Positions 1 through 64,000 of a stretch of 64,000 bases of DNA are shown one piece after another. The DNA is taken from positions 24 through 64,023 of the forward strand of contig DASYRF010000518.1 of assembly GCA_036004705.1 (NCBI GenBank), given 5' to 3'. A program made the position numbers and the translations under genes. A model generated the notes under the pieces. The model saw only the letters and a program-made list of their open reading frames with translations, made no database searches and was not told the DNA's origin. The stretch is from Myxococcota bacterium. Its GTDB lineage: Bacteria; Myxococcota_A; Polyangia; DASYRF01. How positions within the stretch are numbered: the stretch's first letter is position 1; the number at the start of each line of letters is the position of its first letter.

Positions 1-22
1 GTAATTTTCGACCCACCCCCTT

Positions 23-316
23 GTGTGCAAACAAGGCGCTCTCCGGAGCTCCGGCGACCGGCTTATGTGCATACCAGGCGCCTTCCGGAGCTCCGGCGAC
101 CGGCGTGTGTGCACACCAGACGCCCTCCGGCGCTCCGGCGAGCGGCGTGTGTGCACACCAGACGCCCTCCGGCGCTCCGGCGGCCGGCATGTGTGTACAC
201 CAGGCGCCCTCCGGAGCTCCGGCGAGCGGCGTGTGTGCACACCAGGCGTCCTCCAGAGCTCCGGTCAGCGCCATGTGTGCACACCAAACGCGCGCCGGCG
301 CTCCGGCGACCCGCTG
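23..316. repeat. Tandem array of 7 copies of a 42-bp unit; each unit carries two different palindromes (GTGTGCACAC and CCGGAGCTCCGG or CCGGCGCTCCGG) whose centres alternate every 21 bp
   Basis: Read directly. Units start at 23, 65, 107, 149, 191, 233 and 275. Units 3 and 4 are near-identical and the edge units are degenerate. The array decays after about 316. The left context is cut by the window edge. Confidence 0.9.
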
Positions 317-627
317 GTGCGCTCAAGCGCCGCTCAACCTGCGCTCCCCGCGCTCCTGCTGCGCATCGCACGCGTCCACTCTGCCACCCCGACAGCGGTG
401 CTGCGCTGTATGACGAGCCGACCTGCCGCCGGCGCGCGCCTGCCGGACACGCACGCCTTGCGACCTGCCCCCGACGGCCATCCACAGCGCCCCTCCCGCG
501 CCCGAACCTCGGGCAGGCCCCACACCCTTGGGTGGCCCGGACATCCGCGTGCACGCTCGACGCCGACGCCGACTCACGACGCCGAGCACGACGCCCACGG
601 CGGGCGTGAGCGCCGTGCAACGGGAGC

Positions 628-1194
628 CTACATGCACATGCCGACGCCGGAAGCGTGGTCGCAGTGGTAATCGACGTCAGCCGGCGTTGCCATGGGGTCG
701 GCGGCATACCCGCAGTGCGTGGCGCGGCAACCAGCCGTCGCGGGGGGGAGCAGCGAGCAGTCCGCGAGGCAATCGACCAGCGGCGTGGCGCTGCCGGTGA
801 AGAGGTACGTGTCGTCGGTCGAGCACGTGACCGTGTAGCAGGTGCACCAGTCGGTACACTCCATGGACGGGGACGGCGAGGCGTCGCTGCCGGGCGCGGC
901 GTCGCTGCCGGGCGCGGCGTCGCTGGACGTGGCGACCGCGTCGGTCGACGTCATGGCGTCGTGACCGCTGTCATCAAAGAACAATTCCGCGTCTGGTTCG
1001 TCGTCGGAGGCGTCCGTGCCGGCGGAGGCGTCGCTGCCGGTGGGCGCCTGGCAGGTGCCGGTCGCGTCGCACACGAGGCCGCCGTTGCAATCCTTCGTCG
1101 TGTCGCAGCGGTCGCCGAGCGCGCCCCGCTTGCAGCCGACCCCGCTCGTCAGCGCGGCCGTCAGGGCCACCGCGAGCCATCCGATGTTCTTCAT
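628..1194 (-). CDS. Cys-rich secreted lipoprotein, function unknown
   Basis: ATG at 1194 with GGGAGA upstream. The N-terminus MKNIGWLAVALTAALTSGVGC is a signal peptide plus lipobox Cys. Module GDRCDTTKDCNGGLVCDATGTC is shared with the next two genes upstream. An Asp/Ser/Ala-rich linker is followed by a Cys-rich C-terminal domain. Confidence 0.7.
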   Translation of the reverse strand: MKNIGWLAVALTAALTSGVGCKRGALGDRCDTTKDCNGGLVCDATGTCQAPTGSDASAGTDASDDEPDAELFFDDSGHDAMTSTDAVATSSDAAPGSDAAPGSDASPSPSMECTDWCTCYTVTCSTDDTYLFTGSATPLVDCLADCSLLPPATAGCRATHCGYAADPMATPADVDYHCDHASGVGMCM

Positions 1195-1331
1195 GTCGTC
1201 TCCCGGCGCGGTGAACCCTCCGCAAGAGAAGCTCCGCGAGAACCTTCCGTCAAGCCGTCATAGGGCGCTTCAGACCGCCCGCGGCGCGAGACGGTCGCGC
1301 TCCACCTCGTCCAGACTACCGGGGCGGGGGC

Positions 1332-2006
1332 TCACCCGACGGGGCAGACGCTGCCGCCGAAGCAGCCGTCGAGGGGCGGGCCGGTGCAGCACATCTCGCC
1401 GGCGCCGCAGCAGAGGCCGGCGCAGCAGGGCGTACCGTCGGAGCAGATCGTGCCGAGGGTGCACGCGTCGCCGGGGCCGGGGCCGCTGTCGATGCCGCCG
1501 GTGCCGGCGTCGGTGCCGGGGGGCGGGATCATCACGCAGCAGCCGCCGGGCGCGCAGGCGGCGCCGGGCGGGCAGTCGAGGTCCGTCATGCAGGCGGGGA
1601 AGCAGATGACACCGCCGCTGTCGGCGCCACCGCTGCCGCCGCTGTCGGCGCTGGTGCCGCCGCCGGCGTCGGTGCCGGTCGGCGACGAGTCCAGAGACAT
1701 CATCGTGGCGTCGGTGCCGGAAAGGGCGTCGGTGCCGGGGACGGCGTCGCTCCCGGGGACGGCGTCGCTGCCGGGCGGGACGGCGTCGGTGCCGGGCGAG
1801 GCGTCGCTGCCGGCGGGGTTCGTGCAGGTGCGCGTCTGCGGGTCGCACACCAGGCCGCGCGCACAGTCGCTCGTCGCGTCGCAGGCCTCGCCCACACCGG
1901 CCCCGCCGCACTGGCACCCCGCCAGAGCCAGCGCCAGAGCCAGAGCCAGAGCCAGCGCCAGCGCCAGACCCGTCGCCGCCAAAGCCGGGACGGGGCGCCG
2001 CCGCAT
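1332..2006 (-). CDS. Cys-rich secreted lipoprotein, function unknown
   Basis: Only the last 224 codons of track ORF 1332..3521 look coding. ATG at 2006 has GAAGGAG about 7 nt upstream. MRRRPVPALAATGLALALALALALALALAGC is a lipoprotein signal. Module CGGAGVGEACDATSDCARGLVCDPQTRTC follows, then a (G/P)(S/T)DA(V/L) repeat linker and a very Cys-rich tail (CCAGLCCGAGEMCC). Confidence 0.7.
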   Translation of the reverse strand: MRRRPVPALAATGLALALALALALALALAGCQCGGAGVGEACDATSDCARGLVCDPQTRTCTNPAGSDASPGTDAVPPGSDAVPGSDAVPGTDALSGTDATMMSLDSSPTGTDAGGGTSADSGGSGGADSGGVICFPACMTDLDCPPGAACAPGGCCVMIPPPGTDAGTGGIDSGPGPGDACTLGTICSDGTPCCAGLCCGAGEMCCTGPPLDGCFGGSVCPVG

Positions 2007-2029
2007 CGCTCCTTCTCGGCCGCCGACTT

Positions 2030-3871
2030 TCACAGCTCGTCGGGGCCGATGTCCACGGCCGGGCCGATCGGGCGCGCGTCGCCGTCGAAGTCCACGGGCG
2101 GGGCGCTCGTCGACGTGCCGGCGTTCACGCACGGCGAGCCGGCGGTCAGGTGCCAGTCGCCGCTGGGCATGGGCAGGTCCGCCACCAGAAGCGGGTCGGC
2201 GCTCAGGTTCGCGCTCACGCCGCCGGCGATGTCGGTCAATCCGTTCACGGCGGCGATGGTCGTCAGCGGCGTGCTGTTCTCGTCCCAGTACAGCACGTCG
2301 TTCGTGCTGAACCCCATGAGCGGCAGGAAGTAGAGGTCGTTGTTCTCGAACGCCACGGGGTCGGCCTGCAGGCCGGCGCCGTTGTCTTCGTACAGGCCGT
2401 AGCGGTTCAGGTTCCAGCCGCCGTTCAGGAGGTTGTTGCGGATGGAGCCGACGATGGCGTTGCCGAACGTGCTCGACAGCACGAGCCCGACGCTGTCGCA
2501 GCACAGGTTCGCCGCGGGCGGGAAGCCGCCGCCGTTGCAGTAGTTGCCGTTCAGCTCGACGGGGTTCGAGCCGCCCTCCCCTTGCAACAGCCCGCAGCCG
2601 GCCTGCTGCGGCCCTGAGCCGCCGTAGGCGACGTTGTTGGTGACGACGGCCATCGCCCCCACAGTAATGATGCCGCCGCACCAGTCGGTCGGCGCTTCGC
2701 ACGCCCCGCCGTCGACGTAGTTGTCGTCGATGGTGATCGTCCCCTGCGTCTGGATGCCGCGGCTCCAGCCGCCCGCCGACGTGCCGGCGAAGATGACGTT
2801 GTAGTGGACGACGGTACCGGCGCCGGCGTCCCAGGTGCGGATGCCGAAGGAGCGCTGCGCGTCGCCGCCGGTCAGCGTGTTGTTGACGATGTCCGCCACG
2901 GGGGTCGTGCCGTCGAGGTGCACGGCCGCTGACGCGCCGCCGGCGGGAGCCACGCCGCCGGTGACGGTGTTGCTGTCGATGAGCACGCCGACCGCGGCGC
3001 TCATCGGGCCGCTGACGTGGATGCCGACGGTGTCGCCGGCGACCGGGTCGCCGCCGTTGACGGTGTCGTTGCTGATGACGCCGGTGCCGCCTTCGACGGT
3101 GACGGCGGCGTTGATGTTGTCGCCGGTGCCGTCGGCGCCGTTGATGCGGAAGCCGTCGATGGCGGTGGCGCGCGTGATGCTGTCGCCCATGTGCACGCCG
3201 TTCGCGTCCACGTCGTCGATGGCGCTGTCGTACATGGACGGGTCGCGCACCCAGCCCACCGGCTCGTAGCCGCCCAAGAGCGAGATGCCTTCGACGAGGT
3301 CGATGTCTTCGCCGTAGTGGCCGAAGGCGACGAAGACGTCGACGCCGCCGCCGATGGTGATGGCGTGGGCGATGCCCTCGTTGATGGTCTGCACGGGCAG
3401 CGCCTGCGTGCCGGGGTTGTTGTCGTCGCCGGTGGACGAAGACACGTAGGTGCCGAGCCCCATGCACAGGCCCACCGGGTCGGCCATGCCGTCGCAGTCG
3501 TTGTCGGCGGCGTCGCCGCATTGCTCGGTGTTGCCGGAGAAGTTGTTCGGGTCGGCGTCGTCGCAGTCGCCGGCGCAGGTGGGCTGGCCGTCGCCGTCGG
3601 CGTCGGCTTCGTCGGCGGGGACGACGCCGTCACAGTCGTCGTCGAGACCGTTGCACGTCTCCGAGCCGGTCGGCACGCAGGCGGTGCCACCGTCGCCGGT
3701 GACGGCCACGCACACGCCCAGGGCCGGATCGCACATGAGCCCCGCGTCGCAGTCGCTGTCGGAACCGCAGGGCTCGCCGATGCCCGCACCGCCGCAGCGG
3801 CAGCCCGCCGCCAGCGACAGAAGCGCCGCCAGCGACACCAGCGCCACCGCACCGCTCAGAAGCCGCCACAT
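2030..3871 (-). CDS. Right-handed parallel beta-helix lipoprotein with an N-terminal Cys module and a MopE-like CxGxDDDCDG metal-binding-type motif
   Basis: ATG at 3871 with AGGAAGGGA upstream. Signal and lipobox: MWRLLSGAVALVSLAALLSLAAGC. Motifs: CGGAGIGEPCGSDSDCDAGLMCDP, CNGLDDDCDG and CGDAADNDCDG. Long G/N/T/V-rich repeats are typical of pectate-lyase-fold beta-helices. The C-terminus is GDWHLTAGSPCVNAG..DFDGDARP..DIGPDE. Confidence 0.8.
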   Translation of the reverse strand: MWRLLSGAVALVSLAALLSLAAGCRCGGAGIGEPCGSDSDCDAGLMCDPALGVCVAVTGDGGTACVPTGSETCNGLDDDCDGVVPADEADADGDGQPTCAGDCDDADPNNFSGNTEQCGDAADNDCDGMADPVGLCMGLGTYVSSSTGDDNNPGTQALPVQTINEGIAHAITIGGGVDVFVAFGHYGEDIDLVEGISLLGGYEPVGWVRDPSMYDSAIDDVDANGVHMGDSITRATAIDGFRINGADGTGDNINAAVTVEGGTGVISNDTVNGGDPVAGDTVGIHVSGPMSAAVGVLIDSNTVTGGVAPAGGASAAVHLDGTTPVADIVNNTLTGGDAQRSFGIRTWDAGAGTVVHYNVIFAGTSAGGWSRGIQTQGTITIDDNYVDGGACEAPTDWCGGIITVGAMAVVTNNVAYGGSGPQQAGCGLLQGEGGSNPVELNGNYCNGGGFPPAANLCCDSVGLVLSSTFGNAIVGSIRNNLLNGGWNLNRYGLYEDNGAGLQADPVAFENNDLYFLPLMGFSTNDVLYWDENSTPLTTIAAVNGLTDIAGGVSANLSADPLLVADLPMPSGDWHLTAGSPCVNAGTSTSAPPVDFDGDARPIGPAVDIGPDEL

Positions 3872-3980
3872 GATCGGTCCCTTCCTGCCGGGCGCAGGCG
3901 CGCCGGCGAGTGGATCCCCGGGGGCATCCGTTGGTTATTCGATTGTCCGATACCGGAATGATAGCACGTGGGCGGGACTG

Positions 3981-5726
3981 TCAGAAGGCTTCGTCGGGGC
4001 CGACGTCCACGCCCGCGCCGAGTGGGCGCGCGTCGCCGTCGAAGTCGAGCGGCGGCGCGCCGGCGGCGGTGCCGGCGTCGATGCAGGGCGAGCCGGCCAG
4101 GAGGTGGAAGTCGCCGCCGGGCCCCTCGGCCACGAGCAGCGGGTCGGCGGCGAAGTTGCCGGCGGCGGTGGTGTCGGCGAGCGCGTCCACGGCGGCGATG
4201 GTGGCGACGGGCGTGGCGTCCTCGTCGAGGTAGAGCACGTCGTTGGGCGCGCCGGCGAGCGGCGCGAACCAGAAGTCGTTCGACTCCAGGAAGAGCGGGT
4301 CGGCTTCGAAGCCGCCGGCGGCGCCGCCGCTCGCCTCCAGCACGCCGTAGCGATCGAGATTGCGGCCGGCGGCGAGGACGTCGTTGCGCACCGCGGTGGC
4401 GGTGACGTCGGCGGCGGTGCCGCGCAGCAACAGAGCCGCGCTCTCGCCGGCCAGCGTGGCCAGGGCGAAGGCGCCGCCGCCGCCGCAGTAGTTGGCGTTC
4501 AGCTCCACGAGCGGGGCGGGCGCGCCCGAGCCCCCGTCCAGCACGGCGCAACCGGCGGTCATCAGCCCGGTGCCGCCGTCGGCGACGTTGTTGGTGACGA
4601 CCGCGGCGGCGCCGACGAGGAAGATCCCGCCGCCCCAGTCGGCGGGTGCCTCGCCGTACCCGCCGTCGACGACGTTGGCGTCGAGTGCGATCGTCCCGCC
4701 GGCCTCGATGCCGCGGCTCCAGCCGCCCTGCGAATCGCCGGCGCCGACGACGCTGCCGCGCACGACGGTGCCGGGCCCGGCGTCGGGTGCGCGCACGCCC
4801 CACGAATAGACGCCGTCGCCGGCGCCGATCTCGGCGCCGTCCACTTCCGCGACCGGTCCGGCGCCGTCGAGCCATAGCCCGGTCGAGGCCAGGACGGCGT
4901 CGCCGCCTTCGACGACACATCCGGCGACGAGAACGCCGGCGGGGTCGTTGGACGGGCCGACCACGCGCAGCCCGACCGACTCGCCGTCGCCGACGTTGGG
5001 CCCGGTGAAGACGACGCCGGTGAGGGCCGGCGTGCCGCCCGAGACGGTGGCGGCGGCGGCGATGGGCCCCGGTCCGCCGCTCCAGCCCAGCACGTAGAAG
5101 CCGTCGAGGCGCGTGGCGCGCGTGACGGTGTCGGGGACGGTCAGCCCGTCGTCGTCTTGGCCGGCGATGGTGCTGCCGTAGAGCGCGGGGTCGCGCGCCC
5201 AGGCGGCGGGCTCGAATCCGCCGAGCAGCGAAACGCCTTCGTGCAGCGTCACGTCCTCCGCGTAATAGCCGTAGGCGACGCGAACGGTCACGTCGGGCGG
5301 CGGCGCGACGCCGCCCGCGGCGGCGGCGGCGGCGGCGATGGCGAGCGCGTTGGCCGTGCCGGCGGCGATCGTCTGCACGGGGAGCGCTTGGGTCCCGGGG
5401 TTGGCGTCGTCGCCGGTGGTGCCGGACACGAACGTCCCCAGGCCCGCGCAGGGGACCGCGGGATCAGCGGCGCCGTCGCAGTCGTCATCGGCGCCGTTGC
5501 CGCAGATCTCGAGGCCGGCGGGGAGGCAGCCGGCACCGCCGTCGGCGGCGGCGTCAGCGGCGGCATCGGCAGCGGCGTCGGCGTCGGCCTCGGTCTCGGC
5601 ATCGGCTTCGGCGTCGGGGGTGGCGTCGGCCGGGGTGGCGTCGGCGGGGTGTCGTCCGGGTCCGCAGCCTGCGCCGAGCCCCGTGAGCACCAGGAGGACG
5701 CCAAGCGCTCCGGGCGAGCGAAGCAA
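3981..5726 (-). CDS. Right-handed parallel beta-helix lipoprotein, tandem paralogue of 2030-3871
   Basis: TTG start at 5726, 3 nt after the glgA-like stop. Signal and lipobox: MLRSPGALGVLLVLTGLGAGC. CGNGADDDCDG motif is present. It shares the segment NPGTQALPVQTI and the C-terminus GDFHLLAGSPCIDAG..DFDGDARP..DVGPDE with the neighbouring paralogue. Confidence 0.8.
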   Translation of the reverse strand: MLRSPGALGVLLVLTGLGAGCGPGRHPADATPADATPDAEADAETEADADAAADAAADAAADGGAGCLPAGLEICGNGADDDCDGAADPAVPCAGLGTFVSGTTGDDANPGTQALPVQTIAAGTANALAIAAAAAAAGGVAPPPDVTVRVAYGYYAEDVTLHEGVSLLGGFEPAAWARDPALYGSTIAGQDDDGLTVPDTVTRATRLDGFYVLGWSGGPGPIAAAATVSGGTPALTGVVFTGPNVGDGESVGLRVVGPSNDPAGVLVAGCVVEGGDAVLASTGLWLDGAGPVAEVDGAEIGAGDGVYSWGVRAPDAGPGTVVRGSVVGAGDSQGGWSRGIEAGGTIALDANVVDGGYGEAPADWGGGIFLVGAAAVVTNNVADGGTGLMTAGCAVLDGGSGAPAPLVELNANYCGGGGAFALATLAGESAALLLRGTAADVTATAVRNDVLAAGRNLDRYGVLEASGGAAGGFEADPLFLESNDFWFAPLAGAPNDVLYLDEDATPVATIAAVDALADTTAAGNFAADPLLVAEGPGGDFHLLAGSPCIDAGTAAGAPPLDFDGDARPLGAGVDVGPDEAF

Positions 5727-5729
5727 GGG

Positions 5730-7438
<1,709 letters not shown>

Positions 7439-7442
<4 letters not shown>

Positions 7443-8443
7443 GCCGTGACCTTCCGCAGGAACTCCGCCGCGCTTTCCGGCGCGACGGGATTGATGTGAA
7501 AACCGCTCCCCCACTCGAACCCGGCCACCGTCCCCAGCACCGGCATCAGCTCCAGGTGCCAGTGGAAGTGCGGCAGGTCCCGTTCCCCGAGCGGGGCCGT
7601 GTGCAGCATTAGATGATACGGCGGGCGGTCGAGCGCGCCGTCCACTTTGCGCAGCACGGCGCGCAGCACCTCGGCCAGCGCGCCGTACGAGGCGCGCGGC
7701 TCGTGCTCGAACGCCGCCGCGTGCCGGCGCGGCAGCACGCAGCACTCGAACGGCGAGCGCGCCGCCCAGGGGCACACGGCCACGAACTGGTCGTTCGCCA
7801 GCACCACGCGCCCGCCGTCGCCCTCGCTCAGCTCCTGCTCGACGACGTCGCACCAGATGCAGCGGTCGCGCCGGTCCCAGTGGGCGCGCCCGCCCGCCAG
7901 CTCGTCGCGCACCGTCGCCGGGATGACCGGCAGCGCGATGATCTGCGAGTGCGCGTGCCCGACCGTCGACCCCGCCGCGCTGCCGTGGTTCTTGAACGCC
8001 AGCAGGTAACGGAAGCGTCCGTCTTTGGACAGGTCGAGCATGCGATCGCGCCACGCCGCCAGCACCGCTTCGATCTCGCCCGCGCTCAGGTCGCCCAGCG
8101 CGCGCTCGTGATGGGGCGTTTCGATGACCACCTCGTGCGCCCCCACGCCGTTCATCCGGTCGTAGACCCCGCGCCCCTTCTTGTCCAGGTCGCCTTCGAC
8201 CATCAGCGCCGGGTAGCGGTTCGGCACCACGCGCACGCTCCAGCCAGGCCCGTTGGGCGCGCCGCCGGGGGCGCGGTAGGCGAGCACCTCGCGGGGCGTG
8301 CGCTCTTCGGCGCCCGGGCAGAACGGACAGGTGCGCGCGTCGGCGGCGTCGTGCTCCACGGCAAAATCCTGCGGGCGGCGCGCGCGCTCGGTGGCGATGA
8401 TGACCCACCGTCCCACTACGGGGTCTTTCCGCAGCTCCGGCAT
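7439..8443 (-). CDS. Galactose-1-phosphate uridylyltransferase family (HIT superfamily) nucleotidyl transferase or phosphorylase
   Basis: ATG at 8443 (MPELRKDPVVGRWVIIA). CPFCPG Zn motif, VVPNRYPA, and HIT-type HAHSQ histidine motif are present. The stop overlaps the glgA-like start. Confidence 0.85.
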
Positions 8444-8486
8444 CAGCGCCACCGCCCCGCGACGGCGTCCTTGCGCAGCTCCGCCA

Positions 8487-10226
8487 TCAGCGCCACCACC
8501 GCGGGTCGACGTCCGGGAACAGCCGGTCGCGCGCCTCGAGAGCGCCGAGGAAGTCACGGTCGGCGTCGCTCAACGGGCCGCGCTCGGCGTCGCGCGCCAG
8601 GCGCGCCAACCGCTCGCGGTCGGCGGCGTGCACGCGCACGCGCCGCTCGGCGTAATCCGCCGCCGTGCCCACGGTCATCAAGAACGGCCAGTCGCTCGCC
8701 TCCAGAAGCAGGAGCGCGCGTGCGTGTTGGCGACGGGCGCGGCGCGCCAGCTCCGCCTCCGGACTACCGTTCGTCGCGGCCTCCTCGCGCGCCGCCAGCT
8801 CGGCGGCGTCGCGCTCGCCCGGGCGGATGAGGTCCCACACCCACTGCACCTCGGCGTTGGCCCAGACACGGTGGTCGCCGCCCAGCCCCCAGCTCCCCTC
8901 CGGCAGCGCCGCCGCCGGCTGCATGGTCCCGCTCGCCGCGTGGTCGGCCTCGCGCTCCTCCAGCGTGGCCATGACCACGCCTCGCCGGTCCAGCTCCTCG
9001 ACGAGCGCGCCCAAGAAGGCGACCCCCTCGAACCACCAGTGGCCGAAGAGCTCCGTGTCGAAGGGCGCGCACACCGTGCCGGCGTGGCCGCCCGCGGCGC
9101 GATGCGCGGCGAGCTCGGCTTGCACGAGGCCGGCGAAGTGCTCGGCGTGGGCGCGCGCGCGCGCGGCGGCGGCGGCCGGCTCGTAGTCGGCCTTCTTGCC
9201 CATGTCGACGCGCGGGCCGGTGACGCGCCAGTAGCGGTGCCCGCCGGGGTGGTGCTTCTTGTGGAAGTCCAGGTAGGCGGGGTCGCCGGGATAGCCTTCG
9301 TCGGCGCTCCAGACGCGCCGCGCCGCTTCGGCGTGGCGGGCGAACGCGCGGGCGCGCACGCCCTCGTCGTGCGCGTCGCCCACGTCGGCGGGGTCGTAGG
9401 CGTCGAGCTTGACGGTGGCGGGCGGCGCTTCGTGCGGCTCCTTCCAGGCGACCAGCCGCGGCGCGGCGGCGCCGGCGAACACGAGATAGGGCGACGGGGC
9501 GGGGACGGCGGCGCCGAAGAGGTGCGCGTCGACGACGAAATGGCGGAGCCCCTGCGCGGCGAGCGCCGCCTCCAGCCCGGGGCGATAGGCGCACTCCGGC
9601 AGCCATATCCCGCGCGGCGCGTGGCCGAAGAGTCGCGTGTGCGAGGCGACCGCCGTGCGCAGCTGCGCCGCCACCGCCGCGGCGGTCCCGAGCAGCGGCA
9701 GGTACCCGTGCGTGGCCGCGCACGTCATCAGCTCCACGGCGCCGCTGGCCTCGCGCCGGCGGAAGGCGCCGGCGAGGTCGCCGCGGTGGTCCTCGACGTA
9801 CGCGTGCAGCAGCGCGTCGAAGTGGTCGCGCCACACGGCCGCCTGGCGCGCGCGGTCCGGCGCGCCGGCGCCGAAGGCGCGGGCGTCCTCGGCGGCGGCG
9901 TCGCGCTTGCGGCCGAGATAGAGCCGCAGCTCGTGATCGAAGCGCGGGTCGGCGAGCTGCTCGGCGAGCACCGGCGACAGCGCAATCGTCCAACCGGGGC
10001 GAAGCCCGCGCGCGGCGAGGCGGTCGATCTCGGCGAGCAGCGGCAGGTAGCAGTCGGCGGCGGCCTCCAGCAGCCACTCGCTCCCGTGCGGCCAAGTGCC
10101 ATGGCCGAGCACGTAAGGGATGTGCGTATGCAGGACGAGGGCGAAGGCGTCGCTGGACGCGCGCGCGGCGGTGGCGGTGGCGGCGGCCGGGCCGCGGCCC
10201 TGCGAAGCGGGGGCGGGAAGGTTCAC
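8487..10226 (-). CDS. GH57-family 1,4-alpha-glucan branching enzyme-like protein
   Basis: GTG at 10226 with GGAGG 7 nt upstream; upstream in-frame sequence is Arg/Pro-rich junk. Conserved stretches: FALVLHTHIPYV, GSEWLLEAAADCYLPLL, GIWLPECAY, CAPFDTELFGHWWFEG, ASDWPFLM. Confidence 0.85.
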   Translation of the reverse strand: MNLPAPASQGRGPAAATATAARASSDAFALVLHTHIPYVLGHGTWPHGSEWLLEAAADCYLPLLAEIDRLAARGLRPGWTIALSPVLAEQLADPRFDHELRLYLGRKRDAAAEDARAFGAGAPDRARQAAVWRDHFDALLHAYVEDHRGDLAGAFRRREASGAVELMTCAATHGYLPLLGTAAAVAAQLRTAVASHTRLFGHAPRGIWLPECAYRPGLEAALAAQGLRHFVVDAHLFGAAVPAPSPYLVFAGAAAPRLVAWKEPHEAPPATVKLDAYDPADVGDAHDEGVRARAFARHAEAARRVWSADEGYPGDPAYLDFHKKHHPGGHRYWRVTGPRVDMGKKADYEPAAAAARARAHAEHFAGLVQAELAAHRAAGGHAGTVCAPFDTELFGHWWFEGVAFLGALVEELDRRGVVMATLEEREADHAASGTMQPAAALPEGSWGLGGDHRVWANAEVQWVWDLIRPGERDAAELAAREEAATNGSPEAELARRARRQHARALLLLEASDWPFLMTVGTAADYAERRVRVHAADRERLARLARDAERGPLSDADRDFLGALEARDRLFPDVDPRWWR

Positions 10227-10272
10227 GACGAGGCCTCCGAGCGCAGGATGACGAGGAACGGCGGCGCGAGGC

Positions 10273-12516
10273 TCATGGCAGGACCTCCACGCGGAGCGTG
10301 ACGATCGAAGGGGCGGCGCCGGCCGGGAACACCAGCAGAAAGCAGCTGCCCTGGTAGGTGCGCTCGAACCCGTCCTCGGACTGCGAGACGGTCTCGATGG
10401 GGTAGCGCCACAGCGCCTCGGCGCCGTCGGCGTGGACCGTAGCGGCGAAGCGCGCCCAGCCGTCTTCCAGGCGGAAGCCTTGCGCGCCCGGCGTGACGGC
10501 GCGCGCGCCAGGGCGCGTGTCGTCGCCGCCCGGGACGAAGCACTTACGGTCGGGCGCGTCGGGCGTGAGCAGGGTGAGGTTGAGCTCCACGGCCCAGCGC
10601 CCGGCGCCCGGCGCCGGCGGGGGCGCGTGGAACGTCGCGCGCAGCTCCGGTCCGACGACCGCAAGCGCCGCCGCGAACTGCATTTCGTCCTTGAGCGCGG
10701 CGCCCTGCGGCGCGGGCAGCGGCGCGCCGTCGCCGCGCTCCACGGCATCGAGGTCGGTGCCGGGCAGGATGCGCCGCAGCCGGAAGCTGTGGCGCGGAGC
10801 GTCGTCCTGGCGCAGGAAGCGCGAGAGATTCGGCTCCTTCATCTTCACGACGTCGTGGATCGACTTGGCGCCCGGGCCGCCGTCGCGCCGGCCGCCGTCG
10901 CCGCCGTCGCTGCTGCCGGTGCGGGCCTGGGCGCGGCTCGCCGCCTCCGCGCGCGCCTGCGCCTCCGCGTCGGCGCGGCGCAGCGTCGCGTGGTAGCCCT
11001 CCTCGCGGCGCGCCAGCACGTTCGTCAGGTTGAAGCGCGCGAAGCGGACGTCGATCTCCTTGACCACGCCGCTCAGCGCGTCGGCCACGACGAGGAGCGC
11101 GTCGCTGGCGAGCACGCGCTCCGGACGCCCGTCGAGGTCCAAGTCGCGCAGCGCGGCCGTCTTACCCACGGACTCGCCGGCGCCGCCGCCCCCGCCGCGA
11201 ACGCCGCCGGCGCCCACACCGCTGCCCGCGCCGCCGACGCCCACGCCCGGGCCGTCGCTGACACCGAGACCGCCCGCGCCGCTGCCGCCCTCGCCGCCGG
11301 CGTCGTCCGCCGCGCTCGCCCCGGGCGCAATCTGCGCCTCCGCCTCGATCAAGCTCGCGTACACCGCGTGGCGCAGGTTGGAGAGGTACAGCCCGCCGAA
11401 CATGCCGTGCCAGTAAGCGCAATTGCACTGCGAGCGCATGAGCGACTCGGGCGGCGGCAGCCCGCGCGCCGCGTAGCGGGCGCTGACCTGTAACATCCGC
11501 TTGTGCATCCAGTTCGCCTCGGCGTACTTGGCCAAGAACCCCTGCCAGATGCCGCCGCGCACGAAGGCGCGCGCGGCCTCCAGCTCGCCGCGCGCCTCCA
11601 GATCGTGCCGCAGGCGCAGGTAGGCGGGGATGGCGCGCGCCGGCAGGGACCACTCGCCCATCTCTTCGTAGCTCGCCGTCGGCAGGTAGACGCGCCCGCG
11701 CGGCGCCGCGCGGGCGAGCCAGTCGCCGGGCGGCGCCGTCACGACGTCGTTCGCCACGTCGGCGAGCCCGGCGAAGAAGTCGCGCAGCCAGCCCTTCTCC
11801 CAGACCCATTCGGCGGTGCCCGGCCAGACGCCGAACTTCTCGCCGTCGTCGCCGTACGTGAGCGCCGTCTCGCCGGGGGCGGCGCGCGCCGCGTCGCGCA
11901 GCGCCGCGCACAGCTCCGGCGCCGCGCGGAACGGGATGGAATAGCGAAGCTCCTTGTCGATGGGGAACAGCGCCACCGCCGCGCCCGCTTTCTCCGACAG
12001 GTAGTAGCCGCCGAGCCGCTCGCCGCCGGCGCCGACGCCGGCCGCGTGGAAGTGCGTGTCGTCGAGCAGCGTGTAGCGGATGCCCGCCGCCGCCAGCACG
12101 CGCGGCAGGTCCGGGTCCCACACGCGCTCCGCGAGCCACATCCCGAGCGGCGTGGTGCCGAAGAGGCGCGCGCAGCGCTCGCCCATCGCGGCGATCTGCG
12201 CCAGCGCGTCGCGCTCCGGCAGGACCGCGAGCATCGGCTCGTAGAGCCCGCCGCCGAGGATCTCCACCTGTCCGCGCTCGACGAGCGCGCGCAGCGTCTT
12301 GAGGTAGCCGGGCTCTTCGCTTTCGAGCCAGTCGAGGAGCGCGCCCGTGTGGTGCAACGCGCAGCGCACGTGCGGGGCGTCGGCCAGCGCGTGCAAGAGC
12401 GGGGCGTAGCACCGGTCGTGGCTCTGGCGGAAGACGTCGCCGAAGTTCCCCACCGGCTGGTGGTTGTGGAAGGCGAGCAACAGACTGAGGCGACCCATGG
12501 TAGATCCCGAGGACAT
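10273..12516 (-). CDS. GH57-family alpha-amylase / 4-alpha-glucanotransferase-like protein
   Basis: LLLAFHNHQPVGNF, GQVEILGGGLYEPML, GMWLAERVW and YTLLDDTHF match the GH57 N-terminal catalytic domain. The true start may be the ATG at 12498 (MGRLSLLLAFHNHQP) rather than 12516. Contains a Gly-rich low-complexity insert encoded at about 11165-11312. Confidence 0.85.
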   Translation of the reverse strand: MSSGSTMGRLSLLLAFHNHQPVGNFGDVFRQSHDRCYAPLLHALADAPHVRCALHHTGALLDWLESEEPGYLKTLRALVERGQVEILGGGLYEPMLAVLPERDALAQIAAMGERCARLFGTTPLGMWLAERVWDPDLPRVLAAAGIRYTLLDDTHFHAAGVGAGGERLGGYYLSEKAGAAVALFPIDKELRYSIPFRAAPELCAALRDAARAAPGETALTYGDDGEKFGVWPGTAEWVWEKGWLRDFFAGLADVANDVVTAPPGDWLARAAPRGRVYLPTASYEEMGEWSLPARAIPAYLRLRHDLEARGELEAARAFVRGGIWQGFLAKYAEANWMHKRMLQVSARYAARGLPPPESLMRSQCNCAYWHGMFGGLYLSNLRHAVYASLIEAEAQIAPGASAADDAGGEGGSGAGGLGVSDGPGVGVGGAGSGVGAGGVRGGGGGAGESVGKTAALRDLDLDGRPERVLASDALLVVADALSGVVKEIDVRFARFNLTNVLARREEGYHATLRRADAEAQARAEAASRAQARTGSSDGGDGGRRDGGPGAKSIHDVVKMKEPNLSRFLRQDDAPRHSFRLRRILPGTDLDAVERGDGAPLPAPQGAALKDEMQFAAALAVVGPELRATFHAPPPAPGAGRWAVELNLTLLTPDAPDRKCFVPGGDDTRPGARAVTPGAQGFRLEDGWARFAATVHADGAEALWRYPIETVSQSEDGFERTYQGSCFLLVFPAGAAPSIVTLRVEVLP

Positions 12517-13741
12517 GCGTCCCGGGCGCCGCCTCTATATCCGTCCGGCGCCCAGGGCGCAACCGACGCTCCCCCGCGCCGCCGCCCTCGCCGCGCTCGC
12601 GCTGACCGCCGTCGCCGCCCTCTCGATCGCGCGCGCGGGCGCGCGCGCCGGCGCAAGCGCGCCCACAGGCGCGAGCGCCGCGAAGGGCGCAAGCGCGGCC
12701 ACCAGCGCGAGCGCGGCCAAGGATGCAAGCGCGGCCTCGGGTACGAGCGCGAGCGCGAGCTTGCCGCCCGCTTCGCTTCCAGACTTCTACGTCGTCGACC
12801 TGCACGTCGACACCGTCTTCCACGCGCTCACGTACGGGCGCTCGCTCGTCGGCCCGGCGTCCGCCAAGGGCGACCTGTCGCTCGCACGCCTGCGCGCCGG
12901 CCGCTACGCCGCGCAGGTCTTCGCCATCTGGGTGCCTTCTAAGGTGGAGGACGAAGGCGGCCCCGCCGCGTCGGCCGCCTACGCCGAGCGCGCGTTCGCC
13001 GCCTACGAGGCGCTCGTCGCCGCCGCCGCGCCCGACCTCGAGCCCGCGCGCACGCGCGCCGACCTCGCGCGCGTGCACGCCGCCGGCCGCATCGCCGCCG
13101 TTCTGTCGATCGAAGGCGCTCACCCGCTGGGCGACCGTCCCGAGGCGCTGGACGTCTGGGTCGCGCGCGGGCTGCGCGTGCTCGGGCTCACCTGGAACAA
13201 CTCGAACGCCTTCGCCGAGGCCGCCGCCGATCCGCGCCCCGGCGCGCCCGGCCTGACGCCGCTCGGCCGCGCGCTCGTCGCGCGCGCCGAAGCGGCCGGC
13301 GTGCTCGTCGACGTGTCGCACGCGTCCGCCGCGACGTTGCGCGACGTGGTCGCCATCGCCCACCGTCCGGTCGTGGCCTCGCACTCCGACTGCGCTGCCT
13401 TGCGTCCCCACGCGCGAAACCTCACCGACGACCAGCTCCGCGCGCTCGCCGCCACCGGCGGCCTGGTCGGCATCAACTTCCACGCCCCCTTCGTCGCCAA
13501 GAAGAAGCACGTGACCCTCGACGACGTGGCCACGCAGGTTCTGCACGCCGTTGCCGCCGCCGGCGCCGCCCACGTCGCGCTCGGCAGCGACTTCGACGGC
13601 CTGATCGTGAAGCCCACCGGCCTGAGCGGCGCCGACGCCATGCCCGCCCTCGCCGCCGCCCTGCTCGCCCGCGGCCTCCCCCCCGCCGACGTCGCCGCCG
13701 TCATGGGCGGCAACGCGTACCGCTTGCTCTCCGGTCCCTGA
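12515..13741 (+). CDS. Membrane dipeptidase, peptidase family M19
   Basis: ATG at 12515 (MRPGRRLY..., signal-like AALAALALTAVAALSIARA). Conserved blocks: VVDLHVDT, SIEGAH, GLRVLGLTWNNSN, LVDVSHAS, PVVASHS, GSDFDG. Confidence 0.85.
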   Translation: MRPGRRLYIRPAPRAQPTLPRAAALAALALTAVAALSIARAGARAGASAPTGASAAKGASAATSASAAKDASAASGTSASASLPPASLPDFYVVDLHVDTVFHALTYGRSLVGPASAKGDLSLARLRAGRYAAQVFAIWVPSKVEDEGGPAASAAYAERAFAAYEALVAAAAPDLEPARTRADLARVHAAGRIAAVLSIEGAHPLGDRPEALDVWVARGLRVLGLTWNNSNAFAEAAADPRPGAPGLTPLGRALVARAEAAGVLVDVSHASAATLRDVVAIAHRPVVASHSDCAALRPHARNLTDDQLRALAATGGLVGINFHAPFVAKKKHVTLDDVATQVLHAVAAAGAAHVALGSDFDGLIVKPTGLSGADAMPALAAALLARGLPPADVAAVMGGNAYRLLSGP

Positions 13742-14018
13742 CGCGCCTGTCTGTGGCGCTCCTCGCGGGTGTCGATGAGTCGTCGGGAAGGGGCCGCGAG
13801 TGCGCGATGCGCTGGGACGGCCCTCGCTGCGCTACGTGACCCGCCATCCGCAGTTGCCGCCCCGTCGCACCGCCCACCCGCGCCCCCTCACGTTGCCCAG
13901 CCCCCGGCGTCTCCGCGGAAACCGACGCCGACGCCGAGCACGACGACGACGCCGATGTCGAATGCGACGCCGACGCCGATGCCGAGTCCGTGGCGGACGC
14001 CGGTACTGCAGGCCCAAG

Positions 14019-14423
14019 CTACTGCCGGCCCCAGCCCTGGTCAGCTACGAGCGCCGCTACGCGCCCTTGCACTTCGTCGCGGATCGCCCTCACGCGCTCG
14101 ATCGCGAGGGCCTTTGGATCCTCAAGCGGCCAGTCCTCACGGCGCGCGCCGGGGACGACGGGACATTCGTCGCCGCAGCCCATCGTGACGAGCCAGGCGG
14201 CGCCGTCCGCGAGCGCGGGGGTAAGGAGCTGCGGGCGGGCCCCGGTCAAGTCCACGCCTACCTCGGCCATTACCTGCAGCACTTCGGGATGCACGGCGGC
14301 GCCGGGGCGCGTGCCGGCCGAGACGGCGAAGGCTCGTTGCGAGTCGGCGATGGCGTTGAAGAACGCCGCCGCCATCTGGGAGCGGCCGGCGTTGTGCACG
14401 CAGGCGAAGACCACCTTCTTCAT
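14019..14423 (-). CDS. arsC: Arsenate reductase, low-molecular-weight phosphotyrosine-phosphatase family
   Basis: ATG at 14423 (MKKVVFACVHNAGRSQMA), which carries the CX5R(S) P-loop. A TMGCGDECP block follows. The start overlaps the upstream aquaporin stop (ATGA). Confidence 0.85.
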   Translation of the reverse strand: MKKVVFACVHNAGRSQMAAAFFNAIADSQRAFAVSAGTRPGAAVHPEVLQVMAEVGVDLTGARPQLLTPALADGAAWLVTMGCGDECPVVPGARREDWPLEDPKALAIERVRAIRDEVQGRVAALVADQGWGRQ

Positions 14424-15130
14424 GGCGCCACCTTCGCGGGCGCAGCGGGCGCGAGCCACCGGAAGAAGACGGTGGCGGCGGCGGCGCCCGTGGCCTGCGC
14501 GGCGAGGAAGCCGGGGACATCGGCGGGCCGGATGCCCGCGAACGTGTCGGTCCAGGCGCGTGCCAGCGTGACGGCCGGATTCGCGAACGACGTGGAGGAC
14601 GTGAACCAGTAGGCCGCCAGAATCCAGCCGCCGACCACGAGCGGCGCGGCGGCCGGGCGCCAGCGCGCGCAGCCGCGGATGACGACAAAGAGGCCGAACG
14701 TAGCCACGATCTCACCGAGCCACTGGCCATACCCGGTGCGGACGTGGCGGGAGGCCGCGAAGACCGGCTCGCCGAACATCACATTGGCGGCCGCCACGCC
14801 CACGAGCGCACCAGCGACCTGCGCCCCGACGTACGCCGCCGCGACGCGCCAGGCCAACGCGCCGCGCGCCGCCTCCGCCACCGTCACCGCCGGGTTGAAC
14901 TGGGCGCCCGAGACCGGCCCGAAGACGAGAATGAGCGCGGCCAGCGCCGCACCTGTGGCCACGGAATTCGCCAGCAGCGCGACCGCCGCGTTGCCGCCCG
15001 CGAGACGCTCGCCCATGATCCCAGACCCCACGACCGCCGCCAGCAGGAACGCCGTTCCGACCGCCTCCGCGGCCAAGGGCCGCGCCAGATCAGTCCAGCC
15101 CGTTGCGGGTTCTTCGGAGCGCGAGGGCAT
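14420..15130 (-). CDS. MIP-family channel (aquaglyceroporin; AqpS-like putative arsenite channel)
   Basis: Two NPAVT (NPA) motifs, six hydrophobic segments, and translational coupling to arsC. Confidence 0.85.
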   Translation of the reverse strand: MPSRSEEPATGWTDLARPLAAEAVGTAFLLAAVVGSGIMGERLAGGNAAVALLANSVATGAALAALILVFGPVSGAQFNPAVTVAEAARGALAWRVAAAYVGAQVAGALVGVAAANVMFGEPVFAASRHVRTGYGQWLGEIVATFGLFVVIRGCARWRPAAAPLVVGGWILAAYWFTSSTSFANPAVTLARAWTDTFAGIRPADVPGFLAAQATGAAAATVFFRWLAPAAPAKVAP

Positions 15131-15452
15131 GGCCCAAGGCTATATCCGGCCGCTCGCCCGCCTCGCAACCACCGTCTGGCGCACGAAGGCGGCTTCCAGG
15201 TACGACGCGACTTGAACGGAACGGTGATCTTCCGCGACCCGACGGCACGCACGTCGTGCGCATACCGGCGGCCGTGCCACACACTGCGCTTGCCGCGGCG
15301 CTACCTCCGTCGGCGGCCGCGCCAATCCCCAAGTGGTCGGGCGAGAGAATCGATCGCGCGCTCATCGTCAGCGTGATGCTCGGGCCGGAGCTCGAGCACT
15401 GGGCAGCAAGCCGCGCGTGAGGCACGGCGGCCACGGCGAACACGGCTTGCTC

Positions 15453-15948
15453 TCAGAGCTCGACCGACCAGATGTCGCCGTCGAACAGGCGGGCGACCTT
15501 GCGCGCGGCGGGGGCGGGGCCGGCGACGACCGCGGCCCAGAGGTCCAGGGTGACGTGCTCGCCCCGGTCGCCGCGCGGCGGGCCCGTCGCGGGGCCGTGC
15601 GTGGTACGCGCCGTCGGGCGACAGCGCCGGGACGAACGCGGCCGAAAGCCGGCGCACGACGGCGGACGGGCGTGCGGCCGAGCCGACGCGCGGGCCAGCG
15701 CCAGGATCGACGGGGACGTCGCCCACGACCCAGCCTTCCGGCCCGTCGCGCCGCAGGAAACGCGCGCGACCGCCGCCCGCGAGCGCCGCGGCCCCGAACA
15801 CCTCCGCGGAAGCGACGTCGATCACGCGCACCTCCGCCGTCACGGCACCCCCGGCCGCCGCCCGCGCGCGACGTATTCCCTCGCGGCGCAGCGCGTCGTA
15901 GGCTGGCGCGGTGAACCTGGCCGCCCGCTTCTGGAAGCAGCCGCTCAA
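15453..15948 (-). pseudogene. Hypothetical protein gene with an apparent frameshift near 15575-15595
   Basis: Track ORF 15301..15948 has GC-rich third codon positions only down to about 15590. From there the adjacent frame takes over (…GDRGEHVTLDLWAAVVAGPAPAARKVARLFDGDIWSVEL, stop at 15453-15455) with near-100% G/C at third positions. This could be a true pseudogene or a sequence error. The start is uncertain (TTG 15948 or GTG 15843). Confidence 0.4.
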
Positions 15949-16492
15949 GGCGTACCGCGACTTTCAGATCGTCTATTCCATCCTCACGCTCAACTTCGTC
16001 GTGCCGGCGATCGGCTACGCCGTGGACCCGGAGCGCGCGCTCCGGCAGTTCGACGCCATCGGGCGGCTCCTCGGCGCGGCGCCCTACCCGCTCGCCGAGC
16101 AGAGCTACGTGTGGCGGGTGCTGGCGGTGGCGAACGTGCTGACGCTGGGCGCGACGTGCGCGCTGTTGCAGACGAACGTGCGCCGCTTCTACGCGGCGCT
16201 GTGGCCGCTGGCGTTCCTGAAAGCCTGCGCCGCGGTGGGCTACTTGCTGGTGTGGCTCCGGGGCATGCGCTACCCGGTCTTCTTCGCGGTGTTCCTGTTC
16301 GACGGCGTGACGGTGGCGGCGATGCTGTGGTTCGCCACGCGCGCCCTCCGCGCGGTGGCGCGTGACCCGAGCGCGGCGCTGGTGCCGCCGCTGTGGCGCG
16401 GCGGACGGCGTGCGGGCGAAGACGCCGGCGCGGCGGGCGATGACGCTCCCGCCGGCGCGGGCGCGGGCGCGGGCGCGGGGGCAGGAGGCTAA
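15911..16492 (+). CDS. Integral membrane protein (about 4 TM segments), function unknown
   Basis: GTG start at 15911. Hydrophobic segments: IVYSILTLNFVVPAIGY, VWRVLAVANVLTLGATCALL, LWPLAFLKACAAVGYLLVWL, VFFAVFLFDGVTVAAMLWF. Gly/Ala-rich tail. The next gene starts 5 nt later. Confidence 0.65.
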   Translation: MNLAARFWKQPLKAYRDFQIVYSILTLNFVVPAIGYAVDPERALRQFDAIGRLLGAAPYPLAEQSYVWRVLAVANVLTLGATCALLQTNVRRFYAALWPLAFLKACAAVGYLLVWLRGMRYPVFFAVFLFDGVTVAAMLWFATRALRAVARDPSAALVPPLWRGGRRAGEDAGAAGDDAPAGAGAGAGAGAGG

Positions 16493-16496
16493 CCCG

Positions 16497-16880
16497 GTGC
16501 GCCTGACCGCCTACGAGCGCCGCGTCGCCCGCTGCATGGCAGGGGCGATCTTTCCGAAGACGGCGCCCGCCCTGCCGGGCGGCGAGGAGGTGGCGACCGA
16601 CGCGTTCCTCGAAGAGTGGCTGGCGCGGGCGCCCGCGCGCATGCGGCTGGGCGCGCGCGTCGCGCTGTGGGCGTTCGCGCTGGCGCCGCTGTTGCTGATC
16701 GGGCGGCTAGCGCTCGGCACGAGCCTCGACGGCGAGGTGCGCGACCGCTACGCGGCGGCGTGGATGTCGCACCGCCTCTACCTGGTGCGCTCGCTGGGCC
16801 TGTTCCTGAAGGCGATGGCCTCGTTCGCCTACTTCCGCGACCCTCGCGTGCAGGCGGCGCTGTCGCTGCCGGGCGCATGA
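16497..16880 (+). CDS. Small membrane-associated protein, probable partner subunit of the downstream GMC oxidoreductase
   Basis: GTG at 16497 preceded by AGGAGG (16484-16489). One hydrophobic segment (VALWAFALAPLLLIG). The stop overlaps the oxidoreductase ATG (ATGA at 16877-16880). Confidence 0.6.
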   Translation: MRLTAYERRVARCMAGAIFPKTAPALPGGEEVATDAFLEEWLARAPARMRLGARVALWAFALAPLLLIGRLALGTSLDGEVRDRYAAAWMSHRLYLVRSLGLFLKAMASFAYFRDPRVQAALSLPGA

Positions 16881-18559
16881 CCGCGCCGCAGCCGCCGACG
16901 GAGCTCGCCAGCGGCCGCACGCCGGGCCACCCGGGCGGCGCCACGGCGGTGGCGCTGGCTGAGGCTCCGGCGAACGCGCTGGCTGCCGCCGCGTTCGGCG
17001 CGCGCGAGGCGCGCGCGGCGTGCGCGCGCGTGGGCGACGGCCGGCTCTTGCGCGACGCCGCCGACTACGTCGTCATCGGCAGCGGCGCCGCCGGCGCCAC
17101 CGCCGCGCGCGCGCTGGCCCGCGCCGGGGCGGACGTGCTGCTCGTCGAGGAAGGGCCGCCGTTCGTGCCGGCGGCGCCGCCGGCCGACGTCACCGTCGCG
17201 CAGATGCGCTACTTCCGCGACCACGGCGCCAACTTCATCGGCGGGCGGTCGATGATGCCCGTCCTGCAGGGCCGCTGCGTGGGCGGGTCCACCGCCATCA
17301 ACTCCGCCATCACCTGGCGCCTGCCGGACGACGTGTACGGCACGTGGGGCGAGGACGCGGCGGTGGCGGCGGCCTGGCCGCAGCACGTGCTGGAGGCGCG
17401 CTTCGAGGAGCTCGAGCGCGACCTGGGCGTGCGACCGATCGACCGCGCGGTGCTCGGGCGCAACAACACGCTCATGGAGCAGGGCGCGCACGCGCTCGGC
17501 TTCGACGGGCGCGTGATCGAGCGCAACGAGACGGGGTGCCGCGGCAGCGCGCGCTGCGTGCAAGGGTGCCCGAACGGCGCCAAGCAGAGCATGAACCTCT
17601 CGTTCGTGCCGGACGCGCAGCGGCACGGCGCGCGCCTGTGGACGGGGTGCGCGGTGCGGCGGCTGGTACGCCCGCTGGGGAGCGGGCCGGCGGCGGCGCG
17701 CGGCTGGATCGTGGAGGCCGACTTCCAGGACTTCGACGCGCCCGCGCCGTCCGAGGCGTGGGGGCCGGCCGCGGAGATCCACGCACGCCGCGCGGTGCTG
17801 GTGGCGGCGTCGGCGCTGCAGACCCCGTGCCTGCTGCGCCGCAGCGGCCTCGCCGGCGCCGGCGGCGTCGCGGGCGACTACTTCACCTGCCATCCGGGCA
17901 CCGCGGTGGGCGGCGTCTTCGACGACCCGGTGCGCATGTGGGAGGGCGCCACGCAGGGCTGGGAGAGCGCACATTTTCGCGCCGAGCGGTTCAAGCTGGA
18001 GGCCATCGCGCTGCCGCCGGCGCTGCTGACGGCGCGGCTGCCGGGGGCCGGCACGACGCTGATGCACGCGGTCGCGGAGATGGCGCACGTGGCGCTGTGG
18101 GCCGTGCAGATCCGCCCGCGCGGGCGCGGGCGCGTGCGGCCGGCGGGGCGGGGCGGGTTCCGCGCGCGCTTCGACCTGGCGCCCGAGGACGTGACGACGC
18201 TGCGGCGCGCGGTGCGCCTGCTGTGCGAGATGATGTTCGCGGCGGGCGCGCGCGAGGCGCTGCCGGGGATCTACGGCCTGCCACCGCGCGTGCGGCGCGG
18301 CGAGCTGGATCTGATCGACCGCGCTCCGCTGGACACGCGCGCCTACAACCTCGTGGCGACGCACCTCTTCGGCACGGCCCGCATGGGGAGCGACCCCGCC
18401 AGCAGCGTCGTCGCGCCGCGCACGCTGGAGCACCACGACGCGCCAGGAGTCTTCGTGCTCGATTCGAGCGTCTTCCCCACGAACCTCGGCGTCAACCCCC
18501 AGCACGCCATCATGGCCATCGCCGCGGAGGCGACCGCGCGCCTCCTCGACCGTCACTAG
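16877..18559 (+). CDS. GMC-family FAD-dependent oxidoreductase
   Basis: ATG at 16877. FAD fold DYVVIGSGAAGATAARALARAGADVLLVEEG. C-terminal GMC block HLFGTARMG...VFVLDSSVFPTNLGVNPQHAIMAIA. Confidence 0.85.
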   Translation: MTAPQPPTELASGRTPGHPGGATAVALAEAPANALAAAAFGAREARAACARVGDGRLLRDAADYVVIGSGAAGATAARALARAGADVLLVEEGPPFVPAAPPADVTVAQMRYFRDHGANFIGGRSMMPVLQGRCVGGSTAINSAITWRLPDDVYGTWGEDAAVAAAWPQHVLEARFEELERDLGVRPIDRAVLGRNNTLMEQGAHALGFDGRVIERNETGCRGSARCVQGCPNGAKQSMNLSFVPDAQRHGARLWTGCAVRRLVRPLGSGPAAARGWIVEADFQDFDAPAPSEAWGPAAEIHARRAVLVAASALQTPCLLRRSGLAGAGGVAGDYFTCHPGTAVGGVFDDPVRMWEGATQGWESAHFRAERFKLEAIALPPALLTARLPGAGTTLMHAVAEMAHVALWAVQIRPRGRGRVRPAGRGGFRARFDLAPEDVTTLRRAVRLLCEMMFAAGAREALPGIYGLPPRVRRGELDLIDRAPLDTRAYNLVATHLFGTARMGSDPASSVVAPRTLEHHDAPGVFVLDSSVFPTNLGVNPQHAIMAIAAEATARLLDRH

Positions 18560-18583
18560 CGGGCCGGCCGAGGGCGCGGCGCG

Positions 18584-18599
18584 CGCTTCGCGCGAAGCG
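18584..18599. terminator. Perfect 16-nt palindrome between convergent genes; possible bidirectional terminator hairpin
   Basis: CGCTTCGCGCGAAGCG lies between the GMC stop (18559) and the GH114 stop (18616). It is flanked by GCCGGCC...GGCCGGC. No U-tract, so only a weak call. Confidence 0.3.
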
Positions 18600-18615
18600 G
18601 TATCTCAGCGGCCGG

Positions 18616-19644
18616 CTAAGGGCAGGCCAGCCGCCAGGCGTCGAGGTCCCAGGTCTTCACCAGCGTGGAGAAGCCGGCGGCGGTCGGGTCGCCGCACACC
18701 GACGACGCCAGCGCCGGGCCGCCCGCGCAGTCGTTCACGTACTCCACGTGGAAGACCGCCTTGCCCGCGGCGAGGAAGGGCGCCTCGGTCGCGCACTCGG
18801 CGAAGGCCAAGCACTCCTCGTTCAGCGCCCAGTCGAAGTCGGGCTCGAGGTCGGGCACGAGGTCCGTCGCGTTCTTCAGGCCGGCGGACAGCGCGCGCGC
18901 GTGGGCCTCCGTGGCGAGGAAGCGGTCGTAGTCGAGCTGGTCGGCGGCGGTGAGCGGGAAGCCGCTGTCGTTCGCGTAGCCGTCGACATTGTCGGGCTCG
19001 ACGCCGTCGCACCCTTTCTTGCCGGCCATGTCGAGCCGCGCGCGCATGACGGCGCGCACGTTCGCCGAGCGCGTGTCGAGCCACGTCTCGCCCGGCCAGC
19101 CGGCGAGCGGGTTCCCGGCGTCGGCCGGGACGAAGGCGCCGGCGTCCTCGCGCCAGTCCTCGAGGCTGCCCGCCGAGAAGTAGCAGACGACGATGCGTCC
19201 GGCCGCGTGCAGAGCGGCGATGGTCGGCTCCGGCACGTCGAACAGGTCGATGTCGTACACCTGCACGTCGAAGCTCGTATCGACGATCCCCTGCAGCTGC
19301 CACTGCCACGACGTGCCCGGCAGCGGCCGCCACACGCCGCCCGGCGCGGCCCCCGCGTCCACCGGCCCGGCGCCGGCGTCGTAGCGCGACACGGCGTCCG
19401 TCGACGTCCCGCCCGCGTCGCCCGCGCCGCGACCGCCACACCCGATGGCGAGCCACGGAAGCGCTGCCAGCAGCGCCGAGATCGACGAGGCCGCCCCCAA
19501 CACCGACGGCGACGCCGAGGCCGAGTCCGAGTCCGACGCCGAGTCCGACGCCGACGCGGAGTCCGAGTCCGACGCCGAGTCCGACGCCGACGCCGAGTCC
19601 GAGTCCGACGCCGACGACGCCCGCACCGGCCCACCGCTCCCCAT
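18616..19644 (-). CDS. GH114-family glycoside hydrolase (endo-alpha-1,4-polygalactosaminidase-like) lipoprotein
   Basis: Conserved stretches: WQWQL, VYDIDLFD, VVCYFSAGS.EDWR, LDTRS..VR, KGCDGVEPDNVDGY.N..GF, LNEECL. Lipobox: ALLAALPWLAIGC. The ATG at 19644 would add a 47-residue Ser/Asp-repeat N-extension. Alternative starts are GTG 19503 and TTG 19500. Confidence 0.75.
   Translation of the reverse strand: MGSGGPVRASSASDSDSASASDSASDSDSASASDSASDSDSASASPSVLGAASSISALLAALPWLAIGCGGRGAGDAGGTSTDAVSRYDAGAGPVDAGAAPGGVWRPLPGTSWQWQLQGIVDTSFDVQVYDIDLFDVPEPTIAALHAAGRIVVCYFSAGSLEDWREDAGAFVPADAGNPLAGWPGETWLDTRSANVRAVMRARLDMAGKKGCDGVEPDNVDGYANDSGFPLTAADQLDYDRFLATEAHARALSAGLKNATDLVPDLEPDFDWALNEECLAFAECATEAPFLAAGKAVFHVEYVNDCAGGPALASSVCGDPTAAGFSTLVKTWDLDAWRLACP
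19520..19615. repeat. 36-bp tandem repeat (about 2.7 copies), reading as (SDSDSASASDSA)n on the minus strand
   Basis: GCCGAGTCCGAGTCCGACGCCGAGTCCGACGCCGAC at 19520-19555, a near-identical copy at 19556-19591, and a partial copy at 19592-19615. It lies between the grpE stop and the GH114 lipobox. Confidence 0.85.
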
Positions 19645-20315
19645 CACCGCCCCCCGACGATCACCTGCGCCTGGCGGACGATCTTCCCTTCCATCGTAAA
19701 CCCGGTGCGCACCTCCGCCAGCACCAGCCCCGCCAGCCGCGGATCGGGTGAGGGCTGCGTCTCCACCGCTTGATGCAGCGCCGGATCGAACGGCTGCCCG
19801 CGCGTCTCGATGCGCTTCAGCCCCAGCTTCCCCAGCCCGCCCATCAGCGCCTCGTACGTGCGGATCATCCCTTCGATCAATACGCGCACGTCGAGCCCGC
19901 CACCCGACACGCGCGGGTCGGTCATCAGGATGCACTGCTGCAGATTGTCGAGCGCCGCCAGGAGCCCCTTGATCATCTCCATCTTCTTCTCGGCCAGCTC
20001 CTGGTTCGCCTGCTCGCGGCCCGACTCGGCGAGCGTGGCGGCGGCCTTCTTGCGCGCGCCCTCCTTGCCCGCCATCAGGTCCTTGATGACCTGTTCCTTC
20101 TCCGCGAGCTGCGCGCGCAGCTGCTCCACGAAATTCGGATACTCGGCACGTCCGGCGCCCGCGTCCCCGCCTTCGGCGTCGCTCGCCCAGTGGCGCCGAT
20201 CCACGACGCGGATGGGAGGCGGGCTGGCCTTGGTCGGCGCCGCGTTCTCGCCGCCGCCGCCGCCGTCGCCGCCGCGCGCGCCGCCGCCTTCGGGCTTGGT
20301 GGGTGTCTCGCTCAT
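19644..20315 (-). CDS. grpE: Nucleotide exchange factor GrpE
   Basis: ATG at 20315 (MSETPTKPEGG). A long coiled-coil region is followed by a typical C-terminus: GQPFDPALHQAVETQPS...VLAEVRTGFTMEGKIVRQAQVIV. The stop shares one nucleotide with the ATG at 19644 (TGATG). Confidence 0.8.
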   Translation of the reverse strand: MSETPTKPEGGGARGGDGGGGGENAAPTKASPPPIRVVDRRHWASDAEGGDAGAGRAEYPNFVEQLRAQLAEKEQVIKDLMAGKEGARKKAAATLAESGREQANQELAEKKMEMIKGLLAALDNLQQCILMTDPRVSGGGLDVRVLIEGMIRTYEALMGGLGKLGLKRIETRGQPFDPALHQAVETQPSPDPRLAGLVLAEVRTGFTMEGKIVRQAQVIVGGR

Positions 20316-20397
20316 GCGGTCAGCAATATACACGAACCGCCCGGGGAATCATCTGCGAGGGGCGGTGTTTCGAGGGTGCTCGCCGCCGGCACGCGCC

Positions 20398-20427
20398 TTG
20401 ACAGGGCCGAGAGCCGCGGCATATAGG
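20398..20427 (+). promoter_or_regulatory. Candidate sigma-70-type promoter for the ABC/GldG operon
   Basis: TTGACA at 20398-20403. Then either a 17-nt spacer to ATATAG (20421-20426) or an 18-nt spacer to TATAGG (20422-20427), about 50 nt upstream of the ATG at 20476. Pattern match only. Confidence 0.35.
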
Positions 20428-20475
20428 GTGCGCCCGGTCCCATCCCGGGGCCCAGAGGCCCAGCGCGACAAGCAC

Positions 20476-21450
20476 ATGATCGAAGTAAGGAATCTCGTCA
20501 AGGAGTTCCCCGGCCGCCGCGCGGTGGACGACATCTCCTTCACCGTACGCAAGGGCGAGATCCTCGGCTTCCTCGGCCCGAACGGCGCCGGTAAGACGAC
20601 GACCATGCGCATCCTCACGGGGTTCATGCCCGCCACCGGCGGGCAGGTCACCGTCGGCGGACACGACGTGTTCGACGAGCCCGACGAGACGCGTCGCCGG
20701 CTCGGCTACATGCCCGAGAACGTGCCGCTCTACCCGGAGATGCGCGTCGACGAATATCTGGAGTTCCGCGCGCGCCTGCGCAAGGTGCCGGCGTCGCGCC
20801 GTCAGGCGCAGATCGGACGCGCCATGGAAATGTGCCGCGTCACCGACCGGCGCCGCCAGGTCATCGGCACGCTGTCGAAAGGCTACCGCCAGCGCGTCGG
20901 CCAGGCCGACGCGCTGGTGGGCCAGCCGGAATACCTGGTGTTGGACGAGCCGACGGTCGGGCTCGACCCCAAGCAGATCCGCGAGGTGCGCTCGCTCGTG
21001 CGCGAGCTGGGACGCGACCACACCATCCTGCTGTCGACGCACATCCTGCCCGAGGTGGAGATGACCTGCTCGCGGGTCATCATTATCGACAACGGGAAGA
21101 TCGTCGCCCAGGACACCACCGAGGCGCTGCGCGCCGCGCAGCAGGCGTCCACCGAGGTCGTCGTGCACGCGCGGCTGCCGATGCCCGACGGCGGCGCCTC
21201 CACCTCCCCGGTGCCGGCCGCGCGCGAGGCGCTGATGGGGCTGCCGGGCGTTCTGGCGGTGACCGTGGAGGACGACGCCGCCGTGGCGAAGCTGCGCATC
21301 AAGGCGGGCGGCAAGGACGACGTCCGCGAGGGCATCTTCCGGCTCGCCGTGGCCAAGGGCTGGGTGCTGCTGGAGATGCGGCGCGAGGCGCTGTCGCTGG
21401 AGGACATCTTCGTGAAGCTGACCGAGAGCCCCGAGCCGGGGGAAGCGTGA
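20476..21450 (+). CDS. ABC transporter ATP-binding protein (GldA-like, ABC-2 type)
   Basis: ATG at 20476 (MIEVRNLVKEF). Walker A GPNGAGKTT, signature LSKGYRQRVG, Walker B LVLDEPTVGLD, H-loop LSTHIL. Confidence 0.9.
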   Translation: MIEVRNLVKEFPGRRAVDDISFTVRKGEILGFLGPNGAGKTTTMRILTGFMPATGGQVTVGGHDVFDEPDETRRRLGYMPENVPLYPEMRVDEYLEFRARLRKVPASRRQAQIGRAMEMCRVTDRRRQVIGTLSKGYRQRVGQADALVGQPEYLVLDEPTVGLDPKQIREVRSLVRELGRDHTILLSTHILPEVEMTCSRVIIIDNGKIVAQDTTEALRAAQQASTEVVVHARLPMPDGGASTSPVPAAREALMGLPGVLAVTVEDDAAVAKLRIKAGGKDDVREGIFRLAVAKGWVLLEMRREALSLEDIFVKLTESPEPGEA

Positions 21451-22550
21451 TGCCGGACGAGCCGCGCTCCACCGAGCCACCGGCCACGACCGCGCCGGCG
21501 ACCGACGAGGCCGCTTCGCCGGCGCGCAGCGCCGCACCCGTGCCGGCGCCTGCGCGCGCACCGGCCTCGGCGCCCGCCCCCGGCCCCGCCCGCGTCCACG
21601 ACGCGCCGCCCGAAGCGCCGCCCGAGTCCATCTGGCGGTCGGTCGCCGCCGGCGGTGTCGGCATCTTCATGGCGCTGTGCATCGGCTCGGTGCTGTACCC
21701 CGTGCTGCCGCAGTCCTGGCTGACGATCCCGATGCTGGTCCTGGGCGGGCTCGCCTTCGGCTGGGGAGCGCTCTGGTTGATGGATCAGTTCGACTTCGGC
21801 GGAAACCTCCGCGCGCTGCTGCACCGCGAGCTCCTTTCGTACTTCCTGTCGCCCATCGCCTACATGGTGTTGACGGGGTTCATGTTCTGCAACGGCCTCA
21901 CCTTCATCCTCATCCTCTATTCGATGCAGGGCTCGCCCGGCGGGCACGGCGCGCCGCTGCAGATGTTGTTCGGCGGAACCATCTTCTTTTGGTTCGTGAT
22001 GGTCTTCGCCGCGCCGGTGCTGACCATGCGCACGCTCGCCGAGGAGCGCCACAGCGGCACCATCGAGACGCTGATGACGGCGCCAGTGTCGGACGGCCAG
22101 GTCGTCGTCGCGAAGTACCTCGGCGCGCTCATCTTCTTCATGACGCTCTGGTTGCCCGTGGGGCTGTTCGTGGGGCTGATGCACGCGTTCGCCCCGCCCG
22201 GCGGCGGCCCGCAGATCGGCCCCGTTTTGGCCGGGTTCACGGGCACGTTCCTCGTCGGCTCCATGTTCATCGCCACCGGCGTGCTCACCAGCGCGCTCAG
22301 CCGCAACCAGATCGGCGCGGCCATCATGGCGTTCGCCGCGTGCCTGGGGCTCTTCTTCACCGTACCCATCTTCGTCTTCTTCGCGGGGCCGGAGTGGAAG
22401 ACGCTGCTGGCGTTCTTCAACGGCTGGGACCACATGCAGGAGTTCGGCAAGGGCATCGTCGACTCACGCCGCGTCATCTATTACCTGAGCGGCACGTTCC
22501 TGATGCTCTACATGGCCACCAAGGTGCTGGAGAGCGGCAAATGGCGCTGA
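21450..22550 (+). CDS. ABC-2 type transporter permease (GldF-like) with a Pro/Ala-rich N-terminal extension
   Basis: The ATG at 21450 shares its A with the upstream TGA. There are multiple TM segments, and EERHSGTIETLMTAPV is typical of ABC-2 permeases of the GldF group. Confidence 0.8.
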   Translation: MPDEPRSTEPPATTAPATDEAASPARSAAPVPAPARAPASAPAPGPARVHDAPPEAPPESIWRSVAAGGVGIFMALCIGSVLYPVLPQSWLTIPMLVLGGLAFGWGALWLMDQFDFGGNLRALLHRELLSYFLSPIAYMVLTGFMFCNGLTFILILYSMQGSPGGHGAPLQMLFGGTIFFWFVMVFAAPVLTMRTLAEERHSGTIETLMTAPVSDGQVVVAKYLGALIFFMTLWLPVGLFVGLMHAFAPPGGGPQIGPVLAGFTGTFLVGSMFIATGVLTSALSRNQIGAAIMAFAACLGLFFTVPIFVFFAGPEWKTLLAFFNGWDHMQEFGKGIVDSRRVIYYLSGTFLMLYMATKVLESGKWR

Positions 22551-24331
22551 GCACGGGCCCAAAGAGCGGCGGCGGGGGCAGCGGCAGCGGCAGCGCCGGC
22601 GAGGGCGCCGGCGACAAGGGCGCCGGCGCGCGCGGATCGCGCGCCCTGCAGACCGCGACGCGGCTCATCCCGCTCGCCGCGGCGGCGCTGGCCACCGCGG
22701 CGGTATCGGTGCCGGCTCACCTGCTCTTCAGCAAGGCCACCGGCCCGGTGTTCATCGGGGCGAAGCTGCTGGCCGGCGCGGCGGTGGGCGTGGTGGCGTG
22801 GTACCTGGCGCGCGCCTACACCCTGCAAGCGGCGGGCGGATCGCGCACCGCGCTGGCGGGCGCGCTCGCCTGGATCGGCGCCATCGCCGCGTTCGTCCTC
22901 GTCGTCGAGGCGAACTACATCAGCTCGCGTCACTGGGCCCGCTTCGACTGGACGTCGACGGCCTTCTACTCGCTCAGCGACAAGGGCGTGGCCACGCTGA
23001 AGGACATGAAGAAGGCGGTGCACGCGACCGTGTTCCTGAGCCCCCGCTCCGAGGCCTACGCCGACATCTTCAAAGACACCGAAGAGCTCCTGGCACAGAT
23101 GCAGGACCAGAACCCGCTCTTCACCGTGGAGTTCGTCGACCCCGACCGCGATATCGAAAAGGCGAAGATCCTGTTCGCCAAGTACAAGCTACCGCCCGAC
23201 GTCGACAGCGTGGTGGTGTTCGAGTGCGGCGCCGCCCCCGACGCTAAGACGAAGTACGTGTCGGCGGGGGAGATGGCCGACTACGACTACGGCAGCGGCG
23301 GCGACATGGCGATGGGTCCGCCCCCCAAGCGGCTGGCGGCCTTCAAGGGCGAGCAGGCGTTCGTCTCGGCGATCCTGGAAGTGACCAGCGACGTGCAGAC
23401 CCAGCTGTGCTTCGTGAAGGGGCACGGCGAGGCGTCGTCGACGGTGGCGAACGAGAACTCGCTTTCGGAGCTGACCGAGGGCCTGACGACGGTGGAGGCG
23501 CTGAAGACCGAGGAAGTGGACCTGATGGCGGGGGCGATTCCGGCCGCCTGCACGGTGCTGGTGGTGGCGGGCCCGCAGACGCCCTACCTGCCGGCGGAGA
23601 CGGCGAAGATCGGCGACTACCTGGACAAGGGCGGGCGGCTGTTGGCGATGTTCGACCCGCCGCTGGGCGACCCGACCTCCGGCCCGCGCGTGAAGACCGG
23701 CTTCGAGGAGCTGCTGGCGAAGTGGGGCGTCACGCTGGAGCGCGCCGTGGCGTTCGATCCGGAGAACTTGCTGGCGGCGCCGGGGGCGGAGGGGCTGGAG
23801 GCGCTGGCGCTGCGGGTCGTGGAATGGTCCGACCACGCCATCGTCAAGCCCTTCAACGGGATGTTCGCGCTGATGCGGCTGGCGCGGCCGGTGGTGGCGA
23901 TGAACCCGCCGCCCGCGGGGCTCGAGGTGGCGGAGCTAATGCACACCAGCAAGGACGGCTGGGGCGAGCGGGGCACGCTGACGCCGCGCGAGATCGGCCC
24001 CGACCCGGACGACGTGAAGGGCCCGGTGCCGCTGGCGGTGGCGGTCGACGCACCGACGCGCGGCGGGGCGCGGCTGGTGGTGTTCGGCAACAGCCGCTTC
24101 GCCTCCAACGCGCTCAGCGGCGCGGGCATCAACTCCGACCTCTTCGTCAACACGGTGCGCTGGCTGACGAAGAAGGAGTCGCTCATCAGCATCGCCCCGA
24201 AGACGCCGGAGAGCGTGACGATCGACCTGAGCGAGAAGCAGCTCAACCTGGCGCTGGTGTCGTGCGCGGCGCTCATGCTGCTGGGCATCGCCGTGGGCTT
24301 CGTGGTGCGCGGCGTGCGGAGGACCGGATGA
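22541..24331 (+). CDS. GldG-family ABC-transport auxiliary protein
   Basis: The ATG at 22541 overlaps the permease end by 10 nt. N- and C-terminal TM anchors are present. FYSLSDKGVATL, CFVKGHGE and VVFGNSRFASN are typical of GldG-like proteins. Confidence 0.8.
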   Translation: MALSTGPKSGGGGSGSGSAGEGAGDKGAGARGSRALQTATRLIPLAAAALATAAVSVPAHLLFSKATGPVFIGAKLLAGAAVGVVAWYLARAYTLQAAGGSRTALAGALAWIGAIAAFVLVVEANYISSRHWARFDWTSTAFYSLSDKGVATLKDMKKAVHATVFLSPRSEAYADIFKDTEELLAQMQDQNPLFTVEFVDPDRDIEKAKILFAKYKLPPDVDSVVVFECGAAPDAKTKYVSAGEMADYDYGSGGDMAMGPPPKRLAAFKGEQAFVSAILEVTSDVQTQLCFVKGHGEASSTVANENSLSELTEGLTTVEALKTEEVDLMAGAIPAACTVLVVAGPQTPYLPAETAKIGDYLDKGGRLLAMFDPPLGDPTSGPRVKTGFEELLAKWGVTLERAVAFDPENLLAAPGAEGLEALALRVVEWSDHAIVKPFNGMFALMRLARPVVAMNPPPAGLEVAELMHTSKDGWGERGTLTPREIGPDPDDVKGPVPLAVAVDAPTRGGARLVVFGNSRFASNALSGAGINSDLFVNTVRWLTKKESLISIAPKTPESVTIDLSEKQLNLALVSCAALMLLGIAVGFVVRGVRRTG

Positions 24332-26691
24332 AGTGGCGGTCGACGGCGGTGCTGGCGGGCGTGGCGCTGCTGCTGGGCGTCTACCTGCTCGCCTTCGAGC
24401 GCTCGATGCTGACGACCGACGAGGCCAAGGAGCGCGCGGACCGTATCTGGCCCGACGGCGACGTGGACGCGGTCACGGAGTTGGTCGTCGAGCGCGGCGG
24501 CGTGACCGTCACCATGAAGAAGGAAGGGACGGACTGGCACGTCACGGCCCCCACGTTCGCCGACCTGGGCGACGAGACGGAGATCGGGTCGATCCTCGGC
24601 CAGCTGGAGTACGCCAAGGCGGCGCGCGAAGTGGGCGGGCTCACGGATCTCAAGGCCTATGGCACGGGCGCGCCGCGCCTGATCGTGCGCGTGACGATGC
24701 GCGACGGCAAGAAGACGTCCTTCCAATTCGGGGTGGAGGCGCCCGGCGGCAAGCACGTGTACGTGCAGCGCGAGGGCAGCAACGACGTCCTGCTGGTGGA
24801 GAAGACGCTGTTCGAGGCGCTCGACAAGGAGCCGAGCTTCTGGCGCGACAAGCGGCTGTTGGCGGCGGCGCGGACGCGCGCCACGAGCTACACGTTGCGC
24901 GGCGCGGCCGGCGAGAGCTTCGCGGCGTCGCTCAAGAACGGCTTCTGGGTGGCGGGCGAGCCGGCCCCGGGGCGCGCCGCCGACGCCGCCATCGACAAGG
25001 TCTTCACCGCCATGGGCGACGTGAAGATCGAGAAGTTCGTGGACGACGCCGCCGCCGACCTCGCGCCGTACGGGCTGGCGGCGGGCGCGGCCCCGGGAGG
25101 CTCGGCCTCGGTGAGCGAGGCGGCGGGGCGGGTGCTGGCGGTGCGCTTCGGCCGCGCCGAAGGCGACGGGGTGTACGCCACGCGCGAGGGGGCCAAGGGC
25201 GTCTTCCTGGTGAAAGCCGACAAGGTGGCGGCGCTGCTGGCGAGCGCGCGCGACGTGCGCGAGCGCGTGCTGTTCCCGCACGCGCCGCTCGACGTGAAGG
25301 CCATCACCATCACGCGCGACGGCGCGACGCTGGCGCTGGAGAAGGAGACGTCGAAGGAGGGCGGCGAGACCTGGAAGATCACCAAGCCCAAGGAGGGCAC
25401 CGCCGACCTTATGCAGGTGGAGGACGCGCTGCGCGCGTTGCGCAAGCTGACGGTGGTGGACTTCCTCCCGCCCGGCGAGGCGCTGGCTAGCTACGGCCTG
25501 GAGCCGGGGCTGGCGGTGCTGGAGGTCAAGGTGGGCGCGTCGGTAGACCTGCTGGCCGGCGACGAGGCGCCCGGCACGGTGAAGCCGGAAACGCCCGACC
25601 GCGTGGACCGGCTGGTGCTGGGGAAGCTGACGGCCGACGGCTCGGCGCGCTACGCCATCCGCGCCGAGGAGGGCGTCGTGCTGACGGTGCCGGCGGAAGC
25701 GTGGGACCTGCTGGCGCCGAGCCCGCTGCGCTTCCAGGACAAGTCGGTCGTGCGCTTCAACAAGTGGGACGCGCGCGAGCTGACGTTGGTGCGGCCGAGC
25801 GGAACCGTGCACGCGGTCAGCGACGCCGGGGCGTGGAACGTCGACGCCCCCATCAAGGCGAAGGGCGACAAGGACGGCTGCGAGGCAGTGCTGACGCTGC
25901 TGGCGGACCTGAAGGCGGACGAGCTGGTGGAGCTGGACGCCAAGGACGGCGCGAAGTACGGACTCGGCACGCCGAAGTACCGGGTGACGGTGAAGACGAA
26001 GGGATTCGAGGCCGACGCCAAGGAAGAGACTTTCACGGTGGACCTGGGGGGCGACGCGGGCGGCGGCAAGGTCTACGGCTTCGCCCCGGCGAAGGGCATC
26101 GTCTTCAAGATCGACGCGGCGAAGCTGGCGGTGCTCGACAAGGACCTGGTTTCGAAGAAGGTGACCGGGCTGAACGCCTGGGAGGCAAAGTCGCTGCGGT
26201 TCAAGACGGCGAGCGGCGAGCTAGAGCTGCAAAGCGTGGACGACGCTTGGCGGGTGATGCGCCCGGTGGCGGCCGACGCGAACAAGGCGACGGTGGACGC
26301 CTGGCTGAAGGACAACCTAGAAGACCTGGCGGCGGAGAGCATCGCCCCGGCGGCGCCCACCGACGGGGCCACGTACGGGTTCGACGCGCCGCGCCTGGTG
26401 GTGACCGTGGGCGTGGCGGCGGGCGACAAGATCTTCACGGTGGGTGCGAAGGACACGCCCGACGGGCTGGTGCCGGTGCGCGCCGAAGGCACGGCGACGA
26501 TCTACTTCCTGTCGAAGCTCGCCTACGAGAAGCTGAACGCGCGCGTCGAGGACTTCACCGGCACGGGCGCGCCTTCGCCGGCGCCGCCACCGTTGGTGCC
26601 GCCGTCGCCGCCGCCCGGGCTGGGGACGGGCGCGCCCGGCACCGCCACGCCGCCGACCGCGGCGCCCGGCGCAGGTACCGCCGCACCCTGA
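24328..26691 (+). CDS. Large DUF4340-like periplasmic protein (787 aa) with an N-terminal TM anchor and a Pro-rich tail
   Basis: The ATG at 24328 overlaps the upstream stop (ATGA). The N-terminus is MKWRSTAVLAGVALLLGVYLLAF. Repeated beta-rich modules (…W.V..P…AD…V) follow. Its position as the fourth gene after ABC/permease/GldG is the usual DUF4340 context. Confidence 0.7.
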   Translation: MKWRSTAVLAGVALLLGVYLLAFERSMLTTDEAKERADRIWPDGDVDAVTELVVERGGVTVTMKKEGTDWHVTAPTFADLGDETEIGSILGQLEYAKAAREVGGLTDLKAYGTGAPRLIVRVTMRDGKKTSFQFGVEAPGGKHVYVQREGSNDVLLVEKTLFEALDKEPSFWRDKRLLAAARTRATSYTLRGAAGESFAASLKNGFWVAGEPAPGRAADAAIDKVFTAMGDVKIEKFVDDAAADLAPYGLAAGAAPGGSASVSEAAGRVLAVRFGRAEGDGVYATREGAKGVFLVKADKVAALLASARDVRERVLFPHAPLDVKAITITRDGATLALEKETSKEGGETWKITKPKEGTADLMQVEDALRALRKLTVVDFLPPGEALASYGLEPGLAVLEVKVGASVDLLAGDEAPGTVKPETPDRVDRLVLGKLTADGSARYAIRAEEGVVLTVPAEAWDLLAPSPLRFQDKSVVRFNKWDARELTLVRPSGTVHAVSDAGAWNVDAPIKAKGDKDGCEAVLTLLADLKADELVELDAKDGAKYGLGTPKYRVTVKTKGFEADAKEETFTVDLGGDAGGGKVYGFAPAKGIVFKIDAAKLAVLDKDLVSKKVTGLNAWEAKSLRFKTASGELELQSVDDAWRVMRPVAADANKATVDAWLKDNLEDLAAESIAPAAPTDGATYGFDAPRLVVTVGVAAGDKIFTVGAKDTPDGLVPVRAEGTATIYFLSKLAYEKLNARVEDFTGTGAPSPAPPPLVPPSPPPGLGTGAPGTATPPTAAPGAGTAAP

Positions 26692-26692
26692 A

Positions 26693-27628
26693 ATGCCCGC
26701 CTGGAAAGCCAATCCGGCGAACAAAGAGCTGGTCAAGGCGCTGAGGAAGAACCGGCCAGACGCCGGGGTGTACAGCTGGGACCGGACGGCGCGGCTCTAC
26801 AAGGTGTTCGACGCGCTGGGCGAGCCGTTCGTGCACGTGCCCTGGCATCCGTGGGAGCAGATCCTCTGGGAGAACTGCGCCTACCTCGTCGATGACTCCT
26901 GGCGCGAGGGACAGCTCGAAGCGCTGAGCCGGCAGATCGGGCTCGACCCGAAGAAAATCTTGCGCGCGCGCCGTGACCGGCTGCGGCGGGTGCTGAGCTT
27001 CACGGGGACGCGCATCCTCGATCAGCGCGTGGACAAGATCCGCACGTGCGCGGAGCTCTGCCTGCGCGACTTCGGCGGCGACGTACTTGGAACGGTGATG
27101 CCGCTGGCGCCACAGGCGGCGCTGAAGGCCCTGATGAAGTTCCCCGGCATCGGGGTTCCCAGTGCCGAGCGCATCCTCCTATTCATGGGTCACGACCTCT
27201 ACGTGCCGATGGACTCGAACGCGATGCGGCTGGCACTGCGGCTGGGCTACGGCACGCCGAAGAAGAGCTACGACGCGACGTACCGCGCGGTGCAACAGGC
27301 CCTCAAGCGCGAGGCGCGCCCGACACACCGCTGGCTCACGGAGCTATGGGAGAAGCTGCGCTACCACGGCCAGGAGGTCTGCACGCGCACGCCACGCTGC
27401 GAGGAGTGCGTGCTGTGGAACCTGTGCCCCTGGTACAAGGCGCGCTGGGGGCGCAAAGAGCCCGAGGTCTTCAGGTGGGCGCGCAAGATGATCGCGCGTG
27501 ACGAGAAGTATCCTCCCCCGCCTCCGGCGCCGCCGCCTCCGCCCGAGCCCGCGCCCGCGCCGCTCACGGGCAAGCGCAAGGGCAAGGGCAAGGGCAAGCG
27601 CGAGCGTGCGCCGTTCATCCCCTTCTAG
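26693..27628 (+). CDS. HhH-GPD superfamily DNA glycosylase (endonuclease III-like) with a [4Fe-4S] cluster loop and a basic Pro/Lys-rich tail
   Basis: Starts 1 nt after the DUF4340 stop. HhH segment LMKFPGIGVPSAERILLF. Fe-S loop CTRTPRCEECVLWNLC (C-x6-C-x2-C-x5-C). Tail PPPPPAPPPPPEPAPAPLTGKRKGKGKGKRER. Confidence 0.75.
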   Translation: MPAWKANPANKELVKALRKNRPDAGVYSWDRTARLYKVFDALGEPFVHVPWHPWEQILWENCAYLVDDSWREGQLEALSRQIGLDPKKILRARRDRLRRVLSFTGTRILDQRVDKIRTCAELCLRDFGGDVLGTVMPLAPQAALKALMKFPGIGVPSAERILLFMGHDLYVPMDSNAMRLALRLGYGTPKKSYDATYRAVQQALKREARPTHRWLTELWEKLRYHGQEVCTRTPRCEECVLWNLCPWYKARWGRKEPEVFRWARKMIARDEKYPPPPPAPPPPPEPAPAPLTGKRKGKGKGKRERAPFIPF

Positions 27629-27661
27629 GGCAATCCCACCTGCCCCATGTGACGCCCGAAT

Positions 27662-27858
27662 GCGCGGACGGGCCCCCCGGGCTTGATCACTCACGGCGTA
27701 CTCGCCGCGCGGACGGGCCCCCCGGGCTTGATCAATCACGGCGTACTCGCCGCGCGGACGGGCCGCGGGCTTGATCACTCACGGCGTACTCGCCGCGCGG
27801 ACGGGCCCCCCGGGCTTGATCAAGCACGGCGTACTCGCCGCGCGGACGGGCCCCCGGA
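27662..27858. repeat. 45-bp tandem repeat, 4 full copies plus a partial fifth, in a convergent intergenic gap
   Basis: Unit: GCGCGGACGGGCCCCCCGGGCTTGATCACTCACGGCGTACTCGCC. Copies at 27662, 27707, 27752 (43 bp), 27795 and 27840 (partial). Short palindromes CCGCGCGG (at unit junctions), CCCGGG and TGATCA occur in each unit. Confidence 0.9.
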
Positions 27859-30800
27859 TCAGTGAATCGCGGTGGGCGTGGGCGCGCCCGGCGGCGCGTC
27901 CGGAACGGGAGCAGGGGCCGGGGAGGCGGTGGCGGCGGTAGCGGCCGCGTCCGCAGGCGTGCCGAACACGAACAGGTAGTCGCGCAGCAGCTCGATCTGC
28001 TCCTTGTACTTCCCCTTCAACACCGGCGCGTCGTCGGCCGAGGAATCGACCACGTAGAAGAGCGTCGGCATGCGCGTCGACGCCGGCGCCGCGAACGACA
28101 GCGGGTCGGTGAGCCACGTCGCCAGGAACTCGGCGCGCAGACGCTCCTTGGCCAGCGTCAGATCGGGCGCCAGTGCGCTCGGGTCGACGTCGCCCGCCGA
28201 GGCAGCCCCCGCCGCCGGATGGCACTGCTTGCACTGCTTGAAGGCGAACAGCGTCTTCGCATCGGCGAGCCGCTCTCCGCCGAGCGGGTCGTGCACCTGC
28301 GCCTCGAAGGGGAACGACACCTTCGACATCCCCGCGAAGTACCCTGCCAGCGCGGTCGAGTCCTTGTCGCTGAAGCCGAACGTCGGCATGCGCACGTCCA
28401 GCCACGGCCGCAGCGGGATCGGCTCCTTCAGGAACTTGAACACCCAGGGTCCCTGCACCTTCTCGCCCTCGCGCCACAACGACGGCGGACCCTTGGTCGC
28501 GTCGGGGCCCACGAACTTCGCCATCAGCGCCCCGGACCACTGGTCGATGTTGTGGCAGCCGAAGCAGTTGCGGTCGATCATGATGCGCCGCCCGTCGTCG
28601 ACGGCCTTCTCCGCGGGCGTGCGCACGCGCGCCAGCCCGCCGGTGTTCTCCTTGCCGCGGTTTCCCTTCAGGAACACCATCACCGCTTCGAGCTCGTCGG
28701 AGTGCAGCTCGAACTCCGGCATGCGCGTCTCGATGCGCTCGGTGCCGAAGGCGCGCGGGTGCTCCAGCTTCAGCTTCAGCCACACATACCAATTGTGCAG
28801 GTGGTGGTCCTCGACGGCGTTGCCGAAGTCGAGCAGGTTGTGATCCTTGAGGCCGAACTCGCTCAGGTCGGCGCCGATCTTGCCCTCCGACTCCAGCGTG
28901 GGGATGTCGTGGCAGCCCGGGCAGCCGTACTTCTTCACCAGCGCCTGGCCGCGCGCGATGAGGTCCTTGTCCTCTAGGCCCGCCGGTGGCGCGTCGTAGG
29001 CCTTGTCGCCTGTCTTCGTCATCAAGAAGGCGACGATGTCGGCCGCCTCCTGGTCTGGCAGCCGCAGCGACGGCATCCGCGTCGACGGCCACAGCGACTT
29101 CGGGTCCTTGATCCAGGCATAGGCCCATTCGGGCGACAGCTTGGCTCCGACGTTGCTCAGGTCGGGGGCGTGGCTGTAGTGGCTGAAGCGGTTCTTCGTC
29201 GGATCGACCTTCGAGGCCGCGTCGATGGTGTGGCACCCCTCGCAGCCGCGCGCGTGGAAGAGCTTCTCACCGCGCGTCGCGTCGCCGTCGACTGGCAGCG
29301 CCGCCGGGATCGGCCCGCGATCCGCCATCGTCACGCTCATCAGGAAGGCGGTCATCGCCTTGGCCTCGTCGTCGCGTCTCGCCGTGTACGTGGCCAGCGC
29401 CGCCGCCGGATTGGCCGCGTCGTAGATGAGCGGGATCTTGTCGTGGTCGCGCACCTCGGGGAAGAAGTTCGGCATCTTGGTGCGCGGGCGGAACGCCTTG
29501 GGGTACTTGATCCACTCGACCAGCCAGCCCGCCTTCGTCTTCATCCCCAGGCGGTTCAGGTTGGGGCCGATCTTGGCGCGGTCAGCGAACCGCGGGATCG
29601 GGTGGCAGCCGAAGCAGCCCACCTCGGCGACGATCTCCGCCCCGCGCGTCAGCGTTGGCGCCCAGTCGACCAGCCGGAAGCCCTCCAGGTCCTTCCTCTC
29701 GCAGCTCTTCTTGTAGGGCTTGTCGGGGGTGGGCGGCGGCGGCTCGGGCTCGCCGGGCTTGGCTACTGGCTTCACCTCCGTGCAGGCGTAGTTCGACGGG
29801 CAGTCGGTGTCGGCCGCGCACGTCATCTCGTACCAGATCCCCACCTCGGAGTTGTGGCACTTCAGGCAGCTGGCCTCGACGAACTTCTTGCTCGCGCGCA
29901 GCTCGGGCAGCACCGCCAGCATCCCGGCGTGGCCGCCCGCTTCGCCGTGCCCCGCGGCAGCGCCCGCTTCGGCGGCGGCCGTCGCCGGCGCGGCGCTCCC
30001 CGGCACGGCCGTCCCCGCCGCCGCGGCCGCGGCACCCGGCACGTCGGGCAGCTTCTCGAGGTTGCGCGCCGGGTAGAGGTCGAGCAGCGGCGTCTCCCAG
30101 TAGTGGTCGTCGTAGGCGTGGTCGTACTTGGCGCCGAGCGCCCCGACCCCCTTGGTCTGCGGCCCTTCGCCGTCGTGGCAGACCGTGCAGCCGAACGTCT
30201 CCGGCGGATGCTTCGCGAGGAGCACGTCGCGGCGCGGGTGCGTGCGGTACGGGTTGACGTACTTCTCGGTGTTCTCGAAGCCCGCCTTGTCGATGCCTAC
30301 GTGACACGAGACACAACGATCCACGCGCCCCAGGTGCGTGAGATTGAACTGGATGATCTCACTCGACGAGCTCTTCGCCTTCTCGAGCTTGCGCTCGGCG
30401 TCGGCGATCGGCTTCTCGTACTCCTCCAGCTCCTTCTTGATGTCCTCGAGGCGTCCGTCGAACGTCGCCACCTCGGCGAGCGCGGCCTTCTTCGCCGCCT
30501 CCAGCGCGTCGACCTTGGCCTTGATGGCGATGACCTCGGCGGTCTTCTTGCGCAGCAGCAGCTCCTCGCGGATGGCGCAGTATCCGTTCAGCGCCGGGGG
30601 CACCAGCTCCGGGGGCAGACAAAGGCCGGGCGCGTCGCAGTCCGCGTCGGCGGCACAGCTCGCCCCCAGTCCGCGCGGCGCCGGCGTGGCCGCCGGCGTG
30701 TGGCCCGGCGCGGTGATGGCGATGGTGTACTTGTAGAAGAGCTCGTCGCTCTCGCCCTTGCGGAACGCGAGGTTCTGCTCCCCGCCCTTCAGATCGTCGG

Positions 30801-31107
30801 CCACCTTGCGCACCTTGTCCTTGGCGGCGGCGTAGGCGGCGGAGCGGGCAGGGTCCTTCAACCCCGCCTCCAGGTCGGCCATCTCCTTGTGAAGCGCCTC
30901 GATCTTGGCGGCGTCGACCTTGGCCTTGGCGGCGGCGAGCTCTTCCTCCGCCGCCGCGGCGGAGAGGCGCGCGAACTCGTCCTGATAGTTCTTCCACGGA
31001 CGGCGGGTGATGACCTCGTCGTAGGCGACCCAGGCGATCGTCCCGGCGACGATGACGCTCAGGATGAAGAACGACCAGCGGTGGGATTCCTGCTCGACAA
31101 TGGACAC
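27859..31107 (-). CDS. Membrane-anchored octahaem c-type cytochrome (1082 aa) with an N-terminal TM helix and coiled-coil region
   Basis: GTG at 31107. TM segment: WSFFILSVIVAGTIAWVAY. Ala/Glu/Lys-rich heptad-like stretches follow. Eight CXXCH motifs: CVSCH, CTVCH, CLKCH, CFGCH, CEGCH, CPGCH, CFGCH, CKQCH. Several sit in class-I-like units ending in ..MP.F/L. Confidence 0.85.
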   Translation of the reverse strand: MSIVEQESHRWSFFILSVIVAGTIAWVAYDEVITRRPWKNYQDEFARLSAAAAEEELAAAKAKVDAAKIEALHKEMADLEAGLKDPARSAAYAAAKDKVRKVADDLKGGEQNLAFRKGESDELFYKYTIAITAPGHTPAATPAPRGLGASCAADADCDAPGLCLPPELVPPALNGYCAIREELLLRKKTAEVIAIKAKVDALEAAKKAALAEVATFDGRLEDIKKELEEYEKPIADAERKLEKAKSSSSEIIQFNLTHLGRVDRCVSCHVGIDKAGFENTEKYVNPYRTHPRRDVLLAKHPPETFGCTVCHDGEGPQTKGVGALGAKYDHAYDDHYWETPLLDLYPARNLEKLPDVPGAAAAAAGTAVPGSAAPATAAAEAGAAAGHGEAGGHAGMLAVLPELRASKKFVEASCLKCHNSEVGIWYEMTCAADTDCPSNYACTEVKPVAKPGEPEPPPPTPDKPYKKSCERKDLEGFRLVDWAPTLTRGAEIVAEVGCFGCHPIPRFADRAKIGPNLNRLGMKTKAGWLVEWIKYPKAFRPRTKMPNFFPEVRDHDKIPLIYDAANPAAALATYTARRDDEAKAMTAFLMSVTMADRGPIPAALPVDGDATRGEKLFHARGCEGCHTIDAASKVDPTKNRFSHYSHAPDLSNVGAKLSPEWAYAWIKDPKSLWPSTRMPSLRLPDQEAADIVAFLMTKTGDKAYDAPPAGLEDKDLIARGQALVKKYGCPGCHDIPTLESEGKIGADLSEFGLKDHNLLDFGNAVEDHHLHNWYVWLKLKLEHPRAFGTERIETRMPEFELHSDELEAVMVFLKGNRGKENTGGLARVRTPAEKAVDDGRRIMIDRNCFGCHNIDQWSGALMAKFVGPDATKGPPSLWREGEKVQGPWVFKFLKEPIPLRPWLDVRMPTFGFSDKDSTALAGYFAGMSKVSFPFEAQVHDPLGGERLADAKTLFAFKQCKQCHPAAGAASAGDVDPSALAPDLTLAKERLRAEFLATWLTDPLSFAAPASTRMPTLFYVVDSSADDAPVLKGKYKEQIELLRDYLFVFGTPADAAATAATASPAPAPVPDAPPGAPTPTAIH

Positions 31108-31242
31108 GGTGCTCTCTCCTGCAGCCCCGTCGGCGGGGCGACGGCCCTATGTCCCGGAAACCGCCCGGAATTTCACGCGCGCTGTGCTATCACGAGCGCC
31201 GCACGGGTGTCAACGCCGACGGCCGCCGCGCGGCGCAGGCGG

Positions 31243-32457
31243 TCAGGCGCCGCTGGCCAGGGCGCGGGCCAGGCGCGCGAGGCCCTCACGCAGGTCGTCC
31301 GCCCCCACGGCCGTGTAGCAGACCCGGAACCAGGCGGTGTAGTCGCGGCCGAAGGCTTCGCCCGGGGCGAGCGAGACGCCCGCTTGCACGGCGCGCTCGA
31401 TGAAGGCCCACGACCCGCCGGCGGCGAGGCGGGGCGGCACCCGGGCGAAGACGTAGGCGCCTCCCTCGGGGGCGTGGAACTCGGCGCCGGCAGCGCGCAG
31501 GGCGTCCACGGTGAGGTCGCGCGCCTCGGCGTAGTCGCGTCGCATGCGCTCGACCCAGGCGTCGCCCGCGCGCAGGGCGCCGAGGCCGCACCATTGCGCC
31601 GCGTCGGGCGGGTTGTAGACGACGTGGTTGGCGATACGCCGCATCGCCGCGCGCGCCGGCTCGGGTGCGTACAGGTAGCCGAGGCGCGTTCCGGACATCG
31701 CATAGCTCTTGGAAAACGTGAACGACGTCAAGGTGCGGTCGGCCATGCCGGGAAGCGCGCCGATCGACACGTGCAGCGGGGCGGGGGCGACGGCGCCGGC
31801 GGCGGCGCGGCCGGAAGCCGCCCCGGGCGCGGCGGCGCGGGGCGGCGGGAAGACGTACTCCTCGTACGCCTCGTCGGCGAGGCACCAAAGATCGTGGGCC
31901 TGGCAGAACGCCGCCAGGCGCTCCAGCTGCGCGCGCGACAAGATCTTCCCGTCGGGATTGTTGGGCGTGATGAGGTAGAGCGCCACCGTACGCGGCGTGA
32001 CGTGCGGCTCCAGCAGGGCGGCCGGATCGGCGCCCGGATCGTCGTAGAGCGGCTGGGTGAGCGGCACCTCCACCGGAACGCCGCCGGCGGCGCGGACGAT
32101 GCCGCGAATGAGCGGCCAGTAGGGCGCCGCGACCAGCACCTCGTCGCCCGGGTCGAGCAGCGCGCGCACGCCGGCGAAGATGGCCTGGGTCGCGCCGCAC
32201 GTCACCTGCACGTCGTCGGCGCCGGCCATCAGCCCGTTGCGGCGGCGAAGCTTCTCGGCGAGCGCCGCGCGTAGCTCGGGCAGCCCGTGCGGATGGCCGT
32301 AGCGGTAGAGCCCGTGCTCCGCCTCGTGGGTGGGCCAATCGGGCGCCTCGAAGCGCGCCTCGGCCGGCGGCGAGCAGAACGCGTCGCCGACGTGAAGCTG
32401 GATGACCCCCGGCGGCGCGCGCCGCATCATCTCGCCGAGCGTGGCGAACACCGACAT
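31243..32457 (-). CDS. Class I/II pyridoxal-phosphate-dependent aminotransferase
   Basis: ATG at 32457 (MSVFATLGEMM). Conserved blocks: ITPNNPDGK, the PLP-lysine block TFSKSYAMSGTRLGY, and PGEAFG. Confidence 0.85.
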   Translation of the reverse strand: MSVFATLGEMMRRAPPGVIQLHVGDAFCSPPAEARFEAPDWPTHEAEHGLYRYGHPHGLPELRAALAEKLRRRNGLMAGADDVQVTCGATQAIFAGVRALLDPGDEVLVAAPYWPLIRGIVRAAGGVPVEVPLTQPLYDDPGADPAALLEPHVTPRTVALYLITPNNPDGKILSRAQLERLAAFCQAHDLWCLADEAYEEYVFPPPRAAAPGAASGRAAAGAVAPAPLHVSIGALPGMADRTLTSFTFSKSYAMSGTRLGYLYAPEPARAAMRRIANHVVYNPPDAAQWCGLGALRAGDAWVERMRRDYAEARDLTVDALRAAGAEFHAPEGGAYVFARVPPRLAAGGSWAFIERAVQAGVSLAPGEAFGRDYTAWFRVCYTAVGADDLREGLARLARALASGA

Positions 32458-32564
32458 CTGCAAATGCACGGCATGCGAGCCGACGTCGGGAAAGCGCGGC
32501 ACGGGCGCATGGTAGCGCAGGTCGCGAACGCGCGGGCGAGGGTCCGTACGGCGGGGAACGAGGG

Positions 32565-33809
<1,245 letters not shown>

Positions 33810-33814
33810 CGTCA

Positions 33815-35188
33815 TCAGAAGAACAGGTGCGCGAACACGAGCACCTCGTCCTCCCCGTTGGTGTGGAACGACTCCGCCTTGGTCACGCGATGACGCCACA
33901 TGAGCTTGATCTCGGAGTTGGCGGTGAAGAAGAGCTCGAAACCGGCCCCGAAGCGCGTCTCCGCGCCCGAGGCCAGCGACAGGTCGGGGTCCTTGAACTC
34001 CCACGTGCCGACGACGTCGAACCCTTGCAGTACGGCGAACGACAGCTCGTGATAGACCGCGAGCCCGCGCGCGAAGCCCGTCGTCGACGCGTCGCCCACG
34101 CGCAGGTCCGTGCCACACGCCTCGCCCATCATCGGCGGCACCGTCGCCACCCAGGGGACGTTTTGCGCCAGGTCCGCCTCGGCCAAGTAGGTGAAGCGCC
34201 CCAACGACGCGCCCAGGAACCCGCCCGCGAGGAGCTCCTGGACGCCGCAAGGGGTGGGGCCGGTGGCGCCCGCCAGCAGCGGCGTGGGGCCGCTGACGTG
34301 CGTGCGCACCGCGGCGCTCAGCCCCAGCACCAGGCTGAGGTCCTTGAAGGCATGCGCGAACGTCAGCGTGGCGTACCCGCCGTAGCTCTGGTAGGGCGAC
34401 GCCGACCGCGCCCCGGTGGCGAGCGCGGTGTTGCTGAAGGGGAGGCCGAGCGCGAGGTTCAGCTGGAACGGCCCGACGTAGACGCCCGCCTCGACCCCCG
34501 TCTCGCGCGTCAGCGGCCCGACACCCAGCTCCTCGGTGACGTACGCGCGGTGCTCCTCCAGCCGCAACCCGTAGCTCGGCGTGAAATGGCCGGCGCGCAC
34601 GTAGCCCTTGCCGGGATGCGTGTACAGCGCCCACGCTTCGTAGCCGGCGCCGCGCACCGACTTGTCCACGTAGAACGTCGTGAAGCGGCCCAGCTGCGCC
34701 ATCACGTAGACGTCGGCCTGCATCAGGAAGAACCCGTCGCCGGGGAAGTCCTGCGCGTTCAGCGGATCGCCGGTGATGGGGTCCTCGCCGACCTTGTCGA
34801 CGTGCAGGAACGCCAGGCGCAGGTCGCCGCCGATCGCCAGCCAGTCGGTCAGGGCGCCGCTCAGGCCGAAGCCACGCCACTTGCCCTCGGCCGCGGACGG
34901 CGCCCCGGCGGGGTCGTCGGCGTAGTCCCCCGCCATGGCCTTTTCTTGTGGGTCCAGGAAGCTGAACGCCAGGCGCGTCTTCTCGAAGACGTCGCGCCCG
35001 TAGTCATTGCGCCCGCCGCCGCCGTTGGGGTTCACGTGGCACAGCGTGCAGTGCGCGCCGTTGCGCACGGCGAACCGCGGTAGCGCGCGCGCGGCGACGG
35101 GGGCGGCCAGGAGCGCCACGACACCCAGGACGACCGCGGCGGCCCGCGCCGCGACCGTCGCCGCGACCCCCCGTTGGCGGGCAAGCAT
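33815..35188 (-). CDS. Outer-membrane beta-barrel-like protein with a single N-terminal CXXCH haem motif (Cyc2-like fused cytochrome-porin architecture)
   Basis: ATG at 35188. Signal peptide MLARQRGVAATVAARAAAVVLGVVALLAAPVAARA, then LPRFAVRNGAHCTLCHVNPNGGGGRNDYG. About 400 aa of alternating amphipathic strand-like segments follow. The terminus VLVFAHLFF is typical of OM barrels. Confidence 0.65.
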   Translation of the reverse strand: MLARQRGVAATVAARAAAVVLGVVALLAAPVAARALPRFAVRNGAHCTLCHVNPNGGGGRNDYGRDVFEKTRLAFSFLDPQEKAMAGDYADDPAGAPSAAEGKWRGFGLSGALTDWLAIGGDLRLAFLHVDKVGEDPITGDPLNAQDFPGDGFFLMQADVYVMAQLGRFTTFYVDKSVRGAGYEAWALYTHPGKGYVRAGHFTPSYGLRLEEHRAYVTEELGVGPLTRETGVEAGVYVGPFQLNLALGLPFSNTALATGARSASPYQSYGGYATLTFAHAFKDLSLVLGLSAAVRTHVSGPTPLLAGATGPTPCGVQELLAGGFLGASLGRFTYLAEADLAQNVPWVATVPPMMGEACGTDLRVGDASTTGFARGLAVYHELSFAVLQGFDVVGTWEFKDPDLSLASGAETRFGAGFELFFTANSEIKLMWRHRVTKAESFHTNGEDEVLVFAHLFF

Positions 35189-35302
35189 GGGTGCCTGATA
35201 TCATCGTCGCCCGGCGCAGGTCAACGACACGCGCGGGGCTGGCACGTTCGCGGTGCCGGCCGTCCAACAGCGAGGGTGTGGGGCACCGGCGCGCGGACGT
35301 GC

Positions 35303-35330
35303 TTGACACACCCCGGCGCGGCCCTAGATT
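35303..35330 (+). promoter_or_regulatory. Candidate promoter upstream of dnaJ (sigma-70-like; also partly resembles a sigma-32 heat-shock promoter)
   Basis: TTGACA (35303-35308), a 16-nt spacer, then TAGATT (35325-35330). Read another way, CTTGAC-N14-CCCTAGAT resembles CTTGAA-N13/14-CCCCATNT. It lies 54 nt upstream of the ATG at 35384. Pattern match only. Confidence 0.4.
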
Positions 35331-35383
35331 ACGCATAGTCTGCCCTCCGGGCGAGGCGCCCGCGGCCGGAGCGGCAGCACGTC

Positions 35384-36559
35384 ATGACCAAACGTGATTA
35401 CTACGAAGTCCTGGGAATCGACCGGGCCGCCGACGGCGGCGCCGTCAAGAAGGCTTATCGCCAAAGGGCGTACGAGTTCCATCCCGACCGTAACCCAGGC
35501 GACAAGTCCGCCGAGGAGAAGTTCAAGGAAGCCGCCGAGGCGTACGAGGTCCTGTCCAACCCAGACATGCGCGCCGCGTACGACCGCTTCGGCCACGAGG
35601 CCGTCCGCCGCGGCGCCGGCGGCGGACCGTCGCCGTTCTCCGGCTTCCAGAACGTCGAAGACGTCTTCTCCCATTTCAGCGACATCTTCAGCGACATGTT
35701 CGGGTTCGGCGGCTTCGGCGCCGGGCGCCGCCGGGGCGGGCGGCGCGCCGGCCCCGCGCGCGGCGCGGACCTGCGCTACGACGTGGAGCTGGAGTTCCTG
35801 GAGGCGGCCAGCGGGGTCAAGCGCGAGCTGAAGCTGGAGGAGCTGGTGGCGTGCGCCGCGTGCGGCGGCAGCCGCGCCGAGCCGGGCAGCGCGCCCCAGA
35901 CCTGCCCGCGCTGCGACGGGCGCGGCCAGATCGTCCACAGCCAGGGAATGTTCATGCTGTCGACGACCTGCCCGCAGTGCCGCGGCGAGGGGCAGGTCAT
36001 CGCCAAGCCGTGCCGCACGTGTGGCGGCGAGGGACACGTGCGCCAGCAGCGCAAGATCAGCGTCGACATCCCCGCGGGCGTGGACGACGGCGTGACGATG
36101 CGCCTGCGCGGCAAGGGCTCGGCCGGCGAGCGGGGCGGCCCGGCCGGCGACCTGCACGTGGTGATCCACGTGAAGGCGCACCCAGAGTTCGTGCGCAAGG
36201 ACTACGACGTGCACTCCGAGCTCGCCGTTTCGTTCGTGCAGGCCGCGCTCGGCCACAAGACGAGCGTCAGCACCGTGCACGGGGAGGCGGACGTGGAGGT
36301 GCCGCGCGGGTCGCAGCCCGGGTCGACCATCGTGCTGCGCGGGAAAGGTGTCCCCCACCTACCGCAGGACGGCGGCGGAGCCGGGAGCCACGTCGTACAC
36401 GTGCGCGTCGAGATCCCCGAGGAGCTGACGCCGGCGCAGGAGAAGCTGATGGAACAGCTCGCCGCCGAAATGAGCGTCGACGTCCACCCGGTGAAGAAGA
36501 AGGCCAAGCGCGGCGGGCTGCGCTCCTTCCTGGAGCGCCTGCGCGACGAGATTGGCTGA
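35384..36559 (+). CDS. dnaJ: Molecular chaperone DnaJ (type I)
   Basis: J domain DYYEVLGI...AYRQRAYEFHPDRNPGD. Gly/Phe-rich region. Four CxxCxGxG zinc-finger repeats: CAACGGSR, CPRCDGRG, CPQCRGEG, CRTCGGEG. Confidence 0.95.
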   Translation: MTKRDYYEVLGIDRAADGGAVKKAYRQRAYEFHPDRNPGDKSAEEKFKEAAEAYEVLSNPDMRAAYDRFGHEAVRRGAGGGPSPFSGFQNVEDVFSHFSDIFSDMFGFGGFGAGRRRGGRRAGPARGADLRYDVELEFLEAASGVKRELKLEELVACAACGGSRAEPGSAPQTCPRCDGRGQIVHSQGMFMLSTTCPQCRGEGQVIAKPCRTCGGEGHVRQQRKISVDIPAGVDDGVTMRLRGKGSAGERGGPAGDLHVVIHVKAHPEFVRKDYDVHSELAVSFVQAALGHKTSVSTVHGEADVEVPRGSQPGSTIVLRGKGVPHLPQDGGGAGSHVVHVRVEIPEELTPAQEKLMEQLAAEMSVDVHPVKKKAKRGGLRSFLERLRDEIG

Positions 36560-36693
36560 GCCGGCCCCCGCGCCGCCGCCGCAGGCGAGAGCCGGCGCAG
36601 CATCGTTGAAGCTCGCGTTCCTCGACGGCCTCCGAGGCGGGCCCGGGGCGCGACACGCGGCGGACGAGCGCGTCCCCCGTGGTGCAGGGCGGG

Positions 36694-38745
36694 TCAGGGC
36701 GCAGGCGCGGGCGCGGGCGCGCTCGCCGGCGTACTGGCCGGTGCGCTCGCCGGTGTGCTCGCCGGCTCGCTCGCCGGTGCGCTCGCCGGCGCCGCGGGCG
36801 GCGGCGTGGTCAGCGCGTGCCGCGGCCCCATCGCCTCGCCGCGCGTCGCCAGCACGTACGCGACGACGTCGTCGATCTCCTTGTGCGTCAGCTTCTCGCC
36901 GAACTTCGGCATCTCGTTCAACGGCCCGAAGAACTTCTCACCGCCCGGATCGTGGACGAACTCCTCCAGCCATCCCGCCGTGGCGTAGCCCTTCAGCTCC
37001 GGCCCCGGCGTTCCGTAGTCGCGCCCCTCGCCGGCGTACAGATGGCAATTCTTGCACTCCTTGTCGGCGAACAGCTTCTTTCCCTTGGCTACCAGCGCGG
37101 CGTCGACCGCCTTCTCGCCGCCCTCCGCCAGCATGTATTCGGCCAGCGCCTCTGCCTCGCCGGGGCCGTCGTAGGGCGGCATCAAGCGCATCTTCGTCGG
37201 CCCGAACAGCCGCGGCTCTTCGGCGAGCCGCATGACCGCCACCAGCCATTCGCGCCGCGCCCAGCCCATCAGCTCGGGCGCACGGTCGCCGCCCTCGCCC
37301 GCCAGCTTGTGGCACTGCTGGCAATGCTCGACGAACACGCGGGCGCCGTTCGTCATGGGGTCGCTCTCCCAGAGCGCCGGGCCCCCGCCGGGCGGCACGC
37401 CGCCCGCCGCCAGCGCCACCGCGCGCGCGGCGATCGCGTCCGCCTCGGGCCGCGCCTTGGCCACGGCCGGGTCGAGCGCGTCCTCGTGAATGGCGAGCGC
37501 CGTGAACGCCACTACCGCGCCCAGCCCGGCGAAGACCAGCACCGTCCAGCGCCCGCGCCGCCCCGCGGCCGCCTCCGGTCCGCTGTCGGGCTCGGGCATC
37601 TTCCACAGACTCCAGCCCACCAGGGCGAACACCGCCGCGGTCGGCAACACCACCGCCCAGAGCAACCGCACCACGTCGCGCGGCCCCGGGCTGCCGAAGC
37701 CCGCCAGGTTCAGCGCGACCGCCAGCAGCGCCGGCGCGACGAAGGCGAGCGCCGGCTTGAGCCCGCCGTTGGCCGCGCGGCGCTCGGGGCCGCGATCCAG
37801 GAACGGCAACGCCAGCGCCAACAGCGAGGCCAGCCCTGGCAGCACGACAGTGCCGATCGGCTGCAGCGGCCCCTCGAAGTACTTCAGCAGCTGGAACAGC
37901 GCCATGTAGTACCACTCGGGACGCGCCAGATAGTTCGACGACGGGTCGGCCGGCGCGTCGAGGCGCGCGCCGCGCGCGGCGAACACGACCGCTGCGACCA
38001 CCACGAGGACCGCCGTCATGAAGAACGCGTCGCGCGCCGCCTGCTGCGGCCAGTAGGTGTCGACGCGCGCCAGCGTCGCCTTGCCCGCCCAGGGCGGCGG
38101 CGTCGCGCCCTTCCGCCGGTAGAGATACAGGTGCGCGACCGACAGCGCCACGACCAACCCGGGCAGGACGAACGCGTGCAACGCGAAGAAACGCGTCAGC
38201 GTGAGGTTTCCAAAGTCGCTCCCGCCCACCACAAGGCGATCGAGCGCCGCGCCGACCAGCGGCGTCGACGCGATGATGTTCGTCGCGACGCGCGTCGCCG
38301 CGAAGGCACGCTGGTCCCACGGCAGCAGGTAGCCGGTGAAGCCCAGCCCGAGGATGAGGAACGCGAGAAGCACGCCCACCATCCAGTTCAGCTCGCGCGG
38401 CGCCTTGTGCGCACCGTAGACGAACGTCTGCGCGCAATGCGCCACGACCAGCACGATCAGCGCGCTGGAGCCCCAGTGGTGCAGGCCGCGCAGCAGCCAC
38501 CCGCCGGTGACCTGGTACTGGATGAAGTAGACGCTCGCCCACGCGTCGGTGGCGGACGGGCTGTAATAGAACGCCAGCAGCACGCCGGTCACCGCCTGCA
38601 GGGCGAAGGTGGCGAGCAGCGCGGTGCCGAACACGCGCGCCCAGCGCGCTCCGCCCGGCAGCGGCGCGTCGGCGAAAGCGCGCCACAGCCGCGCCACGCC
38701 GGCGCGGTCGTCCAGCCACTCCCACAGCCGCCGCAGCCCGCGCAT
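36694..38745 (-). CDS. Cytochrome b (N- and C-terminal domains fused) with a C-terminal dihaem cytochrome c domain
   Basis: ATG at 38745 (MRGLRRLWEWLDDR). Conserved blocks: FYYSP, GLHHWGSSALIVLVVAH, FTGYLLPWDQ, FFALHAFVLP and PEWYYMALFQLLK. Extra TM helices are followed by CQQCH and CKNCH. Pro/Ala/Ser-rich tail. Confidence 0.9.
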   Translation of the reverse strand: MRGLRRLWEWLDDRAGVARLWRAFADAPLPGGARWARVFGTALLATFALQAVTGVLLAFYYSPSATDAWASVYFIQYQVTGGWLLRGLHHWGSSALIVLVVAHCAQTFVYGAHKAPRELNWMVGVLLAFLILGLGFTGYLLPWDQRAFAATRVATNIIASTPLVGAALDRLVVGGSDFGNLTLTRFFALHAFVLPGLVVALSVAHLYLYRRKGATPPPWAGKATLARVDTYWPQQAARDAFFMTAVLVVVAAVVFAARGARLDAPADPSSNYLARPEWYYMALFQLLKYFEGPLQPIGTVVLPGLASLLALALPFLDRGPERRAANGGLKPALAFVAPALLAVALNLAGFGSPGPRDVVRLLWAVVLPTAAVFALVGWSLWKMPEPDSGPEAAAGRRGRWTVLVFAGLGAVVAFTALAIHEDALDPAVAKARPEADAIAARAVALAAGGVPPGGGPALWESDPMTNGARVFVEHCQQCHKLAGEGGDRAPELMGWARREWLVAVMRLAEEPRLFGPTKMRLMPPYDGPGEAEALAEYMLAEGGEKAVDAALVAKGKKLFADKECKNCHLYAGEGRDYGTPGPELKGYATAGWLEEFVHDPGGEKFFGPLNEMPKFGEKLTHKEIDDVVAYVLATRGEAMGPRHALTTPPPAAPASAPASEPASTPASAPASTPASAPAPAPAP

Positions 38746-38753
38746 CGCGCGCG

Positions 38754-39308
38754 TCAGGCCTCGACCCGCGCGGCGAGGCCGGTGCGGTAGCGGCGGAATT
38801 CCACCCACAGCTCGCCGCCCTTCACCTCGGCGTGAAGCTCGTCCATCCCGCGCGGCGCCGGGCCGGAGAGGCGCGCGCCGTCGAGGGAGAAGTTGCTCGT
38901 GTGGCACGGACAGGCGAAGTGGCTCGTGACGGGGTCGAGGTCCACCGCGCAGCCGAGATGCGGGCAGGTGGCGGAGAACACCTTGACGGTGCTCTCGCCG
39001 GTACGCACCACCCAGGCGGCGCCGAGACGTACGCCGTCGAAACGGCTCCAGGCGTCGCGCAGCGCCGCCGTGATGTTCACGCGCACCGGCACGCCGACGT
39101 TGAACCGCCCGAGCTGGCCGAGCGAAAGGGCCCCGGCGGCGCCGCGGGACACGGGGTCCTTGCGGAGCGGGTGGATGAGAAAGCCGACGGCCGGAGCGCC
39201 CACCAGGAGCGTTACGGCCGCGCCGAGAAGCCCGACCGCCAGGCCGATGAACGAGCGACGCGGCGGCTCGGTGGAAGCCGGCGCGGAATCGGCGGCTGCG
39301 TGCGCCAC
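38754..39308 (-). CDS. Rieske [2Fe-2S] protein of a cytochrome bc-type complex
   Basis: GTG at 39308. Tat-like RRSFIG plus a TM anchor. Cluster ligands CPHLGC and CPCH. Ends 8 nt before the cytochrome b start. Confidence 0.9.
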   Translation of the reverse strand: MAHAAADSAPASTEPPRRSFIGLAVGLLGAAVTLLVGAPAVGFLIHPLRKDPVSRGAAGALSLGQLGRFNVGVPVRVNITAALRDAWSRFDGVRLGAAWVVRTGESTVKVFSATCPHLGCAVDLDPVTSHFACPCHTSNFSLDGARLSGPAPRGMDELHAEVKGGELWVEFRRYRTGLAARVEA

Positions 39309-39383
39309 ACGGCGACGCTATCACGGGCGGCGCGCGCCGATCCACCTTGACGCCCCCTCCCCCGTTGGAGCCATCATGCCGCC

Positions 39384-41000
39384 GTGGCCAGGCCGCGCGC
39401 TGCACGAGGACCGGCGCCGCTCGCCGGCGTGATTGCCGGCGTGTGGCTCTGTGCGGCGGCCGCGGCGGCACGCCCCGCCGAGGCGGCCGACGCGCCGGAG
39501 CCCAGCGGCAGACCCGACGTCCATTTCGGATCCGAGAGCGTCTTTCAGTCCTTCGCCGTGCGCACGGGGAGCGGGACGGGAGAGGTCGACTACCGGAGCC
39601 GCGTCACCGAGACGCTGCGCCTGACGGTCGCCAGCCTGGGTGCGCGGGCCCTGGGCGGCGGCGGGCTGCAGGTGGTGGCGGCGCTCCGCTACGACGTGGA
39701 CTTCGGCCTCGCCGGGGCGTGCGGCACGGGGGGCGTGCTCGCACCCACGCCCTTCGGCGGGAACGTGGCCGCCGACTCGACGCTGGGCACCGCGGCCGGC
39801 GCGCCGCTGGCGCCGTGGCTGCGGCTCGAGTGCGGCAACTCGCTGCAGATCCAGCAGCTGTACGTCACGGGCGAGCAGCTCTGGCGCGGGCGGCTCGCCT
39901 TCAAGGCGGGGCGCGCCTGGAAAATCGACCCGCTGGGCTGGTTCGCCTACGACGGCGCCGCCGTCACGGTACGCCTGCCGTACTTCTTCAGCGTCAACGC
40001 CGCTGCCGGCATCGAGACGACGAACGGCCTGCTCTTCGGCCGCACGGCCTGGGAGCGCGACGGCACGAACGTCCGCGTCGACGGCGACCCGTCGGCGGCC
40101 GGGATCGCCGATCGCTTGCCGCTCGACTTCTCGCTGCATCCTTCGCCGTTCGTCTCGGTGGGGCTGGCGGCGCGCGGGTTCGGACGCACGCAGGCCGAGA
40201 TCGCCTACCGTTACGTCTGGGGCGCGGGCATCCGCTCGCTGGAGCCCGTCCTGGCGGGCCGCGACGTGGCGTTCGGCGGCGCCGCGGAGGAGTCGCGCAT
40301 CGGCTGGGCGTTGACGTACGGCTTCAGCAACGCCTTCCGCGTGCGCGCCTCGATGGTCGCGGACCTCCTCTGGCCGCGGTTCGACGAGGTCACGCTGGAC
40401 GGCTCGGCGCGGCTGTGGCGCGGCGCCCTCGGCCTGCATGCCGGCGTAGCGTTCGAGCGCCCGCGCCTCAGCGCCTCGTCGATCTGGTACTTCTTCGACT
40501 TCCGTCCCACGGGCGACGCCTACCTGCGCGCCGACCTGCGCCTTGGCACGGTCGCCTGGGTGTACGTGCGCGCCGCTGCCCGGCGCTACGGCGACTCCTG
40601 GAAGCGCGGCCCCAATTCTGACGTCGACCCGAACATCGTCCACATGGAGACTTCGCCGTCGTTCGACGCCGGGGCGCACCTGGCGGTGCAGCGGCTGCAG
40701 ATCGACGTCGCCGCCAGCGGCACGTTCGGCTTCGGCGGCACCGACGCGGGGCTTTACGGCACCGCCACCTTCGAAGTGCGCCCCGGACGGCTGGACGTGC
40801 TGGCGAGCGGTTACTTGTACCGCTACGACAACGCGCTGCAGCCGAGCCAGGTGGGGCTCTTCGGCGGGTTCAGCGGAGGGCTGTCCTACGTGTTCGGCGA
40901 GGGCGCGCGCCTGCGCGTCATGGCCGAGGACAACGTCAGCCCGTTCTGGCCCTCCAACGCCCGTCTCTACGGACTGCTCGACCTGAATTTCTGGCTGTAG
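39384..41000 (+). CDS. Secreted, probable outer-membrane beta-barrel protein, function unknown
   Basis: GTG at 39384. Signal MARPRAARGPAPLAGVIAGVWLCAAAAAARPAEA. Many alternating aromatic/aliphatic strand-like segments. The terminus is LYGLLDLNFWL. Confidence 0.6.
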   Translation: MARPRAARGPAPLAGVIAGVWLCAAAAAARPAEAADAPEPSGRPDVHFGSESVFQSFAVRTGSGTGEVDYRSRVTETLRLTVASLGARALGGGGLQVVAALRYDVDFGLAGACGTGGVLAPTPFGGNVAADSTLGTAAGAPLAPWLRLECGNSLQIQQLYVTGEQLWRGRLAFKAGRAWKIDPLGWFAYDGAAVTVRLPYFFSVNAAAGIETTNGLLFGRTAWERDGTNVRVDGDPSAAGIADRLPLDFSLHPSPFVSVGLAARGFGRTQAEIAYRYVWGAGIRSLEPVLAGRDVAFGGAAEESRIGWALTYGFSNAFRVRASMVADLLWPRFDEVTLDGSARLWRGALGLHAGVAFERPRLSASSIWYFFDFRPTGDAYLRADLRLGTVAWVYVRAAARRYGDSWKRGPNSDVDPNIVHMETSPSFDAGAHLAVQRLQIDVAASGTFGFGGTDAGLYGTATFEVRPGRLDVLASGYLYRYDNALQPSQVGLFGGFSGGLSYVFGEGARLRVMAEDNVSPFWPSNARLYGLLDLNFWL

Positions 41001-41093
41001 GACGCACGCGCACGCCGCACGGCGAACACTGCTCCCTCCTTCGGCGGGGGCGAACTTCTGGCCGCCGCGGCGACCCGTGCGAGAATCGGCGGC

Positions 41094-42710
41094 GTGACCC
41101 GCCGAGCCATGGCCGCGGCCGCGCTGCTCATGAGCGTCGCGGTCGGCCTGAGCCGGGTGCTCGGCTACGTGCGCGACGCCTACATCGCCTGGGCGTTCGG
41201 CGCCGGCCCGGCCACCGACGCCTATACCGCCGCCTTCACCGTCCCCGACTTTCTGAACTACGCCCTCGCCGGAGGCGCGCTCTCCATCACGTTCATCCCC
41301 ATCTACACGGGTTACCTGGCACGCCAGCAGCACGCCGAGGGCGAGCGCGTTTTCCACGTGGTCGTGACGACCATGGGCCTGGTCATGGGCGGCGGCGTGC
41401 TGCTGATGGAAGCCGCCGCCGGCTGGATCGTGCCTCGCCTGGTGCCCGACTTCGACCCAGCCCAGCTCGCGCTGTGCGTTCGCCTGACCCGCATCCTCCT
41501 CCCCTCGCAGGTCTTCTTCTATGTGGGCGGCATCGTCTCCGCCACCTTGCAGGCGCGCCAGCTCTTCCTGGCGCCGGCGGCGGCGCCGCTGCTCTACAAC
41601 CTCGGCATCCTGGCTGGCGGCGCGGCGCTCGGGCGCGCGGTCGGCGTGGAGTCGCTCGCCTGGGGCGCCATGGCGGGCGCGTTCGTCGGGCCGTTCCTCG
41701 TGCCGGTCGTGGCGGCGGCGCGCGCGCTGCGCCGCGAGGCGGCGGCCGGCGGTCCGGCCGTCATCCCTTTCCGGCTGCGCGTCGACGCCGGCGATGCGGG
41801 CTTCCGCGAATGGCTGCGCCTCTCCGTGCCGCTGATGATCGGCTTCTCGCTGACCACGGCCGACGAATGGATCATGCGCTACTTCGCCTCGGGCGCGGCC
41901 GGCACCATCTTCCGCATCAACCTCGCCCGGCGGCTGCTGCTGGTGCCGGTGGCGGTGCTGGCGCAGGCGGCCGGACAGGCGACGCTGCCCTTCTTCGCGC
42001 GTCTGGACGCGGAGGGGAAGCGCGAGGAGCTCGGGCGCGAGCTGCGCGGCGCGGTGCAGGCGGTCTGGGCGGCGACGGCGCTCGCGGGCGCGTGGCTCGT
42101 GGCGCTCGCCTACCCGGTCGTGCGCCTGCTCTACCAGCGCGGCGGCTACACGCTCGCCGACGCCGACCAGACGGCGGCGCTGCTGGTGGCGCTGGCGGTG
42201 AGCACGCCGCTGTGGGGCGCGCAGGCGATCCTCGCGCGCGGGTTCTACGCCACGCGCAACACCTGGACGCCGATGGTCGCGGGCACCGCCGTGACGCTGG
42301 GGTCGATCCCGCTCTTCTGGGCCGGCTGGCGGCTGGGCGGGGCGCTCGGCTTGGCGGCGGCGTCGTCGGCCGGCATGTTCGTGCACGCGGGCGTGCTGGG
42401 CCTTCTGGTGCGGCGGCGCCTTCCGGGCGCCGTGGGGGTAGCGCTGCTGAGCGGCGCCGCGCGCGCTCTGGTGGTGGCGGCCGCCGCCGGCGCCGGCGCG
42501 TGGAGCGCGGCCTGGGCGCTGGCACAGGCCGGACTGCCCGCGCGTCCGGTATGGCTCGGCGCGGTGGCGCAATGCCTCGGCGGCAGCGCCGCCTTCGCCG
42601 CCATCGTGTTCCCCGCCGCGCGCCTTCTCGGCGTCGAAGAGGTGGACGCGCTGCGCCGGCGCCTCGCCGCCCGCCTGGCGCGTGTTCTGCGCCGCCGCGC
42701 CGCGCCGTAG
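41094..42710 (+). CDS. murJ: Lipid II flippase MurJ (MviN family)
   Basis: SRVLGYVRDAYIAWAFGAG..TDAY..AF.VPDFL, followed by about 14 TM segments typical of MurJ. Confidence 0.9.
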   Translation: MTRRAMAAAALLMSVAVGLSRVLGYVRDAYIAWAFGAGPATDAYTAAFTVPDFLNYALAGGALSITFIPIYTGYLARQQHAEGERVFHVVVTTMGLVMGGGVLLMEAAAGWIVPRLVPDFDPAQLALCVRLTRILLPSQVFFYVGGIVSATLQARQLFLAPAAAPLLYNLGILAGGAALGRAVGVESLAWGAMAGAFVGPFLVPVVAAARALRREAAAGGPAVIPFRLRVDAGDAGFREWLRLSVPLMIGFSLTTADEWIMRYFASGAAGTIFRINLARRLLLVPVAVLAQAAGQATLPFFARLDAEGKREELGRELRGAVQAVWAATALAGAWLVALAYPVVRLLYQRGGYTLADADQTAALLVALAVSTPLWGAQAILARGFYATRNTWTPMVAGTAVTLGSIPLFWAGWRLGGALGLAAASSAGMFVHAGVLGLLVRRRLPGAVGVALLSGAARALVVAAAAGAGAWSAAWALAQAGLPARPVWLGAVAQCLGGSAAFAAIVFPAARLLGVEEVDALRRRLAARLARVLRRRAAP

Positions 42711-42759
42711 GCTCGCGGCGCGCGGGCGCGCGTCCCGCCGCCCGACCTTCGAGACCAGC

Positions 42760-44007
42760 TCAGCGCCAGGTGCTCAGGTCCAGCGTCGTGGAGTCGAGCT
42801 TGACGATCGGCACCAGGCGCGACGTCATGCGCACCGTCCCGTCGGCGCTGACGAACAGGGCGTCCAGGTCCGCGCGCGCCTCGATGAGGGGCAGCCCGCG
42901 GTCGGCGCCCATCACGAACAGCCCGGTGTCGAGCGCGTCCGCCAGCACCGTCGTCGAGGCCAGTGCCGTCACCGAGACGGTGTGCTCCACCGGATACCCC
43001 GTCTTCGGGTCGATGATGTGGTGGTAGTGCTTTCCGTCGATTATAGCATATCTCTCGTAATCTCCGGCCGTGGTGATGGCGCGGTTCGTGAGCGACAGCC
43101 GCGCGAACTGGTAGCCGTGGATGCGTGGGTGGGCCACGCCGACCATCCAACCTTGCGTGCCCTTCCGCCCCGACACGTAGAGGTCGCCGGAGCCGTCCAC
43201 GATGAAGTCGTCGAAGCCGCGCCGGTGCAGGATGGCGGAGCAGCGGTCCACGGCGATGCCCTGGCCGATGCCGCCGAGCCCGATGGCCATGCCGCGCTTC
43301 TCGATGAACGCCGTCCCCGCGGCGCGATCGAGCTTGACCTTGCGGTAATCGACCAGCGCGATGGCCTTGGCGAGCTCCGCCGGATCGGGGAGCTTGGGCG
43401 CGGGGTCCTTCAGCTTCCAGAGCCGGCCGATGGGAAGGAACGTGATGTCGAACCCGCCTTCGGTCATGGCGCCCACGTCGAGGGCGACCTGCAAGGTCTC
43501 GATCAGCTCGGGCGACACCTTCACGGGCGCCACACCGGCGGCGGCGTTGACGTGCGAGATCTCGGTGTCGGGCTTCCACTCCGACAGCACAGACTCGAGC
43601 CGCGCGATCTCGGCGAAGCACTCGGTGATGGGCGCCTCGGCGGCGGCCGGGTCGCGCGTAGCGATTGCCACCTCCCAGTGCGTCGTCATGAGGAACGTGC
43701 GCCGCCGCACCGTGAACAGCCCCGGCTGCCCCGGCACCTCGCGCACGGTGGACGGCAGCGGCCCGCCCGCCGCGCCGATCGGCCCGCCGCCCGTGTCGCT
43801 CTCGGCCGCCGCCCCCGCCGCCGTGCCGGCGGCCGCCCCTGTCGCGGGCCGCGCCGCGCCGCTCGCCGAAGTGCCCGCCGCCCGCCCTGGTACCGGCCCG
43901 ACCATCCCGCCAGGCGCCGCCCCGCCGGCCGGCTCGCATGCCGGCGCGAGCGCTAGCGCGAGAACGAGCGCCTGGGCGCGCACGGTCGCGATCGCGGAGC
44001 AGCGCAT
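42760..44007 (-). CDS. apbE: FAD:protein FMN transferase (ApbE family) lipoprotein
   Basis: ATG at 44007 (MRCSAIATVRAQALVLALALAPAC lipobox). Conserved blocks: SEW.PDTEIS.VN, GGFDIT, LGGIGQG, TAGDYERY and HHIIDPKTG. Confidence 0.85.
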   Translation of the reverse strand: MRCSAIATVRAQALVLALALAPACEPAGGAAPGGMVGPVPGRAAGTSASGAARPATGAAAGTAAGAAAESDTGGGPIGAAGGPLPSTVREVPGQPGLFTVRRRTFLMTTHWEVAIATRDPAAAEAPITECFAEIARLESVLSEWKPDTEISHVNAAAGVAPVKVSPELIETLQVALDVGAMTEGGFDITFLPIGRLWKLKDPAPKLPDPAELAKAIALVDYRKVKLDRAAGTAFIEKRGMAIGLGGIGQGIAVDRCSAILHRRGFDDFIVDGSGDLYVSGRKGTQGWMVGVAHPRIHGYQFARLSLTNRAITTAGDYERYAIIDGKHYHHIIDPKTGYPVEHTVSVTALASTTVLADALDTGLFVMGADRGLPLIEARADLDALFVSADGTVRMTSRLVPIVKLDSTTLDLSTWR

Positions 44008-44082
44008 CACGAGCGGGATGTGACCACGACGTGCCCATGACCGCAACCGCTGCACCCGACCGCGCGGTCCGCCGGTGGTCCG

Positions 44083-45204
44083 CTATCGGTACGGAGCGTC
44101 GGGGCCACGAGCGGCCAGCGCGGCCACCACCTCGGCCGCTTCGCGAAGGCGCGCCGCGTCGGTCTCCACGCCGGGAACGAGGAGCGTCACGGCGCGCTCG
44201 TCCGCCGACACCACCTCGGGACCCAGGGCCGCGGCACGGAGGCGCAGCGCCGGGCCGAAACGCGCACGCGTGCGCTCCGCGTCGGCTGCCCGCCACTCCC
44301 AGCCCTCCATGCCGTCGAGTGGGGCGATGGGCGTCAGCTCCTCGGCCGCGGGCGGCCGCTTTCCGCGGTAGGCGGCCCAGCGCTCCTCCGGCGGGCACGC
44401 CGACAGCCGTATCGCGCGCACGCGCGTGAGGACGCGGGCCGACTTCATGAGGAGCCCCTCCGAGAGCGAGATGCCGTCGATGATCACGGGCACGCCCCCC
44501 ACGTCCGCGCGCAGGACCGTCGACTCGTCCGGCGCCCACCCGTCCCCGCGTGCCTCGAGCGTGGCGCCCAGCTCCTCCGCGCAGGCGCGCCAGCGCGCGA
44601 GTAGCCGGGCGCCGCCGCCCGCGAGCGCCGCCGTCGCGCGTGCCACCGCCGCGAGAACCGCTGGGTCCTGCTCGAGCCCCACCGTCTGCGCGACGGTCTT
44701 TCCTTCCTTGACCGAGAAACTGTAGCGGGGCGCGCCGCGCGCGTAGGCGACGAACTCGCCGGCGAGCCAGGCGCGCGCGAACGGCTCGTCGCTCGACTTG
44801 ACTACGAAGTGCTCGTCGAACGCGGCGTCACCGAGCTCGATGTCCTGGGCGCCTAGCGTTTTTCCGAGCGCCGCAAGCCCCCGCTCGGGCACCACGCTGA
44901 TGCGCAGCGCGCCGGGCTCGGCGCCGTAGCCGCGCGCGCGCGTATACGTGGTGCTCGTCTTGCCGGTGCTCACGGTGAAGTGGTCGACCAGCACGCGCGT
45001 CCCGTCGAGCTCGGCCTGGATCTGCGCCGGCGTGCGCCGGTACCAGGGGCCGCCGATCGGATCGAACCGCGCGCCGAGCGTACGGGCCGCTTCTTCCCAC
45101 GCGCGGCGCGTCTTCTCCATGCGGCGGCGGTTGTGGCGGTAGGCAAGCACGCCGGCGCCGACCGAGCCGAGAAGTACGAGCAATGGTGTGACGATCGGAT
45201 CCAC
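44083..45204 (-). CDS. Hypothetical membrane-anchored protein
   Basis: GTG at 45204 with GGAGGA upstream. N-terminal TM PLLVLLGSVGAGVLAY. Consistently G/C-rich third positions. No motif I recognise. Confidence 0.55.
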   Translation of the reverse strand: MDPIVTPLLVLLGSVGAGVLAYRHNRRRMEKTRRAWEEAARTLGARFDPIGGPWYRRTPAQIQAELDGTRVLVDHFTVSTGKTSTTYTRARGYGAEPGALRISVVPERGLAALGKTLGAQDIELGDAAFDEHFVVKSSDEPFARAWLAGEFVAYARGAPRYSFSVKEGKTVAQTVGLEQDPAVLAAVARATAALAGGGARLLARWRACAEELGATLEARGDGWAPDESTVLRADVGGVPVIIDGISLSEGLLMKSARVLTRVRAIRLSACPPEERWAAYRGKRPPAAEELTPIAPLDGMEGWEWRAADAERTRARFGPALRLRAAALGPEVVSADERAVTLLVPGVETDAARLREAAEVVAALAARGPDAPYR

Positions 45205-45541
45205 GTAGTGAAGCGGCTCCTCCGGCGAGCGTCACCGACTCGGCAGAGAGACGAGACACGACGTACGTGCTCGTGACCCCGGACCCGGACGGTACCAGGG
45301 ATGCCGCAGTTGGCAAGGAGGTCCGTCGAGCGGAGATCCCTGCGAAATCCCGGAGTGCGGACCCGTTGCTCGGCGGCGACGCCGCGGCGAGCGGCACGTC
45401 CTGGTGACCGGACACGTTGCTCGGCGGCGAGGCCGCGCGCACCAGCACCGGCGCGCTCATGGGCAAGCTGGGCTACTTCTCCGGCGAGACGCACGTCCGC
45501 GTGACCGGAGCGGGCGGGACCAGCCGGCCGCCCGTGCGACG

Positions 45542-46006
45542 TCATTGCACGGTGAATGCGAGGTACATTCCGAGCGCGTAATGGCTGACGGGCGCGGCGG
45601 GCGGATTGTCCATGACCACGTTGCAGAACAGCACGTAGCTCCCGGCCGCCAGGTCCAGCGTGACCATGCCCGTTCCCGCGGGGTCGAGCTCCGATACCTC
45701 GCCCGGCGAGTCGAGCATCGCCTCGTCCACGCTCCCATCCGCCATCGTGGGGAGTGCGCCGGGCGCGAGGTCTGTCCGCGCCACGACCATTTCATGGATC
45801 ATGGATCCGTTGTTCGTGGCCACGAAGGTCACCAGACCCGCCGGCACGGTCGTTTGGTCAGGCGTGATGGTGAAGTCGGCCAGCGCGACGTTGACCGTCG
45901 TCATTGTCGGCGCGGCATCCGAGCCCGTGTCCCCGCCTCCGCAAGCGGACATCCACGGTACGGCGGCGAGAACGGCCACACGGAAGGCAAAGAGGCAGAG
46001 TCTCAT
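45542..46006 (-). CDS. Cupredoxin-like (type-1 copper-type) lipoprotein
   Basis: ATG at 46006 with AAGGGAGA upstream. Lipobox AAVPWMSAC. Candidate ligands: H in SMIHEM, C in VLFCN, and H/M in SHYALGM. The beta-sandwich-like pattern FTITP..TVPAG.VTF is present. Confidence 0.65.
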   Translation of the reverse strand: MRLCLFAFRVAVLAAVPWMSACGGGDTGSDAAPTMTTVNVALADFTITPDQTTVPAGLVTFVATNNGSMIHEMVVARTDLAPGALPTMADGSVDEAMLDSPGEVSELDPAGTGMVTLDLAAGSYVLFCNVVMDNPPAAPVSHYALGMYLAFTVQ

Positions 46007-46194
46007 GTATGTTATCTCCCTTGGAGCTCGTGTCGTAGCAAGTCCGGCGCCAACGCAGGCGTTGCGGCCTCCGCGGCAGTTTCGGTGACTTCGGCAGGAG
46101 CGCCACGCAGTGGCTGCGCGCGGAGCGGCAAGGGGCGCAGGGATTGCGGCGGAGGGCCGGCGCGGCGGACGCGGCCGGCGCCGCGCGTGCAGTG

Positions 46195-46869
46195 TCAGGC
46201 GGCGCGGCTCGTTTCCTCGCGCCAGAGGCGGCCGATGCGGCCGAGCCAGGGCGGATACACGAAGGTGTGGCGGAAGGGGCCAATGAGCGCCATGTACACG
46301 GCGCCGAGGCGGCCGCGCGGCTTCACGTAGACGGCGAGCTCGGCGGTCTTGCGCGCCGTCGTGCCAGCGCGCGCGGCCGCGTCCACCCAGCCAAGGTGCA
46401 GGAGCGCGCTCACCGTGCGGTTCGCGATCTCGAACAGAGCCTCCTCCTCGAACACGTAGACCGGCGCGGCGAGCGCGGGCACGTCGAGCACGAGCGCGGC
46501 CGTGCGGTCGCGCGCGCGGTCGGCCGGGCCGAGGCGCACGGCGATGCTGGGCTCGTCCGTGCCGGGGATGCCGGGCGGCCGGCCGGGGCGGTCGAGGCCC
46601 AGCACGCGGCCGGCGACGAGGCGCAGGCGGAAGAGCGCGTTCGCAAGAGCGCTGTCGGCCTGGACGCCGTTGGCGAGGAAGAGGCGCAAGAAGCGGTCGA
46701 ACGTCTGGCCGCGCGTGGGGTCGGGGTCGGCGTCGAGCGGAAGGCGCCAGACGTCCAGTAGCCGGAAGTCGGCGGCGAGCGCGTGCACGCGCCACGGGCG
46801 GGCGCGGTACACGCCTTCGCCGACGCGCGAGGTCGGCGCCGGCGCGCCGGGCTCGGACGCGCCTTCCAC
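46195..46869 (-). CDS. DUF2867-like protein (identification from memory of the family; tentative)
   Basis: The C-terminal part of track ORF 46195..47517 has coding-like composition (…LAVYVKPRGRLGAVYMALIGPFRHTFVYPPWL…). GTG at 46869 lies 2 nt after the upstream stop. The start is uncertain. Confidence 0.5.
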   Translation of the reverse strand: MEGASEPGAPAPTSRVGEGVYRARPWRVHALAADFRLLDVWRLPLDADPDPTRGQTFDRFLRLFLANGVQADSALANALFRLRLVAGRVLGLDRPGRPPGIPGTDEPSIAVRLGPADRARDRTAALVLDVPALAAPVYVFEEEALFEIANRTVSALLHLGWVDAAARAGTTARKTAELAVYVKPRGRLGAVYMALIGPFRHTFVYPPWLGRIGRLWREETSRAA

Positions 46870-46871
46870 GC

Positions 46872-47354
46872 TCAAGGCGGGCACCACCCGCACACGGAGC
46901 ACGCGTCGATGCAGCACGTCATGGCGGCGGGCGCGCAAGAGTCGCACAGGCAGCCACTCGGCGCCGGGGTCGCGCTGCCACACAAGGTCGACGGCGCGGC
47001 GGCGCAACCGCAGTCCGCGGGGCAGCTCGAGTCCGTCTCGCCCGCCGTGCAGGCACCGTCGCCACAGACGGAGACGGACGTTGCGTCGGTACCGGCAGCG
47101 TCCGTCCCGGCGGCGTCGGTGCCGGCGGCGTCGGTGGCCGTCGCATCGCTGCCGGCGGCGTCGGTCGCGGTCGCGTCGCTGCCGGCAGCGTCGCCAGCAG
47201 CGCCGTCCGTCGCCCCTTGCGCGTCCGTCGCCGCGCACGCGGCGCCGCCGCATTCGTTCCGGTGGCACCCCGTTGCACCGCCGAGCTGGAGCGACATCCA
47301 CGCCGCCGCCAGCGCCCACCGGCCCGCGCCGGATCCGAAGAGGCCCGTGACCAT
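46872..47354 (-). CDS. Cys-rich secreted lipoprotein with (A/T)TDAAG(S/T)D repeats
   Basis: ATG at 47354. Signal and lipobox WALAAAWMSLQLGGATGC. Repeats DATATDAAGS/DAAGT. Block CGDGACTAGETDSSCPADC. Cys-dense tail (CLCDSCAPAAMTCCIDACSVCGWC). Confidence 0.65.
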   Translation of the reverse strand: MVTGLFGSGAGRWALAAAWMSLQLGGATGCHRNECGGAACAATDAQGATDGAAGDAAGSDATATDAAGSDATATDAAGTDAAGTDAAGTDATSVSVCGDGACTAGETDSSCPADCGCAAAPSTLCGSATPAPSGCLCDSCAPAAMTCCIDACSVCGWCPP

Positions 47355-47565
47355 GCCACCAGGATATCACGGGCGACGAATTCGTCTCGCGGTCCGCGCG
47401 TCGCGCTGGCAGAAGCCGGTGGCCGCGCTGCTGGCGTGGCATCGTGGGTCGCTTGTCGGCCAGGGACACCGACCCCAGAGTAGCGGTGGGGCCGAACGCA
47501 CCGCCGCGCCGTACCATGCCGCATCGAGTTGGCGGCGCGGGGCGGGGCGCCTAGACTGCGGCGCG

Positions 47566-48342
47566 ATGAACGCAGGCGGCGCGGGGGCCCGGGCGGGAGC
47601 AGAAGCGGCGGCGGGGGCGGGGCCAGGGGCAGGGCCAGGGCCGGGGTCAGGGACGGGGCCAGGGGCGGAGCCCGGGGCGGGGGCAGGGGCGAGGATCGAG
47701 GCGGCGGGCCTGGCGATGACGTTCCCGGCGACGCGATGGGCGCCGGCGGTCAGGGCGCTGGCGGGGCTGAACCTGGCGGTTCGCGGCGGCGAGGCGCTCG
47801 CCGTCGTCGGGCCCAACGGCGCCGGGAAGACGACGTTGTTGCGCCTGTGCGCGGGACTGCTGCGCCGCACGAGCGGGGCGCTGCGCATCGCCGGTCACGA
47901 CCCGGAGGAGGCGCCCGCGCAAGTCCGCGCCGCGTGCGCGCTGGCGAGCGGCGGCGGGCGCAGCCTGTCGTTGCGCCTCACCGCCGCGGAGAACCTTATC
48001 CTGTTCGGCCGCTTGCGGGGCCTGGACGCGACGCAAGCCGTCCGCCGTGCCGCCAACGCGCTCGACGAGGTCGGGCTCGCCGCCGTGGCCACCCGCCCCG
48101 CCCACGTCCTGTCCGACGGGCAGCGCCAGCGCCTCGTGCTGGCGCGCGCGCTCTTGGCCGCGACCGCGGTCCTCCTGCTCGACGAGCCCACGCGCGACCT
48201 CGACGCCGACGCCGCTGCTTCTCTCGCGCGGGTCGTTCGTGCGCGCGCGGCCGCCGGCGCCGCCGTGCTCGTCGCCACCCACGACCGCACCTTTGCCGCC
48301 GCCGCCTGCGACCGCACGCAGCCCCTCGGCCTCGTCTCATGA
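47566..48342 (+). CDS. ABC transporter ATP-binding protein with a Gly/Ala/Pro-rich N-terminal extension
   Basis: ATG at 47566. Walker A GPNGAGKTT, signature LSDGQRQRL, Walker B LLLDEPTRDLD, H-loop VATHD. Confidence 0.85.
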   Translation: MNAGGAGARAGAEAAAGAGPGAGPGPGSGTGPGAEPGAGAGARIEAAGLAMTFPATRWAPAVRALAGLNLAVRGGEALAVVGPNGAGKTTLLRLCAGLLRRTSGALRIAGHDPEEAPAQVRAACALASGGGRSLSLRLTAAENLILFGRLRGLDATQAVRRAANALDEVGLAAVATRPAHVLSDGQRQRLVLARALLAATAVLLLDEPTRDLDADAAASLARVVRARAAAGAAVLVATHDRTFAAAACDRTQPLGLVS

Positions 48343-49151
48343 GGACGACGCCCGCGCTGGTCGCCACCTTCCTCTGGCGCGGCTGGCGCGTGGAACGCAG
48401 CTATCGCTTCGCCTTCGTGAGCCGCATCGCCTTTCCGGTGCTCGTCGTCGTGACGATGCTCTTCATGGACCGTCTCGTCGGTCCGGCCGCGCCGCTCGCC
48501 CCCTACGGCGGCGGCTACCTCCCCTTCGCACTGCTCGGGCTGCTCGTGGCCGACCTCCAGAGCGCCGCCACCGGCTCCGTCGTGGCGGCGCTGCGCAACG
48601 AGCAGCTCACTGGCACGCTCGACGCCCTCCTGGCCGCCACGCCCGCGCCGGTCGCGCGCGTGGTCCTGGCCTGCACTGCCTACGAAGGCGCCTGGGCCCT
48701 GGCGCAGGCCGCCGCGCTCGCCATCGCGCTCGCCGCCTGGGCCGCCGCGCGCGGGTTGCCGCTGCACCCCGCCGCCACGCTGCTGGCCGGCGCCTGCCTG
48801 CTCATCTATTGCATCGGGCTCTGGCTCCTGAGCGCCGCCGCCGCGCTCGTCTTCAAGCGCGCCAACCCTATCGCTGCGATGCTCGCCACCGCCACCTACG
48901 TCGCCGGCGGCGTCCTCTACCCCGTGGCCGTCCTCCCGGGCTGGATGCAGCGCCTCGCCTGGCTCCTCCCCAGCGCCCAGCTCACCGAGGCCCTGCGCCG
49001 CGCGACCCTCGCCGGCGCCGGCCCGCGTGCCATCGCCTCGCCGCTCGCCGCCTCCGCCGCCTTCGCCGCCGCCGCCCTTCTCCTCGGGGCCTGGGCGCTG
49101 CGCACCGCCGTCGACCGGGGGCGCCGTGGTGGCTGGATCGCGGACTACTGA
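48339..49151 (+). CDS. ABC-2 type transporter permease
   Basis: The ATG at 48339 overlaps the ATPase stop (ATGA). About six hydrophobic segments. Confidence 0.75.
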   Translation: MRTTPALVATFLWRGWRVERSYRFAFVSRIAFPVLVVVTMLFMDRLVGPAAPLAPYGGGYLPFALLGLLVADLQSAATGSVVAALRNEQLTGTLDALLAATPAPVARVVLACTAYEGAWALAQAAALAIALAAWAAARGLPLHPAATLLAGACLLIYCIGLWLLSAAAALVFKRANPIAAMLATATYVAGGVLYPVAVLPGWMQRLAWLLPSAQLTEALRRATLAGAGPRAIASPLAASAAFAAAALLLGAWALRTAVDRGRRGGWIADY

Positions 49152-49318
49152 GTCGGGCACGCCGAAGGCGTCGCCTCGATTGGAGATCACCACACCCTCT
49201 TCGGCCGTCACCTCCGGCGAAGCGTGCTAAACTTTGCAGGTCCCAGCGGGGCTTTCCCGCGCCCGCGCCGCTCCGGCGCGGCGTTCCTTGTACACCCTGA
49301 GGAGAGGCACGAATCACA

Positions 49319-51382
<2,064 letters not shown>

Positions 51383-51401
51383 CCGAGTCGAGGCCACCGC
51401 G

Positions 51402-52514
51402 TTGAGCTTGTCCATCAAACAAGACCACTCGCGCTTCCGGCAGATCGTGCGCGGGAAGATCAAGCAGAACCTGCGCCGCTACATCACCAAGGGCGAGCTG
51501 CTGGGCAAGGAGGGCAAGGACGTCGTCTCCATCCCGGTGCCGCAGATCGACATCCCGCGCTTCCGCTACGGGCAGAAGCAAACGGGCGGCGTGGGCCAGG
51601 GCGAGGGCGAGGTCGGGCAGCCGCTCTCCGGCGGAGAGGACGGCGAGGGGTCGGGCCAGGGCAAGGCCGGCGACACCGAGGGCGATCACATGCTCGAGGT
51701 CGAGCTTTCGATCGACGAGCTGGCCCAGATCCTCGGCGAGGAGCTGCAGCTCCCCAACATCGAGCCGCGCGGGCGCAAGAACGTCGAGGCCATCAAGAAC
51801 CGCTACAACACCGTGCGGCGCACCGGGCCCAACTCGCTGCGCCACTTCCGCCACACGTTCCGGCGCGCGCTCAAGCGGCAGCTCTCCAGCGGCACTTACG
51901 ACAAGCGGAATCCCATCATCGTGCCTGTGCGCGAGGACGTCCGCTTCCGCGGGCCGCGCACGATCGTCACGCCCGAAGCCAACGCCGTCATCGTCTACAT
52001 GATGGACGTGTCGGGCTCGATGGGCGACGAACAGAAGGAGATCGTACGCATCGAGACGTTCTGGATCGACACGTGGCTGCGCGCGCAATACAAGGGGCTG
52101 GAGGTCCGCTACATCATCCACGACGCGGTGGCACGCGAGGTCGATCGCGACACCTTCTTCCGCACGAAGGAGTCGGGCGGAACGATGATCTCCAGCGCCT
52201 ACAAGCTCTGCACGAAGATCCTCGAGGACGAGTACCCGGAGAACGACTGGAACGCGTACCCGTTCCATTTCAGCGACGGCGACAACTGGTCGGTGGACGA
52301 CACGCTGGTGTGCCTGGACCTGCTGCGCGGGCGGCTCATCCCGCGGTCGAACCTGTTCTGCTACGGGCAGGTCGAGTCGCCCTACGGAAGCGGCCAGTTC
52401 CTCAAGGACCTCGTCGAGGCGTTCGCCAGCGACGAGAAGGTGCTGACGAGCGAGATCAAGGACAAGGACGCCATCGTGGACTCGATCAAGACCTTCCTGG
52501 GAACGGGGAAGTAG
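51402..52514 (+). CDS. yeaH: YeaH/YhbH family protein (DUF444, vWA-like)
   Basis: TTG at 51402. Conserved blocks: [39 protein letters not shown] and FHFSDGDNW. Second gene of the conserved prkA triad. Confidence 0.85.
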
Positions 52515-52519
52515 GGGCA

Positions 52520-54085
52520 GTGGGCCGCCACACCGGACAGACGCTGCCGCCGTCGCTGTGGGACGTGAAGGAGCAGATCAAGGACGTGGCGCGCGGGGCG
52601 GGGCTGGACTTCTTCGAGACCATATTCGAGATCCTCGATTACGCGCAGATGAACGCCGTGGCGGCGCGCGGCGGCTACCCGACCCGCTATCCTCACTGGC
52701 GTTTCGGCATGGAGTACGAACAACTCTCCAAGAGCTACCGCTACGGGCTGTCGAAGATCTACGAGATGGTCGTCAACAACGACCCCTGCTACGCCTACTT
52801 GCTCGAGGGCAACGACGAGGTCGACCAGAAGATCGTGATGGCGCACGTGTACGCGCACTGCGACTTCTTCAAGAACAACTACTGGTTCAGCCACACGAAC
52901 CGCAAGATGATCGACGAGATGGCGAACCACGCCACCCGCATCCGCAAGTACATGGAGCGGTTCGGGCAGGACGACGTGGAGGCCTTTCTCGACATCGCGC
53001 TGTCGCTCGAGAACTTGATCGACTACCACGCGCCCTTCATCGCGCGGCGGCGCACCGATTCGACCGCGTCGTCCTCGCCGTCGTCGGGCCAGCCGTCCTT
53101 GCCGCCGAGCGTCACCGCCAGCGCGCTCGACGAGGCGCCCGAGGCAGAGGAGATTCCGCGCATCCGCGCGAAGGAATACCTGGAGCACTTCGTCAACCCC
53201 GAGGAGTTCATCGCCGAGCAGCGCGAGCGCCGCAAGCGCCAGGCCGCCAAGCAGCAACGCTTTCCCGAGGAGGCGCAGCGCGACGTGCTGCAGTTCCTCG
53301 TCGACTTCGCCCCGCTGAAGCGCTGGCAGCGCGACGTGCTGTCGATCGTGCGCGAGGAGGCGTACTACTTCGCGCCGCAGGGACAGACGAAGATCATGAA
53401 CGAGGGTTGGGCGACGTACTGGCACTCCACGATCATGACGACGGGCGGCGTGCTCAAGGCGTCGGAGATCATCGATTACGCCGATCGCCATGCCGGCGTG
53501 GTGGCGATGGCGCCGGGGCGCATGAACCCCTACACGCTGGGGCTCGGGCTGTTCCGCGACATCGAGGAGCGCTGGGACAGGGGCCGGTTCGGGCGCGAGT
53601 ACGAGCACTGCGACGACCTGGCGGCGCGGCGCGCGTGGGACAAGCAGCTGGGGCTCGGGCGCAAGAAGATCTACGAGGTGCGACGGCACTACAACGACGT
53701 GACCTTCATCGACGAGTTCTTCACCGAGGACTTCTGCCGCGAGCAGCGGTTCTTCGCGTTCGACTTCAACCAGAAGAGCGGGCGTTACGAGATATCCTCG
53801 CGCGAGTTCCGAGCCATCAAGGAGAAGCTGCTCTTCCAGCTGACGAACTTCGGACAGCCCTTCATCGCCGTGGTGGACGGCGACATGGAGCACCGCGGCG
53901 AGCTGTTGCTGCGGCACCGGCACGAGGGCGTAGATCTGAAGATGGACTACGCGCGCGACACGCTGGAGAACCTGTATCGGGTGTGGACGCGGCCGGTGCA
54001 CATCTTGACGAAGACGGACGGCGCCGGGCGCATGCTCAGCTTCAACGGCAAAGAGCACTCCGACCGCTCGGCGGCGTACGACTGA
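52520..54085 (+). CDS. spoVR: SpoVR/YcgB family protein
   Basis: GTG at 52520, 5 nt after the yeaH stop. Conserved blocks: [47 protein letters not shown] and [12 protein letters not shown]. Confidence 0.9.
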
Positions 54086-54135
54086 GGCCCCCCGGGGGCG
54101 GGTGAGCCGTCCGCGCCGGCAGCGGCTACTCTAAG

Positions 54136-54810
54136 GTGGTGAGCCCAAGACCGCATACGGCGCGCGAGGAGGGGGGCCCGGGGCCGGGCCGCCTGGGCAA
54201 CGTGCGCGCGTTGCCGCGCGCGGCCGACGACGCGTTGCTGGTGGAGCGCCTTCGCAACGGCGACGCCCGGGCGCAGGCGACGTTCTACGACCGTTTCTCG
54301 GAGCTCGTCGAGCGCATCCTGGTGCGGGTGCTGGGGATGGACCGCGAGCTCGACGACCTGCACCACGACGTGTTCGTGCAGGCGATCGAGTCGGTGCGCA
54401 AGCTGCGCGACCCGGCGGCGCTGCGCGCCTGGGTGATCTCGGTGACGGTGAATACGGCGCACGCCACCATCCGGCGCCGGCAGCGCTGGCGTTGGATCGC
54501 GCTGTGGCGCGAGGCCGAGCCGCCGGCGGCGGTGGCGCGGGCGCGAAGCCCCGAGGCGGCCGAGGCCGTGCGAGCGACCTACGCCGTGCTGGAGACCCTG
54601 CCCGCGGACGAGCGCGTGGCGTTCGCGCTGCGCCACGTGGAGGGTATGGAGCTGACGGAGGCGGCGGCCGCGTGCGGGGTATCGCTGGCGACGATCAAGC
54701 GGCGGCTCGCCCGTGCCGAGGAGCGCTTCCGCGTGGCGGCGGGCGCGCACCCCGTCCTGGAAGAATGGATGGAGGGAGGTGGCCGATGGACGAGCCCACG
54801 GCGCCGCTGA
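54136..54810 (+). CDS. ECF-type RNA polymerase sigma factor
   Basis: Region-2-like FYDRFSELVERILVRVLG...DLHHDVFVQA. Region-4 HTH LPADERVAFALRHVEGMELTEAAAACGVSLATIKRRLARA. The true start may lie downstream of the GTG at 54136. Confidence 0.8.
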   Translation: MVSPRPHTAREEGGPGPGRLGNVRALPRAADDALLVERLRNGDARAQATFYDRFSELVERILVRVLGMDRELDDLHHDVFVQAIESVRKLRDPAALRAWVISVTVNTAHATIRRRQRWRWIALWREAEPPAAVARARSPEAAEAVRATYAVLETLPADERVAFALRHVEGMELTEAAAACGVSLATIKRRLARAEERFRVAAGAHPVLEEWMEGGGRWTSPRRR

Positions 54811-56135
54811 GCGAGCTCGGCGAGCTGCTGGCTCGAGCGCAGGACGACGCCCGCGAGGGGGCCGTCGCAGAGCGCGCCGGGGCGGGGCGCGCGCGGCTGC
54901 TGGCGTCCCTGTCGCGGCGGCGGCGCGTGCGCCAAACCGCGGTCATCGGCGGCGCGGCGCTGGCGGGGGCGCTGGCGGCGGGGCTCGTGGCGGCGGTGCT
55001 GCGCGGCGACGCCGGCGGGGGCGCGCCGGCGGGGGACGTACCGCTGGCGTTCGTGGTCGGCGACGGCACGACGCCAGGCCGGGCGGGCGACTGGGTGGTG
55101 GCGCCGGCGGGGGGAGACGCCCCACTGCGCTTTGCGGACGGGACGGAGCTGAGGCTCGCGGCGGGAGCCACCGGCCGCGTCGTCGCGACCGAGGCGGCGG
55201 GCGCCACGTTCGCGCTGGAGGACGGCGAGGTGACGGCGGCAGTCGTGCACCGTCCGGGAGCGCGCTGGTCGGTCGTGGCGGGCCCCTTCGAGGTGCACGT
55301 GACGGGGACGCGCTTCCGGGTCCGCTGGGAGGCGGACGTGCAGGCGCTCAGCCTGACGCTCGAGAAGGGCAGCGTCCTGCTGCGCGGCCCGCTGCTGGGC
55401 GAGGGACGGGCGGTCACGGCGGGCGAGGTCGTCACGGTATCGCTGCCGGCGCACCGGCTGGAGGTCGGCGCACTGGCGAACGACGCGGACGCGTTGGCGG
55501 CGGTGCCGTCCGCCTCGGTCACGGCGGCCCCGGAGCCGGCGCGCACCATGGCGCCCGCCCACACACCCGCACCGGTCGGGCCAGGCACCGCCGCCGGCGC
55601 CGGCGCCACCACGTCCGCGCCCGCGAGCACGAGCGCGGCGCCTTCGACGGAACCGCCGGCGCGCGACTGGAAGGCGCTCTTCGCGTCCCATGACTATCCG
55701 GGGGCGTTCCTCGCGGCCGACAGGGCGGGGTTCACTGCGCTGTGCATGGAGGCGCCGGCGGAGGATCTCGCCGCACTGGCCGACGTCGCCCGCTATGCCG
55801 GCCCGCGCTTACGCGCGGTCGAAGCGTACGAGACCTTGCGCAACCGCTTCCCGGGCGATCCGGCGGCGGCGGTGGCCGCGTACAGGCTCGGCAGCATCCA
55901 TTATGACGATCCCAGCGGCGCCGCGCTCGCCGCCTACTGGTTCGGCGTCTACCTTGCGGAGCTGCCCGACGGTCCTCTCGCGCGTGAAGCGGCCGGCCGT
56001 CGCATCGAGGCGCTCGATCGCTCCGGGGAGTCGGACGCCGCGCGCGCCGCCGCCGTCCAGTACCTGCGTCTCTACCCCCACGGCCCGCACGCCGAGCTGG
56101 CCCGGCGCCTCGCCGCGCCCGCGCCCTCCAAGTGA
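54786..56135 (+). CDS. Anti-sigma factor-like protein: single TM, FecR-type domain and C-terminal helical-repeat (TPR-like) domain
   Basis: The ATG at 54786 overlaps the sigma gene by 25 nt. TM VIGGAALAGALAAGLVAAVL. FecR-like beta region (RFADGTELRLAAGATGRV...FEVHVTGTRFRVRW...LEKGSVLL). C-terminal Ala/Leu/Tyr-rich helical repeats. Confidence 0.7.
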   Translation: MDEPTAPLSELGELLARAQDDAREGAVAERAGAGRARLLASLSRRRRVRQTAVIGGAALAGALAAGLVAAVLRGDAGGGAPAGDVPLAFVVGDGTTPGRAGDWVVAPAGGDAPLRFADGTELRLAAGATGRVVATEAAGATFALEDGEVTAAVVHRPGARWSVVAGPFEVHVTGTRFRVRWEADVQALSLTLEKGSVLLRGPLLGEGRAVTAGEVVTVSLPAHRLEVGALANDADALAAVPSASVTAAPEPARTMAPAHTPAPVGPGTAAGAGATTSAPASTSAAPSTEPPARDWKALFASHDYPGAFLAADRAGFTALCMEAPAEDLAALADVARYAGPRLRAVEAYETLRNRFPGDPAAAVAAYRLGSIHYDDPSGAALAAYWFGVYLAELPDGPLAREAAGRRIEALDRSGESDAARAAAVQYLRLYPHGPHAELARRLAAPAPSK

Positions 56136-56148
56136 CGCCGAGGACACG

Positions 56149-57348
56149 GTGGGTCGGCTCCTGATCCCCGCGCTGGCTGGCGCCGCTCTCGTGCTGCACG
56201 CAGGCGGCGTACGCCCGGCGCACGGCAGCGAAGCTGCACACACGAGCAAGCCGGCGGCCGCCGCCACCCCCGCCCCAGCCTCCCCTCTCGCGCCGGCGCC
56301 GGCGCCCGCGCCCGCGTCCGCGCCCACGCCCGCCGCGTCCAGACCTGCGCCGTTGATCCTCGTCGCCGGTGTGGCCGAGGACGATCCCCTCGTGGCGCGG
56401 CTGCGCGCGGAGGTGGGGGCGCTCGGCCTCGGCGAGCCGCGCGTCGTCACCGGCCCCGACGCCGCCGACTTCGCCCGGCTGGGTGCGCTGGCCGGCACGG
56501 CTGGCGCCGTCGCCGCGATCCGCGTCGTTCCGCCCGGCGGCACGCTCGAGGTCTGGCTCGTCGACCCGTCGCGTGGGACCCTGGCCCTGCGCGAGACGGT
56601 GACCGCCCTGCGCGCCGACGACGCCGACGCCACCCTCGCCCTGCGCGCCGTCGAGGTCCTCCGCGCCGCTCTGCTCGCGCCGCCACCCCCGCCCCCACGG
56701 CTCGTGGCCGAATCCACCCCCGTGTCCGCCCCCGCGACGCCGCCTGCCGCCGGCTCGGCGGACGTGGGCGCCGGCGGCGGCGCCGCGCCTGTCAGCGTCG
56801 CCGCCCGCGTCGCTCCGCGGCCCGAGCGGATCGCCTTCGAGACCGGCGCCGGAACGCTCTTCAGCGTCGCCGCGAGCCCGCCCGCCCCCTTCCTGCTGGC
56901 GCGCGTCGGCGTCCGCTTGATGATCACGCCGCGGTGGGGCGTGCGGGTCACGGGCGGCCTGACGCCCGTCATCTGGTGGCACCGCGGAGACTTCTTCAGG
57001 ACCGGCTTTGCGGCCGCGACGTTTGGCGCCGCACTCCGTGTGCTGCTGGCGCGGCCCGGCGCCGGCTGGCAGCCGACGCTGGACGCCAGCCTGTCGGCGC
57101 TCTACTTCGAGACGATCAACATCGGCTACGGCCCGCCGTTCGAGCCCAGTGGCCGCGATCACTTGTGGAGCGTGGTGTCGGGCGCGCGGATCGGCCTTGG
57201 CCGCCGTCTCGGCCGCTGGCTCATGCTGCGCGCGGAAGCCGGCCTCGGGCTCGGCCTGCCGGCGGCGCGCGTCAATCTGCTCGACAGCACGGTCACCTGG
57301 GGACCGCTCTTCGCCGACGCCTCACTCGGGCTGGAGGTGACGCTGTGA
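56149..57348 (+). CDS. Secreted protein, function unknown, with a strand-rich C-terminal half (possible OM barrel)
   Basis: GTG at 56149, 13 nt after the anti-sigma stop. Signal-like LLIPALAGAALVLHAGG, then a Pro/Ala linker. The C-terminus is ...LFADASLGLEVTL. The stop overlaps the next start. Confidence 0.55.
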   Translation: MGRLLIPALAGAALVLHAGGVRPAHGSEAAHTSKPAAAATPAPASPLAPAPAPAPASAPTPAASRPAPLILVAGVAEDDPLVARLRAEVGALGLGEPRVVTGPDAADFARLGALAGTAGAVAAIRVVPPGGTLEVWLVDPSRGTLALRETVTALRADDADATLALRAVEVLRAALLAPPPPPPRLVAESTPVSAPATPPAAGSADVGAGGGAAPVSVAARVAPRPERIAFETGAGTLFSVAASPPAPFLLARVGVRLMITPRWGVRVTGGLTPVIWWHRGDFFRTGFAAATFGAALRVLLARPGAGWQPTLDASLSALYFETINIGYGPPFEPSGRDHLWSVVSGARIGLGRRLGRWLMLRAEAGLGLGLPAARVNLLDSTVTWGPLFADASLGLEVTL

Positions 57349-57929
57349 CCGGGCGCGCCAGCATGCGTCCCGCCGCCGTCATCGTTAGCGCCCTGGTCGT
57401 CGTCGTCAGCGTCGTCCTCGCCGCCGCAGGCTGTGCGACCGAGCTCACCCCCGTCGACCTGGTGGCGCAGGCCCCGCCGCCGCCGGCGCCCGGCCCCTAC
57501 GGTTGCACCATCGAGATCGGGCCGCTCAACGGCGACGCGCGCCTGTGGTCCGACTACTGCACGGCCAATCCCGCCGACGGGTGCGACGTCTTCGACGAGC
57601 GCGACGGATACGCTCAAGAGCTCGATTTCTGCAGCATCAAGTCGGTCTGCCGGATCGACTGCGTGGTCGACGCCGACTGCCCTGCGCCGGACAGCGGTAC
57701 GGCCGTGGCGACCTGCCTGCACGACGAAAGCTCCGCGCTGGGCGCTTGCCGGCTTCCCTGCGACTCCGTGTACGACGCCGCCACGGACCACTTCGTCTCG
57801 GTCACCTGCCCGGAGGGACTGGAATGCGCCGCCGCGACAGACGGCCCCTATGGCTGGTTCGACGAGTGTGTCTACCGCTACGTGGCCGCCTGCGCCCCCG
57901 ACCAGAACTGCTGCCCCACGAGGTACTGA
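57345..57929 (+). CDS. Cys-rich secreted lipoprotein
   Basis: The GTG at 57345 overlaps the upstream TGA; the alternative start is the ATG at 57363. Lipobox VVSVVLAAAGC. About 16 Cys, including CRIDCVVDADCPAPDSG. Confidence 0.65.
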   Translation: MTGRASMRPAAVIVSALVVVVSVVLAAAGCATELTPVDLVAQAPPPPAPGPYGCTIEIGPLNGDARLWSDYCTANPADGCDVFDERDGYAQELDFCSIKSVCRIDCVVDADCPAPDSGTAVATCLHDESSALGACRLPCDSVYDAATDHFVSVTCPEGLECAAATDGPYGWFDECVYRYVAACAPDQNCCPTRY

Positions 57930-58009
57930 GTCGCGGGCGCCGCGCGCCCGCCGCGCCGGCCGGGGCAGCGCTTCCAACGCCGCCGCGTTCCCGGCTATCA
58001 TGCGCCCCG

Positions 58010-58759
58010 ATGCCGCTTCAGCTCCTGTGCTGGGGGAACACCGACGTGGGGCGCAAGCGCGACCACAACGAGGACTGCTACCTCATCAATCGGCGCATGG
58101 GTCTGGTGGTGGTGGCGGACGGCATGGGCGGCCACGCCGGCGGCGAGCTCGCCTCGCGCATCGCCGTGGAGATCATCGACCGCGAGCTCGGCGCCGCCCA
58201 CGGCGAAGAGGGCGCCGCTCCCAGCGGCGACCGCTTTCGCCACGCCATCGAGATCGCCTCCCAGGAGATCTTCCGCATCTCGCGCGAGGTCTCCGAGCTG
58301 GAGGGCATGGGCACGACCGTCACCGGCCTCTACGCCGACGGCGAGGCTCTGGTGCTCGCGCACGTCGGCGATTCGCGCGCCTACCAGGTGCGCTGGGGCG
58401 ACGTGACGCAGCTCAGCCAGGACCACAGCCTCGTCGCCGAACAGGTGCGCTCCGGGCTCCTCACCGCCGAGGACGCCAAGTCTTCGCGCCTGCGCCACAT
58501 CATCACGCGCAGCGTCGGCTTCGAGGCCGACACCGACGTGGACATCCGCGTGGTATCCGTGCGCGAGGGAGACGTCCTGGTGCTGTGCAGCGACGGCCTC
58601 GCCAACCACGTCGAGCCGGACGAGATCGCCCACGTCGTGGCGGCCGGCACGCTGCCGGACGCCCCGCGCCGCCTCATCGCTCTTGCCAACGAGCGCGGCG
58701 GCGACGACAACATCACCGTCATCGTGTCCTACGTCGCCCGCGCCGGCGAAATGGATTAG
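58010..58759 (+). CDS. PP2C-family Ser/Thr protein phosphatase
   Basis: ATG at 58010. Conserved blocks: GNTDVGRKRDHNEDC, VVADGMGGHAGGE, GTTVTG, AHVGDSRAY, LCSDGL and GGDDNITVIV. Confidence 0.9.
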   Translation: MPLQLLCWGNTDVGRKRDHNEDCYLINRRMGLVVVADGMGGHAGGELASRIAVEIIDRELGAAHGEEGAAPSGDRFRHAIEIASQEIFRISREVSELEGMGTTVTGLYADGEALVLAHVGDSRAYQVRWGDVTQLSQDHSLVAEQVRSGLLTAEDAKSSRLRHIITRSVGFEADTDVDIRVVSVREGDVLVLCSDGLANHVEPDEIAHVVAAGTLPDAPRRLIALANERGGDDNITVIVSYVARAGEMD

Positions 58760-59961
58760 CCCAGCAGCGCACGCGCTTTGTCGGCGTCGACCTTCCAGTC
58801 GCGCCCCGGCGCGGGGGACTCCAAGACTTCCTGGGCCAGGCGGGCGAGCGGGCGCGACAGCGCCCAGCTGCCGTCCGGATCGCCGGCCGCCGCCTCCGCC
58901 AGCAGCACCATCGCCTCCGACGTCATCTCGAGTGTGCCGCCGAACGACTCGACGATGCGGCGCGTAGCGTGCAGCAGGCCGCGCTCGGGCCGGGCAAGCA
59001 GCTCCACCAGGTCGGGTGCACGCAGCGCCGGCACGCGAACGATCACGTCGAAGCGTGCCACGAGCTCCGGCAACAGCCCCGCCGCAACCAGCGCATCCCG
59101 CAGCGCACGCTCGGAAGCGGGCGCCTCGAACGCCTCGCCGCGGAAGGTCGCCGCCGCCCCGACGAGCAGCGTGTCGCAACGAAACGGCACCATCGGCATC
59201 TGCGGGTGACGCGCCCCGCCGGCGTGCACCTCCGCCTCCAGCCCGTCGAGCAAGCGCAGCAGCTCGCGCTGCACGCCCTCGCCGCTGATGTCGCGCGCCG
59301 CGCCGCGCGGCGGCTCGCGCGCGACGATCTTCTCCAGCGCGTCGAGGAACAGGACTCCCTGGCGCGCCAGCGGCGCATCCTCGTCGGCCTCGCGCAGCAG
59401 CACGCGCAGCAAGTTCTCCACGTCCTCCCCCACGTAGCCCGACTCGGTCAGGCGCCCGACGTCGGCGAGGTGAGCCGGCAGCGTCGTCGCCTCGCACAGC
59501 GCGCGCCCCAGCGCCGTCTTGCCGCTGCCGCTCGGGCCCACCAGCAGGACGCGCGGGACGCGCACTTGGGGCGCCGGATTCTTCACCCGGTATAGGTGCT
59601 GCCACAGGGCCGCGGCGAGAGCGCGCTTCGCCGGCTGCTGGCCGACGGCGCCGGCGTCGAGCGCCGCGCGCAAGAGCTCCGCGGTGGCAGGCAGCTCGGG
59701 CACAGCCGCCGCCCGCGCCCGCCCGAGCAGTTCATACGAGGTGACCACGCACTCGTTGCAGATGTACGTCTCCGTCCCCGCCACGAGCTGGCGCACCTGG
59801 CGCCGTGGCTTCCCGCAGAGCGCGCAATGTGCGTCAGCGTCCGGGTCGCGATTGGTGAAGAGGCCCACGATCCGCTCGCTCCAGCGCCAGGCAACCACGC
59901 CCGCGCCGCGCCTGTAAAGCGGGATCGTTGCATCACCAACGATTTCGCCCGCTTGACGCAC
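58756..59961 (-). CDS. ClpX-like AAA+ protein (degenerate paralogue: zinc-binding domain present, Walker B Glu and IGF loop apparently missing)
   Basis: Zinc finger CALCGK...YICNEC. Walker A GPSGSGKT. Pore loop ESGYVGEDVEN. RDISGEGVQRELLRLLDG aligns with ClpX RDVSGEGVQQALLKLIEG. The start is uncertain (GTG 59961 or GTG 59868). The TAA stop overlaps the PP2C TAG (TTAG). Confidence 0.8.
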   Translation of the reverse strand: MRQAGEIVGDATIPLYRRGAGVVAWRWSERIVGLFTNRDPDADAHCALCGKPRRQVRQLVAGTETYICNECVVTSYELLGRARAAAVPELPATAELLRAALDAGAVGQQPAKRALAAALWQHLYRVKNPAPQVRVPRVLLVGPSGSGKTALGRALCEATTLPAHLADVGRLTESGYVGEDVENLLRVLLREADEDAPLARQGVLFLDALEKIVAREPPRGAARDISGEGVQRELLRLLDGLEAEVHAGGARHPQMPMVPFRCDTLLVGAAATFRGEAFEAPASERALRDALVAAGLLPELVARFDVIVRVPALRAPDLVELLARPERGLLHATRRIVESFGGTLEMTSEAMVLLAEAAAGDPDGSWALSRPLARLAQEVLESPAPGRDWKVDADKARALLG

Positions 59962-60056
59962 CGCATTTTTGGCCCTTGACCCGCGGCCCGCTCGCCTCTA
60001 GCTTCGGGAGCCTGCGCCGTGGGCATTTCGCCACGGTGAAACGGCAAGGAGCCAGC

Positions 60057-61058
60057 TTGGCGAAGGATCGTCGGCGCTACACCGTGATGCTGATCCCTGA
60101 GCGCGGAGGTGCGGCGCGCTCGTACAAGGTGAAGCTTCGGAGCCTGCAGATCGTCGTGGCGGTGCTCGTCCTCGTCGTCGCCGCCGCCGCCGGCGTCGGC
60201 TTGCACCAGGCGTCGCTGGTGACACGCCTCGCCGCCGAGTCCGCCACCAATGCGGCCCTCGTCGAAGAGAACGCCGCGCTGGTGGCGCGGATCAACGACG
60301 TCGACCACAAGATGGGCGACGCCGCCAAGAAGCTGGCCTCCGTGGAGACGCTGGAAGGCCGCATCCGCGCCATGACCATGCTCAACGATCCGGAGCGCCA
60401 CCTCGAAATCGGCCCGCTGCCCGACCCAGGCGACGCCGCCGACGGGCGCGCCACTGGCACCGACCTCGCCGGCTCTGCGCGCGCCACCGGCGGGCCCGGC
60501 ACGGCACGCACGACCAGCGCCGCGTTCGGCGACGAGCGCGCCCTGCTCGTGGACCGCCTGGGCTTGCTCGACCTGCGCGGCGAGCTCCTGGCCGGCGAAG
60601 CCAGCGAGCGGGCCCGCTCGCTCGAAGAGCTCGTCCGCTACTTCGACGCCCGCGGCGCGCTGCTCGCCACCACCCCCTCCATCTGGCCGGTGCGCGGGTA
60701 CGTCACCAGCAACTTCGGCAGCCGTATCGATGAGCTCACCGGCGAGCGGCGCATGCACCCCGGGCTCGACGTCTCCGCTCCGATCGGTACGCCGGTGCGC
60801 GCTCCCGCCGACGGCCGCGTCGTCTTCGCCGGCGACGACTACGGCTACGGCAAGGCGGTCGAGATCGACCACGGGCGCGGGCTGTCGACGAAGTTCGGCC
60901 ACCTTTCCGCCTTCAAGGTGGCACCCGGCGCCGAGGTCAAGCGCGGCGACATCATCGCCCTCACCGGCAACACCGGGCGCTCCACCGGGCCGCACCTGCA
61001 CTACGAGGTGCACCTGTACGGCGTCCCCGAGAATCCCCGCCGCTACATCCTGGAGTAG
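60057..61058 (+). CDS. M23-family metallopeptidase with an N-terminal TM anchor and coiled coil
   Basis: TTG at 60057 has AAGGAG 5 nt upstream; alternative starts are GTG 60036 or an internal ATG. TM IVVAVLVLVVAAAAGVGL. Catalytic blocks HPGLD, GYGKAVEIDHG and TGRSTGPHLHYEV. Confidence 0.85.
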   Translation: MAKDRRRYTVMLIPERGGAARSYKVKLRSLQIVVAVLVLVVAAAAGVGLHQASLVTRLAAESATNAALVEENAALVARINDVDHKMGDAAKKLASVETLEGRIRAMTMLNDPERHLEIGPLPDPGDAADGRATGTDLAGSARATGGPGTARTTSAAFGDERALLVDRLGLLDLRGELLAGEASERARSLEELVRYFDARGALLATTPSIWPVRGYVTSNFGSRIDELTGERRMHPGLDVSAPIGTPVRAPADGRVVFAGDDYGYGKAVEIDHGRGLSTKFGHLSAFKVAPGAEVKRGDIIALTGNTGRSTGPHLHYEVHLYGVPENPRRYILE

Positions 61059-61146
61059 GCCCGGGTAGTGGACGGGCCCTCCTGCCTCTGGTAGCACAAT
61101 CGCCGGCACGACTTAGAATGTAGCGTTCCGGGAGGTCGAGACGCCG

Positions 61147-64000
<2,854 letters not shown>

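Follow-up and report, generated by a model that had tools for sequence, protein, structure and literature searches.

A Cyc2-like cytochrome-porin, a dihaem cytochrome and an octahaem cytochrome form a recurrently linked module that may join the outer membrane to the respiratory chain in Myxococcota

Do the redox genes that surround a fused cytochrome-porin in a myxobacterial genome encode a route by which electrons could pass between cell surface and respiratory chain, and which of them take part? A preliminary description of the window (the whole stretch of DNA that was analysed, 64,000 nt) had proposed an outer-membrane-to-quinone-pool conduit made of five minus-strand redox genes with 13 haem c sites, with an ApbE flavin transferase and a cupredoxin nearby. 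We recovered all five open reading frames in the window exactly as described (Table 1), and their CxxCH motifs add up to the 13 reported (8 + 2 + 1 + 2). Pfam and NCBIfam searches agreed with most of the gene identities in the redox stretch. The host genome is that of a soil- or groundwater-type myxobacterium.

Table 1 Redox genes and neighbouring features in the window
Feature	Position	Strand	Basis
Membrane-anchored octahaem cytochrome c	27859..31107	-	8 CxxCH, one N-terminal TM helix
Class I/II aminotransferase, between dihaem and octahaem	31243..32430	-	PF00155, E 1.3e-57
Periplasmic dihaem class-I cytochrome c	32565..33809	-	two class-I domains (Pfam); CxxCH at residues 141, 263
Fused cytochrome-porin, Cyc2-like	33815..35188	-	signal peptide, one CTLCH, 16-strand beta-barrel
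dnaJ	35384..36559	+	TIGR02349, 403.7 bits, above cut-off
Cytochrome b fused to C-terminal dihaem cytochrome c	36694..38745	-	PF00033/PF13631, each above cut-off; NCBIfam
Rieske 2Fe-2S subunit	38754..39308	-	PF00355, above cut-off; CPHLGC...CPCH
Unknown 549-aa protein, between Rieske and ApbE		+	
MurJ, between Rieske and ApbE		+	
ApbE	longest ORF reaches 44055		Pfam/NCBIfam match
Cupredoxin	45542		weak match, 27.1 bits vs cut-off 27

We assessed which of these genes belong together. The Rieske gene lies 8 nt upstream of the cytochrome b gene, and the encoded cytochrome b consists of b6 and subunit IV-like parts with ~9 TM helices, and carries two class-I cytochrome c domains at its C-terminal end. 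The CxH...CxxH ligands of the Rieske protein and the four haem-b His ligands on helices B and D of cytochrome b, which have b6-type spacing (H89-x13-H103 and H190-x14-H205), place the pair among the bc1/b6f complexes. Within our sample of 201 genomes of the host's class, the C-terminal part of the fused cytochrome b occurs in at least 84. It forms a two-gene unit with the Rieske gene at L065-L070, and 6/6 of the loci fetched have neither porin nor octahaem gene nearby; linkage of the pair to a porin was not found in any other genome checked. The earlier caveat that the bc-type genes may simply serve ordinary respiration is borne out by this distribution: the pair is the class-wide 'type 1' bc complex, a quinol:cytochrome c oxidoreductase that probably serves ordinary respiration, and its position beside the porin is probably incidental.

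The remaining neighbours could be assigned in the same way. The dnaJ gene stands outside the redox set, between the porin operon and that of the type 1 bc complex; no dnaJ was found near porins at the loci of relatives. The position of the aminotransferase is not conserved, as a gene of this kind was seen at only 1 of 37 relative loci, and that is an unrelated Fibrobacteraceae locus. Both genes had been recognized as interruptions from the start, and the searches confirmed their identities. Because the aminotransferase intervenes and ~135-nt gaps with promoter-like -35 boxes precede both the porin gene and the octahaem gene, the porin, dihaem and octahaem genes of the window do not form a single tight operon. 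ApbE and the cupredoxin, first mentioned as lying within 10 kb, were discarded as members: murJ lies between, and their linkage is not kept in relatives.

The porin is 457 aa long and had no match in Pfam or NCBIfam. A hydrophobic signal segment (residues 18-36, ending in ARA) is followed by the sole CxxCH, a CTLCH at residues 47-51 (context ALPRFAVRNGAH-CTLCH-VNPNGGGG), and the barrel ends in HLFF. The AlphaFold2 (AF2) model has 16 strands (pLDDT 73.7, pTM 0.76) and matches OprP (2o4v) and OprO (4rjw) in Foldseek (E ~1e-11, TM ~0.5-0.57). We applied the Cyc2 criteria of Keffer et al. 2021 (PMC8406198) and FeGenie. The protein has the length (≥365 aa), signal peptide and N-terminal CXXCH of Cyc2, and the model and its Foldseek matches agree with a 16-stranded OprO/OprP-like porin after the cytochrome domain. 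Two sequence motifs differ. In place of AXPXFAR[Q/K][T/Y] the porin reads A-L-P-R-F-A-V-R-N, so that AxPxFA is kept and V-R-N replaces R[Q/K][T/Y]; the consensus of its subfamily is A-L-P-R-F-A-x-R-[T/N], and the spacing from F to Cys is 8 residues, as in real Cyc2. The PXL motif located four residues past CXXCH is absent, as the porin has a Pro and then a Gly run (CH-V-N-P-N-G-G-G-G) at the site where motif-defined Cyc2 read CH-F-Q-R-Y-P-M-L. The porin profile recovered 4194 cluster representatives, and hhalign comparison of the subfamily profile with 10 motif-defined Cyc2 sequences gave a probability of 96.6% (E 5.5e-10), with the alignment confined to the N-terminal ~125 columns. As judged from this profile comparison, the porin is probably a remote homologue of motif-defined Cyc2.

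The porin-cytochrome and the dihaem cytochrome are a conserved pair. Of 29 public loci, 23 have the two genes side by side, as do 8/8 loci of close relatives, and the dihaem was found in 11/11 porin genomes of the class sample. A plastocyanin-type copper protein is encoded immediately upstream of the porin in 17 of the 29 loci, and the gene order in the cultured Persicimonas caeni is cupredoxin-porin-dihaem. The 5-nt gap reported between the two genes in the window holds only if the dihaem starts at 33809. Its first 48 codons encode a TP-repeat and have a GC3 of 0.81 versus 0.92-0.96; a start at Met49 (~33665) would give a normal signal peptide and widen the gap to ~149 nt. Among sequences of the Protein Data Bank (PDB), the dihaem matched 6h5l_B with an E-value of 8.4e-51 over residues 130-329, while other matches were weak and to single-domain class-I proteins; no c4/Cyc1 entry was among the matches at E 0.01 or better. 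We take chain B of PDB 6H5L to be Kustc0457, and classify the dihaem by homology as Kustc0457-like. By the same search it is not of the Cyc1/c4 type. The proposed parallel to the cyc2-cyc1 gene order is therefore one of architecture only, since the dihaem matches 6H5L_B and the porin departs from two Cyc2 motifs.

The octahaem cytochrome is predicted by AF2 to consist of a TM helix, a stalk formed by a ~200-residue coiled-coil hairpin and a Cys-rich tip; the model had no match to a solved fold. Three of its haems are probably bis-His, and the other five lie in His/Met class-I domains. All eight CxxCH (8/8) and five MP motifs are invariant in an alignment of 30 homologues. We defined the family by a length of ~900-1200 aa, an N-terminal TM helix, a coiled coil, eight conserved CxxCH and a gene position after Rieske-cytb-cytbC. 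The window protein shares the architecture and the eight CxxCH with 29 homologues, but here the preceding genes are those for the aminotransferase, the dihaem and the porin. The octahaem is the fourth gene of Rieske-cytb-cytbC operons at four loci (L050, L052, L054 and L055), at one of which (L052) cox genes follow directly, and it has the same operon position at three loci where it adjoins the porin (L028, L038 and L056). By its architecture and the operons of its homologues, the octahaem probably belongs to a family of c subunits of Rieske/b6/subunit IV complexes, of which we found no description in the searchable literature. Several octahaem genes stand alone in other genomes. In the host genome, the Rieske/b6/subunit IV genes that usually precede the octahaem are on other contigs (C36/C470), and the bc partner of the octahaem is therefore encoded outside the window.

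Of the 201 genomes of the class, 11 carry the porin and 13 a member of the octahaem family. The two occur together in seven genomes, each from a different family, which makes 7 of the 11 porin genomes. Porin and octahaem genes are neighbours in four of these seven (G000, G013, G019 and G036), which belong to four families, show four different gene orders and span two porin clades. The most compact arrangement, in G036, comprises 13 tightly spaced co-directional genes including those for the porin, dihaem, Rieske protein, b6, subunit IV and octahaem. Four Kofleriaceae-like porin genomes are without the octahaem and have a PSCyt1/FN3 cytochrome instead. The co-occurrence and synteny in relatives on which the conduit proposal depended were thus observed, and porin, dihaem and octahaem constitute a recurrently linked module. 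The proposal is partly supported, for these three genes; a link to the Rieske/cytochrome b pair of the window, ApbE or the cupredoxin is not supported.

The recurrence of this link in related genomes gives it the look of a route for electrons between cell surface and respiratory chain. We propose contacts, a substrate and a direction as follows. A soluble species, extracellular or entering the periplasm and most likely Fe(II), would exchange electrons with the single haem of the Cyc2-like porin. The Kustc0457-like dihaem, itself soluble, would ferry electrons across the periplasm to the membrane-anchored octahaem, which would act as a hub and either deliver them to an aa3 oxidase or, via a Rieske/b complex, trade them with the quinone pool. 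The role of hub is suggested by the place of the octahaem in other genomes as the c subunit of the Rieske/b6/subunit IV complex, beside aa3 oxidase genes. We give an even chance to the reading that the module links the respiratory chain of the inner membrane with the outer membrane, with electrons likely passing inward from Fe(II).

We hold inward flow, with Fe(II) or a comparable compound as donor, to be roughly twice as likely as outward flow, on four grounds: the five His/Met class-I domains of the octahaem, the plastocyanin-type copper protein upstream of many of the porins, the linkage to oxidase genes, which suggests a high-potential chain with O2 at its end, and the finding that Cyc2 proteins tested to date are Fe(II) oxidases (PMC8406198). 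The opposite course, in which quinol would pass electrons through Rieske/b, octahaem, dihaem and porin haem to a soluble acceptor (chelated Fe(III), Mn(III) or humic quinones, for example), is unlikely in our estimate, but it is the alternative that survives best. The G036 cluster can be read as a full quinol-to-surface chain, and the potentials of c-type carriers and of Cyc2 (+208 mV for the haem of Cyc2PV-1; PMC8406198) permit either direction. Myxococcota are rich in cytochromes for extracellular electron transfer (EET), of which Anaeromyxobacter is capable (bioRxiv 10.1101/2022.03.26.485925). We saw no signs of autotrophy in the host genome: RuBisCO was not found at 89.8% completeness, so that nothing indicates the lifestyle of a lithoautotrophic iron oxidiser, a point that also counts against the inward reading. 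Against export, outward operation has been demonstrated for no Cyc2-type protein, minerals are out of reach of a lone haem enclosed in a porin, and the blue-copper partners and oxidase-linked octahaem of relatives suit a chain that ends at O2.

A slightly less credible alternative is that there is no dedicated conduit, and that the parts belong independently to a general periplasmic cytochrome pool, with an ordinary aerobic chain and an unrelated outer-membrane haem protein loosely clustered. Respiratory genes often cluster loosely, the Rieske/cytochrome b pair of the window is class-wide and unlinked to porins elsewhere, dnaJ and the aminotransferase break up the string, the octahaem is a normal bc subunit beside cox genes in Bacteroidota, and porin and octahaem are on different contigs in 3 of the 7 genomes that have both. 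This reading does not readily account for adjacency in 4/7 genomes, in four gene orders, when a random pair of genes in a 7-Mb genome is expected to fall within 10 kb in ~0.3% of cases, for co-occurrence at the family level (6/7 vs 3/23, p ~9e-4), or for the tight co-directional cluster of G036. Least probable of the alternatives is that porin and dihaem serve a non-iron substrate (Mn(II), reduced sulfur or nitrogen species, or a redox-active organic) or envelope redox protection rather than energy conservation: the subfamily departs from validated Cyc2 at residues flanking the haem, what divergent Cyc2 clusters do is admittedly uncertain (PMC8406198) and the sole solved relative of the dihaem partners a nitrite-reducing HAO-like enzyme (PMC8042395), but no HAO-like, Nir, Sox or Mn-oxidase genes were seen in the window or in conserved neighbourhoods, and the porin has the architecture of Cyc2.

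We consider it improbable, yet worth stating, that the octahaem reaches into the periplasm with its ~10-14 nm coiled-coil hairpin and physically couples Rieske/b6 and aa3 oxidase to the haem-porin via the dihaem. Such a hub would be a previously undescribed trans-envelope respiratory assembly in non-lithotrophic Myxococcota, and would allow ordinary heterotrophs to harvest electrons from, or dump them on, soluble iron.

We compared the module with known systems. With the Cyc2 family, including A. ferrooxidans Cyc2, Mariprofundus Cyc2PV-1 and Leptospirillum Cyt572 (PMC8406198), the porin shares a signal peptide, one CXXCH near the N-terminus, the A-x-P-x-F-A box and, further downstream, the N-x-[FY]-G-R box, and an OprO/OprP-like 16-strand barrel at a size of ~400-460 aa. 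It differs in having x-R-[N/T] for R[Q/K][T/Y] and P-x-G-G-G, with two extra residues, for PXL. The hosts of its subfamily are heterotroph-type Myxococcota, Bradymonadia and Ignavibacteria, which are not known iron oxidisers. Kustc0457, the dihaem partner of the HAO-like nitrite reductase Kustc0458, is homologous over the entire dihaem core and is likewise a periplasmic-side electron carrier that docks on a bigger redox partner. The window dihaem instead would partner a porin-cytochrome and an octahaem class-I cytochrome, with no HAO, and adds an N-terminal Ala/Pro-rich linker and a ~85-aa C-terminal extension.

The MtrCAB, PioAB and MtoAB conduits also use an outer-membrane barrel and c-type haem to move electrons across the outer membrane, but they are complexes of two or three proteins in which a decahaem cytochrome threads a 26-strand barrel, whereas the window porin is one polypeptide with one haem and 16 strands. 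Rieske/b6-type complexes with a multihaem c subunit (the heliobacterial and epsilonproteobacterial dihaem types, Geobacter Cbc and anammox Rieske/b) resemble the partner complex in the Rieske protein, the split b6/subunit IV and a membrane-anchored multihaem c subunit as the fourth gene. Here, that subunit is an octahaem of ~1000 aa with the coiled-coil stalk, and its gene is detached from the Rieske/b6 genes in the host genome. In A. ferrooxidans, the rus operon (cyc2-cyc1-cup-coxBACD-rus) and the petI operon (cycA1-sdrA1-petABC) are separate. The likeness lies in an outer-membrane haem-porin followed by a periplasmic dihaem cytochrome, a blue-copper protein in the same cluster (here in relatives), and a chain tied to both an aa3-type oxidase branch and a Rieske/b branch. 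Cyc1 and CycA1 are c4 cytochromes, to which the window dihaem is not homologous; the copper protein is plastocyanin-type instead of rusticyanin; and a b6/subunit IV complex that has an octahaem subunit takes the place of a bc1 with c1 as the Rieske/b partner. Unlike the separate rus and pet operons, porin and Rieske/b genes are found in one cluster in some of the genomes studied here.

The window has a G+C content of 73% and comes from a 7.2-Mb genome (G000; 527 contigs, 89.8% complete) whose nearest sampled relatives share only its class. By its named homologues, the genome falls within Myxococcota. Composition is uniform across the region, with no sign of a chimeric contig; tblastn against plasmids gave no match, and Rfam returned zero matches between 27 and 47 kb of the window. 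The five minus-strand open reading frames (ORFs) to which the preliminary description had assigned 13 haem c sites translate cleanly, and all 13 CxxCH motifs were recovered. Searches against Pfam and NCBIfam confirmed the Rieske protein and identified a cytochrome b that continues into two class-I cytochrome c domains, a class-I cytochrome with two haems (the dihaem) and a multi-domain class-I/c7-like cytochrome with eight haems and a transmembrane (TM) anchor (the octahaem). The remaining ORF, a fused cytochrome-porin with one haem (the porin), belongs to no Pfam or NCBIfam family, and a sequence search of the Protein Data Bank (PDB) was likewise unhelpful. The same family searches placed dnaJ on the plus strand, assigned the aminotransferase to class I/II, confirmed ApbE and gave a borderline match for the cupredoxin. 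Between the Rieske gene and ApbE lie murJ and one unknown gene, both on the plus strand. The 5-nt gap reported between the porin and dihaem genes holds only with the annotated dihaem start, a doubtful codon for which Met49 is an alternative; residues 1-48 would be non-coding if translation starts at Met49, and an unusual N-terminal extension otherwise. About 16 nt past the -35 boxes of the porin and octahaem genes, we noted a weak GAT-A-type -10-like element, and a consensus scan called neither site. The porin element stands 8 nt before the ATG, and its mRNA could be leaderless.

Coordinates of the window features and of the related loci discussed in the text
Feature	Location	Strand	Remarks
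Rieske protein	window 38754-39308	minus	cluster ligands CPH...CPCH
Cytochrome b fused to dihaem c	window 36694-38745	minus	two CxxCH; four His ligands, b6-type spacing; about nine TM helices
Porin	window 33815-35188	minus	one CxxCH
Dihaem	window 32565-33809	minus	two CxxCH; residues 1-48 a (Thr-Pro)n repeat encoded by (ACGCCG)n, ahead of signal peptide
Octahaem	window 27859-31107	minus	eight CxxCH
Putative porin promoter	window 35197-35224		near-perfect -35 box TTGACC
Putative octahaem promoter	window 31185-31213		near-perfect -35 box TTGACA
Tandem repeat	window 27662-27855		45-bp unit, 4.4 copies, 93% matches; fills the space between octahaem stop and convergent Nth-like glycosylase gene
Transporter genes and octahaem	window 21677-31107		ABC2/GldG/DUF4340 genes converge on octahaem gene
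ApbE	window 42760-44007		
Cupredoxin	window 45542-46006		
Second Rieske/b locus	G000 C95:13003-15912		Rieske, cytochrome b, nine-haem cytochrome; sigma-54 activator upstream
Third kind of Rieske/b locus	G000 C36:8138-9115 / C470:10738-13367		Mrr_cat, Rieske, b6, subunit IV, ferredoxin
Second cytochrome-porin	G000 C320:139-2049	minus	2.3-kb contig
Kofleriaceae-type locus	L029:874-4407		PSCyt1/FN3 protein upstream of porin
Persicimonas caeni locus (L115)	CP042468.1, 2246988-2266196		copper protein, porin, dihaem

We assessed the relation of the porin to Cyc2. A word-indexed homologue search with the porin alignment did not reach named Cyc2. An AlphaFold2 model built with 18 homologues (pLDDT 73.7, pTM 0.76) predicts an N-terminal helical haem segment followed by exactly 16 strands, and Foldseek matched this model to porins of 16-18 strands. 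Among them were OprP and OprO, which have been reported as the templates for Cyc2 (PMC8406198). By its published definition, Cyc2 carries AXPXFAR[Q/K][T/Y] upstream of the haem site and PXL downstream (PMC8406198). The window porin has AxPxFA followed by V-R-N, with P-N-G-G instead of PXL, and would fail this motif screen. An exhaustive HMMER search with the porin profile retrieved 4194 cluster representatives at E ≤ 1e-3, 835 of them at ≤ 1e-30, and the consensus of the top 198 reads A-x-A-L-P-R-F-A-x-R-[T/N]-G-x-x-CxxCH-V-N-P-[T/S]-G-G-G-[M/L]-R-[N/T]-x-[Y/F]-G. The Cyc2 comparison set came from a profile search of 301 genomes of the phylum containing the Ignavibacteria matches (Ignavibacteria/Bacteroidota), which yielded ORFs of 410-456 aa that match the published motif exactly (ATPVFARQTGMSCTACHFQRYPMLNAFGR and AIPAFARKYGTSCYTCH). 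Profile-profile alignment of the porin subfamily with motif-defined Cyc2 gave a probability of 96.6% (E 5.5e-10) over 125 N-terminal columns, and the Phe-to-Cys spacing is identical in the two groups. We therefore regard the window porin as a remote Cyc2 homologue of the same architecture that belongs to a distinct subfamily, and do not class it as Cyc2 sensu stricto. G000 encodes a second fused cytochrome-porin paralogue, which contains AFPSFATLADGGRCASCHYAPAGGGLLNAWGRD and belongs to the 'YPQFQ' subfamily. One genome of the class sample, G013, shows an unusual expansion, with at least five porin-dihaem pairs (contigs C5, C12, C176 and C247).

The dihaem is a conserved partner of the porin. 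Using tblastn with the window proteins, we detected a dihaem homologue within ~2 kb of the porin in all eight relative loci and in 23 of 29 public loci; the porin loci without one nearby are distant copies from Ignavibacteria, Bacteroidota and Fibrobacter. A dihaem is present in all 11 porin genomes of the class sample, and the highest scores belong to the dihaems encoded next to a porin. Among solved structures, the dihaem has one strong relative, chain B of PDB 6h5l (E 8.4e-51), which we take to be Kustc0457, a dihaem protein that partners the HAO-like Kustc0458. No c4/Cyc1 entry was matched in the PDB sequence search, so the parallel previously drawn with the cyc2-cyc1 gene order stands for architecture and falls for orthology.

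The check proposed in the preliminary description, co-occurrence and synteny of the porin, dihaem and octahaem in relatives, was carried out on 201 genomes from the same class. The porin was found in 11 (E ≤ 1e-12), the octahaem in at least 13 (E ≤ 1e-40) and the dihaem in 35 (E ≤ 1e-25). Porin and octahaem occur together in seven genomes representing seven different families (Fisher's test by genome, p = 2e-7; by family, 6/7 versus 3/23, p = 9e-4), and these p values are indicative only because relatives are not independent. The two genes are neighbours in four of the seven, one being the window. On G013:C247 the order is b6, subunit IV, octahaem, lipoprotein, porin, and on G019:C242 a Rieske-b6-subunit IV-octahaem operon diverges from a copper protein-porin-dihaem operon. 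G036:C7 carries thirteen tightly spaced co-directional genes: a flavoprotein, two monohaem cytochromes, porin, dihaem and a PMT_2 membrane protein, then Rieske, cytochrome b6, subunit IV and octahaem, and finally a CarboxypepD_reg protein, an OMP-like protein and a small cytochrome. In the porin tree, the octahaem-linked porins are split between two clades, and the linkage is thus not one inherited accident.

Other genes once grouped with the porin do not belong to this association. The window Rieske and cytochrome b, previously placed in the porin-centred set, represent a two-gene unit. In all six loci retrieved, this unit stands at least ~7 kb from any porin, dihaem or octahaem gene, and in the other porin genomes it lies on different contigs. 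We rejected them as porin-specific partners given these porin-free surroundings and the presence of the C-terminal part of the fused cytochrome b in at least 84 of the 201 genomes (E ≤ 1e-8). ApbE and the cupredoxin had also been noted within 10 kb. We rejected ApbE, which was found in none of the relative loci and is separated by MurJ in the window. The cupredoxin was rejected as the orthologue or equivalent of the porin-adjacent copper protein, since its best match has E 8e-4 in a tiny database and the gene is not syntenic. We read the conserved association as porin, dihaem and octahaem, plus the b6-type complex of the octahaem in genomes that have it, and regard ApbE, the cupredoxin and the bc genes of the window as bystanders.

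Homologues of the octahaem (900-1200 aa) were found in Myxococcales, NC10, Eisenbacteria and Bacteroidota, and each of the eight CxxCH sites is conserved in them, as are five M-P motifs (Met ligands). In four of six contexts the octahaem is the fourth gene of a Rieske/cytochrome b6/subunit IV operon, and in the other two the bc genes are missing. Downstream of the octahaem on one Bacteroidota contig come a CarboxypepD_reg gene and the complete set of genes for an aa3 oxidase and haem A. The AlphaFold2 model (pLDDT 71) begins with a TM helix and continues with helices over residues 37-132, a Cys-rich loop of low confidence (140-164), a return helix (180-246) and then the haem domains; Foldseek found no solved equivalent (best E 0.7), its matches being limited to coiled-coil hairpins such as EnvC, EmrA and colicins. 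Our preferred interpretation is that the octahaem serves as the membrane-anchored c subunit in a second and rarer type of Rieske/b complex. At relative locus L055 (GCA_027338665.1), a Rieske-b6-subunit IV-octahaem-ferredoxin operon lies ~5 kb from a convergent ABC2/GldG/DUF4340 operon. In the window, too, these transporter genes are convergent with the octahaem gene, which may therefore occupy an ancestral position from which its bc genes have been displaced. G000 has three kinds of Rieske/b locus: that of the window, C95 and C36/C470. The C36/C470 gene order is the canonical context of the octahaem operon, yet it lacks the octahaem that follows subunit IV in relatives. The ends of the two contigs overlap by 80 nt at ~89% identity. 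Either strain variation has split a single locus or the contigs carry two paralogues, and G000 thus has two or three Rieske/b loci besides that of the window.

We also clustered all ORFs of the 29 public porin loci in a census of neighbours. In 17 loci the gene immediately upstream of the porin encodes a plastocyanin/azurin-type copper protein, and in 16 there is a protein of ~1200 aa in which five PSCyt1 haem domains alternate with FN3 domains. Also recurrent are a PEGA protein, a ~200-aa lipoprotein, a Ser/Thr kinase and a sigma-54 two-component pair, and none of these six is found in the surroundings of the window porin. In Kofleriaceae-type loci (L023-L033, L057, L062), the PSCyt1/FN3 cytochrome is followed by the plastocyanin-type copper protein and the PEGA protein. 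The minimal trio of plastocyanin-type copper protein, porin and dihaem occurs in the cultured bradymonad Persicimonas caeni.

Electrons would pass from the porin haem to the dihaem and on to the octahaem as a hub, which would deliver them to the aa3 oxidase and/or to a Rieske/b complex and the quinone pool. G000 encodes one aa3-type oxidase and one cytochrome bd; no RuBisCO was found in this 89.8% complete genome, and the organism shows no sign of autotrophy. Electrons may instead run outward along the same path. We favour inward flow, in which Fe(II) or another soluble donor would supply the aerobic chain, since the Cyc2 proteins tested so far are Fe(II) oxidases (PMC8406198), a blue-copper protein joins the set in relatives, five domains of the octahaem are His/Met and its family is linked to oxidases.

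Cyc2 is the main genetic marker for calling iron oxidation in metagenomes, and the function of its divergent branches is acknowledged as uncertain (PMC8406198). Our analysis defines one large divergent branch (the 4194 cluster representatives) that is homologous to true Cyc2 by its N-terminal profile match and fails the published motif screen. It also gives this branch conserved partners: the dihaem of Kustc0457 type, in many cases a plastocyanin-type copper protein, and the octahaem subunit of a Rieske/b6 complex in several families of myxobacteria. Should this link be functional, heterotrophs common in soil and groundwater would electrically connect soluble extracellular iron directly to their aerobic chain, and the reading of Cyc2-like matches would change. 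The minimal module is open to testing, as it occurs in the cultured P. caeni. In the searchable literature we found no description of the porin subfamily motif, the Kustc0457-like partner, the octahaem bc subunit or their linkage. Already known are Cyc2 matches in Myxococcota, from HMM surveys, and the conceptual precedent is provided by the rus and pet operons.

Follow-up and report, generated by a model that had tools for sequence, protein, structure and literature searches.

A Myxococcota gene for a predicted fused cytochrome-porin points to a large, unnamed sister family of Cyc2

When genomes and metagenomes are screened for microbial Fe(II) oxidation, no marker gene is used more widely than Cyc2, and a gene of apparently similar architecture in a Myxococcota contig raises the question of whether it is Cyc2 itself, a relative with the same or another task, or an ordinary porin with an incidental haem motif. 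The gene lies within the 64,000-nucleotide stretch of DNA analysed here (the window, whose positions are used throughout), where an initial annotation, made from the sequence alone, had picked it out as a Cyc2-like fused cytochrome-porin candidate. The gene and its parts are as follows:

33815..35188, (-): coding sequence of the fused cytochrome-porin, 457 aa with an ATG start (open reading frame and translation)
35084..35188, (-): signal peptide, aa 1-35, ending LLAAPVAARA before a mature start LPRFA (sequence reading; helix 2-27 in the AlphaFold2 model)
34979..35083, (-): mini-cytochrome module, aa 36-70, LPRFAVRNGAHCTLCHVNPNGGGGRNDYGRDVFEK (hhalign, conservation)
33818..34840, (-): predicted 16-strand beta-barrel, aa 117-457 (AlphaFold2, Foldseek, hhalign)
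34505..34582, (-): segment between strands 5 and 6, aa 203-228, TPSYGLRLEEHRAYVTEELG…, at the position of the porin constriction loop L3
33818..33829, (-): C-terminal HLFF, with the terminal aromatic residue typical of outer-membrane barrels
35195..35224, (-): possible promoter, TTGACC, 18 nt, TG-a-TATCAG, ending 6 nt before the ATG (sequence reading)

The open reading frame has a GC3 of 0.94, the coding signature of a contig with 72-76% GC, and its product is identical to NCBI record HEV8325747.1, 'hypothetical protein VG389_29320 [Myxococcota bacterium]', from a metagenome-assembled genome (MAG), in agreement with the earlier impression of a Myxococcota-like host. Sequence searches of Pfam, NCBIfam and PDB, with the protein and with its family profile, gave nothing usable, and the Pfam porin families returned no match to the protein even at E ≤ 1. 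Its relatives nevertheless form a very large family, with 4,308 representative clusters at E < 1e-3 and at least 1,091 50%-identity clusters at E < 1e-30; P0001, which is 99% identical to the window protein, scored 385 bits in the library search. The hosts are Myxococcota, Bradymonadia, Bacteroidota, Nitrospirota and unclassified 'Deltaproteobacteria' and 'Proteobacteria' MAGs, the members are uniformly annotated as 'hypothetical', and tblastn against the PLSDB plasmids found no relatives. The consensus promoter scanner made no call for the gene; the element at 35195..35224 is put forward only as a possible promoter from sequence reading. No Shine-Dalgarno sequence precedes the ATG, and the mRNA may therefore be leaderless; a search for intrinsic terminators in 31000..35500 found none.

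The N-terminus reads as first described, with a signal peptide ending AARA, then LPRFAVRNGAHCTLCH in the translation, and CTLCH at what had been estimated as about a dozen residues, and is by count 12 residues, into the mature protein. This CTLCH (aa 47-51, nt 35036..35050) is the sole CXXCH of a protein with four cysteines in all. The signal peptide contains no cysteine, and the cytochrome-porin is thus not a lipoprotein; the mature N-terminus begins at a conserved [AILV]-P-x-F-A motif that is the same in canonical Cyc2. Conservation of the CXXCH among homologues had been named as a test at the outset, and it is retained in 195 of the 197 members of the family; the remaining two are N-terminally truncated gene calls. 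Since C47, C50 and H51 are also invariant (together with P37, G56 and G58) among 48 aligned homologues, the haem motif is not a chance occurrence. Downstream of the CH, the 195 sequences carry P in 87%, G in 100%, G in 92%, G in 99% and R in 72%, and the RFA..G..C..CH.NP.GGG pattern noted earlier has proved to be a family signature, C-x-x-C-H-[VI]-[NS]-P-x-G-G-G-x-R-x-x-[YF]-G, which the window protein matches as CTLCHVNPNGGGGRNDYG. The sequence marks a single haem-c attachment site at C47/C50, with H51 as the predicted proximal ligand, as in any CXXCH.

A transmembrane barrel, the fold on which the first reading depended, is also what AlphaFold2 returns when run with the family alignment: 16 beta-strands between residues 117 and 456, at a pLDDT of 76 overall and mostly 82-96 in the strand regions, with a pTM of 0.80. 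The best Foldseek matches in the PDB are 16-strand porins, including OprP (2o4v) and OprO (4rjw), at a TMq of 0.55. The segment at aa 203-228 is modelled with a short helix (216-219) at pLDDT 82-91, carries G207, R209, H213 and R218 at 93-100% conservation, and would, by analogy with classical porins, fold into the lumen. Across the family the barrel is recognizable by G-x-D-x-R in strand 1, F-x-M-Q-A-D in strand 2, Y-G-L-R-x-x-x-H-x-x-x-x-R at the L3 position and a C-terminal H-x-aromatic/hydrophobic-x, which appear in the window protein as GGDLR (120-124), FLMQAD (154-159), YGLRLEEHRAYVT (206-218) and HLFF (454-457). The FAHLFF that had been read as an outer-membrane-barrel type of C-terminus is present in the translation, and its histidine, H454, is invariant in family alignment A1; a histidine at position -4 is found in 189 of 195 family members (97%), versus none of 71 canonical Cyc2 sequences.

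These 71 canonical genes, among them those of Acidithiobacillus, Sideroxydans and Gallionella, served as our Cyc2 reference and were gathered with the published Cyc2 motif. Because the 39-nt search pattern used CGN for Arg, the set is biased to users of TTC/CGN codons; all 71 sequences have P-x-F-A-R, of which F-A-R was fixed by construction of the search and P was not imposed. Aligned with hhalign, the family and the Cyc2 set matched along 363-365 columns (E 1e-18 to 1e-26, probability 99.1-99.8%), which provides, at full length and at the level of profile against profile, a link to Cyc2 of the kind that the initial annotation had named as a test. The match holds for each part separately, the haem module against the Cyc2 N-terminal module alone giving 98.2% (E 6e-14) and the barrel against the Cyc2 barrel alone 96.1% (E 3.5e-9, 248 columns), while reversed-sequence controls gave 4.7% for the haem module and 0.1% for the barrel, and no cross or reversed control exceeded 4.7%. 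Judged by these profiles, the cytochrome-porin is a true but remote full-length homologue of Cyc2. Remoteness is evident from the scores on single-family models, which are to be compared as bit scores and not as E-values, the databases holding 48 and 71 sequences: on the Cyc2 HMM built here from the 71 genes, the window protein scored 18.3 bits and family members up to 53.6, against at least 129 for canonical sequences, and the family HMM gave at least 321 bits on its members and at most 33 on Cyc2. By BLASTP, about 6.5% of family-Cyc2 cross pairs match, versus about 99% inside each group. Neither Pfam nor NCBIfam holds a Cyc2 model, and canonical Cyc2 sequences themselves have no NCBIfam matches, so the silence of these libraries is uninformative on Cyc2 membership. 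The profile data thus point to homology with Cyc2, but not to the same family-level cluster.

Published practice defines Cyc2 more narrowly than by architecture and size, which the initial annotation had taken as sufficient. Keffer et al. (2021, PMC8406198) specify AXPXFAR[Q/K][T/Y] upstream of the CXXCH and PXL downstream of it, and dropped sequences without PXFAR[Q/K][T/Y] from their Cyc2 set (PMC8406198). The window protein has the signal peptide, the single N-terminal CXXCH, a length of 457 aa where at least 365 aa are required, and a predicted 16-strand barrel resembling OprO/OprP. Its upstream motif, however, is A-L-P-R-F-A-V-R-N (A-L-P-R-F-A-x-R-T in the family consensus), in which AxPxFA and the spacing to the CXXCH are as in Cyc2 (3 residues after the [T/Y] position) but R-[QK]-[TY] differs. 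Downstream, where PXL would stand 4 residues after the CXXCH (P in 97% and L in 100% of the reference Cyc2 set), it reads CH-V-N-P-N-G-G-G-G-R, with Pro at +3, then GGG, and no Leu. What stands of the Cyc2-like candidate is therefore a fused monohaem cytochrome with a predicted 16-strand barrel, remotely homologous to Cyc2; by motif and profile the window protein is classed as a member of a Cyc2 sister family and not as Cyc2 proper. The host lineage is likewise less of a novelty than had been implied, as canonical Cyc2 genes already occur in Anaeromyxobacter and in Myxococcales MAGs (loci L027 and L015), and deltaproteobacterial Cyc2 sequences are present in a published tree (PMC12442345).

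The surroundings of the gene provide a second line of evidence, with the following features on the same strand:

32565..33815, (-): di-haem c-type cytochrome, 416 aa, with CAACH and CWDCH (PF13442 and PF00034, two domains)
33813..33817, (-): TGATG stop/start overlap, in which the porin TGA shares its A with the cytochrome ATG (sequence reading)
38754..39308, (-): Rieske protein (PF00355)
36694..38790, (-): cytochrome b with a C-terminal cytochrome c domain (PF00033, PF13631, PF00032, PF00034)
27859..31107, (-): membrane-anchored cytochrome, 1082 aa, with 8 CXXCH (PF00034, PF13442, FixO-like segment)

The di-haem cytochrome begins with a Pro-Thr-rich signal or anchor segment, and its 1-nt overlap with the porin gene, found again in a 99%-identical metagenome contig (L128), suggests translational coupling of the two. 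A c-type cytochrome gene is adjacent or one gene away in all seven further loci examined (among L121-L128), and in five of the seven (L121/L122, L123, L126, L127 and L128) it encodes an orthologous di-haem protein; BLASTP identities of the orthologues adjoining family members are 43% (2e-79) in L126, 43% (2e-72) in L127, 38% (3e-60) in L121 and 36% (6e-52) in L123. In at least 11 loci, canonical cyc2 is also followed directly by a di-haem gene of this kind, with 35-47% identity. The pairing of porin and di-haem cytochrome in one operon is conserved across phyla and common to some canonical cyc2 loci. A CarboxypepD_reg-like gene recurs in family loci and in canonical cyc2 loci, and cupredoxin genes adjoin the family member in Persicimonas and in Kofleriaceae, which recalls the cyc2-cyc1-…-rus arrangement; the window has no cupredoxin, no CarboxypepD_reg-like gene and none of the small upstream gene seen in other loci. 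We also considered whether the di-haem partner might be an orthologue of the Acidithiobacillus Cyc1-like c4 cytochrome, and rejected this at a best E of 0.06, so that the cyc2-cyc1 parallel is one of organization and not of orthology.

Further respiratory genes lie on either side. The Rieske and cytochrome b genes (36694..39308, (-)) lie 1.5 kb upstream and make up a quinol:cytochrome c module of the complex III type, separated from the porin gene by dnaJ on the opposite strand, and their proximity is the basis on which a functional link to the porin may be supposed. The 8-CXXCH cytochrome is encoded downstream on the same strand, with an aminotransferase gene between, and its linkage to the porin is uncertain. 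As a conserved part of the locus this cytochrome was rejected, since it has no match to the 1172-aa cytochrome upstream of the Kofleriaceae member.

Taken together, we think it fairly probable that the product of the gene is a fused cytochrome-porin of the outer membrane, which belongs to a large, unnamed Cyc2 sister family and feeds the co-encoded di-haem cytochrome. The cytochrome-porin would probably act as an electron gate through the outer membrane, most likely, by analogy with Cyc2, in Fe(II) oxidation. In the mechanism that we propose, the haem module would sit at the periplasmic mouth of its own barrel, where the C-terminal -4 His would be nearest to the haem and, likewise with M156, a candidate sixth ligand or propionate partner. 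A small dissolved redox species, most likely Fe2+, would enter the pore, whose constriction would be lined by the conserved D122, R124, Q157, D159, E184, R209, H213, R218 and R432. The electron would pass from the donor to the haem, on to the co-translated periplasmic di-haem cytochrome c, and then into the inner-membrane chain, comprising the Rieske/cytochrome b-c complex, the nearby 8-haem cytochrome and a terminal oxidase encoded elsewhere, the window having no terminal oxidase gene. Inward electron flow, with oxidation of an external donor, and Fe(II) as the substrate are both borrowed from Cyc2 by analogy and are the least secure of these steps.

Other readings of the same evidence have to be weighed against this one. 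It is hardly credible that the protein is an ordinary OprP-type diffusion or specific porin, with a CXXCH that is incidental or forms a disulphide and has no redox role. Its best fold matches are indeed substrate porins, and the conserved Arg, Asp and His residues in the lumen, with the L3-like loop, resemble those of ion-selective porins; yet C, C and H never vary among the 195 full-length relatives, where they stand inside a 20-residue conserved module that is homologous to the haem module of Cyc2, of which Cyc2PV-1 is a characterised iron-oxidising cytochrome (PMC8406198). That module also occurs fused to an unrelated membrane protein (locus L098), and a c-type cytochrome gene is found close by in every locus examined. 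That the gene is a canonical Cyc2 Fe(II) oxidase, within one of the three published clusters and already labelled Cyc2 by FeGenie-type tools, is very unlikely. Architecture, length class, OprO/OprP-like fold, AxPxFA start and CXXCH spacing are all shared, some family members reach 40-54 bits on the Cyc2 HMM built here, and many true homologues score low on HMMs according to Keffer et al. (PMC8406198). Against this, R[Q/K][T/Y] and PXL are missing from both the protein and the family consensus, and sequences lacking the motif were removed in that study (PMC8406198); the HMM scores are disjoint (at least 321 for the family versus at most 33, at least 129 for Cyc2 versus at most 54), only about 6.5% of cross-family pairs match by BLASTP versus about 99% within each group, and the C-terminal His and conserved lumen residues are missing from 71 of 71 Cyc2 sequences.

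A conduit that works in another direction or on another substrate is a stronger competitor, which we nonetheless consider rather unlikely. Such a conduit might deliver electrons outward, to Fe(III), humic substances or Mn(IV); it might draw them from Mn(II) or other reduced species; or it might detoxify Fe(II) or reactive species without conserving energy. The hosts are heterotrophs and predators that are not known to live on Fe(II), and none of those identified (Myxococcota, Persicimonas as a predator, and MAGs of Bacteroidota and Nitrospirota) is a known iron oxidiser. Cyc2-type genes also turn up in bacteria that reduce iron and in others with no known extracellular electron transfer; the lumen residues of the family, strongly conserved and unlike those of Cyc2, hint at a different specificity, and in locus L127 the gene is paired with those of a CydA-like protein and of EB_dh-type cytochromes. 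However, one haem in a narrow 16-strand pore is ill-suited to insoluble acceptors, an argument made in PMC8406198, and a partner cytochrome common to canonical cyc2 loci argues for the same job. Beyond the sister-family reading that we prefer, one might go further and count the family as a fourth clade of fused cytochrome-porins, and a very large one. It could then be a redox enzyme of the outer membrane in its own right, carried by abundant predatory and heterotrophic bacteria and differing from Cyc2 in substrate or potential, with a selective, charge-lined pore and a haem pocket to which both the N-terminal module and conserved residues of the barrel (the C-terminal His, M156 and H213 of the L3 loop) contribute; we advance this tentatively, as a possibility somewhat short of even.

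For marker-based work, a large unannotated sister family of Cyc2, with the same architecture, partly the same partner genes and a different haem-pocket signature, matters directly, and the published Cyc2 motif filter removes it by design. If its electron transfer were Cyc2-like, extracellular electron exchange would extend to lineages in which it has not been considered (Kofleriaceae-type Myxococcota, Persicimonas caeni, and Bacteroidota and Nitrospirota MAGs), and marker-based surveys would under-count it; if the fourth-clade reading were true, a major component would be missing from environmental surveys in which Cyc2 serves as the marker for iron oxidation and extracellular electron transfer. 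Persicimonas caeni is cultured and has a complete genome, CP042468, with the genes of the cupredoxin/porin/di-haem cluster at 2,247,988-2,265,196, which makes the hypothesis directly testable. Concrete targets for mutation are the C-terminal His and the strongly conserved residues of the lumen. These residues may also inform a question about Cyc2 itself, namely how a 16-strand pore holds a single haem and which residue is the sixth ligand.

Among known systems, MtrAB, MtoAB and PioAB follow the same principle: electrons cross the outer membrane through a barrel with a cytochrome inside it, and genes for periplasmic cytochromes lie next to theirs. They consist, however, of at least two separate proteins, in which the barrel has 26 strands and the cytochrome is a decahaem one (PMC8406198), whereas the window protein is one polypeptide with 16 predicted strands and one haem site, and has no sequence similarity to them. 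The phosphate-selective porins OprP and OprO (2o4v, 4rjw), as well as the general porins VhChiP, Omp32 and OmpF, share the 16-strand barrel (TMq up to 0.55, with Foldseek E-values of about 1e-11 to 1e-12) and, where L3 lies, a structured loop whose charged residues are conserved, but identity is 9-13% and these porins have neither an N-terminal haem module nor cytochrome gene neighbours.

The closest comparison is with Cyc2 (Cyc2 of A. ferrooxidans, Cyc2PV-1 of Mariprofundus ferrooxydans, and those of Gallionellaceae, Chlorobi and others), with which the family shares the A-x-P-x-F-A start, one CXXCH at identical spacing, a [YF]-G-R a few residues past the haem and a length of about 400-480 aa, and whose structural matches are also OprO/OprP according to Keffer et al. 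(PMC8406198). In both, a periplasmic di-haem cytochrome gene comes next, of the same cytochrome family behind a subset of canonical cyc2, and cupredoxin genes are close by in some loci. Cyc2PV-1 has been expressed and biochemically characterised as an iron-oxidising cytochrome, with a potential of 208 ± 20 mV (PMC8406198). Where Cyc2 has R[Q/K][T/Y], the family has x-R-[T/N] (VRN in the window protein), and in place of PXL it has N-P-x-G-G-G-x-R; it differs further in the His that stands 4 residues from the C-terminus in the family and in 0 of 71 Cyc2 sequences. Its barrel has conserved polar positions (D122, R124, M156, Q157, D159, E184, R209, H213, R218 and R432), whereas in Cyc2 barrels nearly all conserved residues are glycines and the lumen residues of the family are absent from 71 of 71. 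Cyt572 of Leptospirillum, an outer-membrane monohaem cytochrome with a predicted barrel, is tied to Cyc2 mainly via its N-terminal haem region (PMC5566968). Compared here by its published description, it differs from the family in being counted within the Cyc2 tree and in keeping the Cyc2 motif; as the most divergent biochemically tested Cyc2 homologue, it offers a precedent for very divergent barrels that retain function.

The fused cytochrome-porin gene and the cytochrome and Rieske genes around it all lie on the minus strand:

33815..35188, minus strand: fused cytochrome-porin, 457 aa, ATG start
32565..33815, minus strand: di-haem cytochrome c, 416 aa
36694..38790, minus strand: cytochrome b that carries a cytochrome c domain at its C-terminus; lies 1.5 kb upstream of the porin gene
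38754..39308, minus strand: Rieske protein, in the same module ~1.5 kb upstream
27859..31107, minus strand: 1082-aa cytochrome anchored by an N-terminal transmembrane helix; it has eight CXXCH motifs, and a FixO-like segment besides its class I cytochrome c domain

The porin gene has a GC content of 0.94 at third codon positions, matching the coding signature of the contig (72–76% GC), and its exact NCBI match is HEV8325747.1, 'hypothetical protein VG389_29320 [Myxococcota bacterium]', on a 64,039-bp MAG contig. The features noted in the initial annotation (signal peptide, one early CXXCH, FAHLFF end) are all present in the translation, with signal-peptide cleavage between MLARQRGVAATVAARAAAVVLGVVALLAAPVAARA and LPRFAVRNGAHCTLCHVNPNGGGGRNDYGR, a single CXXCH at aa 47–51, four cysteines in total, and the C-terminus …VLVFAHLFF. 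Upstream, at 35195..35224 (minus strand), we noted TTGACC, 18 nt and an extended -10 element (TG-a-TATCAG) that stops 6 nt short of the ATG; no Shine-Dalgarno sequence precedes that ATG. A consensus promoter scanner did not report this site, and from the sequence the mRNA may be leaderless.

Searches of Pfam, NCBIfam and PDB sequences with the porin gave no match. A word-indexed search found 49 relatives, each annotated 'hypothetical', in Kofleriaceae, Persicimonas caeni, Bacteroidota and 'Deltaproteobacteria' MAGs, and a profile built from a 48-sequence family alignment, run over 1.84 billion cluster representatives, matched 4,308 at E<1e-3, 2,635 at E<1e-10 and 1,091 at E<1e-30, with the ten top matches checked by name being hypothetical proteins of Deltaproteobacteria, Proteobacteria and Nitrospirota MAGs. 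Invariant in the alignment are P37, C47, C50, H51, G56, G58, G120, R124, G200, G207 and H454, and near-invariant are P54, G64, D122, F154, M156, Q157, G177, E184, R209, H213, R218, G389, P421 and R432. Conservation of CXXCH, one of the points that the initial annotation proposed to check, held in 195 of 197 family sequences (the other two are N-terminally truncated calls), within the signature C-x-x-C-H-[V]-[N/S]-P-x-G-G-G-[M/L]-R-[N/T]-x-[Y/F]-G, and a histidine stands at position -4 from the C-terminus in 189/195. Two CXXCH motifs are present in ten of the 197 (P0044, P0046, P0114 and similar members of about 460 aa); in P0044 and P0046 (alignment columns 78–105) a second haem module, e.g. 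CRTCHIEPSGW…, precedes the usual one, and therefore di-haem versions of the fused protein exist. In another genome (genome_contigs locus L098), an ORF with FARKTGHDCSYCHLNPAGGG joins the family's ~40-aa haem module (44.7 bits against family HMM positions 1–57) to a polytopic membrane protein instead of a barrel, the C-terminal part resembling a cytochrome b5-type domain by eye; with the module on a non-barrel protein, the mini-cytochrome seems to be portable.

AlphaFold2, run with the 48-sequence alignment, predicted 16 beta-strands over residues 117–456 of the porin (mean pLDDT 76, pTM 0.80), with low confidence only at the signal-peptide junction and in four long loops. Foldseek against the PDB matched this model to 16-strand porins only, including OprP (2o4v) and OprO (4rjw; TMq 0.55, E about 1e-11 to 1e-12), in agreement with the barrel proposed initially; OprP and OprO are likewise the structural matches of the Cyc2 barrel (Keffer et al. 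2021, PMC8406198). A module of ~35 aa, joined to the 16-strand barrel, bears the conserved haem-c attachment site. We infer that the N-terminus is periplasmic, in which case the segment linking strands 5 and 6 (aa 203–228) would take the position of extracellular loop L3. In classical porins L3 folds into the lumen; here the segment has a short helix (216–219) and pLDDT 82–91, and holds G207, R209, H213 and R218. H454 would lie where the last strand reaches the periplasmic side, adjoining the site where the haem module must emerge; both it and M156 are candidates for the sixth haem ligand or for a propionate partner.

Porin and periplasmic di-haem cytochrome form a conserved operon. The TGA of the porin gene shares its A with the ATG of the di-haem gene, an overlap also called on a 99% identical metagenome contig (L128). 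The di-haem proteins of family loci are orthologues of the window partner, 36–43% identical to it (E 6e-52 to 2e-79), and the partner is more conserved than the porin barrel. Gene order around family members elsewhere is as follows:

L121/L122, Kofleriaceae: monohaem cytochrome c, 1172-aa 5-haem cytochrome, cupredoxin-like protein of 154 aa, PEGA protein, family member, CarboxypepD_reg + di-haem fusion
L123, Persicimonas caeni: cupredoxin, family member, di-haem cytochrome
L124 and L125, Bacteroidota-type and more distant members: monohaem cytochrome adjoining the member
L126, deltaproteobacterial MAG: 140-aa gene, family member, di-haem cytochrome
L127, MAG GCA_036679645.1: cupredoxin-like protein of 614 aa, di-haem cytochrome, monohaem cytochrome of 144 aa, family member, two CarboxypepD_reg-type genes, CydA-like protein, further cytochromes

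At L127 (6910..8916 and flanks) the member clusters with a 668-aa CydA-like protein (PF01654), an EB_dh-domain cytochrome, several c-type cytochromes and the 614-aa cupredoxin-like protein, which may constitute a complete outer-to-inner-membrane electron chain. The window partner has a Pro-Thr repeat, PRPGPTPTPTPTPTLTPAPTPTPTPT, at aa 7–34 (33714..33797, minus strand), ahead of a hydrophobic signal or anchor segment, and the Met at aa 51 is an alternative candidate for its true start; L128 carries a version shorter by 2 aa. Homology of the partner to the Acidithiobacillus Cyc1-like c4 cytochrome was rejected on comparison.

The Rieske and cytochrome b-c pair (36694..39308) is a complex III-type module, separated from the porin gene by dnaJ on the opposite strand. 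The 8-haem cytochrome, downstream beyond an aminotransferase gene, did not match the large Kofleriaceae-locus cytochrome, and the 64-kb window holds no terminal oxidase or cupredoxin. Also in the window are a prkA, DUF444 and 515-aa gene (no Pfam match) trio (49319..54105, plus strand) with GC of 0.63–0.64 against mostly 0.70–0.77 elsewhere in the contig, and a gene at 2030..3871 (minus strand) whose 613-aa product has a putative copper/metal-binding motif of the MopE type (PF11617).

[quoted passage not shown] Family members come from heterotrophs or predators, and Cyc2 itself has homologues in non-iron-oxidizers and iron reducers. Persicimonas caeni is cultured, so the hypothesis is directly testable.

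Fused cytochrome-porins of the Cyc2 type are an already known kind of protein. Some Myxococcota have canonical Cyc2 genes (L015, L027), and a published tree contains deltaproteobacterial Cyc2 sequences (PMC12442345); our literature searches found nothing tying Cyc2 to Bradymonadia, Kofleriaceae, Haliangia or Nannocystineae. The apparent novelty is a large sister family that has a signature of its own, is annotated nowhere and would be left out by the published Cyc2 filter; with its candidate function, the family is of value to the iron-oxidation and extracellular-electron-transfer field.

Cyc2 is defined by a signal peptide, one CXXCH, a length of at least 365 aa and a 16-strand porin, with an upstream AXPXFAR[Q/K][T/Y], called unique to Cyc2 and serving as a filter, and PXL downstream (PMC8406198). 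Because the curated HMM libraries used hold no Cyc2 model, the back-translated motif was scanned over one genome per GTDB species, giving 120 loci, about 100 of which encode A-x-P-x-F-A-R-[QK]-[TY]-x3-C-x-x-C-H-x3-P-x-L-x-x-F-G-x-x-F-K-x-x-G-Y; among them are Acidithiobacillus (L013), Sideroxydans (L038), Gallionella (L064), Anaeromyxobacter (L027) and Myxococcales (L015). At 89% identity, L013 matches an A. ferrooxidans 'cytochrome C', whose gene is followed by that of a Cyc1-like di-haem cytochrome; this anchors the set to the Acidithiobacillus Cyc2 group. Against the 71 complete reference ORFs, on which all scores, pairs and residue comparisons rest, the Cyc2 HMM gave the window protein 18.3 bits, other family members at most 53.6 and canonical sequences 129–425, and the family HMM gave canonical Cyc2 at most 33 bits versus at least 321 for its own members. 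BLASTP connected about 99% of within-group pairs and about 6.5% of family-Cyc2 pairs (best match 47.8 bits, 25% identity, 321 aa). Profile-profile comparison was unambiguous, giving 99.1–99.8% probability (E 1e-18 to 1e-26, 363–365 aligned columns), and split profiles gave 98.2% for the haem modules (E 6e-14) and 96.1% for the barrels (E 3.5e-9, 248 columns), versus 0.1% for mismatched halves and 4.7% and 0.1% for reversed sequences. These results therefore make the family a homologue of Cyc2 over its whole length, yet a distinct cluster.

The initial proposal of a Cyc2-like protein stands as to homology and fold, but the two defining motifs are absent: the window protein has PRFAVRN in place of PxFAR[QK][TY] and NPNGGG in place of PXL. 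The motif-to-haem spacing is identical in the family and in the reference Cyc2 set. Outside the haem module, little is conserved across the 71 Cyc2 sequences except glycines, whereas the family conserves D122, R124, M156, Q157, D159, E184, R209, H213, R218, R432 and H454 without Cyc2 counterparts, and the histidine at -4 occurs in 0/71. In at least 11 reference loci (L001, L004, L008, L048, L074, L088, L092, L106, L108, L114, L117), canonical cyc2 is directly followed, in the same orientation, by the gene of the di-haem partner, whose products there are 35–47% identical to the window partner (E down to 1e-52); the CarboxypepD_reg-like gene also recurs in canonical loci. The order cyc2, di-haem cytochrome, CarboxypepD_reg-like gene was seen in MAGs of Acidobacteriota, Gemmatimonadota and Chloroflexi type, at L001, L004, L008, L048, L108 and further canonical loci; we found no description of this three-gene module in the literature examined. 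The partner genes common to both families are the strongest argument that the family and Cyc2 would do the same kind of job.
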